Below are positions 1 through 64,000 of a stretch of 64,000 bases of DNA, piece after piece. The notes beneath the pieces are model-generated. The model saw only the letters and a list, made by a program, of their open reading frames with translations, was not told the DNA's origin and did not search any database. The first letter of the stretch is position 1. Each line of letters begins with the position of its first letter. The position numbers were made by a program, and so were the translations under genes. The DNA is from Candidatus Hydrothermarchaeota archaeon (lineage in GTDB: Archaea > CAYFZR01), in contig JBHIEG010000006.1 in NCBI GenBank assembly GCA_046760505.1, forward strand, positions 9,212 to 73,211. The letters run 5' to 3'.

Positions 1-321
1 ATTTAGAGTTTCCCTAATCGCGAATGCTCCCTTCTTGTGGTTCTCCAATATCTCTTCAAACGTCTTTTCTAGAAAGTATTTTCTCTCTTCATAGCATATA
101 TCACAGTCTCCGGTTGTTTTTTCTCTCAAAAATGATTCAATTTTCTTTGAGATATTATCTAGTTTTTTCAAAAAATTTAAATTAAAATACTTCTTTTTGT
201 AGTTCTTTTCCAAAATTATGCTATCTTTGTCAAAATTTTCTCTTAAATATTTTAAAGCACACTTCTTGCATTCTTTCTCACTTAAAAGGGCTGAATTTTC
301 ACAACTTTCACAGCGAAACAT
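1..321 (-). CDS. Cys-rich hypothetical protein, N-terminal part only (runs off the left edge)
   Basis: ATG at 321-319, open to position 1. Translation MFRCESCENSALLSEKECKKC...GDCDICYEERKYF has paired CxxC motifs (zinc-ribbon-like). Not in the ORF track because there is no stop in the window. Confidence 0.35.
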   Translation of the reverse strand, partial: MFRCESCENSALLSEKECKKCALKYLRENFDKDSIILEKNYKKKYFNLNFLKKLDNISKKIESFLREKTTGDCDICYEERKYFLEKTFEEILENHKKGAFAIRETLN

Positions 322-847
322 TACATATACCCCAAATAATGTAGTTAAGGATCGCTAGGAGAGAGAAAGAAAGCAAAATTAATTGGAGTATCTGTTTTTT
401 ATATTTTCCATTTCTATTTCCGCAGAGCATTCTCTCAAATGTGTAGTGATAAAAAGTAATACCTGTTAAAAGACCTAGTGCAGCCAGAGATATTACTGAA
501 ACATCGATCAAAACCGGGATCGTTTTTTGTAAAGAAGTTTCCACAAAAAAATCTATTGTCATTAAACTTTCTAGGAGATATCTGTCTTTCATCAGGGTTG
601 TATAGCAGATGCATGCAAAAATGAAGAGGGAAAACAAAGGTATTGTACCGAAAAAACAGGAGATTATGTAAACCTTAAGAAAATATAAGATTAGGGAAGA
701 AGGTGGCTCTAGAATGTTTTGATTTAATATATTGGCTTTTTCTCCTGCAATTATCATTTTCCCAACCAAAAAGAACGTTAGCAGAATCAGAGCAGGGTAT
801 ATTTCATTCAAAAAGAAATTGTTTATATCAGCAACCAAATTCCTCAT
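308..847 (-). CDS. Polytopic membrane protein, unknown function
   Basis: 179-aa ORF with several long hydrophobic segments. Overlaps the neighbouring minus-strand ORFs by 14-20 nt (operon-like). Confidence 0.45.
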   Translation of the reverse strand: MRNLVADINNFFLNEIYPALILLTFFLVGKMIIAGEKANILNQNILEPPSSLILYFLKVYIISCFFGTIPLFSLFIFACICYTTLMKDRYLLESLMTIDFFVETSLQKTIPVLIDVSVISLAALGLLTGITFYHYTFERMLCGNRNGKYKKQILQLILLSFSLLAILNYIIWGICNVSL

Positions 848-1238
848 CTAGTTCCTCCAATTTCTTTTTTATGATGTTTTTGATGTCATCATTACCTAAG
901 TCTGATTTTTTCCTGATTAATTGATTGTATCTTTGGAAACCATTTAGTTCTGGAAAAGAAATATGATATGAAATGAAATCTATCTTCACCCTGCCTAATT
1001 TGAGAAACCTTAAATAAAGGCATGAAATTGTAATTATTAAAAAGTACGAGGTTGAAATTAGGAATAAATCATAAAATAAGGATAATATAACTAAAAAAGT
1101 ACCCAAAAACAAACTTACTATTGTTGAATATATTATCTGGATTTTTTTATCGAGGAAGAGAAATCTGGGATGCTGTGAAAGGATAAAATATGTGATCGAT
1201 GGAAATCCAATGAGGGGTAAAATACATTTATATTCCAT
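828..1238 (-). CDS. Membrane protein with charged C-terminal tail, unknown function
   Basis: Hydrophobic N-terminal two thirds. Start moved to ATG 1238 (MEYKC...) because the track start (GTG 1259) abuts the TATA-like TTATATAA at 1260-1267, whereas 1238 lies 21 nt downstream of it. Confidence 0.35.
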   Translation of the reverse strand: MEYKCILPLIGFPSITYFILSQHPRFLFLDKKIQIIYSTIVSLFLGTFLVILSLFYDLFLISTSYFLIITISCLYLRFLKLGRVKIDFISYHISFPELNGFQRYNQLIRKKSDLGNDDIKNIIKKKLEELDEEFGC

Positions 1239-1259
1239 GTGGGTGAAACTTACGCCCAC

Positions 1260-1267
1260 TTATATAA
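1260..1267. promoter_or_regulatory. Palindromic TATA-like box TTATATAA between divergent genes
   Basis: Only TATA-like element in the 61-nt gap between ATG 1238 (minus) and ATG 1300 (plus). It is its own reverse complement. Confidence 0.3.
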
Positions 1268-1299
1268 CACTTTGGTTTGAGTCTGACAAAGGTGTTGAG

Positions 1300-2109
1300 A
1301 TGGCATCTTATCTGATAGCATCATCCAAAGGCGGGAGTGGAAAAAGTACCTTTGCCTGTGAATTCGCATATTATTGCTCAAATATTCTGAAAAAAAGGAC
1401 TGTCTTGGTTGATGCAGATATTAAGGCATCCTGTATCAGGATGCTCTTGGGGGAAGTGTTTGATCCTTCAAGGACGCTGACTCATCTCCTAAGAGAAGAT
1501 TTAAAAAACATAGAAGATATCCTGTATACATCTAAATACGCGAATTTATCCTTAATAATGCCTTCAGAGAGAGCAGACCTCAAATTTTTTTCTAAAAATA
1601 AAAAGATGATCGATCTCCTGTACTGCCTTAAGGATATTTATGACGTGGTTATAACCGATGCACCACCGGATTTAGAACAAGTTTATAGGCTCTCTATTCC
1701 GGTAGATTCTTTAATAGGCATTATAAGACCTGATTTACAATCAATACTTCATGCACCCCAACTTGCTAGCATTCCGATCACTTTAAAACAGGTTTATAGA
1801 AGCGAATATACGGTAAGCACTGTATTTGAAGGATTTGTTGTCTCTATGTATGATTCTTCAATAAAAGAACAAAATGAGATACTTAAACTCTTGGAAGATC
1901 GTGGATATAGCTTTTTGGGGAAGATATCATTTGACAAAAACGTACAAAAGGCTCAACTAAAGAGCAAAACTCTATTAGAAATGAGGAGGAAGAGCAAAGC
2001 CGCTAAGGAGCTGGAGAGAATATTCATTGATCTTCTAAAAATAAGACCTGAAAGAAAAAAAACAATAAAAAAACTCTTCAGGAGGGAAAAAATTGATAGA
2101 AAAAGTTAG
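1300..2109 (+). CDS. ParA/MinD-family P-loop ATPase
   Basis: Deviant Walker A SSKGGSGKST, VLVDADI and VITDAPPD motifs. Start set at ATG 1300, preceded by AAGGTG plus 5 nt. The track ORF is over-extended upstream. Confidence 0.8.
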   Translation: MASYLIASSKGGSGKSTFACEFAYYCSNILKKRTVLVDADIKASCIRMLLGEVFDPSRTLTHLLREDLKNIEDILYTSKYANLSLIMPSERADLKFFSKNKKMIDLLYCLKDIYDVVITDAPPDLEQVYRLSIPVDSLIGIIRPDLQSILHAPQLASIPITLKQVYRSEYTVSTVFEGFVVSMYDSSIKEQNEILKLLEDRGYSFLGKISFDKNVQKAQLKSKTLLEMRRKSKAAKELERIFIDLLKIRPERKKTIKKLFRREKIDRKS

Positions 2110-2509
2110 GAGATTGAAAGATGCAGGGTTTACAGATGATCAGATTAGTATCATACTCAAAGAGGATGGGCTCGATGAAAAAAATATCATCAGTTTATTG
2201 AACGAGGAGAGAAGAATAAGAAGTGAAAAGAGACAAGAAAGAGAATTTGAGGAGTTACTTGAATACGCGATGGAGATTGATCCTTCATCGATCTATGTTC
2301 CATTAAACGAGAATGAAAGCCTCGATAAAGCGGTAATAAAACAAATGATAAGAAAAGAATTAGAAATCGAACTTGAAAATAAAATTAAATCTATTTGCAA
2401 GGAGGAATCAGAGATACAAGCCTCAAAGCTTTGGGAAGAAAAGATCAGACCTGCTTTAACTGAAATAATTGAAAAACTGGAGGTTGATGGCCTTGGAGGA
2501 AAAGATTAG
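2093..2509 (+). CDS. Acidic, partly coiled-coil hypothetical protein coupled to the ParA-like gene
   Basis: TTG start 6 nt after GGAGGG. Overlaps the ParA-like 3' end by 17 nt. Small helical N-terminus (RLKDAGFTDDQISIIL) followed by a Glu/Lys-rich helix. Confidence 0.5.
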   Translation: MIEKVRRLKDAGFTDDQISIILKEDGLDEKNIISLLNEERRIRSEKRQEREFEELLEYAMEIDPSSIYVPLNENESLDKAVIKQMIRKELEIELENKIKSICKEESEIQASKLWEEKIRPALTEIIEKLEVDGLGGKD

Positions 2510-2615
2510 GGAAGAACTGGCAAACCATCTTAAGTTAATAGAGTCTCTGATATCAAGGATTGATGCTCTAGAGAATACGGTTGTGGAACTGAGGAAAAAA
2601 ATCGAGGAGAAATAA
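2487..2615 (+). CDS. Possible 42-aa coiled-coil micro-protein (or a frameshifted C-terminus of the preceding ORF)
   Basis: MALEEKIREELANHLKLIESLISRIDALENTVVELRKKIEEK is a clean heptad pattern. Its TAA overlaps the next ATG (TAATG). SD spacing is poor (3 nt), so it remains uncertain. Confidence 0.3.
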   Translation: MALEEKIREELANHLKLIESLISRIDALENTVVELRKKIEEK

Positions 2616-3034
2616 TGGAAGGAATAGTTCCAAAGGTAATAATTGCCGGTATTGTTCTGATATTTGCTTTTCAAGGCTTATTTTTGGTTTCTAGTGAGTA
2701 TAAAGCGAAAAAGAATGAACAGAAAGTCTTCGAAGATTTTTCTTTTAAACTGAACATGATTTTTATGGGGGATAAGAATTCTACGGCCTTTGTTGATATA
2801 GAAATGTATGAAGGATGGAAAGATTTAAAAATAAGAGGGAATGAAATGATTTTCTTGTATCCAGATCATGTCTCAATTTATGATCTTTCATATAAAGTTT
2901 GTACCCCAGTAACGATCTCAGGAGGCATGTACAGGATAACAAATGAAGGAAATTGTTTTTCTGTAAAAAGTGGAGAAGATATCGGTGACCAGCCCGAAGA
3001 TTTACATAAAGATGTTAATGTTAATTATATTTAA
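2615..3034 (+). CDS. N-terminally membrane-anchored hypothetical protein
   Basis: GAGGAG plus 5 nt before the ATG. Single N-terminal TM helix (VIIAGIVLIFAFQGLFLV) followed by a soluble domain. Confidence 0.5.
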   Translation: MEGIVPKVIIAGIVLIFAFQGLFLVSSEYKAKKNEQKVFEDFSFKLNMIFMGDKNSTAFVDIEMYEGWKDLKIRGNEMIFLYPDHVSIYDLSYKVCTPVTISGGMYRITNEGNCFSVKSGEDIGDQPEDLHKDVNVNYI

Positions 3035-3150
3035 AGCTTTTGTTTCATAAATATTTAAAAATTTAGGGAAAATTAATGGAAAATAATAATATTTTTAGCA
3101 TTTTTTATTTAAACAAAAAATATTTCCAAAATGGTTTTAACATAAATATG

Positions 3151-4314
3151 TTAAACTATTTCCCTGATCAGCTTTAGGAGATCCGGGTGTCTTATAACCG
3201 TTTTTATTATTTCCTTCTTGCTTTTTGGAAGATCTTTTTCTGAAAGGGCTTCAGCAATAATATTTAGCCCTTCGTCGGATAACTTCTCGATCGACTGCTT
3301 TATTCTCAAGGATCTCTCCATGTTTTTTCCTATAGTTTTATACCATTCCTCTTGGTATCTTGAGAGAAATTTCTCGGAAGTATCGTTATTTTCTATTGCC
3401 TCAGAGGCAACTTTTCCCGCTATTTTACCGCAAGTCATAGAAGAGTAAATTCCTCCCCCTGTTAGGGGATCTATTTGTCCTGCTGCGTCTCCAACTATCA
3501 AAGCTCTCTCTGTATAGGTCTTTTCTAAAGGACCTGAAACAGGGGTTCCTCCAACGTTTAACTCTATTGGAACTCCTTTTTTTAGATTTTCATGGGAATC
3601 AATAAATCTCCTTAAATAATTCAGTGCAATCGTATTACTCTTTCTTACACCGAGCCCTACGTTAGCAACATCGTTTCCCTTTGGGAATATCCATGCATAT
3701 CCTCCCGGGGCAATTTTATTTCCAAAGTAGAAGTATAAGATGTTTGGATCTTCTAAATCTACTCCTACCATCTCAAATTGTACATTAGATGTCATATCTC
3801 GAAGTTTGCTTGTGTCAATACCCAGCCATCTAGCAACCTTAGATTCAACGCCGTCTGCTCCGATTACCATCTTGGTCTCTATTTCTAGGGGCTCTCCGAA
3901 ATGAGAGGCTTTCACTCTCAGGCAGTTGTTTTTATATTCTATTCCCAGAGCGGCTGTTTTTACCATTAATTCAGATCCCGCTCTCACCGCGAGGCTTGCA
4001 AGATATTTGTCGAATATTTTTCTCTCCAAGACGAAACCCTGTGTCTCCTTCCATACTCTGCTTATTCTTTTTCCGTTCGGCGCGTGTAGATAAAATCCTT
4101 TAATTTCCGAGCAGATCCATCTTTTTTCTATTGGTATCTCTAATCTTCTGAATGTGTTTATGCTTGTTCCTTCTGCGCATCTTTTTGGAGCGCCAATTTC
4201 CTGCCTTTTTTCCATTAGCAGTACGTTTAATCCCTGTTCTGCAATCGTCTTGGCAGAGATAGAGCCCCCAGGACCCGCACCGATTACTACTACGTCATAT
4301 TCTCTATTTTCCAT
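3151..4314 (-). CDS. Geranylgeranyl reductase family flavoprotein (digeranylgeranylglycerophospholipid reductase-like)
   Basis: FAD fold YDVVVIGAGPGGS..., RCAEG and GDAAG motifs. Start set at MENREYDVV (ATG 4314, GGGGT plus 6 nt). The track's upstream 27 codons overlap a ferredoxin gene in another frame. Confidence 0.85.
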   Translation of the reverse strand: MENREYDVVVIGAGPGGSISAKTIAEQGLNVLLMEKRQEIGAPKRCAEGTSINTFRRLEIPIEKRWICSEIKGFYLHAPNGKRISRVWKETQGFVLERKIFDKYLASLAVRAGSELMVKTAALGIEYKNNCLRVKASHFGEPLEIETKMVIGADGVESKVARWLGIDTSKLRDMTSNVQFEMVGVDLEDPNILYFYFGNKIAPGGYAWIFPKGNDVANVGLGVRKSNTIALNYLRRFIDSHENLKKGVPIELNVGGTPVSGPLEKTYTERALIVGDAAGQIDPLTGGGIYSSMTCGKIAGKVASEAIENNDTSEKFLSRYQEEWYKTIGKNMERSLRIKQSIEKLSDEGLNIIAEALSEKDLPKSKKEIIKTVIRHPDLLKLIREIV

Positions 4315-4318
4315 GCGA

Positions 4319-4486
4319 TTACCCCAGAGATATTGCTCCGACAGGACAGATTTTTTCGCATATAGCACATTCTTTACAATCTTCTTCATCGACAACCACG
4401 AAGGTTTCTACCAACTCAAGAGCAAGATATGGGCATACTCCTACGCATGCTCCACAGTAACAGCATTTTCTCCTGTTAACATTCAC
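4319..4486 (-). CDS. 2x[4Fe-4S] ferredoxin, 55 aa (absent from ORF track)
   Basis: VNVNRRKCCYCGACVGVCP...DCKECAICEKICPVGAISLG carries two CxxCxxCxxxCP motifs. GTG start 6 nt after GAGGTG. TAA stop lies 4 nt before the reductase ATG. Confidence 0.75.
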   Translation of the reverse strand: MNVNRRKCCYCGACVGVCPYLALELVETFVVVDEEDCKECAICEKICPVGAISLG

Positions 4487-4496
4487 CTCTAACACC

Positions 4497-5018
4497 TCAG
4501 AATGTTCTGATGAATACCATAGAGAATATATTTGTGGTTGCGTGCGCCACTATTGGAGTAACTATGTTCTTTTTCCACTCAAAGAGTAAACCAAGTATCA
4601 AACCTAAAAAAGTTGCGCCTATAACTTGAGGAACGTTAAAGTACCCGAACCAATGTACCAATCCAAAGAGCAATGAGGCTGGAAACAGCCCGATCTTGGG
4701 CTGTAAAAACCCCCTGAATAAGAGCTCTTCTGAGGGAGCTACCACAAAAATATTGAGGAAAAATATATCCATCAATCCCAGTTTCTTAGATAGCTCAACC
4801 GCGATTTGGTTCCTGAATCCTACTTTATCCAGAGATATGGAAAGTAAAGCAAGAGGTATTCCTGCGGCTAGGCCCAAAATAATACAGGAAAGCATATTCT
4901 CCCTTGTTATTCCGATTAATCTTGGATTTTTCGTGTAAAGAATATATATAATCGGCGGAACCAGAAGAATAGCAGCCTGTAGTATCAGTGCTTGGACTAT
5001 CACTTCTCTTGAGAGCAT
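4497..5018 (-). CDS. CPBP (CAAX/Abi) family intramembrane metalloprotease
   Basis: EELLFRGFLQ, FGLVHW and HATTN motifs in a polytopic protein. Confidence 0.8.
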   Translation of the reverse strand: MLSREVIVQALILQAAILLVPPIIYILYTKNPRLIGITRENMLSCIILGLAAGIPLALLSISLDKVGFRNQIAVELSKKLGLMDIFFLNIFVVAPSEELLFRGFLQPKIGLFPASLLFGLVHWFGYFNVPQVIGATFLGLILGLLFEWKKNIVTPIVAHATTNIFSMVFIRTF

Positions 5019-6244
5019 TACTCAAACTCCATCAAACTCTTCTGAGCCTCACCGTAGAACTGGACATCAACTACCTGATTGAAAAATATCTTACCGTACT
5101 CTCCTCCCCCTCCAGGGTAGATAGAGAATTTGCCTGTCCTAAAAGCCTCTATACATTCTCCTATTCTTTCATCTGTGACCTTCTTCAATTCTTCTATCGG
5201 AACGTCTATCAAAACAGAGATTTCGGTTTGAAATGTTTCTATGAGTAGTCTCCACTGCCTTTGAACTTCATTCACATAGGGATTAGAGTATCCTAGTGCT
5301 ATTTGGATTACTTCCGCAAGAGGAGGTATGTAGTGGTAGGGTGGCCTATCTGGAGGATGCTTGGGTTCAAACCAATCTGCCAACTCATTTATTCTGTCTT
5401 CCACACCTTTTTTTATTAAGCCTTTGCACTTTGGGCACTTCATATTAAATTTTAAAGCGTCTTTAAGCCTAAATCTTTGTTTACACCTTGAACAAGCCGT
5501 CAAATGATACTTGCCCAAACGAGGATCGAATCCATAGTTGGCGAGAATCCCCTTACCGCTCCTTAAAATTTTTCTAATGGAATCGAATGAATACTCTTTC
5601 AGGTTAAATCTATTGAATTCTCTTCCTATTCTATGTGGCCAGGGGCTGTGAGCATCTGAGTTTGTCAAAAAAACCTTATTTTGCAATTCTTTTAATCTAT
5701 CCGCCATTTTTGTATCGGCTGAAAGACCCAACTCTATGAAGTGCACATTCTTCAAGCCTTCTCCATAACAGTGAGATATAGAATTAAATTCTTTATAGAT
5801 AGATGTCCATGGTGTGAAGGCATGGCAAGGTCCAACAATTCCGTCTACGGCTTTTACAATGTCAACTAGGTCTTCTGCATTGATATTTATTCGTGGTCTA
5901 CCATCGTGATCCAAGCTGTTACAGTATTTAGTCAGAATGGACCGCAGTTCATCAACAGAATTGAGATCTGGGAGCAATATTAAATGATGTACTCTGTTGA
6001 TGTCTTCAATTTCTACCGTTAATATGAATTTGGTTTTATACCTGGGATGCTGGTATATTCCATTTCCTACGGGAAAGAGAGTTTCTTTGAATTCGCTGAG
6101 CCAGGAACTGTGTAATATATCTCCGCTACCCAAGAGATCGAGACCTTTTAATTCAGCCTGCTCTGCTAGATTGACAAAATTCATTTCCTTAGAGGTGGCA
6201 CCCGAGAATTTACCATGAATGTGAAGATCTGCGTTTACTCTCAT
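5018..6244 (-). CDS. endoQ: Endonuclease Q-like PHP-domain nuclease with internal zinc finger
   Basis: N-terminal MRVNADLHIHGKFSGATS (PHP metal site) and CSRCKQRF...CPKCKG zinc finger. Length about 408 aa. Start at ATG 6244 after GGGTGA plus 4 nt. Confidence 0.7.
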   Translation of the reverse strand: MRVNADLHIHGKFSGATSKEMNFVNLAEQAELKGLDLLGSGDILHSSWLSEFKETLFPVGNGIYQHPRYKTKFILTVEIEDINRVHHLILLPDLNSVDELRSILTKYCNSLDHDGRPRININAEDLVDIVKAVDGIVGPCHAFTPWTSIYKEFNSISHCYGEGLKNVHFIELGLSADTKMADRLKELQNKVFLTNSDAHSPWPHRIGREFNRFNLKEYSFDSIRKILRSGKGILANYGFDPRLGKYHLTACSRCKQRFRLKDALKFNMKCPKCKGLIKKGVEDRINELADWFEPKHPPDRPPYHYIPPLAEVIQIALGYSNPYVNEVQRQWRLLIETFQTEISVLIDVPIEELKKVTDERIGECIEAFRTGKFSIYPGGGGEYGKIFFNQVVDVQFYGEAQKSLMEFE

Positions 6245-6248
6245 CGAT

Positions 6249-7028
6249 TCACCCAATGTAACGGAGATCTTCGTCGGTCTCTATTTCTTTGTGTGCGGCT
6301 TCGAGTGCCTTTTTTTGCATCTCGTATATTCGAGATAGTGTTTTTTCAGCCTCTCTTGCCCTGTTTTCGAGTTCTTCCAGACCTATCTCTATATTAAGGA
6401 TTTTGGTCAGTACCTCTAAAACTGCTTTAGCAGACTTTGCATCTACCAAGTAGCCAGATGTCTCGCCCATCAAGCATACGCCATTCATTCCTCTAAGTTT
6501 GCCAATGCCAAGAAGGAGGCCAGAAGCCCCTACTATACCGCCTCTTTCGTCCTCACTTTTGAAGTTGATACCGTATTTTTCCATCTCCGCTATCAAAGAG
6601 AGATCTGTTGCGGCGCCAAATACCCTTGGCTTTTTTACAATCCTCCCTGTACCATAGCCTCCTAGAGTGAATATTTGCTTTGTATTATATTTTTCAACTA
6701 GATCTAGAATCTTGGTTACGATATCATATTGGCCCTGAGGGGTAAGTCCTTGAGTATTTCCAACGACGAAGATAAGATCTGGATGGCTACCTCCTCCTTG
6801 GTAGTAGTAGAATTCATTGGACATCATTTCTATGGTGCCATCTTCCTTCACCAGAACTTGAGGCGGAAAATCTGGCGAAAAGAGTTCTGCAAACTTCTTT
6901 GCTTTGATTTCGTTTATCATGTGTTCTGCAGCTAGTTTTCCAACGTGTCCTATTCCGGGCAAACCCTCTATCAATATTGGATCTTTCAACTTTGGTTCGT
7001 AATATACCTTAATTATTGCCTCTTTCAT
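6249..7028 (-). CDS. Proteasome assembly chaperone (PAC2/PbaA-like) family protein
   Basis: [21 protein letters not shown]-terminal signature and acidic C-terminal tail. Confidence 0.65.
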
Positions 7029-7188
7029 ACCAATCGCTTTCCTTTTTTAGTCTTCTTCTATACTTCCCATACGGGTCCTCTGGTGAGAATCTTGGAGGAT
7101 GGGGGTTAGATGTTTCTTGGTTGCAGACAGGACATTTTTCCATTAGTGTATATGTATTACACCTCTTACACTTCTTTAGCAACTTCAT
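7009..7188 (-). CDS. nop10: H/ACA RNP protein Nop10, 59 aa (absent from ORF track)
   Basis: [48 protein letters not shown] has the zinc ribbon plus the PPRFSPED motif. Overlaps the PAC2 start by 20 nt. Confidence 0.85.
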
Positions 7189-7191
7189 ACT

Positions 7192-7989
7192 TTAATCCTT
7201 CTCTCTCAAAAATTCTCCCTTTCCACCAAGACTTTCTATTATATTTATTGCCTCCTTTGCTACACTGCTCAACGAATTCTCGGCTATTTTATAATCGGGC
7301 GCTGTTATCACTATTTTATACTTTGGTGCCCCTACATAGTATATATCTACATTTACTTCCTCATCATTGTATTTGTCTCTGGCATGGATCAATGCCTCTT
7401 TGATGTCATCGATTCCTCTTGGCCTAGGAGAGGAGAGCTTCAGAGTGCCAGATATCTTTACATGAGGGGGCTCGATATTCTCTCTGGCAATCTTTACTAG
7501 ATTGTCCTTCCAATCTTTTGATATTTTGAGGTTTAAGAAGGCGTCATAACCAGAAATCGCTATTTCTTCCAATGCAGTATAAAGGTCATCATATTCATTC
7601 ATCAGCGGATATCCTACTTCTCTGTAACCTGTTTCTAAATCCTTTCCAAGAAGATTAGCAACGTATTCCAGCAGTTTTTCAGCTTTCTGTTCTCTTTTCC
7701 ATTCTTGAATCTTTTCCTGCCTCTGTCTTTCTGTTATCCTCTTCAGAGAGAGATCTATGTGGCCTTTTGAAGGATCTACGTTGAGAACTTGGGCCACAAC
7801 TTTTTGCCCTTCCCTTACGTGATCCCTGATATTCTTTACCCAGCCTGATGAAACTTCTGAAATATGAATTAGCCCGGACTTTCTTTCGTATTCATCCAGT
7901 TCTACAAAAGCTCCGAAGTTTGCTACTCTAGTTACGGTTGCGATTACTAATTCACCTTCTTCTGGCCATTTGTACTTTTTTCTAACCAT
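7192..7989 (-). CDS. eif2a: Translation initiation factor aIF2 alpha subunit
   Basis: S1 domain (GELVIATVTRVANFGAFVELDEY...GLIHISEV). ATG 7989 lies 7 nt after the GGAG core. Confidence 0.9.
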   Translation of the reverse strand: MVRKKYKWPEEGELVIATVTRVANFGAFVELDEYERKSGLIHISEVSSGWVKNIRDHVREGQKVVAQVLNVDPSKGHIDLSLKRITERQRQEKIQEWKREQKAEKLLEYVANLLGKDLETGYREVGYPLMNEYDDLYTALEEIAISGYDAFLNLKISKDWKDNLVKIARENIEPPHVKISGTLKLSSPRPRGIDDIKEALIHARDKYNDEEVNVDIYYVGAPKYKIVITAPDYKIAENSLSSVAKEAINIIESLGGKGEFLREKD

Positions 7990-7993
7990 GTTT

Positions 7994-8179
7994 TCACTCC
8001 AATATTTCAATGACCTTGGTTTTTACCTCTGCTTTTCCTCCCGTGGGTTCAGCCAATACCTTGTTGCAGATTATGCACCTTATCAGGGTGCTGGCGCAAC
8101 CGAATATTACCTGCTCATTACCACAGTCCATGCACTTTACCCTTAAGAACCTGCTCTTCGGTTTTGGTATGACCTCCAT
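7994..8179 (-). CDS. rps27e: Ribosomal protein S27e
   Basis: [33 protein letters not shown] zinc ribbon. ATG 8179 follows AAGGTG plus 6 nt. The track ORF is over-extended into rpl44e. Confidence 0.9.
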
Positions 8180-8189
8180 CTTTGACACC

Positions 8190-8468
8190 TTAGTCCACGA
8201 GTTCCAGTCTCTTTGTCCTGAACCCCTCCCTCGTATGGGCTTTTCCACATTCCTTGCACCTGTACCTCAAACTAACTTTTTTCGTTGGTTTTTCTCCAGA
8301 TGGCAAGGCTCTCGGAAATCCTCCATATCCGCTCATCACTCTTCTGAACTGCCTTTGGCCCCACTTTAATTCACTTGCCTTTCTCTTCTTTACCTGTTCA
8401 ATTTCATGAATTGTGTGTTTTTTACAGTAGGGACAGTGTGTACGTCTTGATTTCGGCATCTTAACCAT
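8190..8468 (-). CDS. rpl44e: Ribosomal protein L44e
   Basis: [19 protein letters not shown]...[11 protein letters not shown]. Confidence 0.9.
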
Positions 8469-8472
8469 GTTT

Positions 8473-9093
8473 TCACCTCAACTTTATCTCTTCTGCTAAG
8501 CCTCTTTTGATGAGGGGTTCTGCATTAGATAATGGTAATATTGCTATGTCCTCTGGTTTAAACTCCCCGTACGTTTTGCCATCTATACCCACTATTTGAG
8601 GTATGTATTCAAGCACACGAATCGCGACCTTTGGGATAGCAGATAAATTTTCGTTTTCTTCCTTTAAATCTTTCTCTGAGCTTTCTTCTTTTATTTCCTC
8701 AGGTTTTGTATACCCTTCGAAGATTTTCCTGCGGTGAATTTTTAGGTTTTTAACAATCTCCCTATATATCTCCTTTTCTTCCGGAGTCATGCTGGATACA
8801 TCGGATTCTTCGACTCCACCCCTCACATCTGCTAGTGCCTTGAAGAGTATCTTACGTTCTCTTTGCTCATATATATCTTTTATTATTTTTTTTGCGTTTC
8901 TGAGTTCGTCCTCTAGCATCTCGGTTTCTACTGTTAGATTTCCTTCCTTTATCCTTTTAGAATATTCATCAGACAAATTTTTTATGTACTCCATAGCGAG
9001 CCTATAAAATTCCGGTGGTAAGGTGTATAGCCTTCTGGATTCTTTTTCCCTAGTTTTCAACTCCCTTAGCTTAATTATTTCCATTTTTTTCAT
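8473..9093 (-). CDS. Probable GINS subunit (Gins51/15-type)
   Basis: About 200-aa helical protein directly upstream of and overlapping priS, the conserved archaeal gins51-priS arrangement. The sequence alone is not diagnostic to my eye. Confidence 0.5.
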
Positions 9094-10291
9094 TTATTCT
9101 TGCATCTCCCCTGCAAATCAAGAAAATGGCGGCATACGAAGGTAAAACTGCCTCTTCCTCCTCAAATGGTCCAAATGATTCTTCTTTCAGATTGAACTCG
9201 GGTGCCCTTCTTATCCAGACTTTAATCGGTTTATCATCGAATACAACAGCGTTAGAGAACGGATCAAAGTCTGGGAGTTCTTCTAGACTTAATTTCTTCG
9301 CTAACAAGCCTGTTTTTCCATGCAAAGATTCTGGAAGTCTAATAAGTCTTTTTATGTCTGTTGTTACTAATTGATCAATTTCTGATCCAAGGTTAACGGA
9401 AACGATGCTCTTTAGGTAATCGAATACCTTGGTATCGATCATTATTTGCCAGTATCCCTTTTTTATTCCTGTTATCAGTTCATCTCTGTACTCATTTATT
9501 CTCTTCAATGTTTTATCGTCTAGGTCGATATTAAATTTTTCTGGATCTTCAAGAAATTCGATCATACCTTCGGCTATTCTTCCATACCATCCAGCATCAG
9601 ATGGTTTAGGTCCTATTAGAATTTCCTTTCCTCTTTTTGTGCTTGTATTTAAATTGCGCTTAGATTTAAGTATACTTTGGAGCTCTAAGCCTTCTCCCAT
9701 GATGTACTCAACAATTTCCCTTCTTTCTCTTTGTCCGATATGAAATATATTTGGATTCAAAACATGTACATGATAGCCTCTCTGCCCAGAAAAGTTTATG
9801 TTTATATCTTCATCTGAAAAGCCAAAATCTCCAATCAGAAATTCATTTACAAGATTTATGGTTTCATTTTTAACCTTTTCCATGCATTCTTCACATAACC
9901 ATTTTTTTTCTATCATTTTTCCGCCGCATCTTTTGCAGATTTCTTTTTTTCGTGACATGTATCCGCATTTACACTCGAAGTAGTCATGTTTTTCCTTGCA
10001 TCTTGTTTTTATGTGATCAGCATCCAGATCAAACACAAGTTCTGCCCCATTCCAAAATTTGTCCTCCATTTTTTGAGCATCCGGATATTTATAGAATGCT
10101 GTGGAGTAATATAAGTCCCTTGGACACTCTTTCTTTAGAAAATTTAAAAAGTATGAGGCTTTTTTAAATGCTAGATGTCTTTTCATTATGCCATCGAAGG
10201 AAACGAATGCCCATTCTCTCTCGCTATAAGATAATGGCAATTTGGGAGGGTTTTTTTTGTAGTATTCACAGAATTTTTTTCTCGGAAGCAT
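9071..10291 (-). CDS. priS: DNA primase small (catalytic) subunit PriS
   Basis: FDLDADH and SGQRGYHVHV catalytic motifs plus an inserted Cys-rich zinc motif. SD GAGG plus 7 nt before the ATG. Confidence 0.9.
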   Translation of the reverse strand: MLPRKKFCEYYKKNPPKLPLSYSEREWAFVSFDGIMKRHLAFKKASYFLNFLKKECPRDLYYSTAFYKYPDAQKMEDKFWNGAELVFDLDADHIKTRCKEKHDYFECKCGYMSRKKEICKRCGGKMIEKKWLCEECMEKVKNETINLVNEFLIGDFGFSDEDININFSGQRGYHVHVLNPNIFHIGQRERREIVEYIMGEGLELQSILKSKRNLNTSTKRGKEILIGPKPSDAGWYGRIAEGMIEFLEDPEKFNIDLDDKTLKRINEYRDELITGIKKGYWQIMIDTKVFDYLKSIVSVNLGSEIDQLVTTDIKRLIRLPESLHGKTGLLAKKLSLEELPDFDPFSNAVVFDDKPIKVWIRRAPEFNLKEESFGPFEEEEAVLPSYAAIFLICRGDARINEKNGNN

Positions 10292-11273
10292 CCATACGCC
10301 TCTTGTAGTACGTTAGCGGATGTTTCACTCCCTTACAAAAATCATTTTCCATACAAAGTTGAAAGGTCTTGAGGGTACTGCAAGCAGGAGGAGAATAAAC
10401 AGTTCCAGAGCCTCTCATTCCTGAGATGTGTTCTACCTGATACACTGTTTTTTTCTCCTCAAAATCAAGTGATTTTGTAAATATGCTTATGATATCTTCT
10501 TTTTTCATTCCTATATTTAAAAGGAACGTTACCAGGGCAAATCTACCCATATGTGAGATGTTCTCTCCTGCATTTATTCCGGACATCAGGGACTTGATGC
10601 AAGGGGGGAACCCGTACGGAGAAACTTTCCCATATATTTCTTTTTCGAACTTTTTCTTGTTTTTTGATATTATTTTCTTAATAGGAAGTGCATACTTCTC
10701 TAATTCTCCAGATATCTGTTCTGGAATCGGAATCGGTAGTTTCGATTGAATGTAAAATCTTATCTTTTCCTGTAATATTCTACAGAATTCAAATTTTGAT
10801 AGCTCAATGTATCCTTTTTTCATTTTATGTGCTATCAATTTATACTTTGGATCGTTTCTCAGGATGTTGGTAAGTTCCAGAAAATCCACAAAGTATAGCA
10901 GAAAGTCTTGATTCAAACGTGCATTTACTCTTAAAGAGGATGCTATTTCAATTAGTTTTTCTTTATTCAGGCTTTTCAAATAAATGTGCGCCTGTTTAGC
11001 CTCAAAGAGAGCATATCTTCTTATAAGATACTCATCGTTTATATGCGAGACCAGTAGATTAGAAAAAATATATGAAAGTAATTTGTTGAGATCTAAGGGT
11101 TCTTTTTCAATCCTTTCCCTTTCTAATGCTCTTATTAATCTAATTTGAGCATTTCTCCTAATTCCTTCGTAAGCTCTTGAAGTTATAAGTGAATCCAAAG
11201 GGATATCTAATCTTTCTATGTATCTCTTTGCCTCTGGAATAAAGGGAAATCTATAGAGGTGTCTTTCGTCCAT
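10266..11273 (-). CDS. priL: DNA primase large subunit PriL
   Basis: FPPCIKSLMSG and C-terminal Cys ligands (CSTLKTFQLC...FCKG) of the Fe-S domain. Confidence 0.85.
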   Translation of the reverse strand: MDERHLYRFPFIPEAKRYIERLDIPLDSLITSRAYEGIRRNAQIRLIRALERERIEKEPLDLNKLLSYIFSNLLVSHINDEYLIRRYALFEAKQAHIYLKSLNKEKLIEIASSLRVNARLNQDFLLYFVDFLELTNILRNDPKYKLIAHKMKKGYIELSKFEFCRILQEKIRFYIQSKLPIPIPEQISGELEKYALPIKKIISKNKKKFEKEIYGKVSPYGFPPCIKSLMSGINAGENISHMGRFALVTFLLNIGMKKEDIISIFTKSLDFEEKKTVYQVEHISGMRGSGTVYSPPACSTLKTFQLCMENDFCKGVKHPLTYYKRRMDASEKKIL

Positions 11274-11274
11274 T

Positions 11275-12024
11275 TTATCCAGATTCTACCCTTGGAGCTA
11301 AGAGGTAGGTAATGTTGCCGTTTGGTATATCAAACCTGAGTTCAAGCGGCAAATCTGTTCCAAGACTGAGCTTTACCGTATCCGTAGTTGGAACAGGTAC
11401 CATCATGTTTTGGAGGTAGTCCACGTTGAACATGGATTTGGCGTTTTTCTTGACATCTAGGTCTATCAGACCCTCAGATTCTCTATCCAATTCTATATCC
11501 AGCTCTCCTAAGTCGCCCCAAGATCTCATCGATAGTTTCTCAGAATCTACCTCGAAAACCAAGAGATCCCCCACAATTCTTGCATCGTTTATTGCATTTT
11601 TGAGAACTTCTGATCTGATTTCAACGAAAGCATCGAACTCTAGGTTTGGAACCTTGAATTCTGATTCAGGCATATCAAGGAGAGGAAGCGTAAAACTTCT
11701 TCTCGAGGCTCCCTCAAATGTGAGTGTGAAAAGATTTTTTTTCTCGTCAGATTCAATTTTCAAGAGGTCTTCTGGCTGAGCTCTTCTTAGAATTGTCTTT
11801 AGTCTCTCTAAATCCAGACCAATGACCCTTTCTTCGTCGATTTCGTATTTATCAAAGGCTTCTTTGTGCAGGTCTAGCATTATCATTGCCACGTGAGGGG
11901 GATCCATGGCGCGTACCTTAATTCCTTCTTCAGTTATGTGGAATGCACCTTCATCAATTATCTGCGAAATAGCGTCTATTACAAGTCTAAACGTCTTTAT
12001 ATCATTAATATCTATTCTAAACAA
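11275..12024 (-). CDS. pcn: PCNA sliding clamp
   Basis: 249 aa with a two-domain clamp pattern. TTG start 7 nt after the GGAGG core. Confidence 0.85.
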   Translation of the reverse strand: MFRIDINDIKTFRLVIDAISQIIDEGAFHITEEGIKVRAMDPPHVAMIMLDLHKEAFDKYEIDEERVIGLDLERLKTILRRAQPEDLLKIESDEKKNLFTLTFEGASRRSFTLPLLDMPESEFKVPNLEFDAFVEIRSEVLKNAINDARIVGDLLVFEVDSEKLSMRSWGDLGELDIELDRESEGLIDLDVKKNAKSMFNVDYLQNMMVPVPTTDTVKLSLGTDLPLELRFDIPNGNITYLLAPRVESG

Positions 12025-12360
12025 TTAATTACCTCCCATTGCTTTCTTGAAAATTTCTACTGCGCGTTTATAGAGATCAAAATCTAAATTTTCCATTAAT
12101 TGTATAGCTTCACCCCTTATTTCTACTTTTTCCCCTATCAAAGGTGTTCCAAAAACCCTGACAAAATCTTTTACATTCACTTCGGGAGAGAAATCAAACC
12201 TCACTAGAACAGAGCCGCTTCCATCATCTAGTAAGATTGAATTTGTCTCTTCTTCTTTGTAGAGAACTACACCAAACAACATAACCCTAGAGTCATCCTC
12301 TATTTCATTTATCTTAATCATTTTGGCAGGCAGTTTCCAGTCTTTAAAAGATTTTGACAC
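12025..12360 (-). CDS. Small OB-fold protein (RPA small-subunit-like)
   Basis: VMLFGVVLYKEE...LLDDGSGSVLVRF...VRVFG beta-rich pattern. GTG 12360 lies 7 nt after GGAGGG and overlaps the tfs stop (TAGTG). Confidence 0.45.
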   Translation of the reverse strand: MSKSFKDWKLPAKMIKINEIEDDSRVMLFGVVLYKEEETNSILLDDGSGSVLVRFDFSPEVNVKDFVRVFGTPLIGEKVEIRGEAIQLMENLDFDLYKRAVEIFKKAMGGN

Positions 12361-12692
12361 TAGTATTCCCTCCAAGTATAATGACACTTGCTACATCTAT
12401 AAAATCTTGTCTCTGGCTCATCGCTAGATCTAGTTTGCCTAATCCACCAGTAAGCAGTGTCGTTTCCACATTCCTTGCATGGGATCTTTGTACTTGGCAG
12501 CGCGGGGACTTCTTCGATTACTGGAATCTTTTCTTCTCTTCCCAATTTGTTGTCTTCAGACCTGTATTCTTTCCGTATGTGCGCATATTTATTTGAGATT
12601 TCTCGTGAGTCACATCTGCGACAATAAAGTATTACTTTCTCCTCTTCTTTTGTAATCTCCATCAATGTTCCGCATTGTTTGCAGAATTCCAT
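12360..12692 (-). CDS. tfs: Transcription factor S (TFS, RpoM-like)
   Basis: N-terminal CKQCG...CRRC ribbon and C-terminal CKECGNDTAYWWIRQTRSSDEPETRFYRCSKCHYTWREY with the acidic DE hairpin. TAG stop. Confidence 0.9.
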   Translation of the reverse strand: MEFCKQCGTLMEITKEEEKVILYCRRCDSREISNKYAHIRKEYRSEDNKLGREEKIPVIEEVPALPSTKIPCKECGNDTAYWWIRQTRSSDEPETRFYRCSKCHYTWREY

Positions 12693-13111
12693 CTAAACAC
12701 CTTAAAATCCTCTACAATTTTGCCGTGGTCAAACGCTAATTCAGGGAGATCTTCTATGTTGAACCATTTTGCCTCACTTGCATCTGTAGTTGGTAAAAAT
12801 TCTTGAGTAATTGGCTCGAGCACATAAACAATGGAGACCATATGTCCCCTGGGATCCCTCTTTGGATCAGAGTAGACCCCAAATAGCATGTCTATTTTGC
12901 AATCCAAGCCAGTCTCTTCCTTGACTTCTCTTAAAACTGCTTTCTCTACACTTTCTCCGCATTCTACAAATCCGCCGGGAAGTGCCCAGGATCCTTTGTA
13001 GGGTTCTTTTTTCCGTTTTATTAGTACTATCTCGTTTTCCTTTAAGACAATTCCATCTACTGTTAGGGCAGGAGCCTTAAATTTGCCGCAAACACATGGA
13101 CATTTAATCAT
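12662..13111 (-). CDS. NUDIX hydrolase
   Basis: Nudix box GGFVECGESVEKAVLREVKEETGL. Confidence 0.85.
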   Translation of the reverse strand: MIKCPCVCGKFKAPALTVDGIVLKENEIVLIKRKKEPYKGSWALPGGFVECGESVEKAVLREVKEETGLDCKIDMLFGVYSDPKRDPRGHMVSIVYVLEPITQEFLPTTDASEAKWFNIEDLPELAFDHGKIVEDFKVFRWNSANNAEH

Positions 13112-13539
13112 GGAATTAACCTCTTTACCTTAAGCAAGATGAGTTTCAAATAACCGACTTTTGGGATGGATATTATTACTTTCCCTATTATCCAGTCCGG
13201 CTTAACCTTCCATGGATCTGCTTGCTTATTGTGGTCCCCCCTCGTCCTAAGGGTATTGTCAGGGTAAATTTTGGTGACGCGATGCACTATTGGTATAGAG
13301 AATCCAGGCGGTCTAAAAACTATGATGTCTCCCTCTTTTATGGTTGTAATGTTCGCTCCTTTGACAATAAGTAGATCTCCCGGATAGTAGACTGGAATCA
13401 TACTGTCACTTGCTACAGCAACCATTGGCGTTTCTGTATTGAGTGCATATGAAAGCCCTTGGTTGAAAAAGAAGCCTACTAGTATGCCTATTATTGCATA
13501 TAACAAAATCTCCTTTACAGTACCCTTCTTATTTTCCAT
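13108..13539 (-). CDS. Signal peptidase I, archaeal Sec11 type
   Basis: N-terminal TM helix, SDSM (catalytic Ser), GDLLIV and HRV motifs. Confidence 0.8.
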   Translation of the reverse strand: MENKKGTVKEILLYAIIGILVGFFFNQGLSYALNTETPMVAVASDSMIPVYYPGDLLIVKGANITTIKEGDIIVFRPPGFSIPIVHRVTKIYPDNTLRTRGDHNKQADPWKVKPDWIIGKVIISIPKVGYLKLILLKVKRLIP

Positions 13540-14169
13540 TTATGCTCGCCCCATGGATTCTCCAAGCGTGACTCCTCTCGCTATTATATGTGCTAGCCTT
13601 ATAGGCTCTGGAACGACCCCTCTGTAAAGGGAAAGTTTAACCAGATTTATGGCTGCTTCTTTAGATACGCCGTAAGATTGGAGGTATATCTTGCTTCTTT
13701 TGTAGTTAAATATAAATATGTTCCCGGCTCTCTTTACTCTATCCCATCTTTTCTTTGCATCATCAAACTGCTCTAGAGCCTTCTTCATAGATTCCATGTC
13801 TGGTTTCTTCCTCATAACTACAATAATTGGTAATTCCGTCTTTTCACCAAGTTCTGTGATGTCTACTATGTTAAATCCTCCTAAAGTGATTCCTTTGAGC
13901 ATTATTACTCTAATCTGTTCGTAGTGTCTCGAATTTAGGACAAGGGAAGTAAGTCTTTCTGTTGCATCATCTCCATCTACTGTAACTTTTGTGCTTATGA
14001 CTCCATCCAAGTGATGTTTTCTCGTTACCGCTCCCACAACGAGAACTTCTTTGTCATCAAATGTGAATGGCGCATCATCGAATCCCAACATCCTTATTTC
14101 TTCTTTTATATGGGAAAAATCAGTTGTCATTTTTTTCAATAGCCTCCTTGATGGCTTTTTCGATCGCAT
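13540..14169 (-). CDS. DUF99/UPF0215 family protein (endonuclease dU-like)
   Basis: MLGFDDAPF core motif. The true start (14169, 14130 or 14091) is unresolved. Confidence 0.65.
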   Translation of the reverse strand: MRSKKPSRRLLKKMTTDFSHIKEEIRMLGFDDAPFTFDDKEVLVVGAVTRKHHLDGVISTKVTVDGDDATERLTSLVLNSRHYEQIRVIMLKGITLGGFNIVDITELGEKTELPIIVVMRKKPDMESMKKALEQFDDAKKRWDRVKRAGNIFIFNYKRSKIYLQSYGVSKEAAINLVKLSLYRGVVPEPIRLAHIIARGVTLGESMGRA

Positions 14170-14815
14170 TCATGTGAAACTTTCCAGCAAGATGTATTGG
14201 ACTTTCCCCCTTAACTATATCCATGCCTCTTTTTGACCTACATGGATAGTACTGAGTGTATAATCCGGCAAGTCTTGGTGCCTGACTTACATCTTTTCCC
14301 ACTAAATTTTCAGCTACGAACCATGATGCCCCACATGGAGATCCTTTAATCACTGTTATTTCTTTGATGGTATCATCTTCTAACTTTATCTTGTACTTTG
14401 GGAAGCCAAATTCCTTTGCGAATCTATCGTATTCTTTTATTCCTTTGGGAACGAGACTGCAGCATGTAAGAGGTACTATTATGCTAAGGTCTTTCCTCTT
14501 ATTTTTAAGGTAGAGCGCGGATTCATCTTCCTTTGGTATCAAAAATGTTTTAACTCCCTGTTTTGATCCGATGTCTACTATGTATGATGTAAGGTCAGGG
14601 TGTAGAGAATAGGTGAAAACCATGTCCACATCTTTGAAGTAATCGGGAAAATCCTCAGGAAAATATTCCTCTGGATGCTCTATAAAGGAGGGAACTTCTT
14701 TGGGAAGTGAGAACTTTTTAACAACCGAGACATTTCTTCCATATTTATTTATGGTCTCTTCAACTCTTTCTCCGTACTTGCCACGCAAAATAAGAAGTAT
14801 TTTTAATTTATCCAC
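14120..14815 (-). CDS. Conserved archaeal Cys-containing protein, DUF166-like
   Basis: About 231 aa with LTCCSL, GSPCGASWF and YPCRS motifs. GTG 14815 lies 6 nt after GAGGT and overlaps the cooC stop. Family assignment is from memory only. Confidence 0.4.
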   Translation of the reverse strand: MDKLKILLILRGKYGERVEETINKYGRNVSVVKKFSLPKEVPSFIEHPEEYFPEDFPDYFKDVDMVFTYSLHPDLTSYIVDIGSKQGVKTFLIPKEDESALYLKNKRKDLSIIVPLTCCSLVPKGIKEYDRFAKEFGFPKYKIKLEDDTIKEITVIKGSPCGASWFVAENLVGKDVSQAPRLAGLYTQYYPCRSKRGMDIVKGESPIHLAGKFHMNAIEKAIKEAIEKNDN

Positions 14816-15554
14816 CAATAGACCTCAGTATAGCCTTTATCGACTCAACTGAGATGGAATTTTTATTTAGATCGTATGGAGACTTTCCTTGGATATCAGC
14901 ATTTACAATGTTCTCATCGTAGGGAATCGATCCTAGGAGAGGCATATCAATAGAACTTTTTATGAATTCGATCTGCTCATCGTGAGTTATTTTGTTTGCT
15001 ACCGCTGCAATATTTTTTATTCCGATCCCTTTGGACAATTCTTTTATCCTGTTTGCCGTGTCTATGGATCTTTGTCCAGGCTCAACTATCACTACCATCA
15101 AATCAACATTTTCAGCTGTTCTTCTTCCCAGATGCTCTATGCCTGCTTCCATGTCCAGGATCACCCAGTCTTCCTCCTTCAGTATTAGATGTCTAAGTAA
15201 TGCGCGTAGAAATGTACTTTCTGGACATACACACCCTGATCCACCGGTTTCAACCGTACCCATAACAAGAAGCCTTATTTTGTTCTTTTTTATGCTAAAA
15301 TTATCCAAGACATCATTTACCTTTGGATTCAGCCTGTATAGACCAGATCCCATCACGGTTCTTTCTTCTATCAACTCTTTTAGCTTTGAGACCGGGGTTG
15401 GTAATTCTGAGATTCCAAGGCTTGTGTGCAAGTTCATATCCGGATCTGCATCTATTGCTATTACATTCTTTCCTTCTTCGTCAAGTATTCTTGCAAGTAT
15501 TCCGGAAAAGGTTGTTTTGCCGGTCCCCCCTTTACCGGCGACTGCAATTTTCAA
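14808..15554 (-). CDS. cooC: CooC-type Ni-insertion ATPase (second copy)
   Basis: KIAVAGKGGTGKTT P-loop and the CxC motif (GSGCVCPE) typical of CooC. TTG start after AGGTGATC. Confidence 0.85.
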   Translation of the reverse strand: MKIAVAGKGGTGKTTFSGILARILDEEGKNVIAIDADPDMNLHTSLGISELPTPVSKLKELIEERTVMGSGLYRLNPKVNDVLDNFSIKKNKIRLLVMGTVETGGSGCVCPESTFLRALLRHLILKEEDWVILDMEAGIEHLGRRTAENVDLMVVIVEPGQRSIDTANRIKELSKGIGIKNIAAVANKITHDEQIEFIKSSIDMPLLGSIPYDENIVNADIQGKSPYDLNKNSISVESIKAILRSIGG

Positions 15555-15582
15555 AAGATCACCTAAATTTAATAAAAAAAGG

Positions 15583-16983
15583 TTACTTCAGTTCCAAAGT
15601 CGATACAAGCTTTGGTATTCCGCTAGAATCCCTTGGACCTACCACTACTTTCCAACCGGATATGTCTTCAAGTTCTCCCGTTATACGCGCGGCCATTCCA
15701 GGTATTACAATAGTCCTGTGTTTTACCTTCTCCTCTATTTTTGTCTCGTCCATTGTCTCCTTAACCCTTGACGCATTTAATTGCCCCCCTGCAACCGCAG
15801 ATTCTACGCCAATTCCCTCTGTATCTACAACAAGGAGCCAACAGTCTATGTTTCCAGATTCTATATCACTTGCTACCGTGTAGTAAGTGAGCGCAAAGTT
15901 CGTGGTGAACATGACCGGAGACATATCTGTTGGCGATCCTATTTCCTTCAATCCAGGTTCTACGGATACGGGTCTTCTGGGGTCTGTGTATAGGTTCTCC
16001 CTAAGCGTTATCAACGGTATGATCATCCAAGGCTCGATGCAATGGAGTATCATGAGATCACTAAAGTTTACTAAACAAATATTAGATACAATAGCCTCTA
16101 AATTTGCTTTTGTAATATCATCTCCTTCCGTTAACCATGCAACTGCTGGAACTGTCATTAGTGGAAATCCTAAGTCTTTTTGTCCTTCCTCTATGGCTGC
16201 TCTTCTTAGCATTACCAGATTGTTTACCGTGGTGCTTATTCCTTCTCCTTGAGGGTATGTTCCGGGATCCAATACGATTTCTTCAATTCCCATTGCTAGT
16301 AAGGCTCTCGTAATAGATCTCATTAATTCAAGGTCATTTGGAGCGAATACCGCCAAAGGCACGTTGTATTTTAGCGCTAACTTGCCGACTTCCTCCCAAT
16401 TTTCCCTTGTTGCAGCGTATATCAAAGGCCTTCTATCCTTAACAACTTCTAAGCCCGCTTCTAAGATTTTGGGATCGAATGAACAGAGTATTAGCGGTAT
16501 TTTCACATTATCTGCAACTGTTTTCACTGCCTTCTTGAATTTTTCTGCATCTTTGCTCACGCTTCTTATGGCAACCATTTCTAACTTCAATATCATCCCT
16601 ATGTATTCCTTTGTAAAGTCCTGAGCAAACTTGGAACGCTTTATTATCTCATCTTCTTTCATTTCATCCGTAACTTCTATTGCTATGGCTGTTTTGTTAT
16701 AATATGTTAATTCATGTCTGTAGAGTACTTCTTCTCCTCCTATGAGAACCTGATTATCACCAACTCCTACTCTCACTAACGAAACAAGAGGTGCAAGGTA
16801 ATCCTTTAGTTTCTCAAGTTTTTCCTTATATTTTGGCTCCTTCATGTATGGACAGTCTTCTATATCCTTTGTGCGTTCAATCAATTGGGCTGCGAATGCC
16901 ATACATGTGTTGAATCCGCAATCTCCACAGTTTGTTTGAGGAAGAAACTGATATGCTTCCAGAGGGCTTTTTACCTTAACCAT
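15583..16983 (-). CDS. cdhE: Acetyl-CoA decarbonylase/synthase gamma subunit (corrinoid Fe-S protein, large)
   Basis: N-terminal [4Fe-4S] motif NCGDCGFNTCMAFA. 466 aa. AGGAGGT plus 7 nt before the ATG. Confidence 0.9.
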   Translation of the reverse strand: MVKVKSPLEAYQFLPQTNCGDCGFNTCMAFAAQLIERTKDIEDCPYMKEPKYKEKLEKLKDYLAPLVSLVRVGVGDNQVLIGGEEVLYRHELTYYNKTAIAIEVTDEMKEDEIIKRSKFAQDFTKEYIGMILKLEMVAIRSVSKDAEKFKKAVKTVADNVKIPLILCSFDPKILEAGLEVVKDRRPLIYAATRENWEEVGKLALKYNVPLAVFAPNDLELMRSITRALLAMGIEEIVLDPGTYPQGEGISTTVNNLVMLRRAAIEEGQKDLGFPLMTVPAVAWLTEGDDITKANLEAIVSNICLVNFSDLMILHCIEPWMIIPLITLRENLYTDPRRPVSVEPGLKEIGSPTDMSPVMFTTNFALTYYTVASDIESGNIDCWLLVVDTEGIGVESAVAGGQLNASRVKETMDETKIEEKVKHRTIVIPGMAARITGELEDISGWKVVVGPRDSSGIPKLVSTLELK

Positions 16984-16995
16984 CCTTGATACCTC

Positions 16996-18294
16996 CTAAA
17001 ACCGGGCTGATACCCAGTCTGTTATCTCTGGATATTCCTTCTCCAGCATTCCTGCTAGTTGAAGGCAGGTCTCTTTCAGGGTTTTGACTGCAAACGGATG
17101 CATCATCATGAATAGATCCCCCCCTGCCAAAGCGAGGGTCAGTCCTGTTACAACTTCCCACAGAGGACCTCTCAGTTCTCTTGGCCCCCATTCCTCTCCT
17201 TCAACGGGAGATTGTTTCATCCAAGCCTCTCTTGCTCCCCAGGCATTTGTAGTTCCGCTGGACATCGGGAAGTTTAGGTCTCTATCCCCCTTCAAACCGC
17301 TTATTCTTATCCTTTGCATGTTTGTAAAGGCATAATCCAATCCATAACCCAGAGCTGCTGTAGTAGGGTCCATAATTATCTGGTCTCTTGGAACTCCCTC
17401 TCTAAACAAGTATCTGTTTAGCGTTTTTTGATTGTTTATATCTAGCTGCGTCCATGATAAAACGACGTGCCCATAGTCTATTGCTGCCTTGGCAACTCTC
17501 TTATAATCTAGATTTAGGCTTGCAGATGCTAATAGAACTCTTTCTCCTTCCGCAACTTTTGCTGCTTCTTCTAAAACTTCTGGATCTTTCTCCGGAACTC
17601 CAGATCCCCCTACCACGATTGGCACCTTAACCGCTTGTAGTATATCTTCAACAACCTTTGCAGCCTCTTTAGAAGGCGTATCTTTTATAGCGGGATCTGT
17701 GGAGATAAGGTGTATCGTTACCATATCGGCGCCAAATTCCTTTACACACTTCTTTGCCCAATCAGATGGGTCTTCCATCACATCCTCTATGGTTGCCTTA
17801 ACAGGTCCTGCTAAGGGAATGGGCATATCAAAAACGTCTACTGTTACTACCGGAACGTTAGGATTTTTTGCCTCGAAGTTGTAAAATGGCAGAGTTTTAT
17901 GACCTCCTACCTTAATTACATAGTCTCTTGTTCCGCCATCTGATTTTGTCGCGCCAAGTGTTATCTCTTCTATCTCCTGTAGCCATTTTACCTTTGGAAT
18001 CTCAAATGTGGCTGGCTCTAAGGTAACCTTAGGTACTTCAGGAACGGCTTCAGGAGCAGTAGGAACGGTTGGAATGGTTATACTTACTCCTGTGAGTTCC
18101 TGCAAACTTTGAGCCAGTAGTTGTGCGTAATAAGCTACTTTATAGAGTGCAGGTGGAATCTGCATCTGGCCTGGCTCAATTTCAATGACCATCTCGCCAT
18201 CTTCTCCTAGTTCTATGGTCACATCTTCTAGTTCTTCAATATTAAATGTCTCTAAGATTTTTAAAAGCTCTGAGAGGTCGATTTTTTCCTCCAA
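16996..18294 (-). CDS. cdhD: Acetyl-CoA decarbonylase/synthase delta subunit (corrinoid protein, small)
   Basis: 432 aa with a TIM-barrel-like pattern. Position between cooC and cdhE. TTG start 7 nt after GAGGAGGT. Confidence 0.85.
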   Translation of the reverse strand: MEEKIDLSELLKILETFNIEELEDVTIELGEDGEMVIEIEPGQMQIPPALYKVAYYAQLLAQSLQELTGVSITIPTVPTAPEAVPEVPKVTLEPATFEIPKVKWLQEIEEITLGATKSDGGTRDYVIKVGGHKTLPFYNFEAKNPNVPVVTVDVFDMPIPLAGPVKATIEDVMEDPSDWAKKCVKEFGADMVTIHLISTDPAIKDTPSKEAAKVVEDILQAVKVPIVVGGSGVPEKDPEVLEEAAKVAEGERVLLASASLNLDYKRVAKAAIDYGHVVLSWTQLDINNQKTLNRYLFREGVPRDQIIMDPTTAALGYGLDYAFTNMQRIRISGLKGDRDLNFPMSSGTTNAWGAREAWMKQSPVEGEEWGPRELRGPLWEVVTGLTLALAGGDLFMMMHPFAVKTLKETCLQLAGMLEKEYPEITDWVSARF

Positions 18295-19059
18295 CTAATA
18301 TACCTCCTCAAGTTTATTCAGTATATCTTTAATCGCCAACATAGAGGGTGAATCTTCAGGCAATTCAACCACAGGTTTTCCTTCAAGATCATAAAGGGAA
18401 ACATTCTTGTCTTCCGGTATTACTCCAATAACCTCCAATCCAAGTTCATTTGCTTTTTTTCTTAAACTCTCTTCCATCCCCGGCAGTACTCGATTTAGAA
18501 TTACCGCCATATAATCAAACTTTATTTCAAGTTCTTTCGCTAGCTCTTTAATTCTTTCTGCTGTTTTTAAGCCTTTAACTGTAGGATCTGTAACTACCAG
18601 CAGGATATCAACGTCTCTTGTTGTTCTTCTACTCATGTGTTCGAGTCCAGCTTCAGTATCTATTACAGTGATATCGTAGTGTCTGGCGAATTTGTCTATT
18701 ATGTCTCTCAGCATATGATTTACAAGACAATAGCATCCAGGACCTTCTGGTCTTCCCATTACCAAGAGATCAAATTTTGGCCCCTCAACAACTATCTCCA
18801 TTATTTTTCCTTCTAGTAGGACGTCTTTTGAAGTTCCTGGTGGAAGCGATCGAAAGTCATCGGAGATTTTTTCTCTTATATCACCCACAGTTTTCTCAAA
18901 TTCAATACCCAATGCCTCTGGCAAGTTGGAGTCAGCGTCGGCATCAACTGCCAAGATAGATTTGGAATTTTTACTCAGTAAATGAATTAAACTAGCCGAA
19001 ACGAATGTTTTTCCGGTACCTCCTTTACCAGAGACGGCTATTACTGTACCTTTCTTCAA
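18295..19059 (-). CDS. cooC: CooC-type Ni-insertion ATPase (first copy, between cdhC and cdhD)
   Basis: VIAVSGKGGTGKTF P-loop and GPGCYC motif. TTG start after GGGGA plus 6 nt. Confidence 0.85.
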   Translation of the reverse strand: MKKGTVIAVSGKGGTGKTFVSASLIHLLSKNSKSILAVDADADSNLPEALGIEFEKTVGDIREKISDDFRSLPPGTSKDVLLEGKIMEIVVEGPKFDLLVMGRPEGPGCYCLVNHMLRDIIDKFARHYDITVIDTEAGLEHMSRRTTRDVDILLVVTDPTVKGLKTAERIKELAKELEIKFDYMAVILNRVLPGMEESLRKKANELGLEVIGVIPEDKNVSLYDLEGKPVVELPEDSPSMLAIKDILNKLEEVY

Positions 19060-19087
19060 GATGTTTCCCCTGGAAATTTGAGAGACC

Positions 19088-20533
19088 TTACTTGGTCTCT
19101 CTCTTTACAATTACTTTGTCTATGTGTATTTTTGCGCCTTTCAGTACCAGTCTTATTGTTCCCCCTGCAATAGGCATTCCTGCTGGAACCGTTGGCATGC
19201 TCGGGGCTGTAACCTGCATTTCCGGCATTGGAGTTACCCCCGGTGTAGGAGTTGGAGGCGCCTCAGGTGCTGGAGCTTCTTCTGGAGGAACCTCTTCAGG
19301 AACTTCCTCTACCCAGGAAGCCACTACTGGATGACCTCTTTCCTTGAGGAATGCCTTTAGTTCCTCTATATCCTTCACATCTTCTTCTGTAGCGATCTTA
19401 TCTACAAGATCTTCAGGTATCGCATCCTGTACTCTGTCTTTAAGAGCTTTTGGGAGCCAAACCGTTTTACTCCAACCACCATCTGCCATAAGGAATTTTG
19501 GCGATCTGAAGTATTCTATTCCTATTCCTAGGAAGCCTGGAACCTGTTTTCCCCCTCCTGTTTGACCAGCCATCGTTGAGAAAGGCAGGCCATTTACGGT
19601 TACTCCCTTGAAGTCTCTGTGAACCCAGCCGAATCCATCTACTTCTGGTATGTAGAAACCTATAACTTCAAAACATCCGCAAGATGTATGAGGATATTGC
19701 ATAAAGCTGTGGAGCCATATTCTATCATATTCTCCTCCGGAAAGGGTTACAGCGGCCTCATTTACCCCGGAGTATTCACCTACTTCTGCATTCAGTAGCT
19801 CTCCTTTTGGTATTACCTTCATAGGTCCTTCTGGATCTACTTTGGCAGCGGCTCTTCCGTCAAACCATGTCATGGCTCCGCAAAGAGAAACCCTGTCTGG
19901 CGTAATCACGCATACATTCGTTGGAGCAAAAGATTGACAGAGAGTACATCCATAAAATGTATCCACGTCCTCCTCGCTTAACTCCCTAGTTCTTGCGTCC
20001 CTCTCCTCATATGCCTTCATGGCTTCTGGCATTCTCTTTTCCACTTCATCCTTGTCGGTAATGTATATGGCTTCTATCTTTTCTATGAAGGGCAACTCTT
20101 GTTTAAACAGAAACATTGTGGCTTGAGCAATCTGTTTTAAGGACTTGAGTCCTTTTTTGATCGCGTCTTTACTTATCCTTATCCAGATATCATATCTTTG
20201 GTTTAAATGCATGTAACCTTGGATGAAGTTCTGAAACTCGTGATTTCTTCTCTCAATTACGGATTCAAGGTCTTTTTCAACCATTTCCCCTGCTACCTTG
20301 TATATCATGGCAAAAGGATATCTTCCGCCTTCTTCCATATCTTCCAAATCTGGTCCGATTAGGGTAACCCTGTAGTCTTCTATCTCATCCATCGAAGCAG
20401 CTTGAACAAGTTCAAAACCTATTCCTTTAGGACCTGCTAATTCCACGTACATGTCTTCCCCTCTGATTCTCTCCCCCTCGTACATAGGGCTCATATCAAA
20501 CGGGAAAACGTCCGCAGTAATTTCTTCAGCCAT
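19088..20533 (-). CDS. cdhC: Acetyl-CoA decarbonylase/synthase beta subunit (A-cluster acetyl-CoA synthase)
   Basis: CTLCQSFAPTNVCVITPDR and HTSCGCFE A-cluster ligands. Pro/Glu-rich C-terminal extension. Confidence 0.95.
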   Translation of the reverse strand: MAEEITADVFPFDMSPMYEGERIRGEDMYVELAGPKGIGFELVQAASMDEIEDYRVTLIGPDLEDMEEGGRYPFAMIYKVAGEMVEKDLESVIERRNHEFQNFIQGYMHLNQRYDIWIRISKDAIKKGLKSLKQIAQATMFLFKQELPFIEKIEAIYITDKDEVEKRMPEAMKAYEERDARTRELSEEDVDTFYGCTLCQSFAPTNVCVITPDRVSLCGAMTWFDGRAAAKVDPEGPMKVIPKGELLNAEVGEYSGVNEAAVTLSGGEYDRIWLHSFMQYPHTSCGCFEVIGFYIPEVDGFGWVHRDFKGVTVNGLPFSTMAGQTGGGKQVPGFLGIGIEYFRSPKFLMADGGWSKTVWLPKALKDRVQDAIPEDLVDKIATEEDVKDIEELKAFLKERGHPVVASWVEEVPEEVPPEEAPAPEAPPTPTPGVTPMPEMQVTAPSMPTVPAGMPIAGGTIRLVLKGAKIHIDKVIVKRETK

Positions 20534-20545
20534 TTTTACGCCTCC

Positions 20546-21073
20546 TTAGAGGTTTTCTATCACCTCTTTTAATTCTTTTTCCCAATCTTCATCGCTCATA
20601 TTGCCGAAAGACATCGTAGCGTTGGGATGGTAGTACTTATCAAGGGTTAAGGTTCTCATCTTCCCGAAGTGTTTTAGACACTGCAACATGAGCGATTGTT
20701 GATAGTATAACCCCCCCACGTAGGCTACTACGTCGTATGGTCCGTTGCCATCTAAACCTTGCCATTCATCATCTCTGAGTAAATTTGTTATTTCTAGAAT
20801 TCCCATAGATTTTGCATTCACTCCCCTATCCTTAAATTCCCTTACCATGTGAGCAGTTGCTATGATTGGAATGTTTTTTTTCTTCGCTATTTCGATTATG
20901 TAATCTATCAGTTTCTTTTCATTCAATTCGTACAGTATTTGAGATCCTGCTACGATCAACGGTCTTTTTGCCTTGGAAAGTAATTTGCCTAGGGTCTTTC
21001 CATCCGTGGCTCTCGCTGTAACCGGACCTACTATGTTTGCTCTCTCCCAAGGGGTAGCATCTATTTTTGCCAT
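20546..21073 (-). CDS. cdhB: Acetyl-CoA decarbonylase/synthase epsilon subunit
   Basis: 175 aa directly downstream of cdhA. GGAGGGTG plus 6 nt before the ATG. Confidence 0.85.
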   Translation of the reverse strand: MAKIDATPWERANIVGPVTARATDGKTLGKLLSKAKRPLIVAGSQILYELNEKKLIDYIIEIAKKKNIPIIATAHMVREFKDRGVNAKSMGILEITNLLRDDEWQGLDGNGPYDVVAYVGGLYYQQSLMLQCLKHFGKMRTLTLDKYYHPNATMSFGNMSDEDWEKELKEVIENL

Positions 21074-21076
21074 ATG

Positions 21077-23452
21077 TTACACCCTCCTCTTTCTTATTAA
21101 TCTCTCCAGGTTCGTGGGATCGAATCTTGGATCATATGCTCTTACCTGTCCGCCTTTAATTTTCTTATCTTTTACTTCGAATCCATGTTCTTTCTCCAAA
21201 ACTTCCAGTAACTCTGATCTTCTTGCAATAGGAAGATCTGTTTCGCTTCTTACGAAGAGATACCAATCCTCTGGATACTCTCCGAAGTACTTCTTTGATA
21301 GATCTAGGTAATGAGTTAATTTTATCGATCTTCCCGGAGCAGTATCGTTTGGTCTCATTACCATGCGAGCTGTTTGCACTATTGCCTCTTCTTTGGTCTC
21401 TGCTGTATAAATCAAATGCTCAGGTCCGGGCTCGAAGTAATGGAAGGAGCCATCTTTTGCATCTATGATCTGCCATTCCTCTTTTTTGTCCTTTCTTCCA
21501 AGATACATTCTCCTGTATTTAGATCCGTGGGGACCAACTATAACTGGAACTCCAAGTCTGTTACATCCGGTAGCAATAGATGCTGCCTTTTGAGAATATG
21601 CTCCCCATGCTACTCCTACCGCGCCAACTCTGTTGAGTATATAATCCGCTATCTCCTCGAAGTTTGCTCTAAGGTTTCTCATCGCAAATATGTTTGCTAC
21701 CTTTATGGCTGCTCCAGCAATATGGGCGTTAGATACGCAAGAGCCCGTATTACATATATTTCCTGCATCAAAAGCTCCGGGATATCTCTCCCATATGGTC
21801 TTTCCTTCCTCATCCTTATAGAATGACACATCCATTGCCGCGCATCCTGAGGTTACAACAATGTAATTTCTAGATGCAAATTCGTTGGCCATTTCAAAAA
21901 GATCTTTTCTTGATCCAGGATAGTTTGAGCAACCCACGTAGGCTATTACCCCGGGTATTGTTCCTAAGACAATGGGAGCGCCAACGTTTCTTATCTCCAC
22001 GTCTGAGACTGCTCCTCTTCCGGATCTCATGACAGATTTTTCAGTCTTTATCTGCGCCTCTGACGCTGCCTCGATTAAGTTCAACGGCTCAATACCCTGA
22101 GGACATTCTATAGCGCATTTTCCACATCCTATACATCTTTCATGCAATTCCACAAGTAATGAGAAATCTCCTTTAGATGCTGTCTCGTTTGCTGTGTGAA
22201 TAGGTAAGTTACTGGGACAAACACGCCTACATTTCTCACAGGAAGTACAAGTTGATGCGATTTCCTGAACTTTGCTCAGATCAGGGATTATTTTAAATTT
22301 CTTCCTCTTTGGAGCAATTGCTTGAGCAACCTTGACTGCCACTTCCCCTACCTTATAGGGGTCTGATATGAATGCTCCGGGCAACTTCCCCTCGACAAGA
22401 TCTTTCACAATTCCATCCGCCGGATCATTGGTCCTATTTGGCAATCCATAAAGGATCTTATCCATGGTTGTGATAACCGGTGCCTTAATCTTCTGGGCTT
22501 CTTGTAAAATATCTGCCCTCACGCATTGTTCGTCCACAACTATAACGTCTGGAACGCCAGATCTTATGAATTTAAGTTGTTGAGATATCGGTCCTATTAC
22601 CTTTGCTTTTGTGTAGTACCTTGTCATGTCATGAGCAGTGCAACATATCGCACAAACTTCGACCTCGTCTTCTAATCCGTGATCCACCATGTAGTCGATG
22701 ATTCCTACGCCAGGCAGTACGTTATGTCCTATACCTAGGATTACGGGTTTTTCTTTATCTATTGCTCCCATTCCTATCTCTACCAAAGGCGCATCGGGAT
22801 CTGCCTTTGGGAATCCTAGACAAGATATCTGAGCGACATCTGCCACTTCCATGGCGAGAAGATCAAGCATACCCGTGTGGAGTGCTTTAGACTCAAAATC
22901 TAAGTAAGATCCTTCCTGCCCCGTATGTACTGCAGCAAGGCAGTGAGTTATCTGTTCTTCAACGTAGTCCAAAACCTCCTCCAAATCACCTAATGTAGTT
23001 GGCCTCATTCCCACGATTAATCTTGTCAGAGGAGCCTCTACATTTATGACATCCTTACCAACATCTATCGGATGATCTCGTCCAAACCTATCTATCAATT
23101 GATGAAGCATGTGTCTTGTGTGAGCAGTATGGGCCGCACAACCTATTAAGCAAGCAGCAAGAACTATTCTTCCTGTCTGATTTGAGATGTCTATTCCACA
23201 AGCTCCCCTTCTCTCTCCAGAAAGATCACATTTCCCCATAGTACACAAACAGCACATATCGCAGTACGGCGCATAGAAAGGATGGTATCTTCTCAGCAAG
23301 GTGAAATCCCAGTCTCTTAGATCTATTATGCTTGGTTTTGGCGTTGGACCCATTGGCTCTTCCCAAATTTCAGCTTCTTCTATGATCCTTCCTATGGTAA
23401 TGGTAACTCCTTCCAGACCTTCCACAGCGATCCTTTCTGGGTTTTTGGCCAT
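21077..23452 (-). CDS. cdhA: Acetyl-CoA decarbonylase/synthase alpha subunit (Ni-CODH)
   Basis: 791 aa. N-terminal Cys clusters (CDMCCLCTMGKCDL), inserted 2x[4Fe-4S] domain (CTSCEKCRRVCP, CIGCGKCAIECP) and C-cluster region. GGAGGT plus 6 nt before the ATG. Confidence 0.95.
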   Translation of the reverse strand: MAKNPERIAVEGLEGVTITIGRIIEEAEIWEEPMGPTPKPSIIDLRDWDFTLLRRYHPFYAPYCDMCCLCTMGKCDLSGERRGACGIDISNQTGRIVLAACLIGCAAHTAHTRHMLHQLIDRFGRDHPIDVGKDVINVEAPLTRLIVGMRPTTLGDLEEVLDYVEEQITHCLAAVHTGQEGSYLDFESKALHTGMLDLLAMEVADVAQISCLGFPKADPDAPLVEIGMGAIDKEKPVILGIGHNVLPGVGIIDYMVDHGLEDEVEVCAICCTAHDMTRYYTKAKVIGPISQQLKFIRSGVPDVIVVDEQCVRADILQEAQKIKAPVITTMDKILYGLPNRTNDPADGIVKDLVEGKLPGAFISDPYKVGEVAVKVAQAIAPKRKKFKIIPDLSKVQEIASTCTSCEKCRRVCPSNLPIHTANETASKGDFSLLVELHERCIGCGKCAIECPQGIEPLNLIEAASEAQIKTEKSVMRSGRGAVSDVEIRNVGAPIVLGTIPGVIAYVGCSNYPGSRKDLFEMANEFASRNYIVVTSGCAAMDVSFYKDEEGKTIWERYPGAFDAGNICNTGSCVSNAHIAGAAIKVANIFAMRNLRANFEEIADYILNRVGAVGVAWGAYSQKAASIATGCNRLGVPVIVGPHGSKYRRMYLGRKDKKEEWQIIDAKDGSFHYFEPGPEHLIYTAETKEEAIVQTARMVMRPNDTAPGRSIKLTHYLDLSKKYFGEYPEDWYLFVRSETDLPIARRSELLEVLEKEHGFEVKDKKIKGGQVRAYDPRFDPTNLERLIRKRRV

Positions 23453-23620
23453 AATCTTACCTCCTGATTTCTCTCTTTCCTGATTACTATCACCAGATAA
23501 TGAAGCATATATAAAGTTATCTTGCCTACTTAATGAGATACTCGGCCATGAATTTTATATTACTTAGTTATTTTTCTCTGAGAAGCCGGATCGCAGAATT
23601 TTTTCGTTTTAAGGAGTTCC

Positions 23621-24451
23621 TTGGATCAAAGGAAAAATGCCCAAAAGTTTATGATACTTACAGAACAAATTATACTTAAGAATAAAACAGGATGGCTTAT
23701 GGAAGGGAAGGGGATAGGCGAAGGAGAACTCAGAATAATATCTGAGTTCGCGAATTGTTATGATGTAGTTGAAAACATGCCTAAGTTCATATATTCTCCT
23801 AGGATAATAAGAGACTTTTCATCGAAATTAAAGGAGATTGAGAAAGATCTGATGGAGTTTCTTTCAAAGAAGATAAATAAAAAATATGTTGAGAGGCTGT
23901 TAAAAGATAACATAGAGATAGTCAAGAAGAAGAGAATGAATTTTGGACGTTATGAGGTAATCCCGTATTTCAGAAGGAGAGAAATAGAGCATTTAACAAA
24001 ACTGCACCGACAGACCTTGGATGTCGCTATCTTGGATGTCCTGTCGAGGGAAGGCATTATAAATTTACCTCTAGAAGAGCGCGAAACCATAAAAAATAGA
24101 ATCTGGCTTGGTCTTGAATTAAAGACTTTTGCTATGCTGGGCGGATTACATATACCCGATGAAACCACGTTTTCAGATGAGATCATAGAAAAAATCTCGG
24201 AGGAATGTGTGGAAAATCTTTACAGAAAAATAGTTGAAGAAAGAAAGAAATACTTAAAGCATATAATAACCGTGCTTGATTTCAGGTATAAAATAGAAAA
24301 ATACGATCTGGACCCAGATCTCTGGCAATATTTTACAGTTATAGAAGCAGTCAGACTTTTAGGATTGACTGGAGAATTTGTCTACGACTTCATAAAACTA
24401 TCAGAGCTCATTCAGAAAATGGAGGGAATAGAATACAAGATCGAGGAGTAA
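23621..24451 (+). CDS. Hypothetical protein
   Basis: 276-aa ORF with a TTG start after AAGGAG. No recognisable motif. Confidence 0.45.
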   Translation: MDQRKNAQKFMILTEQIILKNKTGWLMEGKGIGEGELRIISEFANCYDVVENMPKFIYSPRIIRDFSSKLKEIEKDLMEFLSKKINKKYVERLLKDNIEIVKKKRMNFGRYEVIPYFRRREIEHLTKLHRQTLDVAILDVLSREGIINLPLEERETIKNRIWLGLELKTFAMLGGLHIPDETTFSDEIIEKISEECVENLYRKIVEERKKYLKHIITVLDFRYKIEKYDLDPDLWQYFTVIEAVRLLGLTGEFVYDFIKLSELIQKMEGIEYKIEE

Positions 24452-24452
24452 T

Positions 24453-25124
24453 ATGCGGGTGGCATGTTTATTCTCAGGTGGAAAAGATTCTAATCTTGCG
24501 TTATTTCGCGCAATAAATCAAGGATTAGATGTCAGATATCTTGTGACAGTTTTTCCAAGATCTAGGGAAAGTTACATGTATCACTACCCATGCATACGTA
24601 TTACGGAACTTCAGGCAAAATGTATTGGACTACCTTTAATAAGCAAAGAGAGCATTCCTGAAAAGGAGAGAGAATTAGAAGACTTGAAGGAAACCCTATC
24701 AAAATTAGATATAGATGGAGTAGTTTCAGGAGCACTGGCATCTGAATATCAAAAGAGAAGAATTGAGAGAATATGTGGAGAACTTAAAATAGAGTCAATC
24801 ACTCCTTTATGGCAAGACGATCCAGTATCGGTGTTGAGAGAAGTAAGTGAAAAATTTCACGTAATCATATCAGGCGTGAGCGCTCAGGGACTTAAAAAAG
24901 ACTTGATTGGAAGAGATCTGGATAGGGAATGTGTAGAAAAATTAATGGATCTCAACAGAAAGTACAAGATACATTTAACAGGAGAGGGAGGAGAATTCGA
25001 GACCTTAGTTCTAGATGCTCCATTTTTCAGAAAAAGAATAGAAATCTTGGAAAAAGAAGTTATTTGGGAAGGAGACAGCGGATATCTAGATATAAAAAAA
25101 GCCACATTGATTGATAAACATTAA
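24453..25124 (+). CDS. PP-loop ATPase of the diphthine-ammonia ligase (Dph6/MJ0570) family
   Basis: MRVACLFSGGKDSNLAL PP-loop and GEGGEFETLVLDAPFF C-terminal motif. Confidence 0.8.
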   Translation: MRVACLFSGGKDSNLALFRAINQGLDVRYLVTVFPRSRESYMYHYPCIRITELQAKCIGLPLISKESIPEKERELEDLKETLSKLDIDGVVSGALASEYQKRRIERICGELKIESITPLWQDDPVSVLREVSEKFHVIISGVSAQGLKKDLIGRDLDRECVEKLMDLNRKYKIHLTGEGGEFETLVLDAPFFRKRIEILEKEVIWEGDSGYLDIKKATLIDKH

Positions 25125-25158
25125 AATCGAGATTTCAAACCATTTAATTTTAATAACC

Positions 25159-26256
25159 ATGGTTGAAAAGTGGATAGACATGTTGCACAGCGAGTTAAAG
25201 ACAACAGTGGTTGGGAGTTTTCCTCTAAAGCCATTTCATGATGTAGACTATGAGTACGCTCCTTATTTTAATAGAGAAAAAATATTTTCTGAAAAAGAGC
25301 CTGTAGTTACCCATCCATACATACCGAGTATGGCAAAAGCCTTGGAGATTCAGGTAAGGGCAGGAATTGATTATCCTTGTTATGGACAGCTACAAGACAT
25401 GAATCTGATGTTTTTGGGCCCCCTAGCGAGAAAGAAATGTGGAATAAAAATCATAAACAATAAAGCATACGTTGTCGAAGATCTTAAGCCGCCCAAAACA
25501 AGTATTGCTCAGGATGTGTTGCTCTGGGCGAACAGATACAGGAGATATTTTGAGGGGGTAAAAATCCCTTTGACCGGGCCGATAACATTAGCCTCTGTCT
25601 CCAGTGTAGGCGATAAATCCGTCTTGAATTATCCGGAGCTTATCAGGGATCTTTCGGAAATAGTAGCCAAGATAGCAAGAGACTACGATAAAAACGGAGC
25701 AGGTATAATAACTCTAGATGAACCAAGTCTGCCATACGCTACTTATATAGGAATAGACAGCGATTTAATTATAGATTGTTTAAACAAAGTGATAAAAGAA
25801 ATAAAAAAAGCCATCCCCGCGATTCATGTATGTGGGAAGTTGGATAGCACTACTACAGAGATTTTACTGGAAACAGATGCTTTATTAGTGGATCATGAGT
25901 TTGCTTCCATACCAGAAAACTTAGATGCTTATTCAAAATCAGATCTAGATAAATACGATAAAATCATTGGTTTAGGTTGCGTTGTAAGTAACATTGATCC
26001 AGAAAAGTTGATAGAAATCTCAAAAGGACAAAATTGGAATTCTGTTGTTGAAACAAAGGAAGAAATATCTGATTTCATAAAAAAAGCAGCCAATAAATTT
26101 GGAATCGAAAGACTTGTCTTGGATCCTGATTGCGGGTTCGGTGGATTGAAACACTACATCAAGGGAGAACTTACCGAAAATGTACTGCTGAAAATATGTT
26201 ACCAAAAAATGAAGAACATGGTTGATGTTGCGAGAGATTTGAGAAAATTAACCTAG
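25159..26256 (+). CDS. Cobalamin-independent methionine synthase-like (MetE C-terminal domain family) methyltransferase
   Basis: TTVVGSFP, LDEPSL, HVCG and DPDCGF (Zn ligands). Start set at ATG 25159. Confidence 0.7.
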   Translation: MVEKWIDMLHSELKTTVVGSFPLKPFHDVDYEYAPYFNREKIFSEKEPVVTHPYIPSMAKALEIQVRAGIDYPCYGQLQDMNLMFLGPLARKKCGIKIINNKAYVVEDLKPPKTSIAQDVLLWANRYRRYFEGVKIPLTGPITLASVSSVGDKSVLNYPELIRDLSEIVAKIARDYDKNGAGIITLDEPSLPYATYIGIDSDLIIDCLNKVIKEIKKAIPAIHVCGKLDSTTTEILLETDALLVDHEFASIPENLDAYSKSDLDKYDKIIGLGCVVSNIDPEKLIEISKGQNWNSVVETKEEISDFIKKAANKFGIERLVLDPDCGFGGLKHYIKGELTENVLLKICYQKMKNMVDVARDLRKLT

Positions 26257-26753
26257 AATATATAATTTATGCTCGATTTATCGAAATCATCTACCATTTC
26301 TATATCCAAGTTTCTTGGGAAGTACTCCACGGTAGGATAAACTAGGTTGGGAAAGAACCCGCCCATGTCTTTAGCCATTTTAGTGACCAAGTGACCTTCA
26401 CCAAATATCTCTTTAGAAATCCAGTAAACTAATTTTCTCGTTTTACTCTCGTCTAAATAACCTAAAGAATGAATGTACTCGTGCAACAAAATGTTAAAGG
26501 CGTATGCGTTGAACAAACCAGGATCCGTTTGGAGTATCCTCCTTATGGGTGTTTTGTTCATCACGATTATATTGGAACCTACCGGATAAAATGCTCCAAT
26601 CCAGAAGTCCTTGCTACTGCCTAATTCAGCTAATCCCAGTGTTAGACCTGCTCTTCCTGTACCCATCGTTTTCCAAACTACTTCTTTTACAATCTCGAAT
26701 ATGTCTCCTATGGTCTTTGCTTCCTCTAATTTTTGAGCATGGGATTTAGGCAT
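26253..26753 (-). CDS. Hypothetical protein with HExxH zinc-peptidase motif
   Basis: LLHEYIHSLGY in a 166-aa soluble protein. Confidence 0.45.
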   Translation of the reverse strand: MPKSHAQKLEEAKTIGDIFEIVKEVVWKTMGTGRAGLTLGLAELGSSKDFWIGAFYPVGSNIIVMNKTPIRRILQTDPGLFNAYAFNILLHEYIHSLGYLDESKTRKLVYWISKEIFGEGHLVTKMAKDMGGFFPNLVYPTVEYFPRNLDIEMVDDFDKSSINYIF

Positions 26754-26764
26754 AAACTTCCTCC

Positions 26765-27505
26765 CTATTTTTGAGCCTTAACAGTGATGGAGTATCCGTC
26801 CAAACTAAATTTCTCAATCGAAAAGAGTTTAATTTTCTCTAAGATTTGGATTTCTGAGAATCCCGCCTTTTTTATGGTTTCTAAATACTCATTTTCTGGT
26901 AAAGCTCCCGCTATACAAGATATCCAGAGATTAAGGTCTTCTCTTATATGATCAGGCACGGGTTTTTCCGTCACAATATCTGATACAACAATCTTGCCGC
27001 CCTTCTTTAAAACTCGGTACGCTTCCCTGAAAACCTTCTCTTTGTCTGTTGCGAGATTTATCACACAGTTACTAATTATTGTATCAACTGAATTACTTTC
27101 TATGGGCATATTTTCCATATCCCCATGTTTGAATTCCACATTATTGAGTTTTAGCTTTTTTGCATTGTTCGTCGCCTTTTTAATCATTTCCTTTGATAGA
27201 TCCAGACCAATTACCTTTCCGGTATCTCTAACCTTTTTTGCTGCAATAAAAACATCTAATCCTCTTCCCGAGCCTATATCCAATACAGTGAGGCCTTCAT
27301 TTATTTCTGAAAAAAGGATGGGATTTCCACAGCCCAAAGAAAGATCGGATATTTCTGGAAATTCTTCGGGAAATTCATCTGTTAGGTTCTGATAGTATCT
27401 GCGAAGTAGTGAAAGTGATGTTTCAGGAGGACAGCATTCTTTTAAACAAGACAGGTTCTTTCTTGCTATCTCATCGTACTTTTTTACAATTTCTTCTTTT
27501 TTCAT
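26765..27505 (-). CDS. arsM: Arsenite S-adenosylmethionine methyltransferase
   Basis: LGCGNP, VLDIGSGRGLD (SAM site), SNCVINL and WISCIAGA, which are the three conserved As(III)-binding Cys contexts of ArsM. Extra N-terminal CLKECCPPE. Confidence 0.8.
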   Translation of the reverse strand: MKKEEIVKKYDEIARKNLSCLKECCPPETSLSLLRRYYQNLTDEFPEEFPEISDLSLGCGNPILFSEINEGLTVLDIGSGRGLDVFIAAKKVRDTGKVIGLDLSKEMIKKATNNAKKLKLNNVEFKHGDMENMPIESNSVDTIISNCVINLATDKEKVFREAYRVLKKGGKIVVSDIVTEKPVPDHIREDLNLWISCIAGALPENEYLETIKKAGFSEIQILEKIKLFSIEKFSLDGYSITVKAQK

Positions 27506-27532
27506 GTTGATCCCTCTATTTTGAATTTATAA

Positions 27533-27542
27533 TGGACGTCCA
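27533..27542. promoter_or_regulatory. Perfect 10-bp palindrome TGGACGTCCA abutting the arsM TATA box
   Basis: Read directly. The half-site TGGAC resembles the half-site of the 27573-27588 palindrome. Confidence 0.5.
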
Positions 27543-27572
27543 ATATTAAGAATATATGCTAATACTTAAATA

Positions 27573-27588
27573 TATTGGTCGACCAATA
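27573..27588. promoter_or_regulatory. Perfect 16-bp palindrome TATTGGTCGACCAATA between the padR TATA box and its start
   Basis: Read directly. The centre is 43 bp from the centre of the first palindrome. It sits 6 nt upstream of ATG 27595. Confidence 0.55.
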
Positions 27589-27594
27589 ATATCC

Positions 27595-27915
27595 ATGAGA
27601 GATGTTATATGCCCCCCGAACTGCTGCGATATGAGGGGTTTACTTTCATTTATCATTCTTTGGTGCCTGAGGAAAAGACCAATGTACGGACAGGAGATAG
27701 CAGAGGAGTTGGCTCGAAGAAGAGGTGAAAAACCAAATCCAGGCACCCTATATCCCGCGTTGAAACAACTAGAGGAGAGGGGACTAGTAGTGTATCGTAT
27801 TCATGGAAGAAGAAAGATATACACCCTTACCGAGAAAGGTCAACTCGAGATAGAAAAAGCCTGTAGATATTTCTGCCAAGTATTTGGCGATATCTTAGAA
27901 GAATTTAAAGAGTAA
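27595..27915 (+). CDS. PadR-family transcriptional regulator with N-terminal Cys triad
   Basis: GLLSFIILWCLRKRPMYGQEIAEEL...GTLYPALKQLEERGLV...RKIYTLTEKG. Start set at ATG 27595 (TATA-like TTAAATATAT about 25 nt upstream, leaderless geometry). N-terminus is MRDVICPPNCCDMRG. Confidence 0.75.
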   Translation: MRDVICPPNCCDMRGLLSFIILWCLRKRPMYGQEIAEELARRRGEKPNPGTLYPALKQLEERGLVVYRIHGRRKIYTLTEKGQLEIEKACRYFCQVFGDILEEFKE

Positions 27916-27921
27916 AATGGA

Positions 27922-27952
27922 GCGTGGCTCGCCACGCAACGTGGCTCGTTGC
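27922..27952 (+). other. GC-rich element with three mutually exclusive hairpins and a CGTGGCTCG direct repeat
   Basis: GCGTGG-CTCG-CCACGC (27922-27937), CCACG-CAA-CGTGG (27932-27944), GCAAC-GTGGCTC-GTTGC (27936-27952). Lies 7 nt after the padR stop. T-rich tract follows. Confidence 0.3.
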
Positions 27953-28091
27953 ATCCGCAATTCTATAAAAAATTATTTTATTACTGATACAATAGATGCG
28001 TTTTTCTACTCTGAATATTGTATGGGGGTTTAGAAAGGGGGCGATAAGGTAGTATAGGATAAATTCAGTATAGATTACTTAAAAACCCCTT

Positions 28092-28472
28092 CTATTTCAT
28101 CATTTCTGTCAGGATCTTCAAGATTTCTGCCTCATCTATGGGCACGTACATGACTTTACTCTTGTTTTTTGATTGAATTAGCAATGCTGGCAATTCTTTG
28201 ATACCGTATTTCCATCTGAGCAACGTCAATTTGAAGCCCAGATAGAGCCTGTATGGTTTGCTTGTTTGGAAGGTTGAGTTTGGGTTTATCTCGCCAAAAA
28301 CATCAACTTGGATGTCAGTACCTCTCACAATTTTTCTTACAGTCTTTTCCAATTTTTTGCTTTCTTCAGTCTGGACTACCTGAGTTGCCCATCCTGGAGC
28401 GCTTCCACCAGCTCCACCAACACCAACCAACTTCGTTACTGCTTTTTTAAAAATCGTTATTCTCAGTGACAT
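28092..28472 (-). CDS. Hypothetical protein
   Basis: ORF with ATG 28472 (the track uses TTG 28484). Gly-rich GVGGAGGSAPGW segment. No known motif. Confidence 0.4.
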   Translation of the reverse strand: MSLRITIFKKAVTKLVGVGGAGGSAPGWATQVVQTEESKKLEKTVRKIVRGTDIQVDVFGEINPNSTFQTSKPYRLYLGFKLTLLRWKYGIKELPALLIQSKNKSKVMYVPIDEAEILKILTEMMK

Positions 28473-28516
28473 AGTTATCTTCAAATTCTATTAGATCCTA
28501 TAGTTGATCTATTTTT

Positions 28517-28559
28517 ATCTTATATTCGTCTTTTCATCTTATATTCATCAACTTATATT
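28517..28559. repeat. Three direct copies of CTTATATT (two as ATCTTATATTC) at 19- and 14-nt spacing
   Basis: Copies at 28517-28527, 28536-28546 and 28552-28559. Adjacent inverted repeat TAGATC(8 nt)GATCTA at 28492-28511. Confidence 0.5.
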
Positions 28560-28564
28560 AATTC

Positions 28565-30118
28565 TCAGTGGGAGAGGTGTCTTACTCCCGTAAAAACCAT
28601 AGAGATCTCATGTTCATTCACTGCTCTTATTACCTCTTCATCTCTTATGGATCCCCCAGGCTGAATTATCGCGGTTATGCCTGCCTCAGCTGCAACATCG
28701 ATTCCGTCTCTAAAGGGAAAGAAGGCGTCTGACGCGAGAACACTTCCCTCTGTAGAAAAACCGGCCATTCTAGCCTTTTCAACTGCTATCCTCACCGAAT
28801 CGACCCTGCTCGTTTGACCTGCCCCTATCCCTATCACTTGGTTAGGGATTGCGAGGACTATTGCGTTTGATCTCACGTTTCTTATGAACTTCCATGCAAA
28901 CATCATTGCATCTATTTCTTCTTCAGTGGGTTTTTTATGGCTTACAACCTTTAAATCCTCCCTTTTTAATTTGATTTGATCGTAACTCTGGCACAATAAA
29001 CCTCCGATTATTCCTCTGATCTCTTTTCCTCCATAAATGTCGAGGTTCCAAATTTCAGAAATGTCGATCAGCCTTATATTCTTCTTTTGTTTCAGTACAT
29101 TTAAGGCATCATCGCTGAATCCTGGAGCAGAGACCACTTCTATGAATTGTTTATTTATTTCTATAGCGGTTTCTTCATCTACTTCTCTGCTCAAAGCAAC
29201 AATTCCTCCAAAGGCGGATACAGGATCCGTTGAGAGAGCTTTTCTATATGCATCGCTCAGTTTTTTTCCTTTTGCGCCGCCACATGGATTTAGGTGTTTT
29301 ACAATGACGCAGGCGATATCATCTCTAAATTCGTATATTAACCTTAGTGAGGCATCTATGTCAAGAATATTGTTGTAGGAAAGCTTTTTTCCATGAATTT
29401 TCTTTATCTTGGAAAAGTTCACCTCGGCATTCTTATCAATGAATAAAGAAGCTGTTTGATGGGGATTTTCACCGTACCTTAACTCTTCTTTTTTTTCGTA
29501 TGTGAGTATCAATCTATCCGGGTAATCATCCCTTAGGAAATAATTGTATATCTGTGCATCATATTCCGCGGTTCTTTGAAATGCCTCCACGAACAATTCA
29601 TATCTTGTATCTCTACTGATCGTTCCATTTTCCCTGAGTTCTTTCAGTATTCTATCATATTTAGAGGGATTCACCAGAACAACCACGTTTTCAAAATTTT
29701 TTGCTGCAGCCCTAATTAGAGCAGGCCCTCCAATATCGATGTTTTCTAGTATATCCTCCAAAGAATCCTTTTTCTTAATTTTCTCTTCAAATGGATAGAG
29801 ATTTACAACTACCATATCTATAGAAGGTATGTTATACTTAATAATCGTCTCTTCATCTTCTCTTCTATTTCTCCTCCATAGTATGCCGGCGTGTACTTTT
29901 GGATGGAGCGTTTTAACTCTTCCGTTTAATATCTCAGGAAAGCCTGTGTAATCTGAAACTTCCGTTACAGGTATTCCTGATTTTTTCAAAAGTTTTGCAG
30001 TTCCTCCCGTAGATAAAATTTCTATACCTAATTCAGTTAATCCTTTAGAAAATTCAACTATGCCTGTTTTGTCGTAAACGCTTATCAGGGCTTTTTTCAC
30101 AGGAAGCTCGCTCCTCAA
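28565..30118 (-). CDS. purH: Bifunctional AICAR transformylase / IMP cyclohydrolase
   Basis: ALISVYDKTGIVEF (MGS-like IMPCH domain), VIVKHLNPCGGA (transformylase KH motif), C-terminal FTGVRHLSH. TTG start 7 nt after GGGG of GGGGTGATCA. Confidence 0.95.
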   Translation of the reverse strand: MRSELPVKKALISVYDKTGIVEFSKGLTELGIEILSTGGTAKLLKKSGIPVTEVSDYTGFPEILNGRVKTLHPKVHAGILWRRNRREDEETIIKYNIPSIDMVVVNLYPFEEKIKKKDSLEDILENIDIGGPALIRAAAKNFENVVVLVNPSKYDRILKELRENGTISRDTRYELFVEAFQRTAEYDAQIYNYFLRDDYPDRLILTYEKKEELRYGENPHQTASLFIDKNAEVNFSKIKKIHGKKLSYNNILDIDASLRLIYEFRDDIACVIVKHLNPCGGAKGKKLSDAYRKALSTDPVSAFGGIVALSREVDEETAIEINKQFIEVVSAPGFSDDALNVLKQKKNIRLIDISEIWNLDIYGGKEIRGIIGGLLCQSYDQIKLKREDLKVVSHKKPTEEEIDAMMFAWKFIRNVRSNAIVLAIPNQVIGIGAGQTSRVDSVRIAVEKARMAGFSTEGSVLASDAFFPFRDGIDVAAEAGITAIIQPGGSIRDEEVIRAVNEHEISMVFTGVRHLSH

Positions 30119-30128
30119 ATGATCACCC

Positions 30129-31190
30129 CTAGCTGATTAAATCTTCCAATCTATCCATCTCTATGGCCTTTTTGATCTCCATTGCTATTCTCCTACCCAT
30201 GCTGACATTCTCTCCATAAAGAAGGTAGGAATAGGGTGAGCCACCTACATAAAGATTTGTGCCAGCCACTATTCTGGCAGAAATTTCGAACGTTATAAAT
30301 TCCATTTTTTCAGTGCAAACCGTTTCAATGCAAAATGGTCCTATTATTCCTGGAGGACAAAGTTCCTTAGAGGCTTCAACGACCCTGTCACCCATCTCAA
30401 ATACCTGCTGAAGCAATGCCTCTCTAACAACTATAGGCGAATTACCCACCACAATGTATGTTGGATCTAAGTCAAGTTCTAACTGGTTTTTAGCAGGAAT
30501 TCTAGTTAATCCATCTACATTGGTCTCGTATCTGACATCTATGCCGAATAATTCGACCTCATCCCTTAAGGGAGAGTAGAAGTATGAAAGGTAAAAATTT
30601 ACCCCAGGAATGTATTCCTGAATTGTAACGTCTTTGAAGTCTTCTTCTGTTATTAATCCCATTTTGACCATTTCTTCTGCTTTCTTATGAAACGAGTCAG
30701 GACCTTTTAGCAAGAAGTATCCCTCACCGCCTCTTGCACCTGGAAACTTAACGATTGCTAGGTTTTCTACTTCCTTCGGATGATTGTATTCTTTTGGAAT
30801 CTTAAGATTTGATTTTTCCAGCCATTTCCTCTCTAGTTTTCTATCTGCTTCCCAGCGCAATATTTTCCTATTTCCAAACATTGGTACCTGAAGTTCTTCT
30901 TCTACACATTTTATGCCCAAATAAGCAACAAAGGATCCGTGTGGTATGATTATTGCATTTAAATCTAGTAACTTCTCTTGGACCTCTGCATCTGTTATGT
31001 TTTTGAAACTTTCTAAAACAATAGTCTCATCACATACCCTAAAACGTTTATAGGGCGTTTCTCTTCCTCTTTCAACTATAGCCAATGTCTTGAAACCTTC
31101 TTCTTTTGCACCCTTCAATATTTGCAGTGCAGAATGACTTCCTAAAGTTGCGATAACCATATCTTTTTCTTTCTTCATGATCTCACGCAT
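30129..31190 (-). CDS. purP: Formate-dependent FAICAR synthetase (ATP-grasp)
   Basis: IATLGSHSALQILKGAKEEGF N-terminus. About 350 aa. TAG stop. Confidence 0.85.
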   Translation of the reverse strand: MREIMKKEKDMVIATLGSHSALQILKGAKEEGFKTLAIVERGRETPYKRFRVCDETIVLESFKNITDAEVQEKLLDLNAIIIPHGSFVAYLGIKCVEEELQVPMFGNRKILRWEADRKLERKWLEKSNLKIPKEYNHPKEVENLAIVKFPGARGGEGYFLLKGPDSFHKKAEEMVKMGLITEEDFKDVTIQEYIPGVNFYLSYFYSPLRDEVELFGIDVRYETNVDGLTRIPAKNQLELDLDPTYIVVGNSPIVVREALLQQVFEMGDRVVEASKELCPPGIIGPFCIETVCTEKMEFITFEISARIVAGTNLYVGGSPYSYLLYGENVSMGRRIAMEIKKAIEMDRLEDLIS

Positions 31191-31306
31191 TTTATATTTT
31201 TAAAACTATTTTCTTCCACTATCACTCCACAATCCCTTCTTGAGGTACTCTCCATGGCCATATGTCACCTCTAAATCACTATTATATCCGGTCCTATTAC
31301 ATTCAC

Positions 31307-32227
31307 TTACATAATATCTATCAATACATTTCCAGCCTTTTTGGTGCCATCTCTGTCGCTTCCTGCCACCAATATGATATCTTTGCCCTTTCCAAACGGA
31401 TTTTTAATATACTGGAGGGTACCTTTTCCCCACCCGGGATTTGCATTACTCACAATTACAGGCATTTTATTTAAAATGGAGACGCTTATTTTGTTTACAA
31501 CAGGACCTCCCACCACTATCATGTGATACTTTGAGTAAGTTTCTTCAGTAACTGACGTATCATTTATTATCTGAGGGAGACGTTCCAGTGCATATTTCTT
31601 ATCTTCAGAGATTTTTCTAGCAGTTTCACGATCTAATTCTGGAGCATTCTCTCCCACCACTATGACAAACGTTGGATTTCGCCCTTTTCTGTAGTCAAAC
31701 CTTGAGATACTAAATGGGTCTGATACAACTACGTCTTTCGGTTTTACGTGATATTCAAGCATCTTAATCTCGTATGCTGGTAGTTTGCTATCCTTGTATA
31801 TCGTTACGCAATCGTTTTCTGGATTGTATTCCTTCCATCCAATTGTAATTGAGAGTTCGTTGTCTCCTTTTTTGAGTATTCTTCCATATCCGGAGAAGCC
31901 TTTCCAGCCACTTCCTACCCTACTCGCTGTAGATCCTATTGTTTGCCCGTTTAGATGAACGGTTACTAGTTGGTTTCCTATTTCCTCATTTTCCCACTCT
32001 AAATGAAGATAAACGCTTACATGCTTCAAGGGCTCTATAACTGGGTAGCCACCGTACTCGGGTATCCTAAATCTATAAACTATTTTTTTCGAGGATTTAT
32101 CGTGGGTACAAATCTCTTTATCCCCGTATCCCATATCCGAAAAGGATAGGCTCACGGTTTTAACGGTTACGAGTTGAGCGAAAGATACAGAGATTAAAAA
32201 TAGAGTTAAAAATATCACCTTTTTCAT
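31307..32227 (-). CDS. Secreted hypothetical protein
   Basis: Signal peptide MKKVIFLTLFLISVSFAQ. ATG 32227 lies 7 nt after AAGGTG. Confidence 0.5.
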   Translation of the reverse strand: MKKVIFLTLFLISVSFAQLVTVKTVSLSFSDMGYGDKEICTHDKSSKKIVYRFRIPEYGGYPVIEPLKHVSVYLHLEWENEEIGNQLVTVHLNGQTIGSTASRVGSGWKGFSGYGRILKKGDNELSITIGWKEYNPENDCVTIYKDSKLPAYEIKMLEYHVKPKDVVVSDPFSISRFDYRKGRNPTFVIVVGENAPELDRETARKISEDKKYALERLPQIINDTSVTEETYSKYHMIVVGGPVVNKISVSILNKMPVIVSNANPGWGKGTLQYIKNPFGKGKDIILVAGSDRDGTKKAGNVLIDIM

Positions 32228-32259
32228 GATCACACACCTTTAAATGAAGATGAGAAAAG

Positions 32260-32269
32260 ATATATAAAA
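32260..32269 (+). promoter_or_regulatory. TATA box (ATATATAAAA) for tRNA-Gln
   Basis: Ends 26 nt upstream of the mature tRNA 5' end. Confidence 0.5.
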
Positions 32270-32295
32270 GGTATCCGATTCAACTATTTGAGAGT

Positions 32296-32368
32296 AGCCC
32301 GGTAGGGTAGTGGTCAATCCTGCCGGCCTTTGGAGCCGGCGACGGCGGTTCGAACCCGCCCCGGGCTA
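32296..32368 (+). tRNA. tRNA-Gln (anticodon UUG), no intron, no encoded CCA
   Basis: Acceptor AGCCCGG/CCGGGCT, anticodon stem CCGGC/GCCGG with loop CTTTGGA, T-arm GGCGG-TTCGAAC-CCGCC, discriminator A. Confidence 0.9.
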
Positions 32369-32426
32369 TTAGATTCAGCCCTCTTATATATCTACTCCAT
32401 GACCGGTAAAAAACAATTATCCTCTT

Positions 32427-33137
32427 TTATTTACCTAGAAACTTCATAGAATCCAAATCAACAACCTTTGCGCGAACATAATAATCAGAAAATCTCAAAT
32501 ATTTTTTTCCTCGAAAAATTAGTAGTCCTGCTAGCAGGTCTAATGGTAGCAAAAATACCTTTCCTATATTTCTTAGCGAACTCTCGACTAAATTGAGTTT
32601 TCTGCCATTCTCCTTTAGTACCTTAATTCCTATTAGGTACTTGCCAATTGTTTGACCGTTGTAGGTTTCCATTAGTACCAGAACTATGAGATCAAAAGCG
32701 ACCAAGCCTTGAGCGTAGATTATAATCTCGATAATATTTATCCCGTGCTTAAGAATTGGAACCCACATACCTACAAGTACTATGAGTGATACCGGGAGAA
32801 CCACCAGTATCATAAAATCTATAATTGTGGCTGCAAATCTGTTTAAAATAGATGTTTGCGGCTCGATTATAACTTGCTCATCGCTGATTTTTTTAATTTC
32901 TTTTATTACGTTGTAAGCAATCTTTCCTTTGTCCGTCAATATGTACGTTCCTTGTCCTGTTGTCTTGCACAGTCCCCTCATTTTCCTAAGGTGGAAATTG
33001 AGTTGTCCCGTATCTATTTTTAGGGTGCTCAACATCTCAGTATAGGATAGTTCGGTGTTCTCGTGGAGCAACTCGATTATACTTCTTCTAATTGGATGAG
33101 AAAGGGTTTTGAATATATCATCTTCCTCCTTAGCCAC
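32427..33137 (-). CDS. ArsR-type winged-helix regulator fused to an RDD-family membrane domain
   Basis: IFKTLSHPIRRSIIELL...LSYTEMLSTLKIDTGQLNFHLRKM followed by TM segments (RFAATIIDFMILVV...). GTG 33137 follows GAGGTGA. The track start at 33251 is unlikely. Confidence 0.65.
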   Translation of the reverse strand: MAKEEDDIFKTLSHPIRRSIIELLHENTELSYTEMLSTLKIDTGQLNFHLRKMRGLCKTTGQGTYILTDKGKIAYNVIKEIKKISDEQVIIEPQTSILNRFAATIIDFMILVVLPVSLIVLVGMWVPILKHGINIIEIIIYAQGLVAFDLIVLVLMETYNGQTIGKYLIGIKVLKENGRKLNLVESSLRNIGKVFLLPLDLLAGLLIFRGKKYLRFSDYYVRAKVVDLDSMKFLGK

Positions 33138-33398
33138 GATTTCACCTCTATTTTGACAACAATCTATTTTAATCAAGTTATTGATACCAAGAAATTTTTC
33201 ATAAGAGTATTTTCCGTTTATTATGATATAAAAATAGTATTGTTTATTCAAAAGTGTGTGAGAAACTCAAGGTTTCCTTGAAAAATATTCCTCATTCGTT
33301 GGGAAACATTATTCTCAAAAAACCTTATAACCAAGTTATATGTTATAGTTTAAAATATAATAGTGCCGAAGAAAACCTGAAAAAAGATGGGGGAGAAA

Positions 33399-34547
33399 AT
33401 GAAGGCAACCAAATACCTACTGTTTTTGGCTCTACTGACATTACTTCCTTTAGCAGTAGCCTCTCCAGAGGAATATGTTGGCGCTGAGAAATGTAAGATG
33501 TGTCACAAAGATGTCTATGAAGAATGGAAAGAATCTGGCCATCCATACATCATAAGAACAGCGGAAGAAGCCAAAGAAGCAGGACTTCCTTTACCGCCTG
33601 GCTACACATGGGATGATATATCTCATGTTATTGGAGGTTACAAGTGGAAGGCCCGGTATTTAGATAAAAACGGATACTTCATCACAAAAACAAAAGCAGG
33701 TAAGAATGGATCCAACCAATACAATCTAGAAACCAAAACATGGTCTGATTACCATCCAGGAGAAATCAAAAAATATAACTGCGGAAAGTGCCACACCACG
33801 GGATACTCTCCAGAAGGACATATGCACGGTATGGAAGGAATAGTTGGCACATGGGTTTATCATGGAGTTCAGTGCGAGGTGTGTCATGGACCGGGAAGCG
33901 AGCACATCGCAAAAGGAGGAGATAAAACCTTAATTATCAAAGATACATCATCGGCCCTCTGTGGAAAATGCCATATCAGAGGAGACAAGAATACAATTCC
34001 AGCAAAAGGAGGATTCATAAGACACCATGAGCAGTACAATGAATTATTAGCGAGTCCCAAAAAGGACTTTGAATGCGTAGCGTGTCATGATCCGCATAAG
34101 AAATCGGAGCTCTCTATAAAAGTTGGTTGTGCTTCCTGTCATGCAGAGGAAGGCAATGAGTTCAACGGAAGCCTCATGCAAAAAGCAGGCGTAAAATGCA
34201 TAGACTGTCACATGGCTGAGGCTGCAAAATCTGCTATCGCTCGCTCAACGTTCCAAGGGGACGTTAAAACTCATCTCTTCAAAATAAACATTGATCCTGA
34301 CGCAAAGATGTTTACAGAAGACGGAAAGTTTGCGTTAGGATATTTAACCGTGGAATACGCTTGCTTGAAGTGCCATACTGACAAGGACAAGAGTTGGGCA
34401 TTAAAATACGCTGAAGGCATTCATGCATTAAAAGAAGTTCCTAAGCCACCTGCTCCGCCTGCAGCCAAGCCGACTTGCGGACCCACGTTGCTGCTGCTAT
34501 TGGCTTCGCTAACAGCGTTGCTAATTGGACTAAAAAGAAGGAAATAA
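33399..34547 (+). CDS. Octaheme c-type cytochrome, secreted, with CGP-type C-terminal anchor
   Basis: Signal peptide MKATKYLLFLALLTLLPLAVA. Eight CxxCH motifs (CKMCH, CGKCH, CEVCH, CGKCH, CVACH, CASCH, CIDCH, CLKCH). C-terminus PPAPPAAKPTCGPTLLLLLASLTALLIGLKRRK. Confidence 0.85.
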   Translation: MKATKYLLFLALLTLLPLAVASPEEYVGAEKCKMCHKDVYEEWKESGHPYIIRTAEEAKEAGLPLPPGYTWDDISHVIGGYKWKARYLDKNGYFITKTKAGKNGSNQYNLETKTWSDYHPGEIKKYNCGKCHTTGYSPEGHMHGMEGIVGTWVYHGVQCEVCHGPGSEHIAKGGDKTLIIKDTSSALCGKCHIRGDKNTIPAKGGFIRHHEQYNELLASPKKDFECVACHDPHKKSELSIKVGCASCHAEEGNEFNGSLMQKAGVKCIDCHMAEAAKSAIARSTFQGDVKTHLFKINIDPDAKMFTEDGKFALGYLTVEYACLKCHTDKDKSWALKYAEGIHALKEVPKPPAPPAAKPTCGPTLLLLLASLTALLIGLKRRK

Positions 34548-34558
34548 GCCTTCTTTTT

Positions 34559-35410
34559 TTATTTTTTATTTATAGGTTGCAATCTCCCTTTTTCGTTGAT
34601 TTTAAAGACGTATAAACCAACAATAAGCCAGTAAATTAAGTAGGAAAAAGCCTCCAACAGAGAGGGATCCCCGTTGTATCCGAATAGAGATTTCATTGTC
34701 GAGCCTATTATACCTTTCTCATGCATCGGAGGATAGCTTCCGTCTGGATTTAATGCTGGATTGATGTCCCAAAGGTGCTCAACAAAAACTGGCAGTACGT
34801 TAGCCTCTTGGAGTTCGTGAACTCCTTGCGCAGTAAGTCCAGAGGCAAAGAATATCAATATTGTGCTTGTATAAATGAAGAACTTCCTGTAATCAAGTCT
34901 ATATGTTCCCTTTAATAATAAAACACCCAGTACGATAACAGAAACAAGACCTCCAAAAAAACCTATGAGAGTATCAGCCGGAGAGATCATTGCCAAGGTA
35001 CCCAAAAAGAGAACTGTTTCAACTCCTTCTCTGAAAACAGATAGGAATGCTATGCTTGCTATCCCAAATAAATGCCTAGATGAAATAGCAAAATCTATCT
35101 TCTCCTGCAACTCTCCTTTTATTAAATAAGCCTGCCTTGACATCCAAAATATCATATAAGTTAGTACAGTTGCTGCAAAGAGCATTACTACGCCTTCAAA
35201 GAGTTTTTCTGCCTTCCCTTCAAAACCACCGTAAAGTCCTTTAAAAATAAAAGCAACCACAATGCTTGCTATTAAAGCAGAGGCAGTTCCTATGTATAGA
35301 AACTTGTTTAAATCTCTCCTTCCTATCTTTGCTAAATAGGCTGCAATTATTCCTATAATGAGCGCTGCTTCCATTCCTTCTCTTAAAGTAATTATGAAAC
35401 TCACGAGCAT
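34559..35410 (-). CDS. FTR1/EfeU-family high-affinity iron permease
   Basis: Two REGxE motifs (REGMEAALI, REGVETVLF) in a 7-TM-like protein. Confidence 0.85.
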   Translation of the reverse strand: MLVSFIITLREGMEAALIIGIIAAYLAKIGRRDLNKFLYIGTASALIASIVVAFIFKGLYGGFEGKAEKLFEGVVMLFAATVLTYMIFWMSRQAYLIKGELQEKIDFAISSRHLFGIASIAFLSVFREGVETVLFLGTLAMISPADTLIGFFGGLVSVIVLGVLLLKGTYRLDYRKFFIYTSTILIFFASGLTAQGVHELQEANVLPVFVEHLWDINPALNPDGSYPPMHEKGIIGSTMKSLFGYNGDPSLLEAFSYLIYWLIVGLYVFKINEKGRLQPINKK

Positions 35411-35424
35411 AATTTCATATATTT

Positions 35425-35440
35425 TTAGGGTAACCTAAAT
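35425..35440. promoter_or_regulatory. Imperfect inverted repeat TTTAGG-GTAA-CCTAAA between TATA box and FTR1 start
   Basis: Abuts the TATATAAT box (35440-35447, minus strand). The ATG 35410 is 29 nt from the box. Confidence 0.35.
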
Positions 35441-35496
35441 TATATACGTTTCGATTTTTAAACAGTAAAAATAACTAGAGGAGATTTTTTGAATCG

Positions 35497-36543
35497 CTAA
35501 TCAATTTCTATTATTTCATATTCATCAGAGCCAAGATTATGATTCTTAGCGGCTTGTAATTGATAGTCCGAGTGAGTCCAATTGAATATGGACCCAAACT
35601 TCTCTCCGGATATTCCCTGAGCCATAGAATTCGGTAAACAGGGACTTTCATTTACAAAGTCTATGGAAGCCTTTTCTATCGCAAGTATATCTTCAGAGGC
35701 TAAAATACCGACGTCAGGCACGATTGGATTATCTGAATAAGGACAGCAATCGCAGTGGGGTGTTATATCGAGTAAAAAATTGAAGAAGACGAAGTTTTCT
35801 TTTCCTACAAGTTTAAAAACTGCTTTTGCACAGTCTATAATTCTTTCTGATAGATCTTTTCCGGTTATCCATTTTAATACTATCGCATTTTCCCTACATA
35901 CTTCAAAGCATCCGTTGCACTTAAGGCACAATGAATCAACTACCTTGTATTCTTGAATGGCATTCCCAGGACATATATCCACGCATTTATCGCATCTTGT
36001 ACATAGATTCTCATCAATTACAGGGAGTTCGTATAGATGGATATCGAACTTAGATGGTTTTGCAATACATCCAACACCTATGTTTTTTAGTGCTCCTCCA
36101 AAGGCTCCTCTGAAATGTCCCTTGAAGTGCGCTAGAGATATTACCTTGTCTACTTCATCAAAGATTTTGGCGACATATACTTTCTTTAGGTGAAAACCAT
36201 CCACTTCAACCTCTATGTAATCAAATCCCTTCAATCCATCCGCTATTATTATGGGTGCGCTTAAAGTTTGAGATGTATATCCGTTTTCCTCAGCAATCTT
36301 CATCCTTCCTAGGGCAAAACTTCTGTCATCTGTAAAGCCTAATCCTGTTGTCTCCGTTACAAAAGGTTCACCGCCCTTTTCTTTCACAATTTGTGCAATC
36401 TTTCTGATATATACGGATCTAAGGGGTTTTGTGGTTCCGTGCACGCCGAAGTGTGTCTTTAAAGCGACAACATCTCCTCTTTCGATAAAGTCTAATATTC
36501 CACTTTTTCTTATTAGCCTCTCTAACTTATTTACCATGCTCAA
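35497..36543 (-). CDS. DUF362-family protein with inserted 2x[4Fe-4S] ferredoxin domain
   Basis: CTRCDKCVDICPGNAI and CLKCNGCFEVCRENAI. N-terminal GDVVALKTHFG pattern. Confidence 0.75.
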   Translation of the reverse strand: MSMVNKLERLIRKSGILDFIERGDVVALKTHFGVHGTTKPLRSVYIRKIAQIVKEKGGEPFVTETTGLGFTDDRSFALGRMKIAEENGYTSQTLSAPIIIADGLKGFDYIEVEVDGFHLKKVYVAKIFDEVDKVISLAHFKGHFRGAFGGALKNIGVGCIAKPSKFDIHLYELPVIDENLCTRCDKCVDICPGNAIQEYKVVDSLCLKCNGCFEVCRENAIVLKWITGKDLSERIIDCAKAVFKLVGKENFVFFNFLLDITPHCDCCPYSDNPIVPDVGILASEDILAIEKASIDFVNESPCLPNSMAQGISGEKFGSIFNWTHSDYQLQAAKNHNLGSDEYEIIEID

Positions 36544-36611
36544 ATGCGGCTGATACCATCTTTCAGGCGTTTCTACGGGAGCACGAGAGTTTGCAAAGAA
36601 GACTTTGGCTC

Positions 36612-37733
36612 CTATCTTTTTCCCCTCCTTACGTGTAGAAATGTGAGTATAAATGCAATCAAGAATATAAATGAAATACTGATCAGCATCAGATAAAACT
36701 TCTTTTTTTCCCTCTCTCTTTCTTTTTCCTCTTGAATTCTCTTCTCCTCTACTTCAGATATTTTTTCCTCGAGTTTTTTCTGTTCTTCTTTAAATTTTTG
36801 GATTTCTTCTTTGGTTACTTTCTGCAGGTAAAGCAATGCTGATGTTTTTAGTTTCGTAGCATTTTTCTCTATTTTATTTGCAATTGATTTGGCTTTAAGC
36901 GAATAATTTAAGGCTAAGTCGTATTTTTTAGATTCCTTTAATTCCTCTGCCTTCATTATGAGCTCTTCCGTGGTCCAGTAACTTTCGTTTAATTCTTCAA
37001 GTGTTTTATAGTAAGTGCTAGAGTTGGTTAGGTTTCTATGAATGGTTGAAATTACAGATCGAGCCTCTTCAAGGCTGATTCTTGCCTCTTCTAGGCTATC
37101 TTTAGCCTCTTTAATTCTTTTGTTGGAGAGTTCAAGAAACTTGCCATATTCTATGTAGAATTCAAGTTTATCTAAGGGGGTAACCTTTTCATCATAAAAG
37201 TAAAGCGATAGCCTACTGTCCTTTATTTCCACCATATCGGGCTCTGGTTTGACCCTACCAATTTGCATATTTTCAGGGATCGTTACCTTGTAAGAAACTC
37301 TGAGTATGTATAAAGGGGAGAATATACTGTCCCTTATGATATAACCCCTTTCTGTCTTGGCTATAAAATCAGATCTTTTATAGTCGATTTCTATGGTCTT
37401 AAATTTTTTTGGCGGAATTGAGGTAATTCTAACGGAGATGCAATTGCCTGTTTCATCCTTGGTGAACGTAACATTGAGTGGAGAGTATCTGCCTGTTAAA
37501 TTGTGCACGTATGCCGATGCATTGTACATGGAACCCATACAGTAGATGAAAGGCGGCGCTAGATGTGTGTAGTTACCGTAAGAATAATTTCCAGTGTTGA
37601 TATAATTCCAGAATTGATTCACATTGGCCTCATCAGGTTCTGCTATATCGATTACATAAACGAAGTTATCTACTATCAATTGAGCGGTTGATACCGATAT
37701 AGCGAACAACAATGCCAAGAACTTAAACCTCAT
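36612..37733 (-). CDS. Surface protein: signal peptide, sequon-rich domain, long coiled coil, C-terminal TM anchor
   Basis: MRFKFLALLFAISVSTAQ, about ten N-x-S/T sequons, Glu/Lys coiled coil, C-terminus FYLMLISISFIFLIAFILTFLHVRRGKR. Confidence 0.5.
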   Translation of the reverse strand: MRFKFLALLFAISVSTAQLIVDNFVYVIDIAEPDEANVNQFWNYINTGNYSYGNYTHLAPPFIYCMGSMYNASAYVHNLTGRYSPLNVTFTKDETGNCISVRITSIPPKKFKTIEIDYKRSDFIAKTERGYIIRDSIFSPLYILRVSYKVTIPENMQIGRVKPEPDMVEIKDSRLSLYFYDEKVTPLDKLEFYIEYGKFLELSNKRIKEAKDSLEEARISLEEARSVISTIHRNLTNSSTYYKTLEELNESYWTTEELIMKAEELKESKKYDLALNYSLKAKSIANKIEKNATKLKTSALLYLQKVTKEEIQKFKEEQKKLEEKISEVEEKRIQEEKEREREKKKFYLMLISISFIFLIAFILTFLHVRRGKR

Positions 37734-37837
37734 AAAACCATCTTCTTTTTCTCATACAACATATTTTTTATCCTAGTGCAAAAGATTTTTATATCCTTTT
37801 GCCAATCGCACTCTTCAGAGATTGAGGGGGAATAAAA

Positions 37838-39469
37838 ATGCAAACAACTGAGGGACAACCTATCTTGATATTACCAGAGGGTTCTGAAAGGTATATGGGA
37901 AGAGAAGCTCAAAGGATGAATATTCTTGCAGCCAGAATTATAGCAGAGGCAATAAGAACTACGTTGGGTCCAAAAGGTATGGACAAAATGTTGGTAGACT
38001 CTACGGGAGACATAACGATAACAAACGATGGAGCCACGATTTTAAAAGAAATAGATGTAGAACATCCAGTTGCGAAGATGATAATCGAAGTTGCCGAGAC
38101 CATGGATAATGAAGTCGGGGACGGTACAACAAGCGCGGTGATACTCACTGGGGAGTTACTTAAAAAAACCGAAGAATTGTTAAACCTTGGCATTCATCCC
38201 GCAACCATTGCAAAGGGATTCAGAATGGCATCTGAAAAAGCAAGTGAAATACTCGATGAAGTATCAAAAACTATATCGATAGAAGACGTTGATGTACTCA
38301 GAAACATCGTCATGACATCAATGAGTGGCAGATTGGCAGATGAAATAAAGGAAGACCTTTCAAAAATAATTATTGATGCTATAAAGACGATTTCAGAAGA
38401 AAAAGATGGGAAATACAAGGTAGATTTGGATAATATCAAGATTCAAAAATTTGAGAGCAGTAGTATATCTGAAACCAAACTCGTAGATGGTATCGTACTT
38501 GATAAAAAGAAAGCCCATCCCATGATGCCGAAATTGGTTAGGGATGCTAAAATTGCCCTTATAAGGTCTAGAATGAAGGTTAGAGAAACCGAAATGAAGG
38601 CCAAGTTTAGAATAACTGATCCAAAAGAGCTTAAAAGATTCTCGGATGAAGAACGCAACATTTTGATGAGCATGTTAAGTAAGATAAAGGAATCTGGAGC
38701 AAACGTCGTCTTATGCAAAAGAGACATAGATGAAAACTTCCAAGACCTTCTCGCGAGAGAGGGCATTTTTGCTGTAGAGAGAGTTCCAACTTCAGATATA
38801 AAGAGACTTATCCTTGCTACGGGTGCAGAACTTGTTACAAATTTGGAAGATTTATCTAAAGATAATTTAGGACATGCAGACCTAGTTAGAGAAGAAAAAA
38901 TTGGAGAAAAAGAAATTGTATTCATAGAAGGGTGCAGAAATCCAAAGGCGCTAACAATACTGGTAAGGGGCAGCACGGGACATATCGTAGACGAAATAGA
39001 GAGAGATGTGAGCAATGGACTGCACGGAGTAAAGGTTTCCATCGAAGACGGAGGCGTTGTTCCAGGTGGGGGCTCTATAGAAGTTGCAATCTCAAGTCAA
39101 CTCAGAAATTTTGCCAAGAAGATAGGAGGTAGGGAGCAGTTAGCCATCAATTCATTCGCCGAGGCACTTGAAATTATACCCAAAACCTTAGCCGAGAACG
39201 CGGGACTGGATTCTGTGGATGTACTTCTAAGGTTGAAAGCAACCCAGGAGAAGGGGAAAATTAACTACGGGATCGACGTGTTCACAGGCGAAATAAAGGA
39301 CATGTTCGATGAAAATGTACTAGAGCCAAAAAGGGTTAAGTTGCAGGCAATTAAAACCGCAACCGATACCTCAATCATGATATTGAGGATAGATGACGTA
39401 ATAGCCATAGCCCCCATAGAGATAGAAGATACAGGATATCCTGGGCCTATGCCTGAAATGGAGTTGTAG
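37838..39469 (+). CDS. ths: Thermosome subunit (group II chaperonin)
   Basis: [29 protein letters not shown] and VPGGGS motifs. GGGGGA plus 6 nt before the ATG. TAG stop. Confidence 0.95.
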
Positions 39470-39480
39470 GGGGAAGTTAC

Positions 39481-39711
39481 ACGTTCCCTGCAAATAGATT
39501 AACTCGTTTTGAACGTGCGAGAATAATCGGAGCCAGAGCATTACAAATTTCAATGGGAGCACCGGTACTGATCGATATACCAGAAAATCTAGTAGATCCA
39601 CTTGAAATAGCAAAGCTTGAGTTCAAAAAGGGCGCCGTACCTCTAACCGTTAGGAGAAAGTTACCAGGAGGAGAGTACGTATTAGTAAAGATGACAGATC
39701 TGGCATTGTAA
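39481..39711 (+). CDS. rpoK: RNA polymerase subunit Rpo6/RpoK (absent from ORF track; no canonical start, proposed ACG start)
   Basis: In-frame translation ...[33 protein letters not shown]...[16 protein letters not shown]. The frame is closed by TGA at 39454-39456 and has no ATG/GTG/TTG before the conserved RFERAR motif. GGGGGA plus 6 nt precedes ACG 39481. Confidence 0.75.
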
Positions 39712-39719
39712 AAAAAGAC

Positions 39720-39974
39720 TTGAGTAAGGAAGAATCAAAACCATACATCGTAGAAACTTTTTCTTTGGAGGAAAGCGGTATATGCGACGAGTGCGGTCAT
39801 AAGGGAGTGGTCCTTTTTTGTACTCCTTGTGACAGATATTTATGTGAGGTCTGCTACCACAACCATTCTGTGAGCGATGAAGAAATGCACTGGAAATGGA
39901 AGAACAATACTATATGCTGGTCATCTAATGATGAACCTATTGAAAAGTTAAAAGAGGAAGAGAAAGAGGAATAA
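39720..39974 (+). CDS. Small zinc-finger protein with B-box-like Cys/His spacing and acidic tail
   Basis: CDEC-x8-CTPC-x4-CEVC-x3-H-x7-H. TTG start 8 nt after the rpoK stop with no SD. Ends 1 nt from the tfb stop. Confidence 0.45.
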   Translation: MSKEESKPYIVETFSLEESGICDECGHKGVVLFCTPCDRYLCEVCYHNHSVSDEEMHWKWKNNTICWSSNDEPIEKLKEEEKEE

Positions 39975-39975
39975 C

Positions 39976-40878
39976 TTAGACCGCCACTTCTAAATCCAAT
40001 TTTTCAACGAGTTCCTTGTATCTGTTTCTTACAGTTACCTCTGATGTTCCAGCTACACCAGCAACTTCTTTCTGAGCTCTTCTCTCGCCTTGTAGAACGC
40101 TGGCAATGTATATTGCGGCTGCTGCAATTCCAGTTGGGTCTCTACCCGCAATCATTTCTTTTTCTATTGCCAGTTTTATTATGTCAATTGCCTTTGATTG
40201 AACTTCTCCAGAAAGACCTAATTCGCTGGAAAATCTGGCTACATATTCAATAGGACTTGTTGGCATGAGTTTTAATCCCAATTTCCTACCCAGTAGCCTA
40301 TAGATCTTACCGAGTCTCTTCTTATCTATTCTGGCTGCCTCAGCAATTTCACCCATGCTTCTCGGTACCTTATGCTGTCTGCATGCAGCGCAGAGAGCTG
40401 CTGCTACCACACTCTCTATGGATCTTCCTCTAATTAAATCACTTTTTACCGCTTTTCTGTAGGTTAGAGCAGCGGTTTCCTTTACATGTCTTGGAAGATT
40501 CAATTGCGATGAGATGGATTCCAGTTCTGAGAGGGCGAAAGCAAGATTTCTCTCCGTTGCATCGGATAATCTAACCCTCTGCTGCCACTTCCTCAACCTG
40601 TATAGTTTGGCTCTCTGACCTGGCGCGAGCTCGTTACCTCTTCCATCCTTTGTACTGAGGTCTATTGTAGTAGAGAGGCCTTTATCGTGCATCACATAGG
40701 TCATGGGGGCTCCTACTCTACTCTTAACAACCCATTGATGATGGTCGTGAGCCCTCCATTCTGGACCCGTATCAATCATATCGTGTTCAAGAACAAGCCC
40801 GCAGGATTTACAGATTAGTTCCCCTCTTTTCTCGTCCTTCGCTACCTTAGGACTCCCACACTCCGGGCATTTTTCCGT
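39976..40878 (-). CDS. tfb: Transcription initiation factor TFB (start unresolved: proposed ACG 40878, alternative ATG 40893 with in-frame TAG)
   Basis: Zn ribbon KCPECGS...[10 protein letters not shown]-reader, two cyclin repeats. The track ORF starts at Met 40779, after the ribbon. The ribbon is in frame and intact upstream. Confidence 0.9.
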
Positions 40879-40918
40879 TTTCTACACCTCCATCTTATTA
40901 TTAATGTGTTTGTACTTC

Positions 40919-40926
40919 TTTATAAA
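40919..40926 (-). promoter_or_regulatory. TATA box TTTATAAA of tfb
   Basis: 25 nt separate it from ATG 40893. A purine-rich BRE-like sequence lies upstream. Confidence 0.55.
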
Positions 40927-41084
40927 ACTTATGTTTCTCCTATACCCCAACGTGATTGTAATATATAAGTCTTTCGGTATAGATATAGATAGATAACCTG
41001 CAGAGAATTTTTGTATAACAAATTTTGCATGATGAATGAAATATAGGGGAATAAAAAACAAATGAAACAAGATTGATTTGATAA

Positions 41085-41115
41085 TTTTATATAACTTTTA
41101 TATAACTTTATATGG
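41085..41115 (+). repeat. 2.8 tandem copies of the 11-nt unit TTTTATATAAC (stacked TATA boxes) upstream of polB
   Basis: 41085-41095 and 41096-41106 are identical. 41107-41115 is a partial copy. Confidence 0.6.
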
Positions 41116-41124
41116 ATGATCTGA

Positions 41125-43572
41125 ATGGATGAAACGATTACTGAAAAATTTTATCCACTCGATGTGGATTATTTCACAGAAAATGGAAAACCAGTGATTC
41201 GAATATACGGAAAAACTCTAGAAGGAAAAAGGATAGTTGTTTTGGATAAACAATTCGAGCCCTACTTTTACGTTATTCCAGAGGAAGATTCGGATACTGA
41301 TGAATTAATCAACAGGATTATGGAAGTTAAGGTAGAAAATGCAGAGATTGTAAGGTGTAGCCCAAGGATAATGAAGGAACTAGGCAAAGACGTTCGAGTT
41401 ATAAAAGTCCTTGTGAGCCATCCTCAAGATGTGCCTAGGTTGAGAGAAATCGTCTCTGATGTAGAAGGAGTAAAGGAAGTGAGAGAACACGATATACCAT
41501 TTCATAGAAGATATTTAATAGATTCAGGCATCAAACCCATAGAAAAAACTGAAATAAGAGGCACGAAGCTGAAAAAAGATTATAGAGCAGATGTTATTTT
41601 GGAAAAGGTGGTAAATGAAATAGGTAAAGATAGATTAAATAAAAATAACGATGGGGATTTTCTATCTCATTTACACCTTTTAAGTTTTGATATTGAAGTT
41701 TACAATCCTTTTCTCTCTCCCCGTAGCAAAAAAGATCCCATTATAATGATTAGTCTAGCAGACAATCTTGGCTACTCTTCCGTCCTGACTTACAAAGACG
41801 AAACAAGAAACGAATACGTTGAAGTTCTATCCAATGAAAAAGAGATAATAAAACGTTTCGTAGAAATCATAAACGAAAGAAATCCCGATATTCTGGTAGG
41901 ATACAACACAGATTTGTTTGATTTCGGCTATTTAAGAGACAGGGCTGAAAAATACAAGGCAAAACTTGATTTGGGGATAGATGGAAGTGATTTAAAGTTT
42001 GAGAGAGGGGGTTATGGTTCCAAGGCAAAAATAAGGGGAAGACCGCACATAGATCTGTATCCTGTTATAAGAAGATCGTTTAGGCTTAGTAAATACACCC
42101 TAGAAGATGTTGCTGAAGAACTGCTTGGTAGAGAGAAAACAAAAATCTCAGTAAAGGAAATATTCAGATGCTGGGATGAGGGCGGAGAGAAACTCAAAGA
42201 ACTGATTCAGTACTCTTTAGAAGATGCCCTAGTTACGCTTGAAATAGGAGAAAACATCATTCCATTGCAGCTCGAGTTGTGTAAGATAGTTGGTCAAACA
42301 CCCTTTGATATTGCAAGAATGACTTCGGGTCAGTTGGTTGAATGGCTACTCATAAAAAAAGCTCACGAATACAATGAAGTCGTACCAAACAGACCTAGAG
42401 GCAGAGATTTAATCGAGAGAGAGGCTGAGAGCATAGTAGGAGGTTACGTAAGGCAACCAGAGAAAGGTTTGCACGAAGATATCGTTCTCTTTGATTTTAG
42501 AGCACTTTATCCAAGCATAATCGTTACCCACAACATAGATCCATCAACCCTTAATTGCGAGTGCTGTGAAAATGAAAATGTCGCTCCAAAATTAGGCTAT
42601 AGATTCTGTTTAAAAGAAAAAGGCTTCATACCAAGGATACTTGAAGACCTCATAAAGAAGAGAGTGGAAATAAAGAATTCCATCAAAAAAGAGGAAGATC
42701 CTACCAAAAGAAGAATCCTAGATATACAGCAACAGGCACTAAAAATACTGGCAAACTCTTTTTACGGCTATATGGGCTACCCTAGGGCGAGATGGTACTG
42801 TAAGGAAGCTGCAGAGAGCGTTACTGCATGGGGGAGGTATTACATTCAGGAGACCATAAAGACGGCTGAAAAATTCGGGTTGAAGGTTGTTTATGGAGAT
42901 ACTGACTCTCTGTTCTGCAAAGCTAATGGTATGAGTTCTGAAAAAATAAATGACTTTGTAAGGCAAATCAATTCTAATCTTCCTGGAATTATAGAACTTG
43001 AATACGAAGGAAGATATAGAAGGGGGATTTTTGTAACGAAAAAGAGATATGCAATGGTAGATGACCAAGGAAAGATGATTGTTCGTGGCCTAGAACTCGT
43101 AAGAAGGGATTGGGCAGAGATTGCAAAAGAGACACAGAAAAAGGTTCTTGGAGCAATTCTAAGAGAAGGATCACCAGAAAAGGCTGCTGAGATTATAAGA
43201 AACGAAATAAAGAGAATAAAAGAAAAAAATGTGGACGTTGAAGATCTGATAATATATACTCAGTTAACAAAAGATATTTCAGAGTACAAAACTGATGCAC
43301 CGCACGTGACTATCGCGAAGAGAGCCAGGAAAATGGGAATGGATATCTCACGAGGCTCCATAATAGGTTATGTCGTAGCAAGAGGAGACGGAAAAATAGG
43401 CGATAGAGCTCTTTTAGTAGATGAAATCGAAAAATTCGATTACGACCCAGATTACTACATTGATAATCAGCTTCTTCCAGCCGTCCTGAGGATAATGGAG
43501 GCAGTGGGATACACCGAGAAAGACTTGAAGACGGATAAGGTACAATTCAGCCTAGATATGTTTAGTGATTGA
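41125..43572 (+). CDS. polB: Family B DNA polymerase
   Basis: Exo motifs (FDIEV, YNTDLFDFGYL), polymerase motifs (DFRALYPSII, KILANSFYGY, YGDTDS). 815 aa with no intein. Confidence 0.95.
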   Translation: MDETITEKFYPLDVDYFTENGKPVIRIYGKTLEGKRIVVLDKQFEPYFYVIPEEDSDTDELINRIMEVKVENAEIVRCSPRIMKELGKDVRVIKVLVSHPQDVPRLREIVSDVEGVKEVREHDIPFHRRYLIDSGIKPIEKTEIRGTKLKKDYRADVILEKVVNEIGKDRLNKNNDGDFLSHLHLLSFDIEVYNPFLSPRSKKDPIIMISLADNLGYSSVLTYKDETRNEYVEVLSNEKEIIKRFVEIINERNPDILVGYNTDLFDFGYLRDRAEKYKAKLDLGIDGSDLKFERGGYGSKAKIRGRPHIDLYPVIRRSFRLSKYTLEDVAEELLGREKTKISVKEIFRCWDEGGEKLKELIQYSLEDALVTLEIGENIIPLQLELCKIVGQTPFDIARMTSGQLVEWLLIKKAHEYNEVVPNRPRGRDLIEREAESIVGGYVRQPEKGLHEDIVLFDFRALYPSIIVTHNIDPSTLNCECCENENVAPKLGYRFCLKEKGFIPRILEDLIKKRVEIKNSIKKEEDPTKRRILDIQQQALKILANSFYGYMGYPRARWYCKEAAESVTAWGRYYIQETIKTAEKFGLKVVYGDTDSLFCKANGMSSEKINDFVRQINSNLPGIIELEYEGRYRRGIFVTKKRYAMVDDQGKMIVRGLELVRRDWAEIAKETQKKVLGAILREGSPEKAAEIIRNEIKRIKEKNVDVEDLIIYTQLTKDISEYKTDAPHVTIAKRARKMGMDISRGSIIGYVVARGDGKIGDRALLVDEIEKFDYDPDYYIDNQLLPAVLRIMEAVGYTEKDLKTDKVQFSLDMFSD

Positions 43573-44266
43573 AATGATAAAATGCGTTTTTTTCGATGTA
43601 GATGATACTTTATTCGATAGTACTGGACTCACTGAAAAGGCTAGAAGAGCAGCAATAGAAGCCATGATCGAAGCCGGACTTCCTCTCAGCCTCGAAGAGG
43701 GATACGAGTTACTCATGGAGATCGTTAAGAAATATGGCAGCAACTATGGAAAGCACTTTGATGCCCTATTAGATGATTTAAAGATCGGTTGGAATCCAAA
43801 GATCATAGCAGCAGGAGTTTATGCGTATCATAGAATCAAATTCGCCTACCTGAAGCCTTTTCCCGATGTTATTCCGACGCTCATAGAATTGAAGAAGAGG
43901 GACCTAAAACTTGGTATAATCTCTGACGGCAATCCTGTGAAGCAATGGGATAAAATAATCCGTCTCGGCCTTCAAAATTTCTTTGATGTAGTAATAACAT
44001 CTGAGGAGGCTGGAGCAGAGAAGCCTGATTTAAAAATTTATGAAGTAGCATTGGAAAAATCTAAATGTGAGCCAAAAAACAGTGTTATGGTAGGCGATAG
44101 GATAAGGAAGGATATACTTGGAGCCAAAAGAACAGGTATGCTTACCGTTAGATTTTTACACGGAAAATACAAGGATGAAAAGCCTTTTTCAGAAGAAGAG
44201 AGGCCTGATTTTCAAATAAAAAGTTTTAGGGATCTTATTGATATAATAGATAAATTAAACCGATAA
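43565..44266 (+). CDS. HAD-superfamily hydrolase (subfamily IA)
   Basis: FFDVDDTLFDS, ISDGN and VMVGDRIRKDILGA motifs. The start may be ATG 43574 rather than GTG 43565. Confidence 0.8.
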   Translation: MIEMIKCVFFDVDDTLFDSTGLTEKARRAAIEAMIEAGLPLSLEEGYELLMEIVKKYGSNYGKHFDALLDDLKIGWNPKIIAAGVYAYHRIKFAYLKPFPDVIPTLIELKKRDLKLGIISDGNPVKQWDKIIRLGLQNFFDVVITSEEAGAEKPDLKIYEVALEKSKCEPKNSVMVGDRIRKDILGAKRTGMLTVRFLHGKYKDEKPFSEEERPDFQIKSFRDLIDIIDKLNR

Positions 44267-44368
44267 AAACAAATACGCAAATTTTCCAACAATTTTGTTT
44301 AAGAAATATTTATCTTTTCTTTCGGCCAGATCCTTTTTCATAACTAAAAAAATTGCGGCTGGATTCGT

Positions 44369-44758
44369 ATGCCCGTTAAAAAAGTAAAAGATATTATGTC
44401 GAGAGATATTGTTTTTGTCTCATCGAACGCGGATATAAAGGAGATAATCAGAACCATGATAGAAAAAAATATACACAGCGTCGTAGTAAGAGAAGGATTA
44501 TACTTCAAGGGATTCGTAACCGATGATGACGTCTTTGATGCACTGAGAACTCTTATATTAGATGGCTTTTTGCCCAAAAGAACTGCAGATTCTTTGATAT
44601 CATCTCCCACAATAAAAATAGACCAAGAGAACACTGTTGAGGAAGCCATACTTACTATGGCGAGAAACAACGTCAAATATCTTCTAGTGGAAAAAGAAGG
44701 AAATGTAGTAGGATTGGTCTCAGTCACAGATCTCCTAAAAATGTACATAGAAGAATAA
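44369..44758 (+). CDS. CBS-domain pair protein
   Basis: Two CBS repeats (VKDIMSRDIVFV...HSVVV; SPTIKIDQENTVEEA...LLVEKEGNVVGLVSVTDLL). Confidence 0.8.
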   Translation: MPVKKVKDIMSRDIVFVSSNADIKEIIRTMIEKNIHSVVVREGLYFKGFVTDDDVFDALRTLILDGFLPKRTADSLISSPTIKIDQENTVEEAILTMARNNVKYLLVEKEGNVVGLVSVTDLLKMYIEE

Positions 44759-45478
44759 TTACCCTTCAATTAGCCTCAATATGTTTCCTGAAAGAATTTT
44801 TTCAAACTCTTTTCTTTTTAAATCGAGATCTAATATTTTCTTTAATTCATATTCCTGAGATCCGTATGGAAAATCCGATCCGAATAAAATTCTATCTACT
44901 CCAACGAGTTTTATAGCATAGTTTATTATTCCCCTACTTGCCAAGGAAGTATCAAAGTAGACGTTCTTCTTTCTTTTAAAAGCCTCTAATACTCTGATAT
45001 GGCCTCCATTCAACATCCCTATGTGAGGAATTATTACGTTTAAATCGGCATTTTCCTCTATAAAGGATACGGTATTCTCATATTCCTCCTCTAAGTTAAC
45101 AGGAAGACCTAATTCTTTTATTTTTTCAAGCATCTTTTTACAAGATTTGCTTTCGTAGTCGTATTCTGGCTCGTTTAGGTGTCTGTGCCACTTTATTCCC
45201 TTGTAGTCTTCTAGATTGGGCGGAATTATGTAGTCTCTCCAGACGAAATAAAAAGGATATATATGCCTTTTAATTCTAGATTTCTCAAGTACGTATCTGT
45301 TGGATTCTATTCTTGACTTAGGAGTATCCAAGATTCTATACTGGTCTTCAGGAAAAGGAAATATGACAGCACCATCTATGTTTAACCTGTCTAAGTTTTC
45401 TATAATCCTCTCTATTGGATAATGAATTGTCTTACTACCACAGTGAACATGCGCATCTATTATGAGGGGATTGGACAT
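44759..45478 (-). CDS. TIM-barrel metal-dependent amidohydrolase family protein
   Basis: IIDAHVHCG, PHIGML and FGSDFPYG motifs. Leaderless geometry (TATA 25 nt upstream of the ATG). Confidence 0.7.
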   Translation of the reverse strand: MSNPLIIDAHVHCGSKTIHYPIERIIENLDRLNIDGAVIFPFPEDQYRILDTPKSRIESNRYVLEKSRIKRHIYPFYFVWRDYIIPPNLEDYKGIKWHRHLNEPEYDYESKSCKKMLEKIKELGLPVNLEEEYENTVSFIEENADLNVIIPHIGMLNGGHIRVLEAFKRKKNVYFDTSLASRGIINYAIKLVGVDRILFGSDFPYGSQEYELKKILDLDLKRKEFEKILSGNILRLIEG

Positions 45479-45533
45479 TGCCCTACATTTAACCTGAGTA
45501 TATTTTTATATTCTTTTTAAAAAGATAACCTTG

Positions 45534-46250
45534 ATGGCTGATAAATTACTTGAGGTAAATAAAATTAACGTCTTTTATAATGGGTTGCAGGTGTTATGGG
45601 ATATTTCATTAAATGTGGAGGAAGAAGAAATTGTTTCTCTCGTTGGTCCAAATGGAGCGGGCAAGACAACTGTTCTTAAAACGATTCAGGGTCTTATTCA
45701 TCCATCAAATGGAGAGATCAAATTTCTCGGAAAGAGAATTGAGCACTTATCATGCCATGAGAGGGTTGATATGGGAATAACATATGTCCCCGAGAAGGGG
45801 GGAATATTCTTAGACATGACGGTCAGAGAAAATCTTGAACTGGGCGCGTATTCGCCTGCTTCTAGAGAAAAAAGGGATGAAACTCTCGAATACGTCTACG
45901 AACTCTTTCCCATGCTCAAAGAGAAAGAGAGCAAAATTGCAGGATCTTTAAGTGGAGGCATGCAGAGGATGCTTGCCATTGGAAAAGGTCTAATGTCAAG
46001 GGCCAAGATTTTACTTTTAGATGATCCCTTCTTGGGACTTGCCCCAAAATTGATCCTAAAACTTTATGGAACCATAATGGATATCAACGAAGCCGGAGTT
46101 GCAATCTTGCTGGTTGGACAACACGTCTCTCTCATCTTAAATTTATCAGATAGGGCATATTTGATGGAAGCAGGAAGAATCACGTTAGAAGGCAGGGGAG
46201 AGGAACTCTTGAATGATGAACACTTAAGGAGAACTATGTTTGGCGTTTGA
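45534..46250 (+). CDS. ABC transporter ATP-binding protein (LivF-like), orphan
   Basis: GPNGAGKTT, LSGGMQRMLAIG and LLLDDP motifs. No permease gene nearby. Confidence 0.85.
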   Translation: MADKLLEVNKINVFYNGLQVLWDISLNVEEEEIVSLVGPNGAGKTTVLKTIQGLIHPSNGEIKFLGKRIEHLSCHERVDMGITYVPEKGGIFLDMTVRENLELGAYSPASREKRDETLEYVYELFPMLKEKESKIAGSLSGGMQRMLAIGKGLMSRAKILLLDDPFLGLAPKLILKLYGTIMDINEAGVAILLVGQHVSLILNLSDRAYLMEAGRITLEGRGEELLNDEHLRRTMFGV

Positions 46251-46283
46251 TACTTTATTAAAAATTAAAAGGAGGTATTTTTT

Positions 46284-46745
46284 GTGACTAAAAAACCAAG
46301 TGCGACTGAAATATTTAAGAACGCTTGCCTTGCATGGGCTTACGGAATGCAATTTACGCTATCAAATTATCCTGAGACTAAAAGGATTTTACTCTCTAAA
46401 AGCGGTGATATCTGGTTAAAATTTCAGAGTGAGACATCCAACATAGAAATTCAAAAGGGCTCGCCAATAGAAGTAGCAAAAAAATACGTAGAAGACTGTA
46501 CAAGAGCAGGATACAACAAACCGGAGGACTTCAAGATATACGGAAACGATGAAAAGATAGAGGTAGAGATTTACGATTGCTTCTATAGCCCCATATGTAA
46601 TTTGTTGAAAGAAAAGGATGTACCGGTAACTTGTCCCCGTACCAATATACTAGAGGGAGTTATTCATAGAGGGAGCGAGAAAAAGTACATTTCCATAATA
46701 AAGGTGGGTAAAAAGTGCTGTAAGGGAACTCTATTTAGATGGTAG
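46284..46745 (+). CDS. Hypothetical Cys-containing protein
   Basis: GTG start 7 nt after AAGGAGGT. No recognised motif. Confidence 0.5.
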   Translation: MTKKPSATEIFKNACLAWAYGMQFTLSNYPETKRILLSKSGDIWLKFQSETSNIEIQKGSPIEVAKKYVEDCTRAGYNKPEDFKIYGNDEKIEVEIYDCFYSPICNLLKEKDVPVTCPRTNILEGVIHRGSEKKYISIIKVGKKCCKGTLFRW

Positions 46746-46747
46746 AT

Positions 46748-47842
46748 TTAGGTTATCAGTTGTTTGAATACATTTATGAGGCTTCTGAGCCATCTTATCA
46801 CGGCTGAACTAGGTTCCTTTTCGGGGGTTTCAGGTTTTTTAGTTTCTTTCACTTTAGGTATAGTTTTTTTCTCTAAAGGCTTCTCTTTAGTTTCAACTTC
46901 TTTAAATGAACCTACGGTAAAATTCAAGTAACTCGTTTTCAGCGTGTGCTTAAGGCCTTTTTCATCCCAGTAAGTTATTGTGGCTGGTTTTAATGAATAT
47001 GTTCCGTTTTTAGATGCTTTAATATAATAAAAGAAGTATTTTTTCTGCTTAGATTTCAAAAAACCAGACCATGCTATTTTACCCCTTACAACCTCTAAGT
47101 TATCAGGCGGATAGTTGTCTTGAGCGTATACAAAGGCGCTTCCATTACCTACATTATTTATTTCAAAATGAACATAGATCAATTTATCTTTTCTCGGGTT
47201 TTTCGGGAATATAGTTCTGTTAAACTCCAATTTCACATTCGTTGGTTTTCTAAATACGACCATTAGATCTTTCTTGGTTGGAAACAACTCTCCTCTATCT
47301 AGCTTGGTTTCGTAGATTAAATCCGTATAACTTTCGTTCCAGATTACTTTGTTCGGCTCAGGATACAAATCATAGATACCTGCCCAATCTGGTAATCTTA
47401 CAGTTATTTTTAAATTATCGATCGAGTACCCAAAAGCCTTAAATCTTGTATAAAATAAAACATTTTCTTCCCCTAAAGAGACCAGATCCGGAGTTCGGTA
47501 CATTATATGGATTTTGCGAGTATCTCCAAAGGTAAGGGGGTATCTCGGATATTTATTGTAAAGTAATTTTAGAACCGTAAAATTGCCCATGTGATAGATT
47601 ACAGGATCCATTTTACCTTTATTATCTGAACAGTTGTAGATAAATGCAGAGGGACTTGGTAGTGTTAGATAGATAAAATCTAAAGACGCATTAAGTTCCT
47701 TTATTTTAACCGTGGTATTGATCTCTACCTTAGTTATACATGTCTTTCCGTTCGGCTCGAGCAGAATATTGTAGTCATAAAATACCTTTCCACAAGTAAT
47801 TCCAACCATTAGAAGAACCAATAGGAATGGTAAGTACTTCAT
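46748..47842 (-). CDS. Secreted sequon-rich protein at the distal end of the pilin gene run
   Basis: Signal/lipobox-like MKYLPFLLVLLMVGITCG and many N-x-S/T sequons. Its N-domain resembles that of the 36612-37733 protein by eye. Confidence 0.5.
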   Translation of the reverse strand: MKYLPFLLVLLMVGITCGKVFYDYNILLEPNGKTCITKVEINTTVKIKELNASLDFIYLTLPSPSAFIYNCSDNKGKMDPVIYHMGNFTVLKLLYNKYPRYPLTFGDTRKIHIMYRTPDLVSLGEENVLFYTRFKAFGYSIDNLKITVRLPDWAGIYDLYPEPNKVIWNESYTDLIYETKLDRGELFPTKKDLMVVFRKPTNVKLEFNRTIFPKNPRKDKLIYVHFEINNVGNGSAFVYAQDNYPPDNLEVVRGKIAWSGFLKSKQKKYFFYYIKASKNGTYSLKPATITYWDEKGLKHTLKTSYLNFTVGSFKEVETKEKPLEKKTIPKVKETKKPETPEKEPSSAVIRWLRSLINVFKQLIT

Positions 47843-47847
47843 CTTAC

Positions 47848-48279
47848 CTACCTTACCGTATAACTAGCGGTAGAACCTTCTTTGCATGATACAACTATGA
47901 GATCTCCCTCTGATAGCGTAGTTGTTTTATTTGTGCCTATTTCTCCAGGTGTTAGTATGCCTCTTGTTTGGGCGTTTATAAGAGCCCCTCCAACGCCGTT
48001 TATGTATACCTTTACATCGGTTGCATTCTTCGTTCCGGAATTTTTTACCATTATTATGTTGTTCTTCGAGTTGTAATCGAGTATCATTAAAGTTATATCA
48101 GTAATCTTTGACTGGGTTTCAGTATTATCCTGAATACCTGATTGGATATTAGTAGTATAAGAGGTGAGCCAAACATGAAAAACTCCTGCTATCGCTACAG
48201 TGATACCTATAACCAGTATAGCCGCTACTATAGGGCTTACTCCCCTTTCTTCTCTTATTATTTTAACTTTACATTTCAT
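47848..48279 (-). CDS. Archaeal type IV pilin (class III signal peptide, DUF1628-like)
   Basis: MKCKVKIIREERGVSPIVAAILVIGITVAIAGVFHVWL. Confidence 0.75.
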   Translation of the reverse strand: MKCKVKIIREERGVSPIVAAILVIGITVAIAGVFHVWLTSYTTNIQSGIQDNTETQSKITDITLMILDYNSKNNIIMVKNSGTKNATDVKVYINGVGGALINAQTRGILTPGEIGTNKTTTLSEGDLIVVSCKEGSTASYTVR

Positions 48280-48288
48280 TTTACCACC

Positions 48289-49188
48289 CTAAAAGATATA
48301 GGAGAAGGAAATAGGTCTTACCGTAACTTCATTGTTTTCAAGATTTGATGGATCGTTTAAATCTATGTTTAGCGTAAATCCTCCGTAAGGTCCTATGGAA
48401 GGAGAGTCAGAGTATTCTATACCGTAAAGGGTAGGTCTCCACGTTACCGAATTTGTATTTGGATCTACATTGAATGTTATCTGCGTTATTGTTATACCTG
48501 CTACGGCATCCGTTACGGTAATGGTAAAGGATCCGGAGTTGCTCGGAGTTGCTAGAGTATACTCGAAAACCCATTCTGTATAGGCGGTAACGGTTTCTCC
48601 ATCGTTTAAAGTAGTAGATTTAGTCATTGCAAAATCAAAATCATGATCATCTGGATTAGGAGTCTTTATTGTCCATTGAGTATCCACATCTGTCTTTCCG
48701 GTCCTCCTTACGTCAGATAGGAATTTCTTCGTAACAACGGTTTCCTTGGAACTCACTATTATGGAATCGCCTTTGACTGGATAAAATACGGTGGTAACAT
48801 TCCCCAATTCTATAAAACCTGATTCTCCTTCTGCTAAGGTTGTTATTGTATTTCTATTTACGTCTTTTATGGGCAATTCTTTCGTTCCATCGCTCGTCAC
48901 AAGAACTGATGTAAGGTTAGTCAACGTAATGGTGCCCTGATTGTATACGGTTACGATAGGGTAGGCGCCATCTTGAACAAGATCAGGCAACTTTAAGTCT
49001 ATATCTGCTAGAGTAGTAATTTCCTGTCTCTCGATATCTTGCTGAATGCTTGCTTGCGTAGAGGTCTGTACCATTGATATCCATACAAATGCAATTCCTA
49101 TGAGTGCTACAGTTATCATTAGCAATAAGAGAGTCGCTACTATGGGACTTACTCCCTTTTCGTCTTTTAACAGGTTTATTTTTTTCAT
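48289..49188 (-). CDS. Large type IV pilin-like protein
   Basis: MKKINLLKDEKGVSPIVATLLLLMITVALIGIAFVWI. Start moved to ATG 49188, which removes the overlap with the upstream gene. Confidence 0.7.
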   Translation of the reverse strand: MKKINLLKDEKGVSPIVATLLLLMITVALIGIAFVWISMVQTSTQASIQQDIERQEITTLADIDLKLPDLVQDGAYPIVTVYNQGTITLTNLTSVLVTSDGTKELPIKDVNRNTITTLAEGESGFIELGNVTTVFYPVKGDSIIVSSKETVVTKKFLSDVRRTGKTDVDTQWTIKTPNPDDHDFDFAMTKSTTLNDGETVTAYTEWVFEYTLATPSNSGSFTITVTDAVAGITITQITFNVDPNTNSVTWRPTLYGIEYSDSPSIGPYGGFTLNIDLNDPSNLENNEVTVRPISFSYIF

Positions 49189-49199
49189 GTGATCACTTG

Positions 49200-50063
49200 T
49201 TATGGTGGATAATACTTCAGGCAGATTCTGACGAGATCCCAACTGATATCATCAAGATTTCCTTCTTGGTTGACACCGATAGTAAGGTTATTATTCACCT
49301 GAGGAGTTGGCCATGTGTTTAAACTCGTGCTGTTGAACCAGTATGTCACATTACTTATGGTGTTTCCGGCAAAACTCTTATTTTCATTTATAACCTCGTC
49401 AGAGTCCATGGCATAAATGGAGTCTCGTCTGCCGTTTTTTTGCCAAGAAACTATGTGGAGTTCTACGTCAACCTCGGTAATGTTTGCACCGTTTGGAATG
49501 TTAAGGAAGTATACGTATGTTTTGGACAGGTTGCCACCGGTGGTATTGAATATTCCGGATTCAAGATCTCCGCTACACCAGATCGATAGTGCCGCGGATG
49601 GAGGAGAAGGCACGACCACTGCTCTTACTTGAGGAGAGACATCCATGCGCCAGTCATCTTCCATACTGAACACGTAGATCATATCTCCTAGCGAAATGTT
49701 CCTGCTAAATTTTACATTTATTTCGTTTCCTACATATAATGCATCAAAATGAGCATCTTCATGGGAGAACCATTTAAAACTTGTCCAGTAGCAGTGTATA
49801 ACAGATACATCATGTAGGGTAACGGATCCGGTATTCTTTATACTTATGCTCTTGTTTCCGGGATAGACAGATGTGAATTCTATATCAGCGCTCCTTTCCA
49901 TCTCCATTTTTTCGTTGTATCTTTTGCTCACCTCGCTTAATCTATAAGAGACATTTGAAATTTGTGTTACAGAAAATAAAACGGCAATCATAAGTAAGCC
50001 AAATATTATTACGAATATGATCGGCTGATAAACCCCCTTCTCTTCGTAAAGCATTTTTTCCAC
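49200..50063 (-). CDS. Divergent pilin-like protein
   Basis: MEKMLYEEKGVYQPIIFVIIFGLLMIAVLF is a degenerate class III signal (KG-V but no SP). Confidence 0.5.
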   Translation of the reverse strand: MEKMLYEEKGVYQPIIFVIIFGLLMIAVLFSVTQISNVSYRLSEVSKRYNEKMEMERSADIEFTSVYPGNKSISIKNTGSVTLHDVSVIHCYWTSFKWFSHEDAHFDALYVGNEINVKFSRNISLGDMIYVFSMEDDWRMDVSPQVRAVVVPSPPSAALSIWCSGDLESGIFNTTGGNLSKTYVYFLNIPNGANITEVDVELHIVSWQKNGRRDSIYAMDSDEVINENKSFAGNTISNVTYWFNSTSLNTWPTPQVNNNLTIGVNQEGNLDDISWDLVRICLKYYPP

Positions 50064-50217
50064 TGTAGGTTATCTCAGGAATGTTTTATATGTTTTTGTG
50101 GGCAGGATGATGCTGGCAGAATGAAAATACCTTTTCTCTTCGAATTCAATTATTAAGTGATGGAAGATTATTTCAAGCGCTCTGCATTAGTTTTAAATAA
50201 TAAAAAGGAGAAAATGG

Positions 50218-50631
50218 TTACTTTACTTCTGCAGAAGCCATTGCACCTTCTTTACATGTTACGTCTACGACATCACCTGATTGTAACGTGTATCCAGCAG
50301 TCGGCATCTTGCCTATTCTGCTAGCATTCAAAGTGTCGAATTTGTAAGTAAAATTCCCATTTACATAAAGCCTCACATCGCTTGCGTTGGCGCTTCCTGT
50401 ATTCATTACTTTAACGTAGTTTTTATTTTTCTTTGCCTCTAAGATGAGTAAGTTCACATCGAATTGCGCAGTGGCTCCGCTCACCTTAGCAGTTGTTCCC
50501 GTGGTAAAACTTGTCACCCAGACATAGGCTATTCCCGCTGCTACTACTGCTATAGCTATCAATAGGATTACTGCTATTACTGGCGAGACACCTTTCTCCT
50601 CCTTCCTTATCCCTTGGAACGTTTTTTTCAC
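50218..50631 (-). CDS. Archaeal type IV pilin, first gene of the pilin run (candidate major pilin)
   Basis: KKTFQGIRKEEKGVSPVIAVILLIAIAVVAAGIAYVWV. The start is ambiguous (GTG 50631 lies inside the SD, ACG 50622 lies at SD spacing). Confidence 0.75.
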   Translation of the reverse strand: MKKTFQGIRKEEKGVSPVIAVILLIAIAVVAAGIAYVWVTSFTTGTTAKVSGATAQFDVNLLILEAKKNKNYVKVMNTGSANASDVRLYVNGNFTYKFDTLNASRIGKMPTAGYTLQSGDVVDVTCKEGAMASAEVK

Positions 50632-50689
50632 CCCCAGTAAATATTCTATTTTAATCTGTTATAGTAGTACTCATATTTTATAAGCGTTT

Positions 50690-50744
50690 TGTCAACAAAA
50701 ACGATTTATTGTCAGACAAATTTGTGTCAGACGATTATCTGTCC
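50690..50744. repeat. Four TGTC-core direct repeats (TGTCAAC, TGTCAGAC x2, TGTCC) at 20/15/15-nt spacing upstream of the first pilin gene
   Basis: Copies at 50690, 50710, 50725 and 50740. Two flanking ACGATT(T)AT copies. Confidence 0.5.
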
Positions 50745-50774
50745 TTTAAATCCATTAATATTTATGATAATTAA

Positions 50775-51215
50775 TTATATCTCAAGCAATCCATGCAACT
50801 CGCAAAACTCCTTTGAGCCAAAAACATCGATCAGATTTTTGACCTTCAGGAATTCGGAATCGTTGGATATAACACATTCCGAACCAGATTCTATTGCTGT
50901 TGCGGTTATTATTGCATATGGAAGTCTTATCTTCTGCTTTGCTCTAATCTCACCTGCTCTGTCAGCAATTCTTACATTTGGCGGAAAGACTTCAAATTGA
51001 GGTGATGTAATTATGTATGAGAAAAAAGCATTCTTCTCCTGAATCAAACCTTGCTGATTATAACCAGCCGAGAGCTCTGTTAGTACGATCGTGGACAATA
51101 TCGCGGTGAGAGATCCACCATCTATTGCATCCAATATCTTAGAAGAATAAGCCATGAACTCTGGCTCTTTGTTGATAACATTCAAAAATATATTTGTATC
51201 TACTGTAACCTTCAT
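50775..51215 (-). CDS. vapC: PIN-domain toxin VapC
   Basis: MKVTVDTNIF (first acidic residue), later D/E positions. ATGA overlap with the vapB stop. Confidence 0.8.
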   Translation of the reverse strand: MKVTVDTNIFLNVINKEPEFMAYSSKILDAIDGGSLTAILSTIVLTELSAGYNQQGLIQEKNAFFSYIITSPQFEVFPPNVRIADRAGEIRAKQKIRLPYAIITATAIESGSECVISNDSEFLKVKNLIDVFGSKEFCELHGLLEI

Positions 51216-51445
51216 ATCCACTCTTCTCTAACCTTCTTTTGGAAATCTAGGCTACTCACACTCCATTTTTTTTGACTCATTAAAATACTCGATAGTTTTT
51301 CGGTGGTTTCTTTTCTTAACACTATTTTATCACCGTGTTTTTCAAATACTACTTTGTCTCCGGCCTTAAGTCCTAAGAGATCTCTCAGATCTTTTGGTAG
51401 TGTTATCTGTCCCTTTTTTGATAATTTAGAAATTGCAACAATCAT
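51212..51445 (-). CDS. vapB: AbrB/SpoVT-fold antitoxin VapB
   Basis: SKKGQITLPKDLRDLLGLKAGDKVVFE swapped-hairpin motif. Confidence 0.8.
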   Translation of the reverse strand: MIVAISKLSKKGQITLPKDLRDLLGLKAGDKVVFEKHGDKIVLRKETTEKLSSILMSQKKWSVSSLDFQKKVREEWI

Positions 51446-51500
51446 CTAGGACACCTTACAAAATGGTAAGAATTTCCTTACTTATTAATCTTACTATTCT

Positions 51501-52313
51501 TTATACTAGAAACTGAAATACGAGATATCCTATCAAGGTTAAAATCACGGAATGTTTTAATCCCGCGAGAATAGACCCTTCACCAACTTCTCCACATACC
51601 AAGCCCCCGAATACGGCTTGAATGAGGGCAAGATGATAGAATAGCGTTCTATATCCTTCAGGTGATATGGGCATCCTTAAGAATGCAAACGAGCCCATGC
51701 CCCCCATCGCTGGAACCATCGTTTTCTGAATAGCAACAACAATTGCGATGAATACAAAGAAGGTTAGATAAATAATGACTATGTATGGTCGCATAGCCCC
51801 TTTTCTCTCCTCCTCTATTTCCATTATCATCTGAGCATCCCTTGCCGCGGAGTCCAGTATATCAGATATGTCTCCTCCAGCTCTGTTGGCCTCTATTATT
51901 AGAGAGCATACGCGACTCACAATTCTGCTATTGCTCCTCTCAGAGAACTTCTCTAGCACCTCTTCAAATGGAACTCCCCAAGAAATTTGTGTGGCCATTT
52001 TCTTTACCTCGTCAGTTAAAGCGCCATAATCAGATTTTGCAAGTGTGTAGAAAGCCATTGAAAGGGGTACACCGGCACGGCTGGCTTCAACCATATCTCT
52101 TAAAAAATCAGGAAATCTTTTTTCTATTTTTCTGGTCCTTATATCCTCAAGTAGTTTTGCTAACATTAGTGGAAATCCAGAGAAAACTAGTGCGAGCACA
52201 AATACGGTATCAAATGTCTTTGTATCCCCATATAACCTATAACCTCCACTGACCAGTGCAACAAATATTAACATTCCTATCGCAACGAATGCGGCTATCT
52301 TTCTCCTTTTCAT
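51501..52313 (-). CDS. Type II secretion system F-domain platform protein (TadC/EpdK-like half)
   Basis: 270 aa. One T2SSF-like cytoplasmic helical domain flanked by TM helices. AAGGTG plus 5 nt before the ATG. Confidence 0.75.
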   Translation of the reverse strand: MKRRKIAAFVAIGMLIFVALVSGGYRLYGDTKTFDTVFVLALVFSGFPLMLAKLLEDIRTRKIEKRFPDFLRDMVEASRAGVPLSMAFYTLAKSDYGALTDEVKKMATQISWGVPFEEVLEKFSERSNSRIVSRVCSLIIEANRAGGDISDILDSAARDAQMIMEIEEERKGAMRPYIVIIYLTFFVFIAIVVAIQKTMVPAMGGMGSFAFLRMPISPEGYRTLFYHLALIQAVFGGLVCGEVGEGSILAGLKHSVILTLIGYLVFQFLV

Positions 52314-52315
52314 GG

Positions 52316-53164
52316 TTACACCTTGGGCTTAAGAGAATCTACTATTATCAGAAACATTATGCATGCAATCGGAATGAAGAGATAGATCATCATCTGGAAA
52401 AATATATTCACCGGAATTTTTAAGGTCCAGCCACCCATCATAGTCATAACTGCTACCATAACTATGAGAAAAACCGGAGCAACAACAAATAAGGTTATGT
52501 ATATCTCGGTCATCAATCCAAGAGATTCCGTGAACTCTCTCTGTATTTTTCTATGCTCCCATGTGAGCTCTCTTGCAACTTCTCTTAAAAAAATCTTTAA
52601 ATCACCACTAGATTTTATCGTGTTATTTATTCCCATCAGTATCTCCTTTAGTCGAGAAGATGGACTTCTCTTGCAGGCATTCTCTAGTGCTGTAGATAGA
52701 TCCTCTCCAAATATCTCGATATCTCTTGTAATGGTCTTGGCTTCTTCTGATACCTCTCCATACAACTCAGATAGACCTAAAGCCTTTAATATAACGGCTG
52801 GTGGCATTCCTGCACCAGCCATTATTGATATGTAGTTCACTGCATATGGTAAATTCATGTCAATGTCTAATCTTCTTTCATACGCCTTGAAAAATGGGTA
52901 TATATAAACTAGACCAGATATAAACAAAGAGATAAGAAAAGAAGCGACTAAAGTAAATCCGAGAGGAAAGTAACCAAGTTTTATAATGGTAAGGCGATAA
53001 AAAAATGCAAAAGAAATTAAGAAAGGTATGAAGAATGATAGAAAGAGGATTCCAAGATAACTGCCCAGCGTGGTTTTAATGTTTGATTCATGCAGAGATT
53101 CATGAAGTCCCTCAAAGAGATCATAAAAATGAGATTCAAAAAAGGAGCCAATTCTCCTGTACAT
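52316..53164 (-). CDS. Type II secretion system F-domain platform protein (TadB/EpdJ-like half)
   Basis: Same architecture as its neighbour. ATG 53164 overlaps the ATPase stop (TAATG). Confidence 0.75.
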   Translation of the reverse strand: MYRRIGSFFESHFYDLFEGLHESLHESNIKTTLGSYLGILFLSFFIPFLISFAFFYRLTIIKLGYFPLGFTLVASFLISLFISGLVYIYPFFKAYERRLDIDMNLPYAVNYISIMAGAGMPPAVILKALGLSELYGEVSEEAKTITRDIEIFGEDLSTALENACKRSPSSRLKEILMGINNTIKSSGDLKIFLREVARELTWEHRKIQREFTESLGLMTEIYITLFVVAPVFLIVMVAVMTMMGGWTLKIPVNIFFQMMIYLFIPIACIMFLIIVDSLKPKV

Positions 53165-54804
53165 TACATATACCGCCAAACGTCTTCTAAAACTGTTTCA
53201 GGAGACTTATAATATGTTGCAACTACTCTGGCGACATCGGTAAATTTTCTTATTCCTCTATTCTTCATCCATTCTAGAATATTCTTCCTGTTTTCTAATT
53301 CTCTCCTCATCTCCTCCTCGCTTATGTTCATATCAGCCATGATTCTTTCCATCAGATACGATCTGCTCGAGACAAAGTGGTGTTTATCTGAGTGGGGATC
53401 CCATTTGAAGGTATCATTTGTAATGAGTTCTTGAGTGTTTGGATCCAACCCCACTATTTCGGTGGTTCCCTTTATTCTTCGCACATATTTTCCTTTTACT
53501 CTGCTTCTAACCTGCATTACTATTATATCTAGGTTTTGCAATAGTACTCTTGGAATATTTATGGGTGGAGACTCCAATCTGTGGATAACTCCTTGGGGAG
53601 AATCTGCATGGATTGTGCTAAGCGCCAGATGCCCTGTTGCCATTGCCTGGAAGAGTGTATTCGCCTCAACGCCTCTTACTTCTCCGACAATTATGTAATC
53701 AGGTCTTTGTCTTAAGGCAGTTTTCAGCAAATCGAACATATCTATTTCGCCGTATCTCCTTCCGTTGGTTAAGGCTGGTCCAAAGCCACTTCTCGTTACC
53801 TGGGGGATCCAGTTTGAGTGAGGTAAACTCAGCTCCGGAGTATCCTCTATGGTAACGATCTTTAACTCTGGTGGAATAAATAGAGATAAAGCGTTTAGGG
53901 TAGTAGTCTTCCCAGCAGCAATTCCTCCCGCTACTAGCACGGAGGCATCGTGCTCTATAGCAAGCCATAAATAGGCGAGAAGCTCCGGAGAAGCGGTTCC
54001 GAGTTCTATTAGATCTGGGGGAGTCATTGGATCTCCCCTGAATTTCCTTATCGTAAATGTAGATCCCTTTCTAGAGATTTCCTTGCCATATGTTAACTGA
54101 ACCCTGCTCCCGTCAGGAAGAGTTCCCTCAAGCAAAGGCTCAGCAACTGAGATATGCTTGCCACTTCTTTGTGCAATCTTGATGATGAAGGAATCCAACT
54201 CATCTGAGTCTGAAAACTGCAGGTTGGTTCTCATTGAGCCGAACATTCGATGATAAATGTAGATTGGAATGTTAGCGCCATCACAACTTATATCCTCAAT
54301 ATTAACGTCGTTCATCAAAGGCTCTATGATTTCTAAGCCAGCGAAGTCTCTAATGATGTAATACTTTATTTTTTCTCTGGAATTTTCGCTCAATCTGATT
54401 CTGTGTTTCTTTACAACTTCATCTACCTTCTCGCATAGGTATTTGTCTAATTCTTCGACAGAAAAGAAATCCAGTTCCAGTTCGTCTATCAATGTCTCTT
54501 TAATCTTCTTCAGAGCTTTTTCTTCATCTTCATTTAACTCGGGTTGTTTGACCTCGTATATCAATTCGTGAGACTCTCTGTCGTAATGTATGTTTGCGAA
54601 GGCGTATGGTTCTATCAAGGGATAAGTGGTATCTATTTTTGTCATATAATTCTCATTTTTTGTTATTGCAGGTAAAACAGGCGCCTTCCTTTCCTTTTGT
54701 TCTTTTATTTGATTGAGAAGATTATTTAGTTTACTCTTGCTTAATTCAGTTTCTTTCTTTTTTATTTTTTCTAAAATTTCCTGGGCTCTCTCTTCGATAT
54801 CCAT
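53164..54804 (-). CDS. Type IV pilus / Tad-type secretion ATPase (FlaI/CpaF/EpdL family)
   Basis: Walker A AGGIAAGKTTTLNAL, Asp box, Walker B IIVGEVRG, His box ATGHLALSTIHA. Confidence 0.9.
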   Translation of the reverse strand: MDIEERAQEILEKIKKKETELSKSKLNNLLNQIKEQKERKAPVLPAITKNENYMTKIDTTYPLIEPYAFANIHYDRESHELIYEVKQPELNEDEEKALKKIKETLIDELELDFFSVEELDKYLCEKVDEVVKKHRIRLSENSREKIKYYIIRDFAGLEIIEPLMNDVNIEDISCDGANIPIYIYHRMFGSMRTNLQFSDSDELDSFIIKIAQRSGKHISVAEPLLEGTLPDGSRVQLTYGKEISRKGSTFTIRKFRGDPMTPPDLIELGTASPELLAYLWLAIEHDASVLVAGGIAAGKTTTLNALSLFIPPELKIVTIEDTPELSLPHSNWIPQVTRSGFGPALTNGRRYGEIDMFDLLKTALRQRPDYIIVGEVRGVEANTLFQAMATGHLALSTIHADSPQGVIHRLESPPINIPRVLLQNLDIIVMQVRSRVKGKYVRRIKGTTEIVGLDPNTQELITNDTFKWDPHSDKHHFVSSRSYLMERIMADMNISEEEMRRELENRKNILEWMKNRGIRKFTDVARVVATYYKSPETVLEDVWRYM

Positions 54805-54962
54805 ATGGGATACTCCGTAGCCTAATGCTTCTCTTTGCTTAGAGTGTTGTCGATGATTGATTATATTTCTTTCGATTACAAATTAGTTTTCTAACCAGCA
54901 TATTTGGACAAGGGAAAAATATTTTATCAGAAAGGGAACAATTTCTTTCTTGAGGTAACCTG

Positions 54963-56015
54963 ATGGAAGAAAAGGTGGAGAGATACAGTCTTTCTATAAA
55001 TCCTTTTGGTTATTTAGCAAGCGAGTCCTTGGATAACATCAAGGATATATGTGTTTATCAAGATGTTGATTACTCTTTGTTGGAGTTACTGGAAGAAGTA
55101 AAGAGCGGTGAGAGTAGAGTATTTAGTATAAACGGCCCTTTTGGGACAGGAAAGACGTTACGACTAAAATTTATTCTAGAAAACTATGATGATACTGGAA
55201 TTTATACAAAGATTCCGATAGGAGATTTTAAGTCTGTTATGGCGCATATTCTAAAAGAAATAAGGATTACAAAGGCAAAGCGCAGCTTCATTAAAAGGAT
55301 ACTCCGTAGATTTTACTCTTCAGTAGACCCTTCTGAAGTAGAGAAAGATCCCATAGAACTATCAAATATAATACTAGAGGAAGTAAGCGGGTGTGTTTTT
55401 CTAATAGATGAGTTAGAAAATATTTCTAAGATGAAAGATGATGAAATAGATAATTTTTTCCAGGTATTAAAAGAAATGGTAAGCAATATCCCTCCTAAAA
55501 CCATGTTAGGTATTTCATGCACGACTTCTGAATACTTTTTATTTAAAAATAAGTACTTCGCCTTCTTTCAGCGCATAGACAAAGAATTCTCACTTAAAGA
55601 TCTAACAGATGAAGAAGCAATAGAACTGGTAAAAAAAAGATTGCAAACAAACAGAATTCTAAAAGATTTAGATCCATTGTATCCTTTTTCAGAGGGTGCA
55701 ATAGCAGAGGCAAATAACTTAACATCTGGAAATCCAAGAAATCTTCTTAAATTACTGCAAGAAGCCTTAAGAGTTGGTATAAGGGATGAACTTCCAAATA
55801 TAGAAGTCCCAGTAATAAGAGAAGTTTACAGCAAGGTTTTCGAGCCATACAAAACGAAATTGGAAATAGAACTTGAGAAAATAGAAAAGGAATTTCTTGA
55901 ACTCTCCGCTAAATACGATGCCGGAGAGATTGATTTTGAAGTTTATCAGTCAAAAATAAGAGATCTTGAGGTTAGACTGTTAAAAATAGAGAGGGAGGTA
56001 AAAGAGACAAAATAA
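54963..56015 (+). CDS. AAA+ ATPase, ExeA/MshM-like (or Orc1/Cdc6-like) with C-terminal coiled coil
   Basis: N-terminal INPFGY, Walker A INGPFGTGKT, Walker B FLIDELE, sensor-like SGNPRNLLKLLQEAL. GAGG plus 7 nt before the ATG. Confidence 0.55.
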   Translation: MEEKVERYSLSINPFGYLASESLDNIKDICVYQDVDYSLLELLEEVKSGESRVFSINGPFGTGKTLRLKFILENYDDTGIYTKIPIGDFKSVMAHILKEIRITKAKRSFIKRILRRFYSSVDPSEVEKDPIELSNIILEEVSGCVFLIDELENISKMKDDEIDNFFQVLKEMVSNIPPKTMLGISCTTSEYFLFKNKYFAFFQRIDKEFSLKDLTDEEAIELVKKRLQTNRILKDLDPLYPFSEGAIAEANNLTSGNPRNLLKLLQEALRVGIRDELPNIEVPVIREVYSKVFEPYKTKLEIELEKIEKEFLELSAKYDAGEIDFEVYQSKIRDLEVRLLKIEREVKETK

Positions 56016-56017
56016 AT

Positions 56018-56362
56018 TCATTCATACTCGATACTTTTGCTTTCCTTTATGAGTTCATACCAGTTTTTTAGCAGGACTATGAAAAGTATAATGAAGATGG
56101 ATTCGCTCAGTTCGTATAGATAATAAGTCTCGAAGTGAAATAATTCTTTGAATGTGCCTATCGTTTCATGTAAGACGAAGATGACACCTATGAGAAAGAT
56201 ATATGACCATGTTTTACTCAAAAAACCTGCCTTTAAAAATGCCTTTGCCTTGAGCATATCAGGATCTAGGCTCTCAGATTCTTTTCTTATTATTACCAAT
56301 ATCGCTAAAACGACCAAACCTATGATGAAATTTATGATTTCCAATATCGCTTCTGCATGCAT
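56018..56362 (-). CDS. Small membrane protein
   Basis: 114 aa, three or four hydrophobic helices. Confidence 0.4.
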   Translation of the reverse strand: MHAEAILEIINFIIGLVVLAILVIIRKESESLDPDMLKAKAFLKAGFLSKTWSYIFLIGVIFVLHETIGTFKELFHFETYYLYELSESIFIILFIVLLKNWYELIKESKSIEYE

Positions 56363-56662
56363 CTTTTACCCGCGTCTTCATGTTATTTGTTCAAATTATC
56401 ACTCACTTTTAAATCATCACTCGATTGTTTATAATAAATTTTGAAATATTTATAGTATTATGATCGATGAAATCGTAATTTTTGCCAAAAAAGAAATATT
56501 TATGTGAATTCTATCAATTCTCATCCTTCGATCACTGAGAAGTAAACATGGTATCGTATTCTTCTCTAGCGCGTAAACATGAACTTCAGCGAGATACAAA
56601 ACCCCTGCATTGATTTCTGCTTACCAAATGAAAAAATTTTGATGCTTAATTATCCTATTTAA

Positions 56663-57031
56663 TTACCCTATTATTCTTTTTATCTTTTCCGCAGCCTTAG
56701 ACATCTCGACAAGAATTAAACCCAATCCTGCGTCAGGACCTGTCATTACGACAAGTAGAGCCTTTGGACCTGCCCCGGTAGATATCACCTTTGTCTCTGG
56801 AGACTCTATTAATATGCGCTCTGGTACACCTTTCTTTAACTCGCTAATGGCTGTTTCTGCAGCTCCGGTCATTGTGGCAGTCATAGCAGCGAAAGTTCCT
56901 TTTTCAATGCCCTCTGGTATATCTGATGCCATCAATAAGCCATCTCTAGTAACTACTGCAGAGGCCTCGATATCTCCGACTTTTTTAAGTTCCTTGAGAA
57001 TCACTTCTAGATCTTCCTTTAGAGTAGACAC
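56663..57031 (-). CDS. Roadblock/LC7 (MglB-like) domain protein
   Basis: DIEASAVVTRDGLLMASDIP...AAMTATMTGAAE. GTG 57031 lies 8 nt after GAGGG. The track start at TTG 57058 is possible. Overlaps the GTPase gene 3' end. Confidence 0.75.
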   Translation of the reverse strand: MSTLKEDLEVILKELKKVGDIEASAVVTRDGLLMASDIPEGIEKGTFAAMTATMTGAAETAISELKKGVPERILIESPETKVISTGAGPKALLVVMTGPDAGLGLILVEMSKAAEKIKRIIG

Positions 57032-58199
57032 CCCACTCACCCTCGAATATGAGATCAATTAGTATTTCGAAAGCATTTATAACTTTATCGCTTTTAGTTG
57101 CAACACATGGAACTAAAGGCACTTCTTCGCTGATTTTCATGATTTTTCTTATTTCTTCGACATCTAATGCGTCAGCAAGGTCCTGTTTATTAGCAACTAT
57201 AACGAGAGGCAGTCCATGGGTTTTTGTGATTTCTATCATGTGTTTAGCCCTCTTAAAAGTTTCTGGCTTGCTAGAATCAATAACCAAGAAAACTCCAATG
57301 GTTTCTCCTGCTATCCGTCTCAATATAGGGTCAAATCTCTCCTGACCCGGAGTACCGAATATATCAGCAGTATATCCCTTATGATCTACATATCCGTGAT
57401 CTAATGCCACTGTAGTGCCCAGTCTATCTACGGAAACCGCCTTTTTGGAGATTGTATGGATGAATGTACTCTTCCCCGCGTTGTACGGTCCAGTTACAAG
57501 AATCTTTGGAATGTAAGCCTTTACTCCACCTGGGCGCAAAACCTTGAACAGTATAGATTTTTCCCTTATCTCGCACCATTTCACATTCGTTACAGCATAA
57601 TATTGTCCGATAATGACTCTTTGCGCAATGCCACCAACGGAAACAACCGCATCGAAGGTTGTAAGCAATTTATCAAATACAAAACTCTCATATGGCCATC
57701 TTGTAAAGTTGAAAACACCATAATCGTCTTTCAACATTATTCTCTTTGTAAGATACTCGATAAATTCTAACGTTTTTCTTTCTCCACAGAGATCCATCAC
57801 ACTAGAAAGAGATCCAAAAGTTATTATGCTTCCATCTCCAAGATCATCGCATGCCTTTTCCAAAACTCTCTTATAACATTCGATATTTTCAGGATCTTCT
57901 ACATGGTATTCACTCTCAGGTCTTAAACCAACCAAATTAGAATAACCATCTATAAATATCAAATTCTCAAATCTTTCAACATCCCAACCATATTCCAAAA
58001 ACTCTTTTTTTACCGTATTTGGAGGACCAGTGGTAGTTAAGTAAATACCCTTCATTCCTTGTTCAAGATTTGAGGCGAAGGTCTGCATACCGAATACGTC
58101 GCCTATTACTCCGGGCTCTATAAGGTAGAGTAGGCTTTTTCCTGCGGGTATTCCTCCTCCCAATAACTCATCTAGTCTTGGTATGTTTGTGGTGATCAT
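56985..58199 (-). CDS. Fusion of a Walker-A-less KaiC/RecA-like domain with a Ras-like (MglA/COG2229-type) GTPase
   Basis: N-terminus IPRLDELLGGGIPAGKSLLYLIEPGVIGDVFG (P-loop lost). C-terminus has G1 GPYNAGKST, G3 FGTPGQERF and G4 NKQD. Confidence 0.75.
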   Translation of the reverse strand: MITTNIPRLDELLGGGIPAGKSLLYLIEPGVIGDVFGMQTFASNLEQGMKGIYLTTTGPPNTVKKEFLEYGWDVERFENLIFIDGYSNLVGLRPESEYHVEDPENIECYKRVLEKACDDLGDGSIITFGSLSSVMDLCGERKTLEFIEYLTKRIMLKDDYGVFNFTRWPYESFVFDKLLTTFDAVVSVGGIAQRVIIGQYYAVTNVKWCEIREKSILFKVLRPGGVKAYIPKILVTGPYNAGKSTFIHTISKKAVSVDRLGTTVALDHGYVDHKGYTADIFGTPGQERFDPILRRIAGETIGVFLVIDSSKPETFKRAKHMIEITKTHGLPLVIVANKQDLADALDVEEIRKIMKISEEVPLVPCVATKSDKVINAFEILIDLIFEGEWGVYSKGRSRSDSQGT

Positions 58200-58395
58200 T
58201 TTATCTCTTGAAGCTTATTTGTGCAGATCATTATAAGTGAGTTTTCATTTTGAAATTAAAGCGTGTTCTTTGAGTATTTATGTTTGAGAAATCTCATTTA
58301 TAACCATACAAATTAGTTACGCATTTGGTAAAATTTTTTACACGATTTTATCAAAAACCAAACTCTCTCAAAGAATGGAAAATCTTAATCTTAAG

Positions 58396-59061
58396 TCAAA
58401 TCACTTTGATCATTGAGGTTTCTATGCGATATCTAAATTTATCATTTACGAATCCCTTTAATAACAATTCTTCGCCTTTAAAATGCATTAATCCCTGCAT
58501 GAGTTGCTGTATAGCGTTTACTTCCTCTGGCTTGTGTATGCTTTCGTTCATGACGAAGAAGCATATTCCACCAACCGCCTTTATTCTTCCCGTGAAAACG
58601 TGTAGAAAACGAAATACTGGTTTGATGCTTGAGTACATGAGAAGCGTGGATACCGAGTCTAACACTACTCTTATTCTCTTTATCCCAGACTTGCGCCATA
58701 GATCTTCAATATGATTGGACGTGCTAGCCAAAATCATCCCTAAATCAAGAGGTCCCGATACACAAGAGACATTTTCTATATCTCTGGGACAATTCTCATC
58801 AAATGTTAACGAATAACAATCAACTATTCTCAAGTTTTCTAGTGAGGAGGAAAACCTGCTTATTTCTTCAACTACCTTCTTCGCGGTATCATTAGTTGAT
58901 ATGTAGATGACTCCTTCATTATTTTTAAGCGATGATCCGCAACATTGGTGACAGAATAGTTTGTGTCCTGAATATGCGTCTCCCAGGACCATTATCATGC
59001 ATTCTGGCTTTATTTTGACATCTATCCCCTCTAATCCAATGGAATATTCTTCATCTTTCAT
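58396..59061 (-). CDS. Degenerate KaiC/RecA-like protein
   Basis: IGLEGIDVKI...MVLGDAYSGHKLFCHQ (GxxxxGHK in place of GxxGxGKT). ATG 59061 lies 6 nt after AAGGTAAG. Confidence 0.5.
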   Translation of the reverse strand: MKDEEYSIGLEGIDVKIKPECMIMVLGDAYSGHKLFCHQCCGSSLKNNEGVIYISTNDTAKKVVEEISRFSSSLENLRIVDCYSLTFDENCPRDIENVSCVSGPLDLGMILASTSNHIEDLWRKSGIKRIRVVLDSVSTLLMYSSIKPVFRFLHVFTGRIKAVGGICFFVMNESIHKPEEVNAIQQLMQGLMHFKGEELLLKGFVNDKFRYRIETSMIKVI

Positions 59062-59351
59062 ACCAATCTTACCTTTAATATTCACTTAAAAATTTAAATC
59101 TTACGCAAAGACGGTAAAAGTTCTTATTAACCTCTTGAGTCTCAATTTTTATGCAACTATAGCAGGTATATGTGCTTTCTTGCTACGGAGAACCGCAAAT
59201 TTAGACTAGTCATACTCTTTTTAAGAAATTTGGCAAGATTTCGATCACTTGCTTTATTTGAAGCTTAGATATTTATATTTTGAACAATCAAGGAACAAAA
59301 AATGTCAGTAGCCTAGGAAAATTTATTAAATAAAGTCAACAATTAGAGAAT

Positions 59352-60821
59352 ATGGTGAGTAAAAACAATCTAATTAAGCTGTTGGTCATATCAGTTGTTT
59401 TAGTTAACATTACCGTAATTAGCGGTTGTGTTAAAGAAAAACCACCAACTGAAGAAGTCGTTGGGGAAAAACCCGCGGAAGAATTGTTAGAGGAAAAACC
59501 TAAAGAAGAAATAACGCCTCCAACCACTCCTGTTCCGGAAACTCCTTCTGCTCCTGCACCTGCTCCATCGCCTAAAACAACTGCTCCTCCTGTAAAGAAA
59601 GGTCCTGAACCTCTCGAAATACCCTTCGAGGCATCACACTTCGGATTTATGCACCCAGAGAGGTCTTTATCTGAGGCAGCGGAGTTGAAAGTACACTGGG
59701 CAAGACCTCATCCAGGACCCTTTCTCTGGGATTCGATTGAGCCTGAAAAAGGTAGATTCGATTTTTCTTCTCCGGATAGAGAGGTGAGACTTCTCCAAGA
59801 ATACGATTTCACAATGATAGCCACAATCTGGCCCTATGCCGATTGGGATCAAGAGAGTTGTAGGAAAAGACTTTCATTTGAAAAAATCAGAGAGTTCAGG
59901 GAACTTGGCTACTATCGTCAGATGCCCTGTGATATGGAAGCCTACAAGAATTTTGTAAAAACCGTAGTGGAGCGCTACGATGGCGATGGCATTGACGACA
60001 TGCCGGGACTGAAGTATCCTGTGAAATACTGGGAAGTGATTAATGAACCGTCAATGAAAGAAGATTTGGTTTTCTTCTATGGCTCTCCAGAAGAGTACTT
60101 TGAAGTCTTGAAGGCGACCTACGAAGCAGTAAAAGAGGCAGATCCAGAAGCAAAAGTTCTTAACGGTGGAATCGCAGGCTTCGACTACGAGTCCAGAAAT
60201 TTCTGGCAGAAGGTCATTGACCTCGGGGGGGCTAAATACTTTGATATATTCAACCATCATTCCATCAGCGGACCTGAAGATCTCCATGTCCCAGAGGCAA
60301 AGAGTTTCATGAGAAAAAACAATATAAGAAAGCCCCACTGGATACCTGAGGTAGAATTCAGTGCTTGGGGTCTTAAGAGGGAGAGGCTCACTCCTGAAGA
60401 ATGGGCGAATGTAATCGTAAGGTCTTACATTTATTCCTTTGGCGAGGGAGTAGATAAGCTCTTCTATGTTGGGCTGGACGAAAGTCCAGGAGATCCTGAG
60501 AGCTGGTTATTATACACTGAATCAGAAAAGAAACCCCATAGAGCAAAAGAGGGTCCAAAGAAAAGACAAGCCACCTTCTACGCGTTTAAGACCATGGTAG
60601 AAAAGATCGACTATTTTACTGCGGTTAGAAAACTCGGGAAAGGGAAATACAAATTTACTGTAAAAGGAAAGCCAGTTTATGTTCTCTGGGCTCCGGGACC
60701 GGTACCTGCTGAGATAACTGGAACCGTCCTCGTAACAAACATTAGGGGTTATACCAGAAAAATTGATGCAACGAGCATAACACTAACAGAAAGCCCAATT
60801 TTTGTTGAGCCTCTCCATTGA
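59352..60821 (+). CDS. Secreted lipoprotein-like clan GH-A glycoside hydrolase-like protein
   Basis: Lipobox-like VISGC, Pro/Glu/Thr-rich linker, WEVINEP (acid/base Glu context) and a later IPEVEF motif. Confidence 0.55.
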   Translation: MVSKNNLIKLLVISVVLVNITVISGCVKEKPPTEEVVGEKPAEELLEEKPKEEITPPTTPVPETPSAPAPAPSPKTTAPPVKKGPEPLEIPFEASHFGFMHPERSLSEAAELKVHWARPHPGPFLWDSIEPEKGRFDFSSPDREVRLLQEYDFTMIATIWPYADWDQESCRKRLSFEKIREFRELGYYRQMPCDMEAYKNFVKTVVERYDGDGIDDMPGLKYPVKYWEVINEPSMKEDLVFFYGSPEEYFEVLKATYEAVKEADPEAKVLNGGIAGFDYESRNFWQKVIDLGGAKYFDIFNHHSISGPEDLHVPEAKSFMRKNNIRKPHWIPEVEFSAWGLKRERLTPEEWANVIVRSYIYSFGEGVDKLFYVGLDESPGDPESWLLYTESEKKPHRAKEGPKKRQATFYAFKTMVEKIDYFTAVRKLGKGKYKFTVKGKPVYVLWAPGPVPAEITGTVLVTNIRGYTRKIDATSITLTESPIFVEPLH

Positions 60822-60833
60822 AATTATCACTAT

Positions 60834-61571
60834 CTACTCTGCGTACTCCCCCTTAGGGTATACCACAAGACCTCGAGAAGTTATTTCTAGAGGATATCTT
60901 CTCATTCCATGCCTAGCTTCTCTCATTTTTCGAATCACAATACTTCTTCTCAGTTGTCCACCGCTCTCGGTTAGATACAGGAGTATTAAACCTCTCGTTA
61001 TGAATTCTTCGACTCCATATCTGCTCAATCTTCCCGTTCCTTCGATGGATTCGGATGTTAAAATTGAAGTGCAGTTGCTTTCAAGAAGTATGGTTGTAAA
61101 TTTGTGGATTGCTCTTCTTATTTCTGCTTCGCTCTTCAACTGTAGACCTAAAGCAGGAATAGAGTCTATTGCAATTCTTTTTGCTCCAATTTCTTCTATT
61201 GTTTCGTAAATTTTAACCGCAAGTGCATCCAAATCGAATCCAGCTGGGGTAACTACTCTCTCTCTCGTGGGTATTCCGGCTCTTGCTAGAGAAGCATCAA
61301 TAATAACAAATTTACCGTCTTCCTCTAATTTTTTAACGTCCCATCCGAATACCTGCATTTCCCTTCTTACATCATCAGGCCTCTCTTCAAGAGATACATA
61401 TATACTTGGCTCATTAAACTTAGATGCACCGGCATATAAAAACTGGAAGCAAAATAGGGTCTTTCCCGTACCTGGACCACCTGAAACTAATACAACCGTA
61501 TTTCTCGGGAAACCGCCATCCAATATCTCATCCAATCCCGGAATGCCTGATTTGACTCTATCTTCTCTCAA
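60834..61571 (-). CDS. Single-domain KaiC-like RecA-superfamily ATPase (canonical motifs)
   Basis: SGIPGLDEILDGGFPRNTVVLVSGGPGTGKTLFCFQFL. TTG start with leaderless geometry (TATA 26 nt upstream). Confidence 0.85.
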   Translation of the reverse strand: MREDRVKSGIPGLDEILDGGFPRNTVVLVSGGPGTGKTLFCFQFLYAGASKFNEPSIYVSLEERPDDVRREMQVFGWDVKKLEEDGKFVIIDASLARAGIPTRERVVTPAGFDLDALAVKIYETIEEIGAKRIAIDSIPALGLQLKSEAEIRRAIHKFTTILLESNCTSILTSESIEGTGRLSRYGVEEFITRGLILLYLTESGGQLRRSIVIRKMREARHGMRRYPLEITSRGLVVYPKGEYAE

Positions 61572-61657
61572 ACCTTAACACCGAATTATTGTTTAATGTT
61601 TATATTTGTTCTTTGATGTTTATAATTCTTATTTTGATAAATTTTGGCTTACCTAAA

Positions 61658-62413
61658 CTACACTATTCTTGTGGCAGTATCTAATACAATACCCTTCTGG
61701 GTTATTCGATAGGGTACAATTTTGCTGCTCGGAACTATATGTAACATATTGGTTATGCATATACTTCTCTCAAGTTCATTGCCTCTCTCACGAACCCTTA
61801 ATTCTATTATTCCATCTGAGACGTGCTCTATCGTACTCAATGTAGATTCATCATGCATTCCTTTTTCCAGTGATACGAGATAAACGCACTTGTATATTCT
61901 CACAAATGCCTTTATCCCTTCCAAAACCTCTTTTACCTCTTTCAATGAGTGCAGCCAGAGAATGTCAGAGAGGGAATCTATCACACCAATATGACTTCCC
62001 TTGGATGCGAGTTCATCATTCTCTAGAACCCCCAATCTCAGCATGTTTAAGATGCTTGTATCCCAGGATCTGGATACAGAACTCAAAGAAGGTGTTTTTT
62101 TGTGAGTTTCTCCAAGAACCCATTTTATTCTTGAAGAAAAAACATCTATGAATGTCAGATTGCCGGACTTTTCAAATTCTTCAACTTCCCATCCAAACCT
62201 ACTCATGTTAGATTTGATATCCTCTGAGGAACACCAAGTGACAAAATATATTCCTGATCCTCCTTGGGAGAGAGCGTTATAGAGAAACTGTTGACATATG
62301 ATGGAATGACCGGTACCTGGATTACCAACTAGGAGAATAAGACTACCCTTGGGATATCCTCCTTCTAGAAGCTCATTTAACCCTGAAATTCCTGTATCTA
62401 CGATATCAGTCAT
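61658..62413 (-). CDS. Single-domain KaiC-like protein with Walker A Lys replaced by His
   Basis: TGISGLNELLEGGYPKGSLILLVGNPGTGHSIICQQFL. Confidence 0.7.
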   Translation of the reverse strand: MTDIVDTGISGLNELLEGGYPKGSLILLVGNPGTGHSIICQQFLYNALSQGGSGIYFVTWCSSEDIKSNMSRFGWEVEEFEKSGNLTFIDVFSSRIKWVLGETHKKTPSLSSVSRSWDTSILNMLRLGVLENDELASKGSHIGVIDSLSDILWLHSLKEVKEVLEGIKAFVRIYKCVYLVSLEKGMHDESTLSTIEHVSDGIIELRVRERGNELERSICITNMLHIVPSSKIVPYRITQKGIVLDTATRIV

Positions 62414-62556
62414 TTCTACAATTTTTACTATTAAACTCTCTGGTATAAAAATCTTCTATAGCGAGAATTCTGCAAAATTGTATAGGAAATATTTATGTTG
62501 TTGATTTTTTATAGTTACGATGTCATTATACATTATACTAATAAGGAGGAGAAAAA

Positions 62557-63960
62557 ATGGCAAACATCCCTCAAGAGATAGTGAATATGTTAAACCTCTT
62601 GAGAGGATCCTCTCTAATGGTTAAGGGCGCTCCAGGAACTGGAAAGACCATATTCTCGCTCGAACTTCTGAAAGAACTCGGCGAGAACTACAGTGGAATA
62701 TATGTCTCAACCCGAGTTCAACCAAGAGACCTGTATATAATGTTTCCTTGGTTAAATGGTGTTGTTTTTGAAGAAAATATAATAGATGCTTCCTGTTCTT
62801 TTGTATCCAAATCTCAAGAATTAAATAAGGTTATACGCTATAGTAGCCAGCCTGATTTTGTTAAAGCAACATATGAAAAGATAGACGGACTTAAAAAACC
62901 AGCGTTATTAGTGATTGATAGTTGGGATGCAGTTTTCAGTGTGGTAAGAGAATCGAACGAAGAAGAACTCGCCAGAACAATGATAGACCTAGCAAAAGAG
63001 ACCGAGACGAATCTAATTATGGTCGTAGAAAAAGAAAAAAAGACAGGGTTAGATCACTTGGTAGACGGTATCGTATTATTAAAATGGGAAGAAAAAGATG
63101 GGGAGTGGTATAGAGAGATCTATCTAGATAAGTTGAGAGGAACTGAAATTCTCCAGCACAAATATCTTTTCACACTGAATGGAGGTAGATTCAGGCATTT
63201 TGAACCATTTAAACGAAAATTTCCAAGAACTAGAAGAAAGTTTAAACCCATCATAGACTCGAGATCGCATTTCTCGTCTGGAAATAGATATTTAGACGAG
63301 ATACTGGGTGGAGGCTTTCCAAGGGGAAGTTATGTTTTTCTTGAGACTGGAGAAAACGTGGATTACTATGCATTCGCGAATATTATCAACCTAACAGTTG
63401 CCAATTTTATTACTCAGGGCAGAGGAGTGTTAGGAATTCCTAGGGTAGGAACAAGTCCGGGAATGATCAAGTATTTTGCACACCTCTTTGGTTTTGAAGA
63501 TGGACTAAAAAGCCTTTTGAGGATGGTTAGGGAAGAAGATTCGTCAGGCAAAGAAACAGAAGATTTTGTTCTTCCCTATACTACTGAAACTCTGAAAGAA
63601 GATTTCAGGAAAATTGATTCTGAAATTAGAAGATTGAGAGAGGAAACAGGGGAACCGGTGCTAAAAATAGTGGCTTATGATCACATGGAGTCTCTCTTTG
63701 GAGTGAAAGCATTGCCAGAAATGATAAGTCTCGAAGCTCAAGAGATAGCGGACAGTAACGCATTAGCAATTGCTACCGGAACCCACAGCACGCCAGAAAC
63801 CAATAAAAAACTTGCTGATACCGCTAATATCCATTTAAAAATTATAGAGTTAAATGGAGCCATGGTTCTTTTTGGATTAAAACCAAAAACAGGATTGTAC
63901 AATATTGAGATTGATATTTCAAAAGGCTATCCAGATATAGTACTGACTCCGATCAGATGA
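62557..63960 (+). CDS. Two-domain KaiC-like protein (active-looking first domain, P-loop-less second domain)
   Basis: Domain 1 LMVKGAPGTGKTIFSLELL. Domain 2 YLDEILGGGFPRGSYVFLETGENVDYYAF. GGAGG plus 7 nt before the ATG. Confidence 0.75.
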   Translation: MANIPQEIVNMLNLLRGSSLMVKGAPGTGKTIFSLELLKELGENYSGIYVSTRVQPRDLYIMFPWLNGVVFEENIIDASCSFVSKSQELNKVIRYSSQPDFVKATYEKIDGLKKPALLVIDSWDAVFSVVRESNEEELARTMIDLAKETETNLIMVVEKEKKTGLDHLVDGIVLLKWEEKDGEWYREIYLDKLRGTEILQHKYLFTLNGGRFRHFEPFKRKFPRTRRKFKPIIDSRSHFSSGNRYLDEILGGGFPRGSYVFLETGENVDYYAFANIINLTVANFITQGRGVLGIPRVGTSPGMIKYFAHLFGFEDGLKSLLRMVREEDSSGKETEDFVLPYTTETLKEDFRKIDSEIRRLREETGEPVLKIVAYDHMESLFGVKALPEMISLEAQEIADSNALAIATGTHSTPETNKKLADTANIHLKIIELNGAMVLFGLKPKTGLYNIEIDISKGYPDIVLTPIR

Positions 63961-63964
63961 TCAC

Positions 63965-64000
63965 ATGGCTAAAAAAATACTACTTGTGGATGATGCCGAA
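63965..64000 (+). CDS. Probable response-regulator receiver domain, first 12 codons only
   Basis: MAKKILLVDDAE is the typical beta1-DD start of CheY-like receivers. Begins 4 nt after the KaiC-like stop. Confidence 0.4.
   Translation, partial: MAKKILLVDDAE

Follow-up and report, generated by a model that had tools for sequence, protein, structure and literature searches.

Results

How does translation begin on two conserved transcription genes whose reading frames hold no canonical start codon ahead of their conserved domains? The question is raised by a locus of an uncultured Candidatus Hydrothermarchaeota archaeon. The window, by which we mean the whole 64,000-nt stretch of DNA that was analysed, carries rpoK (Rpo6/RpoK) on the plus strand directly downstream of a thermosome (chaperonin) gene and tfb (transcription factor B) on the minus strand. 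The sequence comparisons described here suggest that ACG 39481 in rpoK and ACG 40878 in tfb are working initiation codons used by plain SD-directed initiation, a reading to which we assign a probability of roughly 70%. That translation of both genes starts at these codons by one route or another appears highly probable.

The rpoK reading frame

The thermosome gene (37838–39469, plus strand) is an open reading frame that scores 718 bits against the NCBIfam thermosome models. It starts with ATG and its 3′ end reads CCT GAA ATG GAG TTG TAG, with the TAG stop at 39467–39469. The window around rpoK was read directly. The rpoK frame is closed upstream by an in-frame TGA at 39454–39456 (plus strand), which is followed by eight codons and then by the ACG at 39481–39483. 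After the TGA the frame reads AAT GGA GTT GTA GGG GGA AGT TAC ACG TTC CCT GCA AAT AGA and it continues with TTA ACT CGT TTT GAA CGT. The original prediction that no ATG, GTG or TTG occurs from this TGA to the RFERAR motif was confirmed by this reading; as far as the ATG at 39553 the frame is free of ATG, GTG and TTG and equally of ATT, ATC, ATA and CTG. From the TGA to the conserved RpoK core, ACG 39481 is the sole near-cognate of AUG. The earliest in-frame ATG, which is the first canonical start and the gene callers' choice, occupies 39553–39555 (plus strand) within SMGAP. A start there would drop the conserved core, in line with the claimed loss of a conserved helix; the position given for this ATG in the same claim, 39538–39540, was 15 nt off.

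The rpoK coding sequence as proposed extends from the ACG to a TAA (39481–39711, plus strand; 76 codons plus the stop). Its product is identified as RpoK by profile scores above the curated cut-offs that cover the conserved core. The NCBIfam equivalog NF002208 matches residues 5–60 with 101.4 bits (cut-off 57) over model positions 4–58 of 60, and Pfam RNA_pol_Rpb6 (PF01192) matches with 34.6 bits (cut-off 26). The 52-residue protein started at ATG 39553 gave no Pfam match. The N-terminus of NF002208 falls within about one residue of the ACG position, and in the protein alignment the initiator Met of all seven RpoK homologues occupies the same column as the Thr of the ACG codon. The homologue N-termini on this column include MYPTNKLTRFE, MYPPKKLTRFE, MWPKDRLTRFE and MFPKKYTRFE. 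ATG 39553 is very probably not the real rpoK start.

An SD-like AGGGGGA (39468–39474, plus strand) lies 6–7 nt 5′ of the rpoK ACG and matches the ribosome-binding site of the thermosome gene (37825–37831) in sequence and spacing. GGGGGA at 39469–39474, followed by AGTTAC and the ACG, parallels GGGGGA at 37826–37831, followed by ATAAAA and the ATG at 37838; the proposal that the rpoK start copies the geometry of the thermosome start is borne out. A second species, introduced below, has GGGGGAGGT at the position of the rpoK SD. In the window this SD is imperfect (AGGGGGA, of which AGGGGG has one mismatch to the consensus), a point that counts against the ACG start.

Only 11 nt separate the thermosome stop from the rpoK ACG. 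This gap leaves no room for a terminator or a promoter, so rpoK is probably carried on the thermosome mRNA and co-transcribed with the gene directly upstream. The shared mRNA should rank among the most abundant of the cell. RNA folding predicts a hairpin at 39464–39493 that pairs the rpoK SD with codons 2–3, and a hairpin lies over the SD in both species; its energy is no better than that of shuffled sequence (z = −0.9 and +0.5). Folding of the tfb initiation region revealed nothing.

The tfb start region, promoter and paralogue

The minus strand at the tfb start reads GGAGGTG (40891–40885), TAG (40884–40882), AAA, ACG (40878–40876), GAA AAA TGC CCG GAG TGT GGG. Only four codons, AAA ACG GAA AAA, separate the in-frame TAG from the first zinc-ribbon Cys codon, and from the in-frame stop to the conserved domain there is no ATG, GTG or TTG and no ATH or CTG. 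The earliest ATG (40779) lies downstream of the zinc ribbon, so that the ribbon precedes any ATG, and tfb is indeed a second transcription gene with the anomaly seen in rpoK, as predicted. The coding sequence proposed for tfb (39976–40878, minus strand; 300 codons plus the stop) encodes a TFB by its Pfam and NCBIfam matches. PF08271 (Zn_Ribbon_TF) matches residues 3–43 with 64.7 bits, PF00382 (cyclin-like repeat) matches twice, and NF001658 (TFIIB) matches with 457 bits across residues 2–299. The zinc ribbon is matched by Pfam solely in the ACG-started translation.

The perfect SD GGAGGTG (40885–40891, minus strand) has an aligned spacing of 8 nt to the proposed initiation codon (40876–40878, minus strand), and this heptamer occurs a single time in the whole window when both strands are searched. 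A TATA-box-like TTTATAAA at 40919–40926 (minus strand), 40 nt 5′ of the ACG, marks the putative tfb promoter. The promoter block TTTATAAAGAAGTACAAACACATTAATAATAA is identical in the second species (L004) and nearly so at the locus of a paralogue (L167). General archaeal promoter geometry would give tfb a 5′ untranslated region of ~16–18 nt. At the tfb SD, the 16 nt GGAGGTGTAGAAAACG are the same in the window and the second species.

The best full-length TFB match, P0121, has 85% identity, starts with MEVCPECGG and is labelled Candidatus Hydrothermarchaeota by NCBI. It lies in a different genomic context and comes from the same samples as the organism of the window. Since the database contains no third thermosome or rpoK of the clade, P0121 is most likely a TFB paralogue within the same organism. 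The alignment of its promoter, SD and start with the tfb leader of the window is free of gaps, and its ATG falls base for base on the tfb ACG, which is itself conserved in L001 (another sequencing run) and L004. Upstream of tfb the window contains ATG GAG GTG TAG in frame with the gene, the ATG being TGG in the second species. The MEV of P0121 aligns to ACG GAA AAA of tfb, not to these upstream ATG GAG GTG triplets.

Conservation and selection in a second species

The assemblies compared were the window, two from other sequencing runs (L001, L002) and three of the second species from other studies (L003, L004, L005). The second species was found in the search for RpoK homologues through P0111, another truncated RpoK call of 52 residues, and its locus is syntenic in all three assemblies, with the order FTR1, DUF362, hypothetical, thermosome, rpoK, small ORF, tfb, polB. 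The rpoK ACG is present in six assemblies of two species and the tfb ACG in three (window, L001 and L004). Contigs from the two other runs that encode the exact thermosome protein are 100% identical over the thermosome–rpoK junction, and one of them is also identical over the tfb start. With the ACG present both in the assemblies of other runs and in the second species, sequencing or assembly error is excluded at the level of assemblies, which agrees with the original view that error is less likely. A thermosome search of a database of 5.8 billion proteins returned one close relative at 82% identity, followed by a next best match at 57%. Contig searches of genomes and metagenomes with the thermosome protein gave, among the matches listed, only relatives at ≤ 56% identity and no new clade members. 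The clade is known from two species only, which counts against the ACG start.

Between the window and the second species, dS and dN/dS are 0.81 and 0.11 for rpoK, 1.19 and 0.015 for tfb, and 1.16 and 0.09 for the thermosome gene. From the ACG to the first ATG, rpoK codons 1–24 show nine synonymous changes and one non-synonymous change, and the 35 codons of the tfb zinc ribbon show 12.5 synonymous and 5.5 non-synonymous changes. The codons that are translated from the ACG start only are under strong purifying selection in both genes, and the stretches left untranslated in the gene callers' models are constrained equally with the rest. Both rpoK and tfb are intact genes under selection. Where gene callers placed the tfb start in the window, at an ATG, the second species has ATA. 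At this divergence, the chance that the third base of the ACG is conserved in both genes is ~0.2, a point against the ACG start.

The orthologue alignment proposed as a check on the original prediction places the canonical Met residues and ATG of the relatives exactly on the ACG codons, not at a different position. Since the ACG is aligned on the Met or ATG of relatives in both genes, each ACG is, by this alignment, a single T-to-C change of an ancestral ATG that was later retained. Both sites combine the properties expected of a near-cognate start: the frame has no canonical start, the codon differs from AUG by one base, its homologue in relatives is AUG, and the codon is conserved in a sequence under purifying selection. 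The original proposal, genuine ACG initiation or else ACG-to-AUG editing, is supported by the Met/ATG alignment, the conservation in two species and the purifying selection.

SD spacing and chance

Counting as SD-bearing every gene with an SD run of 4 nt or longer gave 49 genes in the window. The mode of the aligned SD spacing is 7–8 nt (25 of the 49). Both anomalous genes have their ribosome-binding site at this normal distance, GGAGGTG at a spacing of 8 in tfb and AGGGGG at 7 in rpoK. ACG is the rarest Thr codon in the window, at 8.2 per 1000. The probability of finding it somewhere among the 15 permitted codons of rpoK and the four permitted codons of tfb is 0.117 × 0.033, or ~0.004, and that of finding it exactly at both Met-homologous positions is ~7e-5; these values agree with the earlier argument that chance is less likely. 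A window-wide count of codons after SD 5-mers had no discriminating power, SD-like purine runs being common within genes. The genetic code is standard in the window, where the 66 genes end with TAA (34), TAG (17) or TGA (15).

Other non-canonical starts in the window

Start codons were compared in 19 pairs of orthologous genes, and in all but one pair they are canonical and mostly identical. The exception is a DUF362/ferredoxin gene on the minus strand, which has ATA at 36613–36615, the position of the ATG start of its orthologue. ATA is listed as a rare start in table 11. The ATA shares bases with the TAG that ends the upstream gene (ATAG, −4 nt), and the second species has an ATGA overlap with ATG at the same place. 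The same SD, AAGGAGGGG, lies upstream in both. The protein encoded by the 24 codons from the ATA to the first TTG is conserved, with many synonymous changes. This third non-canonical start suggests a general tolerance of near-cognate starts. Near-cognate starts thus occur in 3 of ~66 window genes, a rate that may be inflated as the window was picked for its anomalies.

A pilin-like gene (50658–50218) has the arrangement GGGGGTG AAAAAA ACG, similar in geometry to tfb, and is a possible fourth case; it is ambiguous, as an alternative GTG sits within the SD. Pfam searches with stop-to-stop translations of ten open reading frames that have long stretches before their starts, together with inspection of 1075–2109, yielded no more truncated genes. 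In the window and the related loci, tRNA searches detected tRNA-Gln only and no initiator tRNA, and the Rfam search detected the same tRNA only.

Alternative routes to the RpoK and TFB proteins

Ribosomes could reach the ACG codons mainly by termination and reinitiation, those that end at a nearby TAG restarting at the closest acceptable codon, the identity of the start being of minor importance. Each of the three non-canonical starts has a TAG close by, at distances from −4 to +11 nt: the thermosome stop for rpoK, the ATAG overlap for DUF362, and for tfb the end of the mini-frame ATG GAG GTG TAG, or GTG TAG, with 3 nt between it and the ACG. Coupling in Haloferax volcanii operates at overlaps, and with 13–14 nt between stop and start it keeps an efficiency of 40–60%; with a limit of ~10–14 nt, the positions of rpoK (+11 nt) and DUF362 (−4 nt) would fit (PMC10666635). 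The hairpin over the rpoK SD would also be opened by a ribosome that ends translation of the thermosome gene. However, that hairpin is no better than shuffles, and tfb has neither an upstream gene nor a conserved upstream open reading frame, the loss of the upstream ATG in the second species leaving only a GTG inside the SD. Moreover, the SD of the tfb ACG, perfect in sequence and unique in its placement, favours ordinary de novo initiation. We regard reinitiation as unlikely to be the main route. It would keep ACG as the start codon and differ only in how the ribosome arrives. By site-specific C-to-U editing of the mRNA, in the style of plant organelles, the ACG would instead become AUG and the ribosome would meet a normal start. 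The genomic ACG is conserved and lies exactly at the ATG position of relatives, and a conserved genomic ACG at an ATG position is the signature of start-creating editing sites in chloroplasts. Nonetheless, the rpoK and tfb sites share no sequence context apart from the SD, and the third anomalous start, ATA, is beyond repair by C-to-U. The protein database contains no RpoK of the lineage that begins M-FPANRL, a weak point as transcriptomes may be absent from it. We know of no mRNA C-to-U editing or editing machinery in archaea, and no report of archaeal mRNA C-to-U editing was found in our literature searches. Editing of the ACG is thus quite improbable, and the same low rating is given to a related idea in which near-cognate starts on transcription genes would form a regulon that follows the start-selection stringency set by aIF1.

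The remaining accounts dispense with the ACG as a start. The downstream canonical starts might be real and the proteins truncated, with a 52-residue RpoK from ATG 39553, a 267-residue TFB from ATG 40779 and a second-species RpoK from TTG. Such proteins are what gene callers put out (P0001, P0111 and P0122), and the second-species rpoK does contain a potential in-frame TTG start at codon 7, six codons downstream of the ACG. That TTG is TTA in the window, however, just as the tfb ATG is not shared by the second species. Truncation strips RpoK of the invariant TRFE.ARIIGAR segment and of any Pfam match, and TFB of its zinc ribbon. The upstream codons, in addition to being under strong purifying selection, match the N-terminal motif [FY]P.N[KR]L of homologues, and truncation at these starts is very unlikely. 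Sequencing or assembly error, or a recent inactivation through loss of the start codon, would fit the fact that each change is a single T-to-C transition relative to ATG and that the source is metagenome assemblies. Independent runs are identical, however, and the second species from other studies agrees. Against decay stand dN/dS values of 0.015–0.11 over a dS of ~1 and the homologue search, which gave no second rpoK of the clade. Artefact and decay can hardly be credited. The proteins might lastly be produced by recoding, the tfb TAG being read through from the upstream in-frame ATG GAG GTG and rpoK being reached by a frameshift from the thermosome frame. The in-frame arrangement of ATG GAG GTG TAG in the window and the MEV start of the paralogue speak for read-through. 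Nevertheless, TAG ends 17 of the 66 genes, so the code is standard and TAG serves as a general stop. Read-through was rejected as the DNA alignment puts the paralogue MEV on the ACG and the second species has no such upstream ATG. The rpoK frameshift was rejected as well, there being no slippery site; the +1 frame ends quickly, and a −1 shift would be needed at the TTG or ATG before the stop. Recoding is scarcely more than conceivable.

Discussion

A model of weak initiation at ACG

In the preferred reading, initiation at ACG, the SD would place the small ribosomal subunit on the rpoK or tfb ACG at the distance usual in this genome. The initiator Met-tRNA (anticodon CAU) would pair with the ACG despite a mismatched middle base, and the protein would start with Met. 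The expected TFB product is (M)EKCPECGS..., and the RpoK product would likewise be Met-started. As a near-cognate ACG is inefficient, its likely function would be to keep translation low and tune expression. RNA polymerase subunits are presumably required in far lower amounts than the chaperonin, with which a weak rpoK start fits, and a start working at a few percent or less would bring chaperonin and polymerase into a sensible ratio. Reinitiation by ribosomes that have ended the thermosome gene at its TAG may add to rpoK initiation. As tfb has no conserved upstream frame, its ACG must be able to support de novo initiation, and the ACG copy would coexist with a paralogue that retains ATG.

Several published observations bear on this model. 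In E. coli, ACG initiation reaches ~0.1–1% of AUG and produces an N-terminal Met (bioRxiv 10.1101/063800). An archaeal ACG as weak as this would count against the model, for a stoichiometric polymerase subunit would then call for mRNA at a very high level. The start codons that reviews recognize in archaea are AUG, GUG and UUG only (PMC4705826; PMC7531240), and Sulfolobus aIF1 discriminates against non-canonical codons (PMC4705826); both count against ACG. In ribosome profiling of Haloferax volcanii, ~30% of the putative alternative initiation sites were near-cognate and were set aside as possible false positives (PMC7261190). Nothing specific on archaeal ACG starts came out of our literature searches.

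Non-AUG initiation itself is well known; what would be new, going by the sequences compared, is ACG starts on conserved archaeal housekeeping genes that are maintained across species. If translation does begin at these codons, the archaeal repertoire of start codons is broader than assumed, and rpoK has a natural weak start codon that sets protein ratios inside an operon, between a chaperonin and a polymerase subunit. Automatic annotation of this lineage would then systematically shorten genes. The annotated products are an RpoK of 52 residues that lacks its core and a TFB of 242–267 residues that lacks the zinc ribbon, and such truncated annotation can skew what is concluded about completeness and metabolism from MAGs of this kind. 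The two ACG codons also offer a concrete, cloneable case for the policing of the middle codon position by aIF1 and aIF2. If editing were true instead, it would be the first protein-coding RNA editing in Archaea.

Comparison with known systems

A conserved non-canonical start on an essential information-processing gene, kept for regulation, is familiar from the AUU start of infC (IF3) in bacteria, which the rpoK and tfb starts resemble in being conserved on information-processing genes. The logic of infC is autoregulation, as IF3 discriminates against AUU. In contrast, neither RpoK nor TFB is a fidelity factor of translation, and direct feedback is inapplicable to them. The ACG-to-AUG editing of plant chloroplasts and mitochondria likewise involves a genomic ACG that stands at an ancestral ATG position and is conserved between species, whereas the ATA of DUF362 in this window is beyond such repair. 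Termination–reinitiation coupling has been described in archaea (Huber et al. 2019, PMC6728339; PMC10666635), and rpoK, 11 nt after a stop, and DUF362, with its 4-nt overlap, fit it. The described cases are ATGA or TGATG overlaps with canonical starts, whereas tfb has no upstream gene.

We know of no native E. coli gene that starts with ACG. The near-cognate starts listed as established in that species are AUA, AUC, AUU and CUG, and ACG is absent from the list (10.1101/063800). Eukaryotic and viral ACG initiation, AAV VP2 among others, and, at a low level, E. coli reporters likewise place an ACG at the start of a reading frame. In these systems the ACG is read as Met by the initiator tRNA and serves as a purposely weak start for setting protein ratios. 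The proposed rpoK and tfb starts differ in the organism and in the means of start selection: here the ACG would be used in an archaeon and be guided by an SD, not by scanning. Unlike the eukaryotic and viral cases, the archaeal ACG codons stand on chromosomal housekeeping genes and are conserved between species.

Annotation of the proposed non-canonical starts

The rpoK and tfb genes, with proposed ACG starts at 39481–39483 (plus strand) and 40876–40878 (minus strand), respectively, are both truncated by the automatic annotation of the clade, and differently in each genome. The start called for tfb in the window is the internal ATG at 40779–40781 (minus strand). This codon is ATA in the second species (locus L004), which accounts for the later tfb call there (242 residues). 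A second TFB (P0121), 85% identical to the tfb product and encoded with an ATG start, is found at loci L166–L169 (for example, L167 5001–5903) from the same samples. Its gene adjoins a histone gene, with genes for a phage-type integrase and for trehalose synthesis nearby, and its promoter and SD are homologous to those of the ACG-containing tfb copy. P0121 is probably a paralogue within the same organism.

Two further genes of the window bear on start codon usage. The CDS of the DUF362/4Fe-4S gene (35497–36615, minus strand) has ATA at the start position (36613–36615), preceded by the SD AAGGAGGGG, whereas the orthologue has ATG (L004 2015, L173 8730). The start lies within a 4-nt stop/start overlap, ATAG in the window versus ATGA in the orthologue, and the called start, a TTG located 24 codons downstream of the ATA, is too late. 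The archaeal type IV pilin-like gene (50218–50658, minus strand; Pfam Pilin_N) contains GGGGGTG, AAAAAA and ACG (50620–50622) in succession, an SD-to-ACG geometry equal to that of tfb. The alternative GTG start (50629–50631) falls within the SD itself. The pilin-like gene is a possible, ambiguous fourth case of a non-canonical start.

Sequence context of rpoK

A hairpin predicted at 39464–39493 (plus strand; about 4916–4937 in L004) pairs the rpoK SD (GGGGG) with codons 2–3 (UUCCC) and places the ACG close to the loop. It is found in both species, with folding energies not better than those of shuffled sequences (z = −0.9 and +0.5). Such a hairpin could make rpoK translation dependent on ribosomes that complete the thermosome gene. 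Directly 3' of rpoK is a small conserved ORF, encoding 84 residues with a TTG start in the window (39720–39974, plus strand) and 88 residues with an ATG start in the relative (L173 11893–12159). This ORF scores 27.3 bits (cut-off 24.1) against PF00643, the B-box zinc finger family, a domain described mostly from eukaryotes.

Other loci of the window

Between the tRNA-Gln and FTR1 genes the window is ~2.1 kb longer than the second species (32295–34547 versus L173 6533–6660). The extra segment, which is an indel adjoining a tRNA gene, holds one ORF on the minus strand (32427–33266) and one on the plus strand (33381–34547); a CxxCH haem-binding motif is present in the second of these. A cluster at about 14800–23554 (minus strand) includes a Prismane/CO-dehydrogenase family gene (21077–23452) and two CooC/MinD-type P-loop ATPase genes (14808–15554 and 18295–19059). 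It resembles a CODH/acetyl-CoA synthase locus, which agrees with the proposal that Hydrothermarchaeota are carboxydotrophic (PMC6775978).

Follow-up and report, generated by a model that had tools for sequence, protein, structure and literature searches.

How does translation begin in a gene that has no canonical start codon ahead of its conserved N-terminal domain? The question is raised by the gene for the archaeal transcription factor TFB (tfb) in the window, that is, in the whole 64-kb stretch of DNA analysed here. On the minus strand, the 5′ region of this gene reads TTTATAAA-25 nt-ATG GAG GTG TAG AAA ACG GAA AAA TGC, where TGC (40869-40867) encodes the first cysteine of the zinc ribbon, and only AAA (40881-40879), ACG, GAA and AAA separate it from the in-frame TAG. 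As an earlier, sequence-only reading had pointed out, and as the sequence confirms, ATG, GTG and TTG are absent from this interval, and the first canonical in-frame start after TAG, the ATG at 40779-40777, lies beyond the zinc-binding motifs. A divergently oriented PolB gene is found upstream. Two sequences serve for comparison, namely L090, an independent genome from another study that represents a second lineage, and P0001, the nearest full-length homologue. The features of the locus are:

40961..40978, minus strand: upstream block ACCGAAAGACTTATATAT, conserved across the window, L090 and the P0001 locus
40919..40926, minus strand: TATA box TTTATAAA of the tfb promoter, identical in L090 and near-identical at the P0001 locus
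40882..40893, minus strand: possible three-codon mini-ORF, ATG GAG GTG TAG, at the predicted mRNA 5′ end, specific to the window lineage
40885..40891, minus strand: GGAGGTG, the Shine-Dalgarno (SD) sequence, which matches the archaeal anti-SD over 7 nt and is identical in L090
40884-40882, minus strand: in-frame TAG that closes the frame two codons before ACG
40876..40878, minus strand: ACG, the inferred tfb initiation codon, aligned to the ATG of P0001 and kept in L090
39976..40878, minus strand: coding sequence of tfb, which runs for 300 codons from ACG and ends in TAA at 39978-39976; PF08271 and two PF00382 domains
40750..40872, minus strand: zinc ribbon, residues 3-43, with four cysteines; PF08271, profile positions 2-42 of 43
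40777..40779, minus strand: ATG (Met34), the first canonical in-frame start, used by gene callers; ATA in L090 and P0001

Membership of the TFB family is evident from Pfam searches with the ACG-initiated product, which matches PF08271 at residues 3-43 (64.7 bits, cut-off 29), the same residues as in P0001, and carries two PF00382 TFIIB repeats (147.9 bits). The CPEC...CKSC ribbon is intact in the translation, and the protein shares 85% identity with P0001, ~96% with the L090 product and 60-65% with many archaeal TFBs. The sequence-only reading had spoken of an essential transcription factor; the family assignment stands, while the gene's standing as a unique copy is unproven, with P0001 and its ATG occurring in the same sequencing runs. 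The source organisms of these tfb genes are uncultivated.

A single transition would give back ATG, and a one-base sequencing or assembly error had been kept as an escape clause; moreover, in a related assembly (L081), a scaffold gap coincides exactly with the tfb start region. Against this, Logan assemblies from three different sequencing runs (SRR29324585, 86 and 87) match the window bases in question exactly, and L087, one of the three, represents a separate haplotype that shows 5 differences over 310 nt, among them a synonymous GAC>GAT change in the ribbon. ACG is also found in L090, and again in the 17 Asgard species described below. Because four concordant assemblies and a second lineage agree, assembly error is rejected as vanishingly improbable, and the ACG and TAG of the window are real.

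The ungapped comparator contig was reached via the PolB neighbour, the PolB of L090 being 83% identical to that of the window and the two lineages standing at a dS of ~1.1. It was also the only contig returned by a metagenome scan with a clade-specific wobble pattern. An N-terminal protein search recovered no additional clade members, and none were found in 5.8 billion proteins or in JGI metagenomes, so that the clade is represented by only two ACG lineages and one ATG homologue. A 98%-identical relative (L081/L089) was uninformative as a comparator, a CC-NN scaffold gap replacing its whole ribbon region.

The segment GGAGGTG TAG AAA ACG GAA is identical in L090 over 19 nt, at a pS of 0.60 in the gene, whose synonymous sites are close to saturation between the window and L090. 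From codon 3 the two sequences diverge again, and the identity is therefore attributed to constraint on the block and not to a recombination tract. Upstream, L090 matches the window exactly over the TATA box and the next 24 nt, and the P0001 locus is close to identical there. The interval from TAG to the first cysteine holds the same codons in L090 except for the fourth, which is ATT, and the first canonical start of that gene is codon 59. The alignment of 5′ regions that the sequence-only reading had proposed as a check thus supports its central suggestion, that the SD points at an in-frame ACG: codon, SD and spacer are all kept in L090, and P0001 has an ATG aligned with the window ACG, behind the same GGAGG and at the same 8-nt spacing. 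On this alignment, ACG is the positional homologue of a normal ATG start. An apparent 15-nt insertion encoding MEV, prompted by the MEV-CPECG that opens P0001, was dismissed as chance, since the window MEV is the SD read in frame and the P0001 ATG aligns with ACG.

Selection on the codons that follow is equally informative. Between the window and L090, codons 2-33 have accumulated 11.5 synonymous and 4.5 nonsynonymous changes (dN/dS 0.058, p=6e-6), codons 2-58, which precede the first canonical start of L090, give a dN/dS of 0.045 (p=4e-10) and the whole gene a dN/dS of 0.015. Because purifying selection acts upstream of any canonical start, these comparisons indicate that the ribbon is translated in frame. 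The same figures bear on the idea that the start codon has simply decayed, leaving a dying or dispensable paralogue, or a ribbon-less TFB made from an internal Met, with another tfb such as P0001 covering the function. Several observations agree with such a scenario: P0001 has a normal ATG and is found in the same sequencing runs, its contig has a tetranucleotide signature (r=0.92) within the range of the window's own chunks (0.90-0.95), the database contains no third PolB lineage and gene callers give truncated products only. P0001 may, then, be a paralogue in the same genome. However, the ribbon and B-reader upstream of the internal Mets have remained under strong purifying selection at a dS of ~1.1, as has the whole gene, and no P0001-like copy for L090 occurs in the available data. 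Because L090 and P0001 both have ATA (Ile) in place of the Met34 codon, a ribbon-less isoform starting there does not appear to be a conserved product. Decay is accordingly considered very unlikely, and the weak ACG looks, from these comparisons, to be a long-standing selected state and no recent lesion. The canonical Hydrothermarchaeota TFBs (64% identical) were also considered as a second copy in the window genome and set aside, as they come from unrelated samples.

The sequence-only reading had offered a second possibility, namely a leaderless or near-leaderless mRNA beginning at the AUG at 40893, with the UAG at codon 4 decoded by pyrrolysine, a suppressor tRNA or readthrough to yield MEV-X-KTEKC. 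Much as in known leaderless mRNAs and pyrrolysine genes, this AUG sits ~25 nt past the TATA box, at about the predicted transcription start site, and is followed by an in-frame UAG; furthermore, the TAG is conserved in L090 (it is TGG in P0001). Unlike in those systems, the AUG is not conserved, being TGG in L090 and TTG in P0001, so that it is specific to the window lineage, where TAG closes its frame after three codons. In L090, three consecutive in-frame stops (TAA TAA TAA) lie just upstream, and the one canonical codon between them and the TAG is the GTG of the SD itself. No conserved start thus precedes the UAG. TAG is, as had been remarked from the sequence, an ordinary stop in this DNA, where it ends 19 of 66 long ORFs, and the only tRNA in the window is a tRNA-Gln, with no tRNA-Pyl among its genes. 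This way of reading the locus does not survive the comparison and is given an extremely low probability.

It is also conceivable that initiation occurs between TAG and the first cysteine by some means other than direct, SD-led decoding of ACG, either through reinitiation after the MEV* mini-ORF or at another codon (AAA, GAA or the ATT of L090). The three-codon ORF of the window ends 3 nt before ACG, and at the Asgard loci the gar1 stop lies 13 nt past ACG, an arrangement that is typical of termination-reinitiation. Yet the AUG of the mini-ORF is absent from L090 and P0001, AAA has two mismatches to AUG and GAA three, and ATT occurs in L090 only. ACG is the sole near-cognate codon between TAG and the first cysteine that the window and L090 share, and it is the homologue of the P0001 ATG. 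These alternatives are judged unlikely.

The geometry of the SD is compatible with direct initiation at ACG. Counting both strands, the 64-kb window contains a single GGAGGTG, at the tfb site; this had correctly been recognized as a complement of the anti-SD, although its coordinates (given as 40890-40885) were off by one, the 7-nt match covering 40891-40885. Its GGAGG core ends 8 nt before ACG, a spacing also present in the aEF1A model mRNA of P. abyssi (PMC6237735). The spacing of 7 +/- 1 nt that had been estimated by eye is borne out in that the start lies 7 or 8 nt past the core in 21 of the 29 window genes whose SD is 5 nt or longer; as a stand-alone argument it is noisy, and SD-pointing statistics were dropped as such, since of the six 7-nt SD-like matches that the window has close to the 5′ ends of ORFs, four are directed at codons that are not starts. 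An SD that points at a codon is weak evidence alone, and the comparative evidence carries the case. Structure prediction found the start region to be unstructured, with no special RNA structure around it (z-scores of -0.7 to +1.0), and an Rfam search of the window returned nothing but a tRNA.

Taken together, the comparisons make it probable, with good confidence, that tfb is started by SD-directed initiation at ACG. Under this model, the gene would be transcribed from its own TATA promoter, with a transcription start predicted from general archaeal promoter geometry near 40896-40893, ~23-25 nt past the TATA box, and a leader of ~17-20 nt. The unusually long SD, GGAGGUG, would place the 30S subunit, and initiator Met-tRNA would pair with the near-cognate ACG 8 nt downstream, giving a full-length TFB of 300 residues that includes the ribbon and most likely carries an N-terminal Met. 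The weak codon would probably keep TFB synthesis low, or make it dependent on start-codon stringency (aIF1/aIF2). Precedents for the individual steps exist. In E. coli, initiation at ACG is measurable and yields an N-terminal Met (bioRxiv 10.1101/063800), and in Haloferax volcanii near-cognate codons make up ~30% of the alternative initiation sites mapped with harringtonine (PMC7261190). Across the systems tested, ACG is a poor initiator. As aIF1 destabilises complexes on non-AUG mRNA (PMC6237735) and ACG initiates poorly, TFB output may be very low. The literature search found no report of an ACG-initiated archaeal tfb, the one apparent match concerning a viral tRNA-Thr.

The inferred ACG start is not confined to the window clade but recurs independently. 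Among the matches listed by a control scan, an invariant, SD-spaced ACG is the only possible tfb start in at least 17 species of the Asgard class Hermodarchaeia. In these 17 species, ACG lies 9 nt past GGAGG and no canonical start precedes the ribbon, with an in-frame TAA at codon -1 in four species and at codon -6 in three. Codon periodicity begins at ACG, variable columns at the three codon positions numbering 7/0/13 downstream and 11/6/8 upstream, and pN/pS is 0.16 downstream of ACG versus 1.39 upstream. All 17 genes belong to the conserved gar1-tfb operon, in which the SD lies inside the 3′ end of gar1 and the two genes overlap by 16 nt; the same geometry is seen in L092, a Hydrothermarchaeota locus whose tfb starts with TTG. 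The gar1 gene itself starts at CTG in 13 of the 17 species. Dual coding partly confounds the invariance of the Asgard ACG, which overlaps the gar1 C-terminus, and a contribution from termination-reinitiation is possible at these loci. An exact look-up of the 288-aa GTG-initiated Asgard tfb ORFs in public annotation gave no match. Two further mechanisms were considered for the Asgard genes and rejected. The helix of a potential SD-sequestering hairpin (GCCUCC...GGAGGC) is invariant and lacks covariation, its upstream arm consisting of the Pro-Pro-Gly codons of gar1, and a Gar1-TFB fusion by -1 frameshifting would use a GGGAAAC heptamer that stands in the wrong slippery frame in group A and is absent from group B. 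In the window, no gar1 was detectable in 64 kb, a candidate at 8061-8222 being a weak tblastn match that lacks Pfam support.

Recurrence in two unrelated phyla bears on another route to an AUG start, C-to-U editing of the mRNA, which would turn ACG into AUG. To our knowledge, neither mRNA C-to-U editing nor a machinery for it has been described in archaea, and no candidate was seen in the window. Editing would account for a conserved ACG at the start position of a genomic sequence, a feature shared with plant organelles, in whose chloroplasts ACG-to-AUG start-codon editing is established (PMC9845219). It would nevertheless have to operate in two unrelated phyla, and its probability is rated as very low indeed. 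It is possible, and here proposed only tentatively, that ACG, together with CUG on gar1 in Hermodarchaeia, acts as a selected translational throttle on TFB with independent origins in two or more phyla, including Asgard.

Several known systems invite comparison. In bacteria, infC, the gene for IF3, has a conserved AUU start and is autoregulated because IF3 discriminates against AUU. As with infC, a non-canonical start appears to be held by selection on the gene of a central expression factor, with a functional SD and a potentially tunable output; unlike IF3, TFB is a transcription factor, so that any feedback would be indirect, and ACG, the codon here, is not listed among the starts of genetic code table 11. 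In eukaryotes and their viruses, ACG initiates the Sendai virus C' protein and is used in mammalian cells (Peabody 1987 and Curran & Kolakofsky 1988, as cited in PMC9845219). There, as is presumed here, Met-tRNA decodes ACG despite a central mismatch and output is low or regulated. The window codon would differ in two respects: it would be picked by an SD duplex at fixed spacing instead of through scanning and Kozak context, and it would be the only start of a core housekeeping gene rather than that of an alternative isoform. A conserved archaeal gar1-tfb operon has been described (bioRxiv 10.64898/2026.09.06.749720) in work that does not mention start codons. Unlike the genes of that operon, the window tfb is unlinked to gar1, has its own TATA promoter and is divergent from PolB.

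One consequence concerns annotation. Because the start set of table 11 lacks ACG, gene callers truncate tfb to 267 aa in the window and 242 aa in L090, removing the ribbon, and this truncated annotation is wrong. The zinc ribbon of TFB recruits RNA polymerase. Since ACG recurs in two distant phyla and such codons are restricted to tfb and gar1 in the examined loci (ACG and CTG, respectively), the pattern suggests that the weak codon serves to set or regulate the dosage of TFB. If so, TFB supply would hinge on aIF1/aIF2 start-codon stringency, in an SD-anchored counterpart of eukaryotic near-cognate initiation. Asgard archaea are the closest archaeal relatives of eukaryotes. Archaea share the start-codon proofreading factors of eukaryotes, e/aIF1, e/aIF1A and e/aIF2 being common to both (PMC6412873, PMC5103072), and the Asgard cases would therefore make pre-eukaryotic regulatory near-cognate initiation testable. 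The accepted start codons of archaea are AUG, GUG and UUG (reviewed in PMC7531240); if the model is true, the cases reported here would be the first description of native ACG starts in this domain.

Finally, the promoter region of tfb holds a further conserved element. Within the upstream block, ACCGAAAG is invariant among the window, L090 and the P0001 locus and the rest of ACCGAAAGACTTATATAT is partly kept, despite differing upstream neighbour genes, and the block may represent a putative regulator site or a second TATA-like element.

The tfb gene, on the minus strand, had been read from the sequence as having no canonical start codon, with a perfect Shine-Dalgarno (SD) sequence pointing at an in-frame ACG. 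Its start region comprises the following features.

40926-40919, minus strand: TATA box TTTATAAA, followed by 25 nt and then ATG GAG GTG TAG AAA ACG GAA AAA TGC CCG GAG TGT
40893-40882, minus strand: a three-codon MEV* ORF
40891-40885, minus strand: GGAGGTG
40878-40876, minus strand: ACG

The absence of a canonical start was borne out, as no ATG, GTG or TTG lies between the in-frame TAG and the zinc ribbon, and the next in-frame canonical codon is ATG 40779, past the ribbon. An intact ribbon in frame was likewise found: the product read from ACG matches Pfam Zn_Ribbon_TF at residues 3-43 together with two TFIIB repeats, and the frame read through the ribbon includes CKSCG. The GGAGGTG described at this site is present and is its single occurrence in the whole window, but it spans 40891-40885 rather than 40890-40885. 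The spacing earlier judged by eye also held, with starts 7 or 8 nt past the GGAGG core in 21 of the 29 window genes whose SD measures 5 nt or more; the ACG stands at 8 nt. The AUG of the MEV* ORF falls at about the predicted transcription start, and this ORF overlaps the SD and stops 3 nt ahead of the ACG, where it may affect initiation.

A one-base assembly error, for which the sequence-only reading had left room, is excluded by three concordant Logan assemblies, one of them a separate haplotype. The exact 267-aa ORF from Met-40779 is present on three separately assembled contigs (SRR29324585, SRR29324586 and SRR29324587), and all three carry ATG GAG GTG TAG AAA ACG. One of these contigs, L087, departs from the window at 5 of 310 sites, including a synonymous GAC>GAT within the ribbon, and therefore represents a separate haplotype.

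A search of 5.8 billion proteins yielded only two close TFB relatives, the next tier being ~64% identical. The nearest full-length homologue, P0001, has 300 aa, is 85% identical and begins MEVCPECG; the other, P0002, has only 242 aa and is 98% identical across the covered part. The first contig of P0002 (L081) has a CC-NN scaffold gap in place of the ribbon region; this gap in metagenome contig JABAOF010039183.1 (L081 2983-2986; about 6291-6294 in the related L089) removes ~170 nt, the whole tfb ribbon, and thus accounts for the truncated database protein. An ungapped contig of the same lineage, L090 (GCA_964347835.1), was found via the neighbouring PolB gene, and its start region reads ...AATAACC GTGG GAGGTG TAG AAA ACG GAA ATT TGT CCC GAA TGT GGG. 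Alignment of the related 5′ regions, as had been proposed, showed the SD, the TAG-bearing spacer, the ACG and the next codon to be identical between the window and L090 over 19 nt, and the TATA box and following 24 nt are identical as well. The two lineages are nevertheless well separated (pS 0.60 at tfb synonymous sites; PolB merely 83% identical), and because divergence resumes at codon 3, conservation is in blocks and does not reflect a recent recombination tract. The P0001 locus reads ...AATAAG TTT GGAGG AGTGGAAG ATG GAA GTT TGC, and MAFFT aligned its GGAGG with that of the window and its ATG with the ACG, with 8 nt from core to start in both. The same alignment places TGG opposite the window's TAG and TTG opposite its ATG. 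The MEV common to P0001 and the window was rejected as a homologous start; it is a coincidence, the window's MEV being the SD read in frame.

These alignments also bear on a leaderless mRNA beginning at the upstream AUG, with the UAG decoded, which had been offered as the alternative and is extremely unlikely. The AUG is particular to the window lineage, being missing from P0001 and from L090, which has TGG in its place and three in-frame TAA codons ahead of it. Moreover, TAG is an ordinary stop here, as had been claimed, since 19 of 66 long window ORFs end in it.

Whether the ribbon is translated can be judged from the substitutions between the window and L090, where ATA replaces the window's Met34 (ATG 40779) and the earliest canonical in-frame start is codon 59.

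Substitutions in tfb, window versus L090
Codons 2-33 (ribbon): synonymous 11.5; nonsynonymous 4.5; dN/dS 0.058; binomial p=6e-6
Codons 2-58 (all upstream of the earliest canonical start of L090): synonymous 20.5; nonsynonymous 6.5; dN/dS 0.045; binomial p=4e-10
Codons 59-300 (remainder of tfb): synonymous 102; nonsynonymous 6; dN/dS 0.009

The low dN/dS of codons 2-58 indicates that this frame of the segment has stayed in use in both lineages ever since they diverged, and translation must therefore start after the TAG and before the first Cys. The codons there are AAA ACG GAA AAA (window) and AAA ACG GAA ATT (L090), and the only near-cognate codon common to both is ACG, which is thus quite probably the tfb initiation codon. 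A ribbon-less isoform from Met34 was rejected, the codon being ATA in both L090 and P0001, and a dying tfb paralogue is contradicted by the whole-gene dN/dS of 0.015. It is very unlikely that C-to-U editing turns the ACG into AUG in tfb mRNA, as we know of no precedent for C-to-U mRNA editing in archaea. No special RNA structure was predicted around the tfb start, and an Rfam search there gave no match. Editing of ACG into AUG is known from chloroplasts (PMC9845219).

At least 26 open codons precede the first canonical start in 6 of the 66 long window ORFs, and in tfb only does that stretch encode a recognisable domain. P0001 (8547-9449 of its contig, L097) adjoins a histone gene, in a context unlike that of the window's tfb, and beside it lies an island (1-7400) with AbiEi/AbiEii, a nucleotidyltransferase and a phage-type integrase. 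The sequencing runs that yielded the window allele also contain this contig, whose tetranucleotide r against the window is 0.92 (0.90-0.95 among the window's own chunks; at most 0.83 for other archaea). No third PolB lineage was found in the database. P0001 may thus be an ATG-initiated paralogue in the same genome. The canonical TFBs at 64% identity were rejected as another tfb copy of the window's genome, their samples of origin being unrelated.

In the best-supported model of initiation at the ACG, the SD would place the 30S subunit and the initiator tRNA would pair near-cognately with ACG. The same geometry, 8 nt from core to start, is found in the Pyrococcus abyssi aEF1A mRNA that served as a model in structural studies, GGAGGUGAU-UUAA-AUG (PMC6237735). 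The SD is 7 nt long in the window lineage versus 5 nt in P0001, and the greater length may partly offset the weak codon. Since aIF1 disfavours complexes on non-AUG codons (PMC6237735), tfb would be expected to yield little protein and to respond to initiation stringency. Measurable initiation at ACG, with an N-terminal Met, is reported for Escherichia coli (bioRxiv 10.1101/063800), and ribosome profiling in Haloferax often maps initiation to near-cognate codons (PMC7261190).

As a control, 82 other archaeal tfb loci were searched for a canonical start in the stretch from the preceding in-frame stop to the ribbon. None occurs in that interval in 17 of them (L001, L002, L004, L007, L014-L023, L027, L035 and L036; e.g. 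L019 2954-2970 and L002 2951-2967), each a separate GTDB species. The majority bear a Hermodarchaeota or Promethearchaeota label, two a Thor- or Odinarchaeota label and two only 'uncultured archaeon'. Two Asgard leader variants were distinguished.

Group A leader, 13 species: GGAGG-CGTAGGGAA-ACG ACG AAA GAA GTA AGT...
Group B leader, 4 species: GGAGG-CAGAAGTAA-ACG...

The ACG is invariant in 17/17, 9 nt past GGAGG, and the earliest canonical in-frame codon lies beyond the first CxxC. An in-frame TAA stands directly ahead of the ACG in four species and six codons ahead in three. Variable columns by codon position number 7/0/13 in codons 2-21 and 11/6/8 upstream of the ACG, and pN/pS is 0.16 downstream versus 1.39 upstream. 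Codon periodicity thus begins at the ACG, the predicted tfb start in these 17 loci, and the phenomenon of the window recurs here in a distant phylum.

The Asgard tfb follows a Gar1 gene (PF04410) with a 16-nt overlap. Such gar1-tfb pairs, with the SD inside the gar1 3′ end, occur across archaea (L003-L080, L092, L095), and every other lineage of the set has ATG, TTG or GTG at this position; the synteny has been described, with start codons unmentioned (bioRxiv 10.64898/2026.09.06.749720). Among canonical tfb starts, ~27 of 62 are TTG or GTG by an automated pick of SD-supported starts, suggesting that tfb often has a weak start codon. The Gar1 C-terminus places a further constraint on the Asgard ACG: in the gar1 frame the A closes a Lys codon (AAA) and the CG opens an Arg codon (CGA), and ATG then A would make TGA there. 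Termination-reinitiation may assist initiation here. In the 17 loci the gar1 start region, ccAGGAGtcgat followed by the start codon, precedes the tfb ACG by ~260-370 nt; this SD-spaced codon is ATG in L004, TTG in L001, L002 and L007 (group B) and CTG in 13/13 of group A, where both operon genes are therefore non-canonical in start. Among 150 complete ORFs from 16 Asgard loci, a conserved stretch before the first canonical start is essentially confined to tfb and gar1, the other genes having canonical starts. Given this restriction and the recurrence in two phyla, we infer that the ACG may serve to throttle or otherwise regulate TFB dosage.

ACG lies outside the table 11 start set, and bacterial infC carries a conserved weak start codon. 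The infC case is alike but differs in codon and gene, and eukaryotic near-cognate initiation works alike but differs in gene and in the SD-based codon choice of tfb. A literature search found no earlier report of an ACG-initiated archaeal tfb, and an ACG start selected by an SD on this gene is apparently an unreported form of non-canonical initiation.

Two further features of the window were observed. A conserved block, ACCGAAAGACTTATATAT (40961-40978, minus strand), precedes the tfb TATA box and is common to L090 and partly to the P0001 locus; it is kept although the upstream neighbour genes differ, and may bind a regulator or form a second promoter element. Convergent to tfb is a small Cys-rich ORF of 84 aa (39720-39974, plus strand; CDECGH...CTPCDRYLCEVCYHNH), with no Pfam hit on record, and L090 has an 88-aa ORF called at the matching position.
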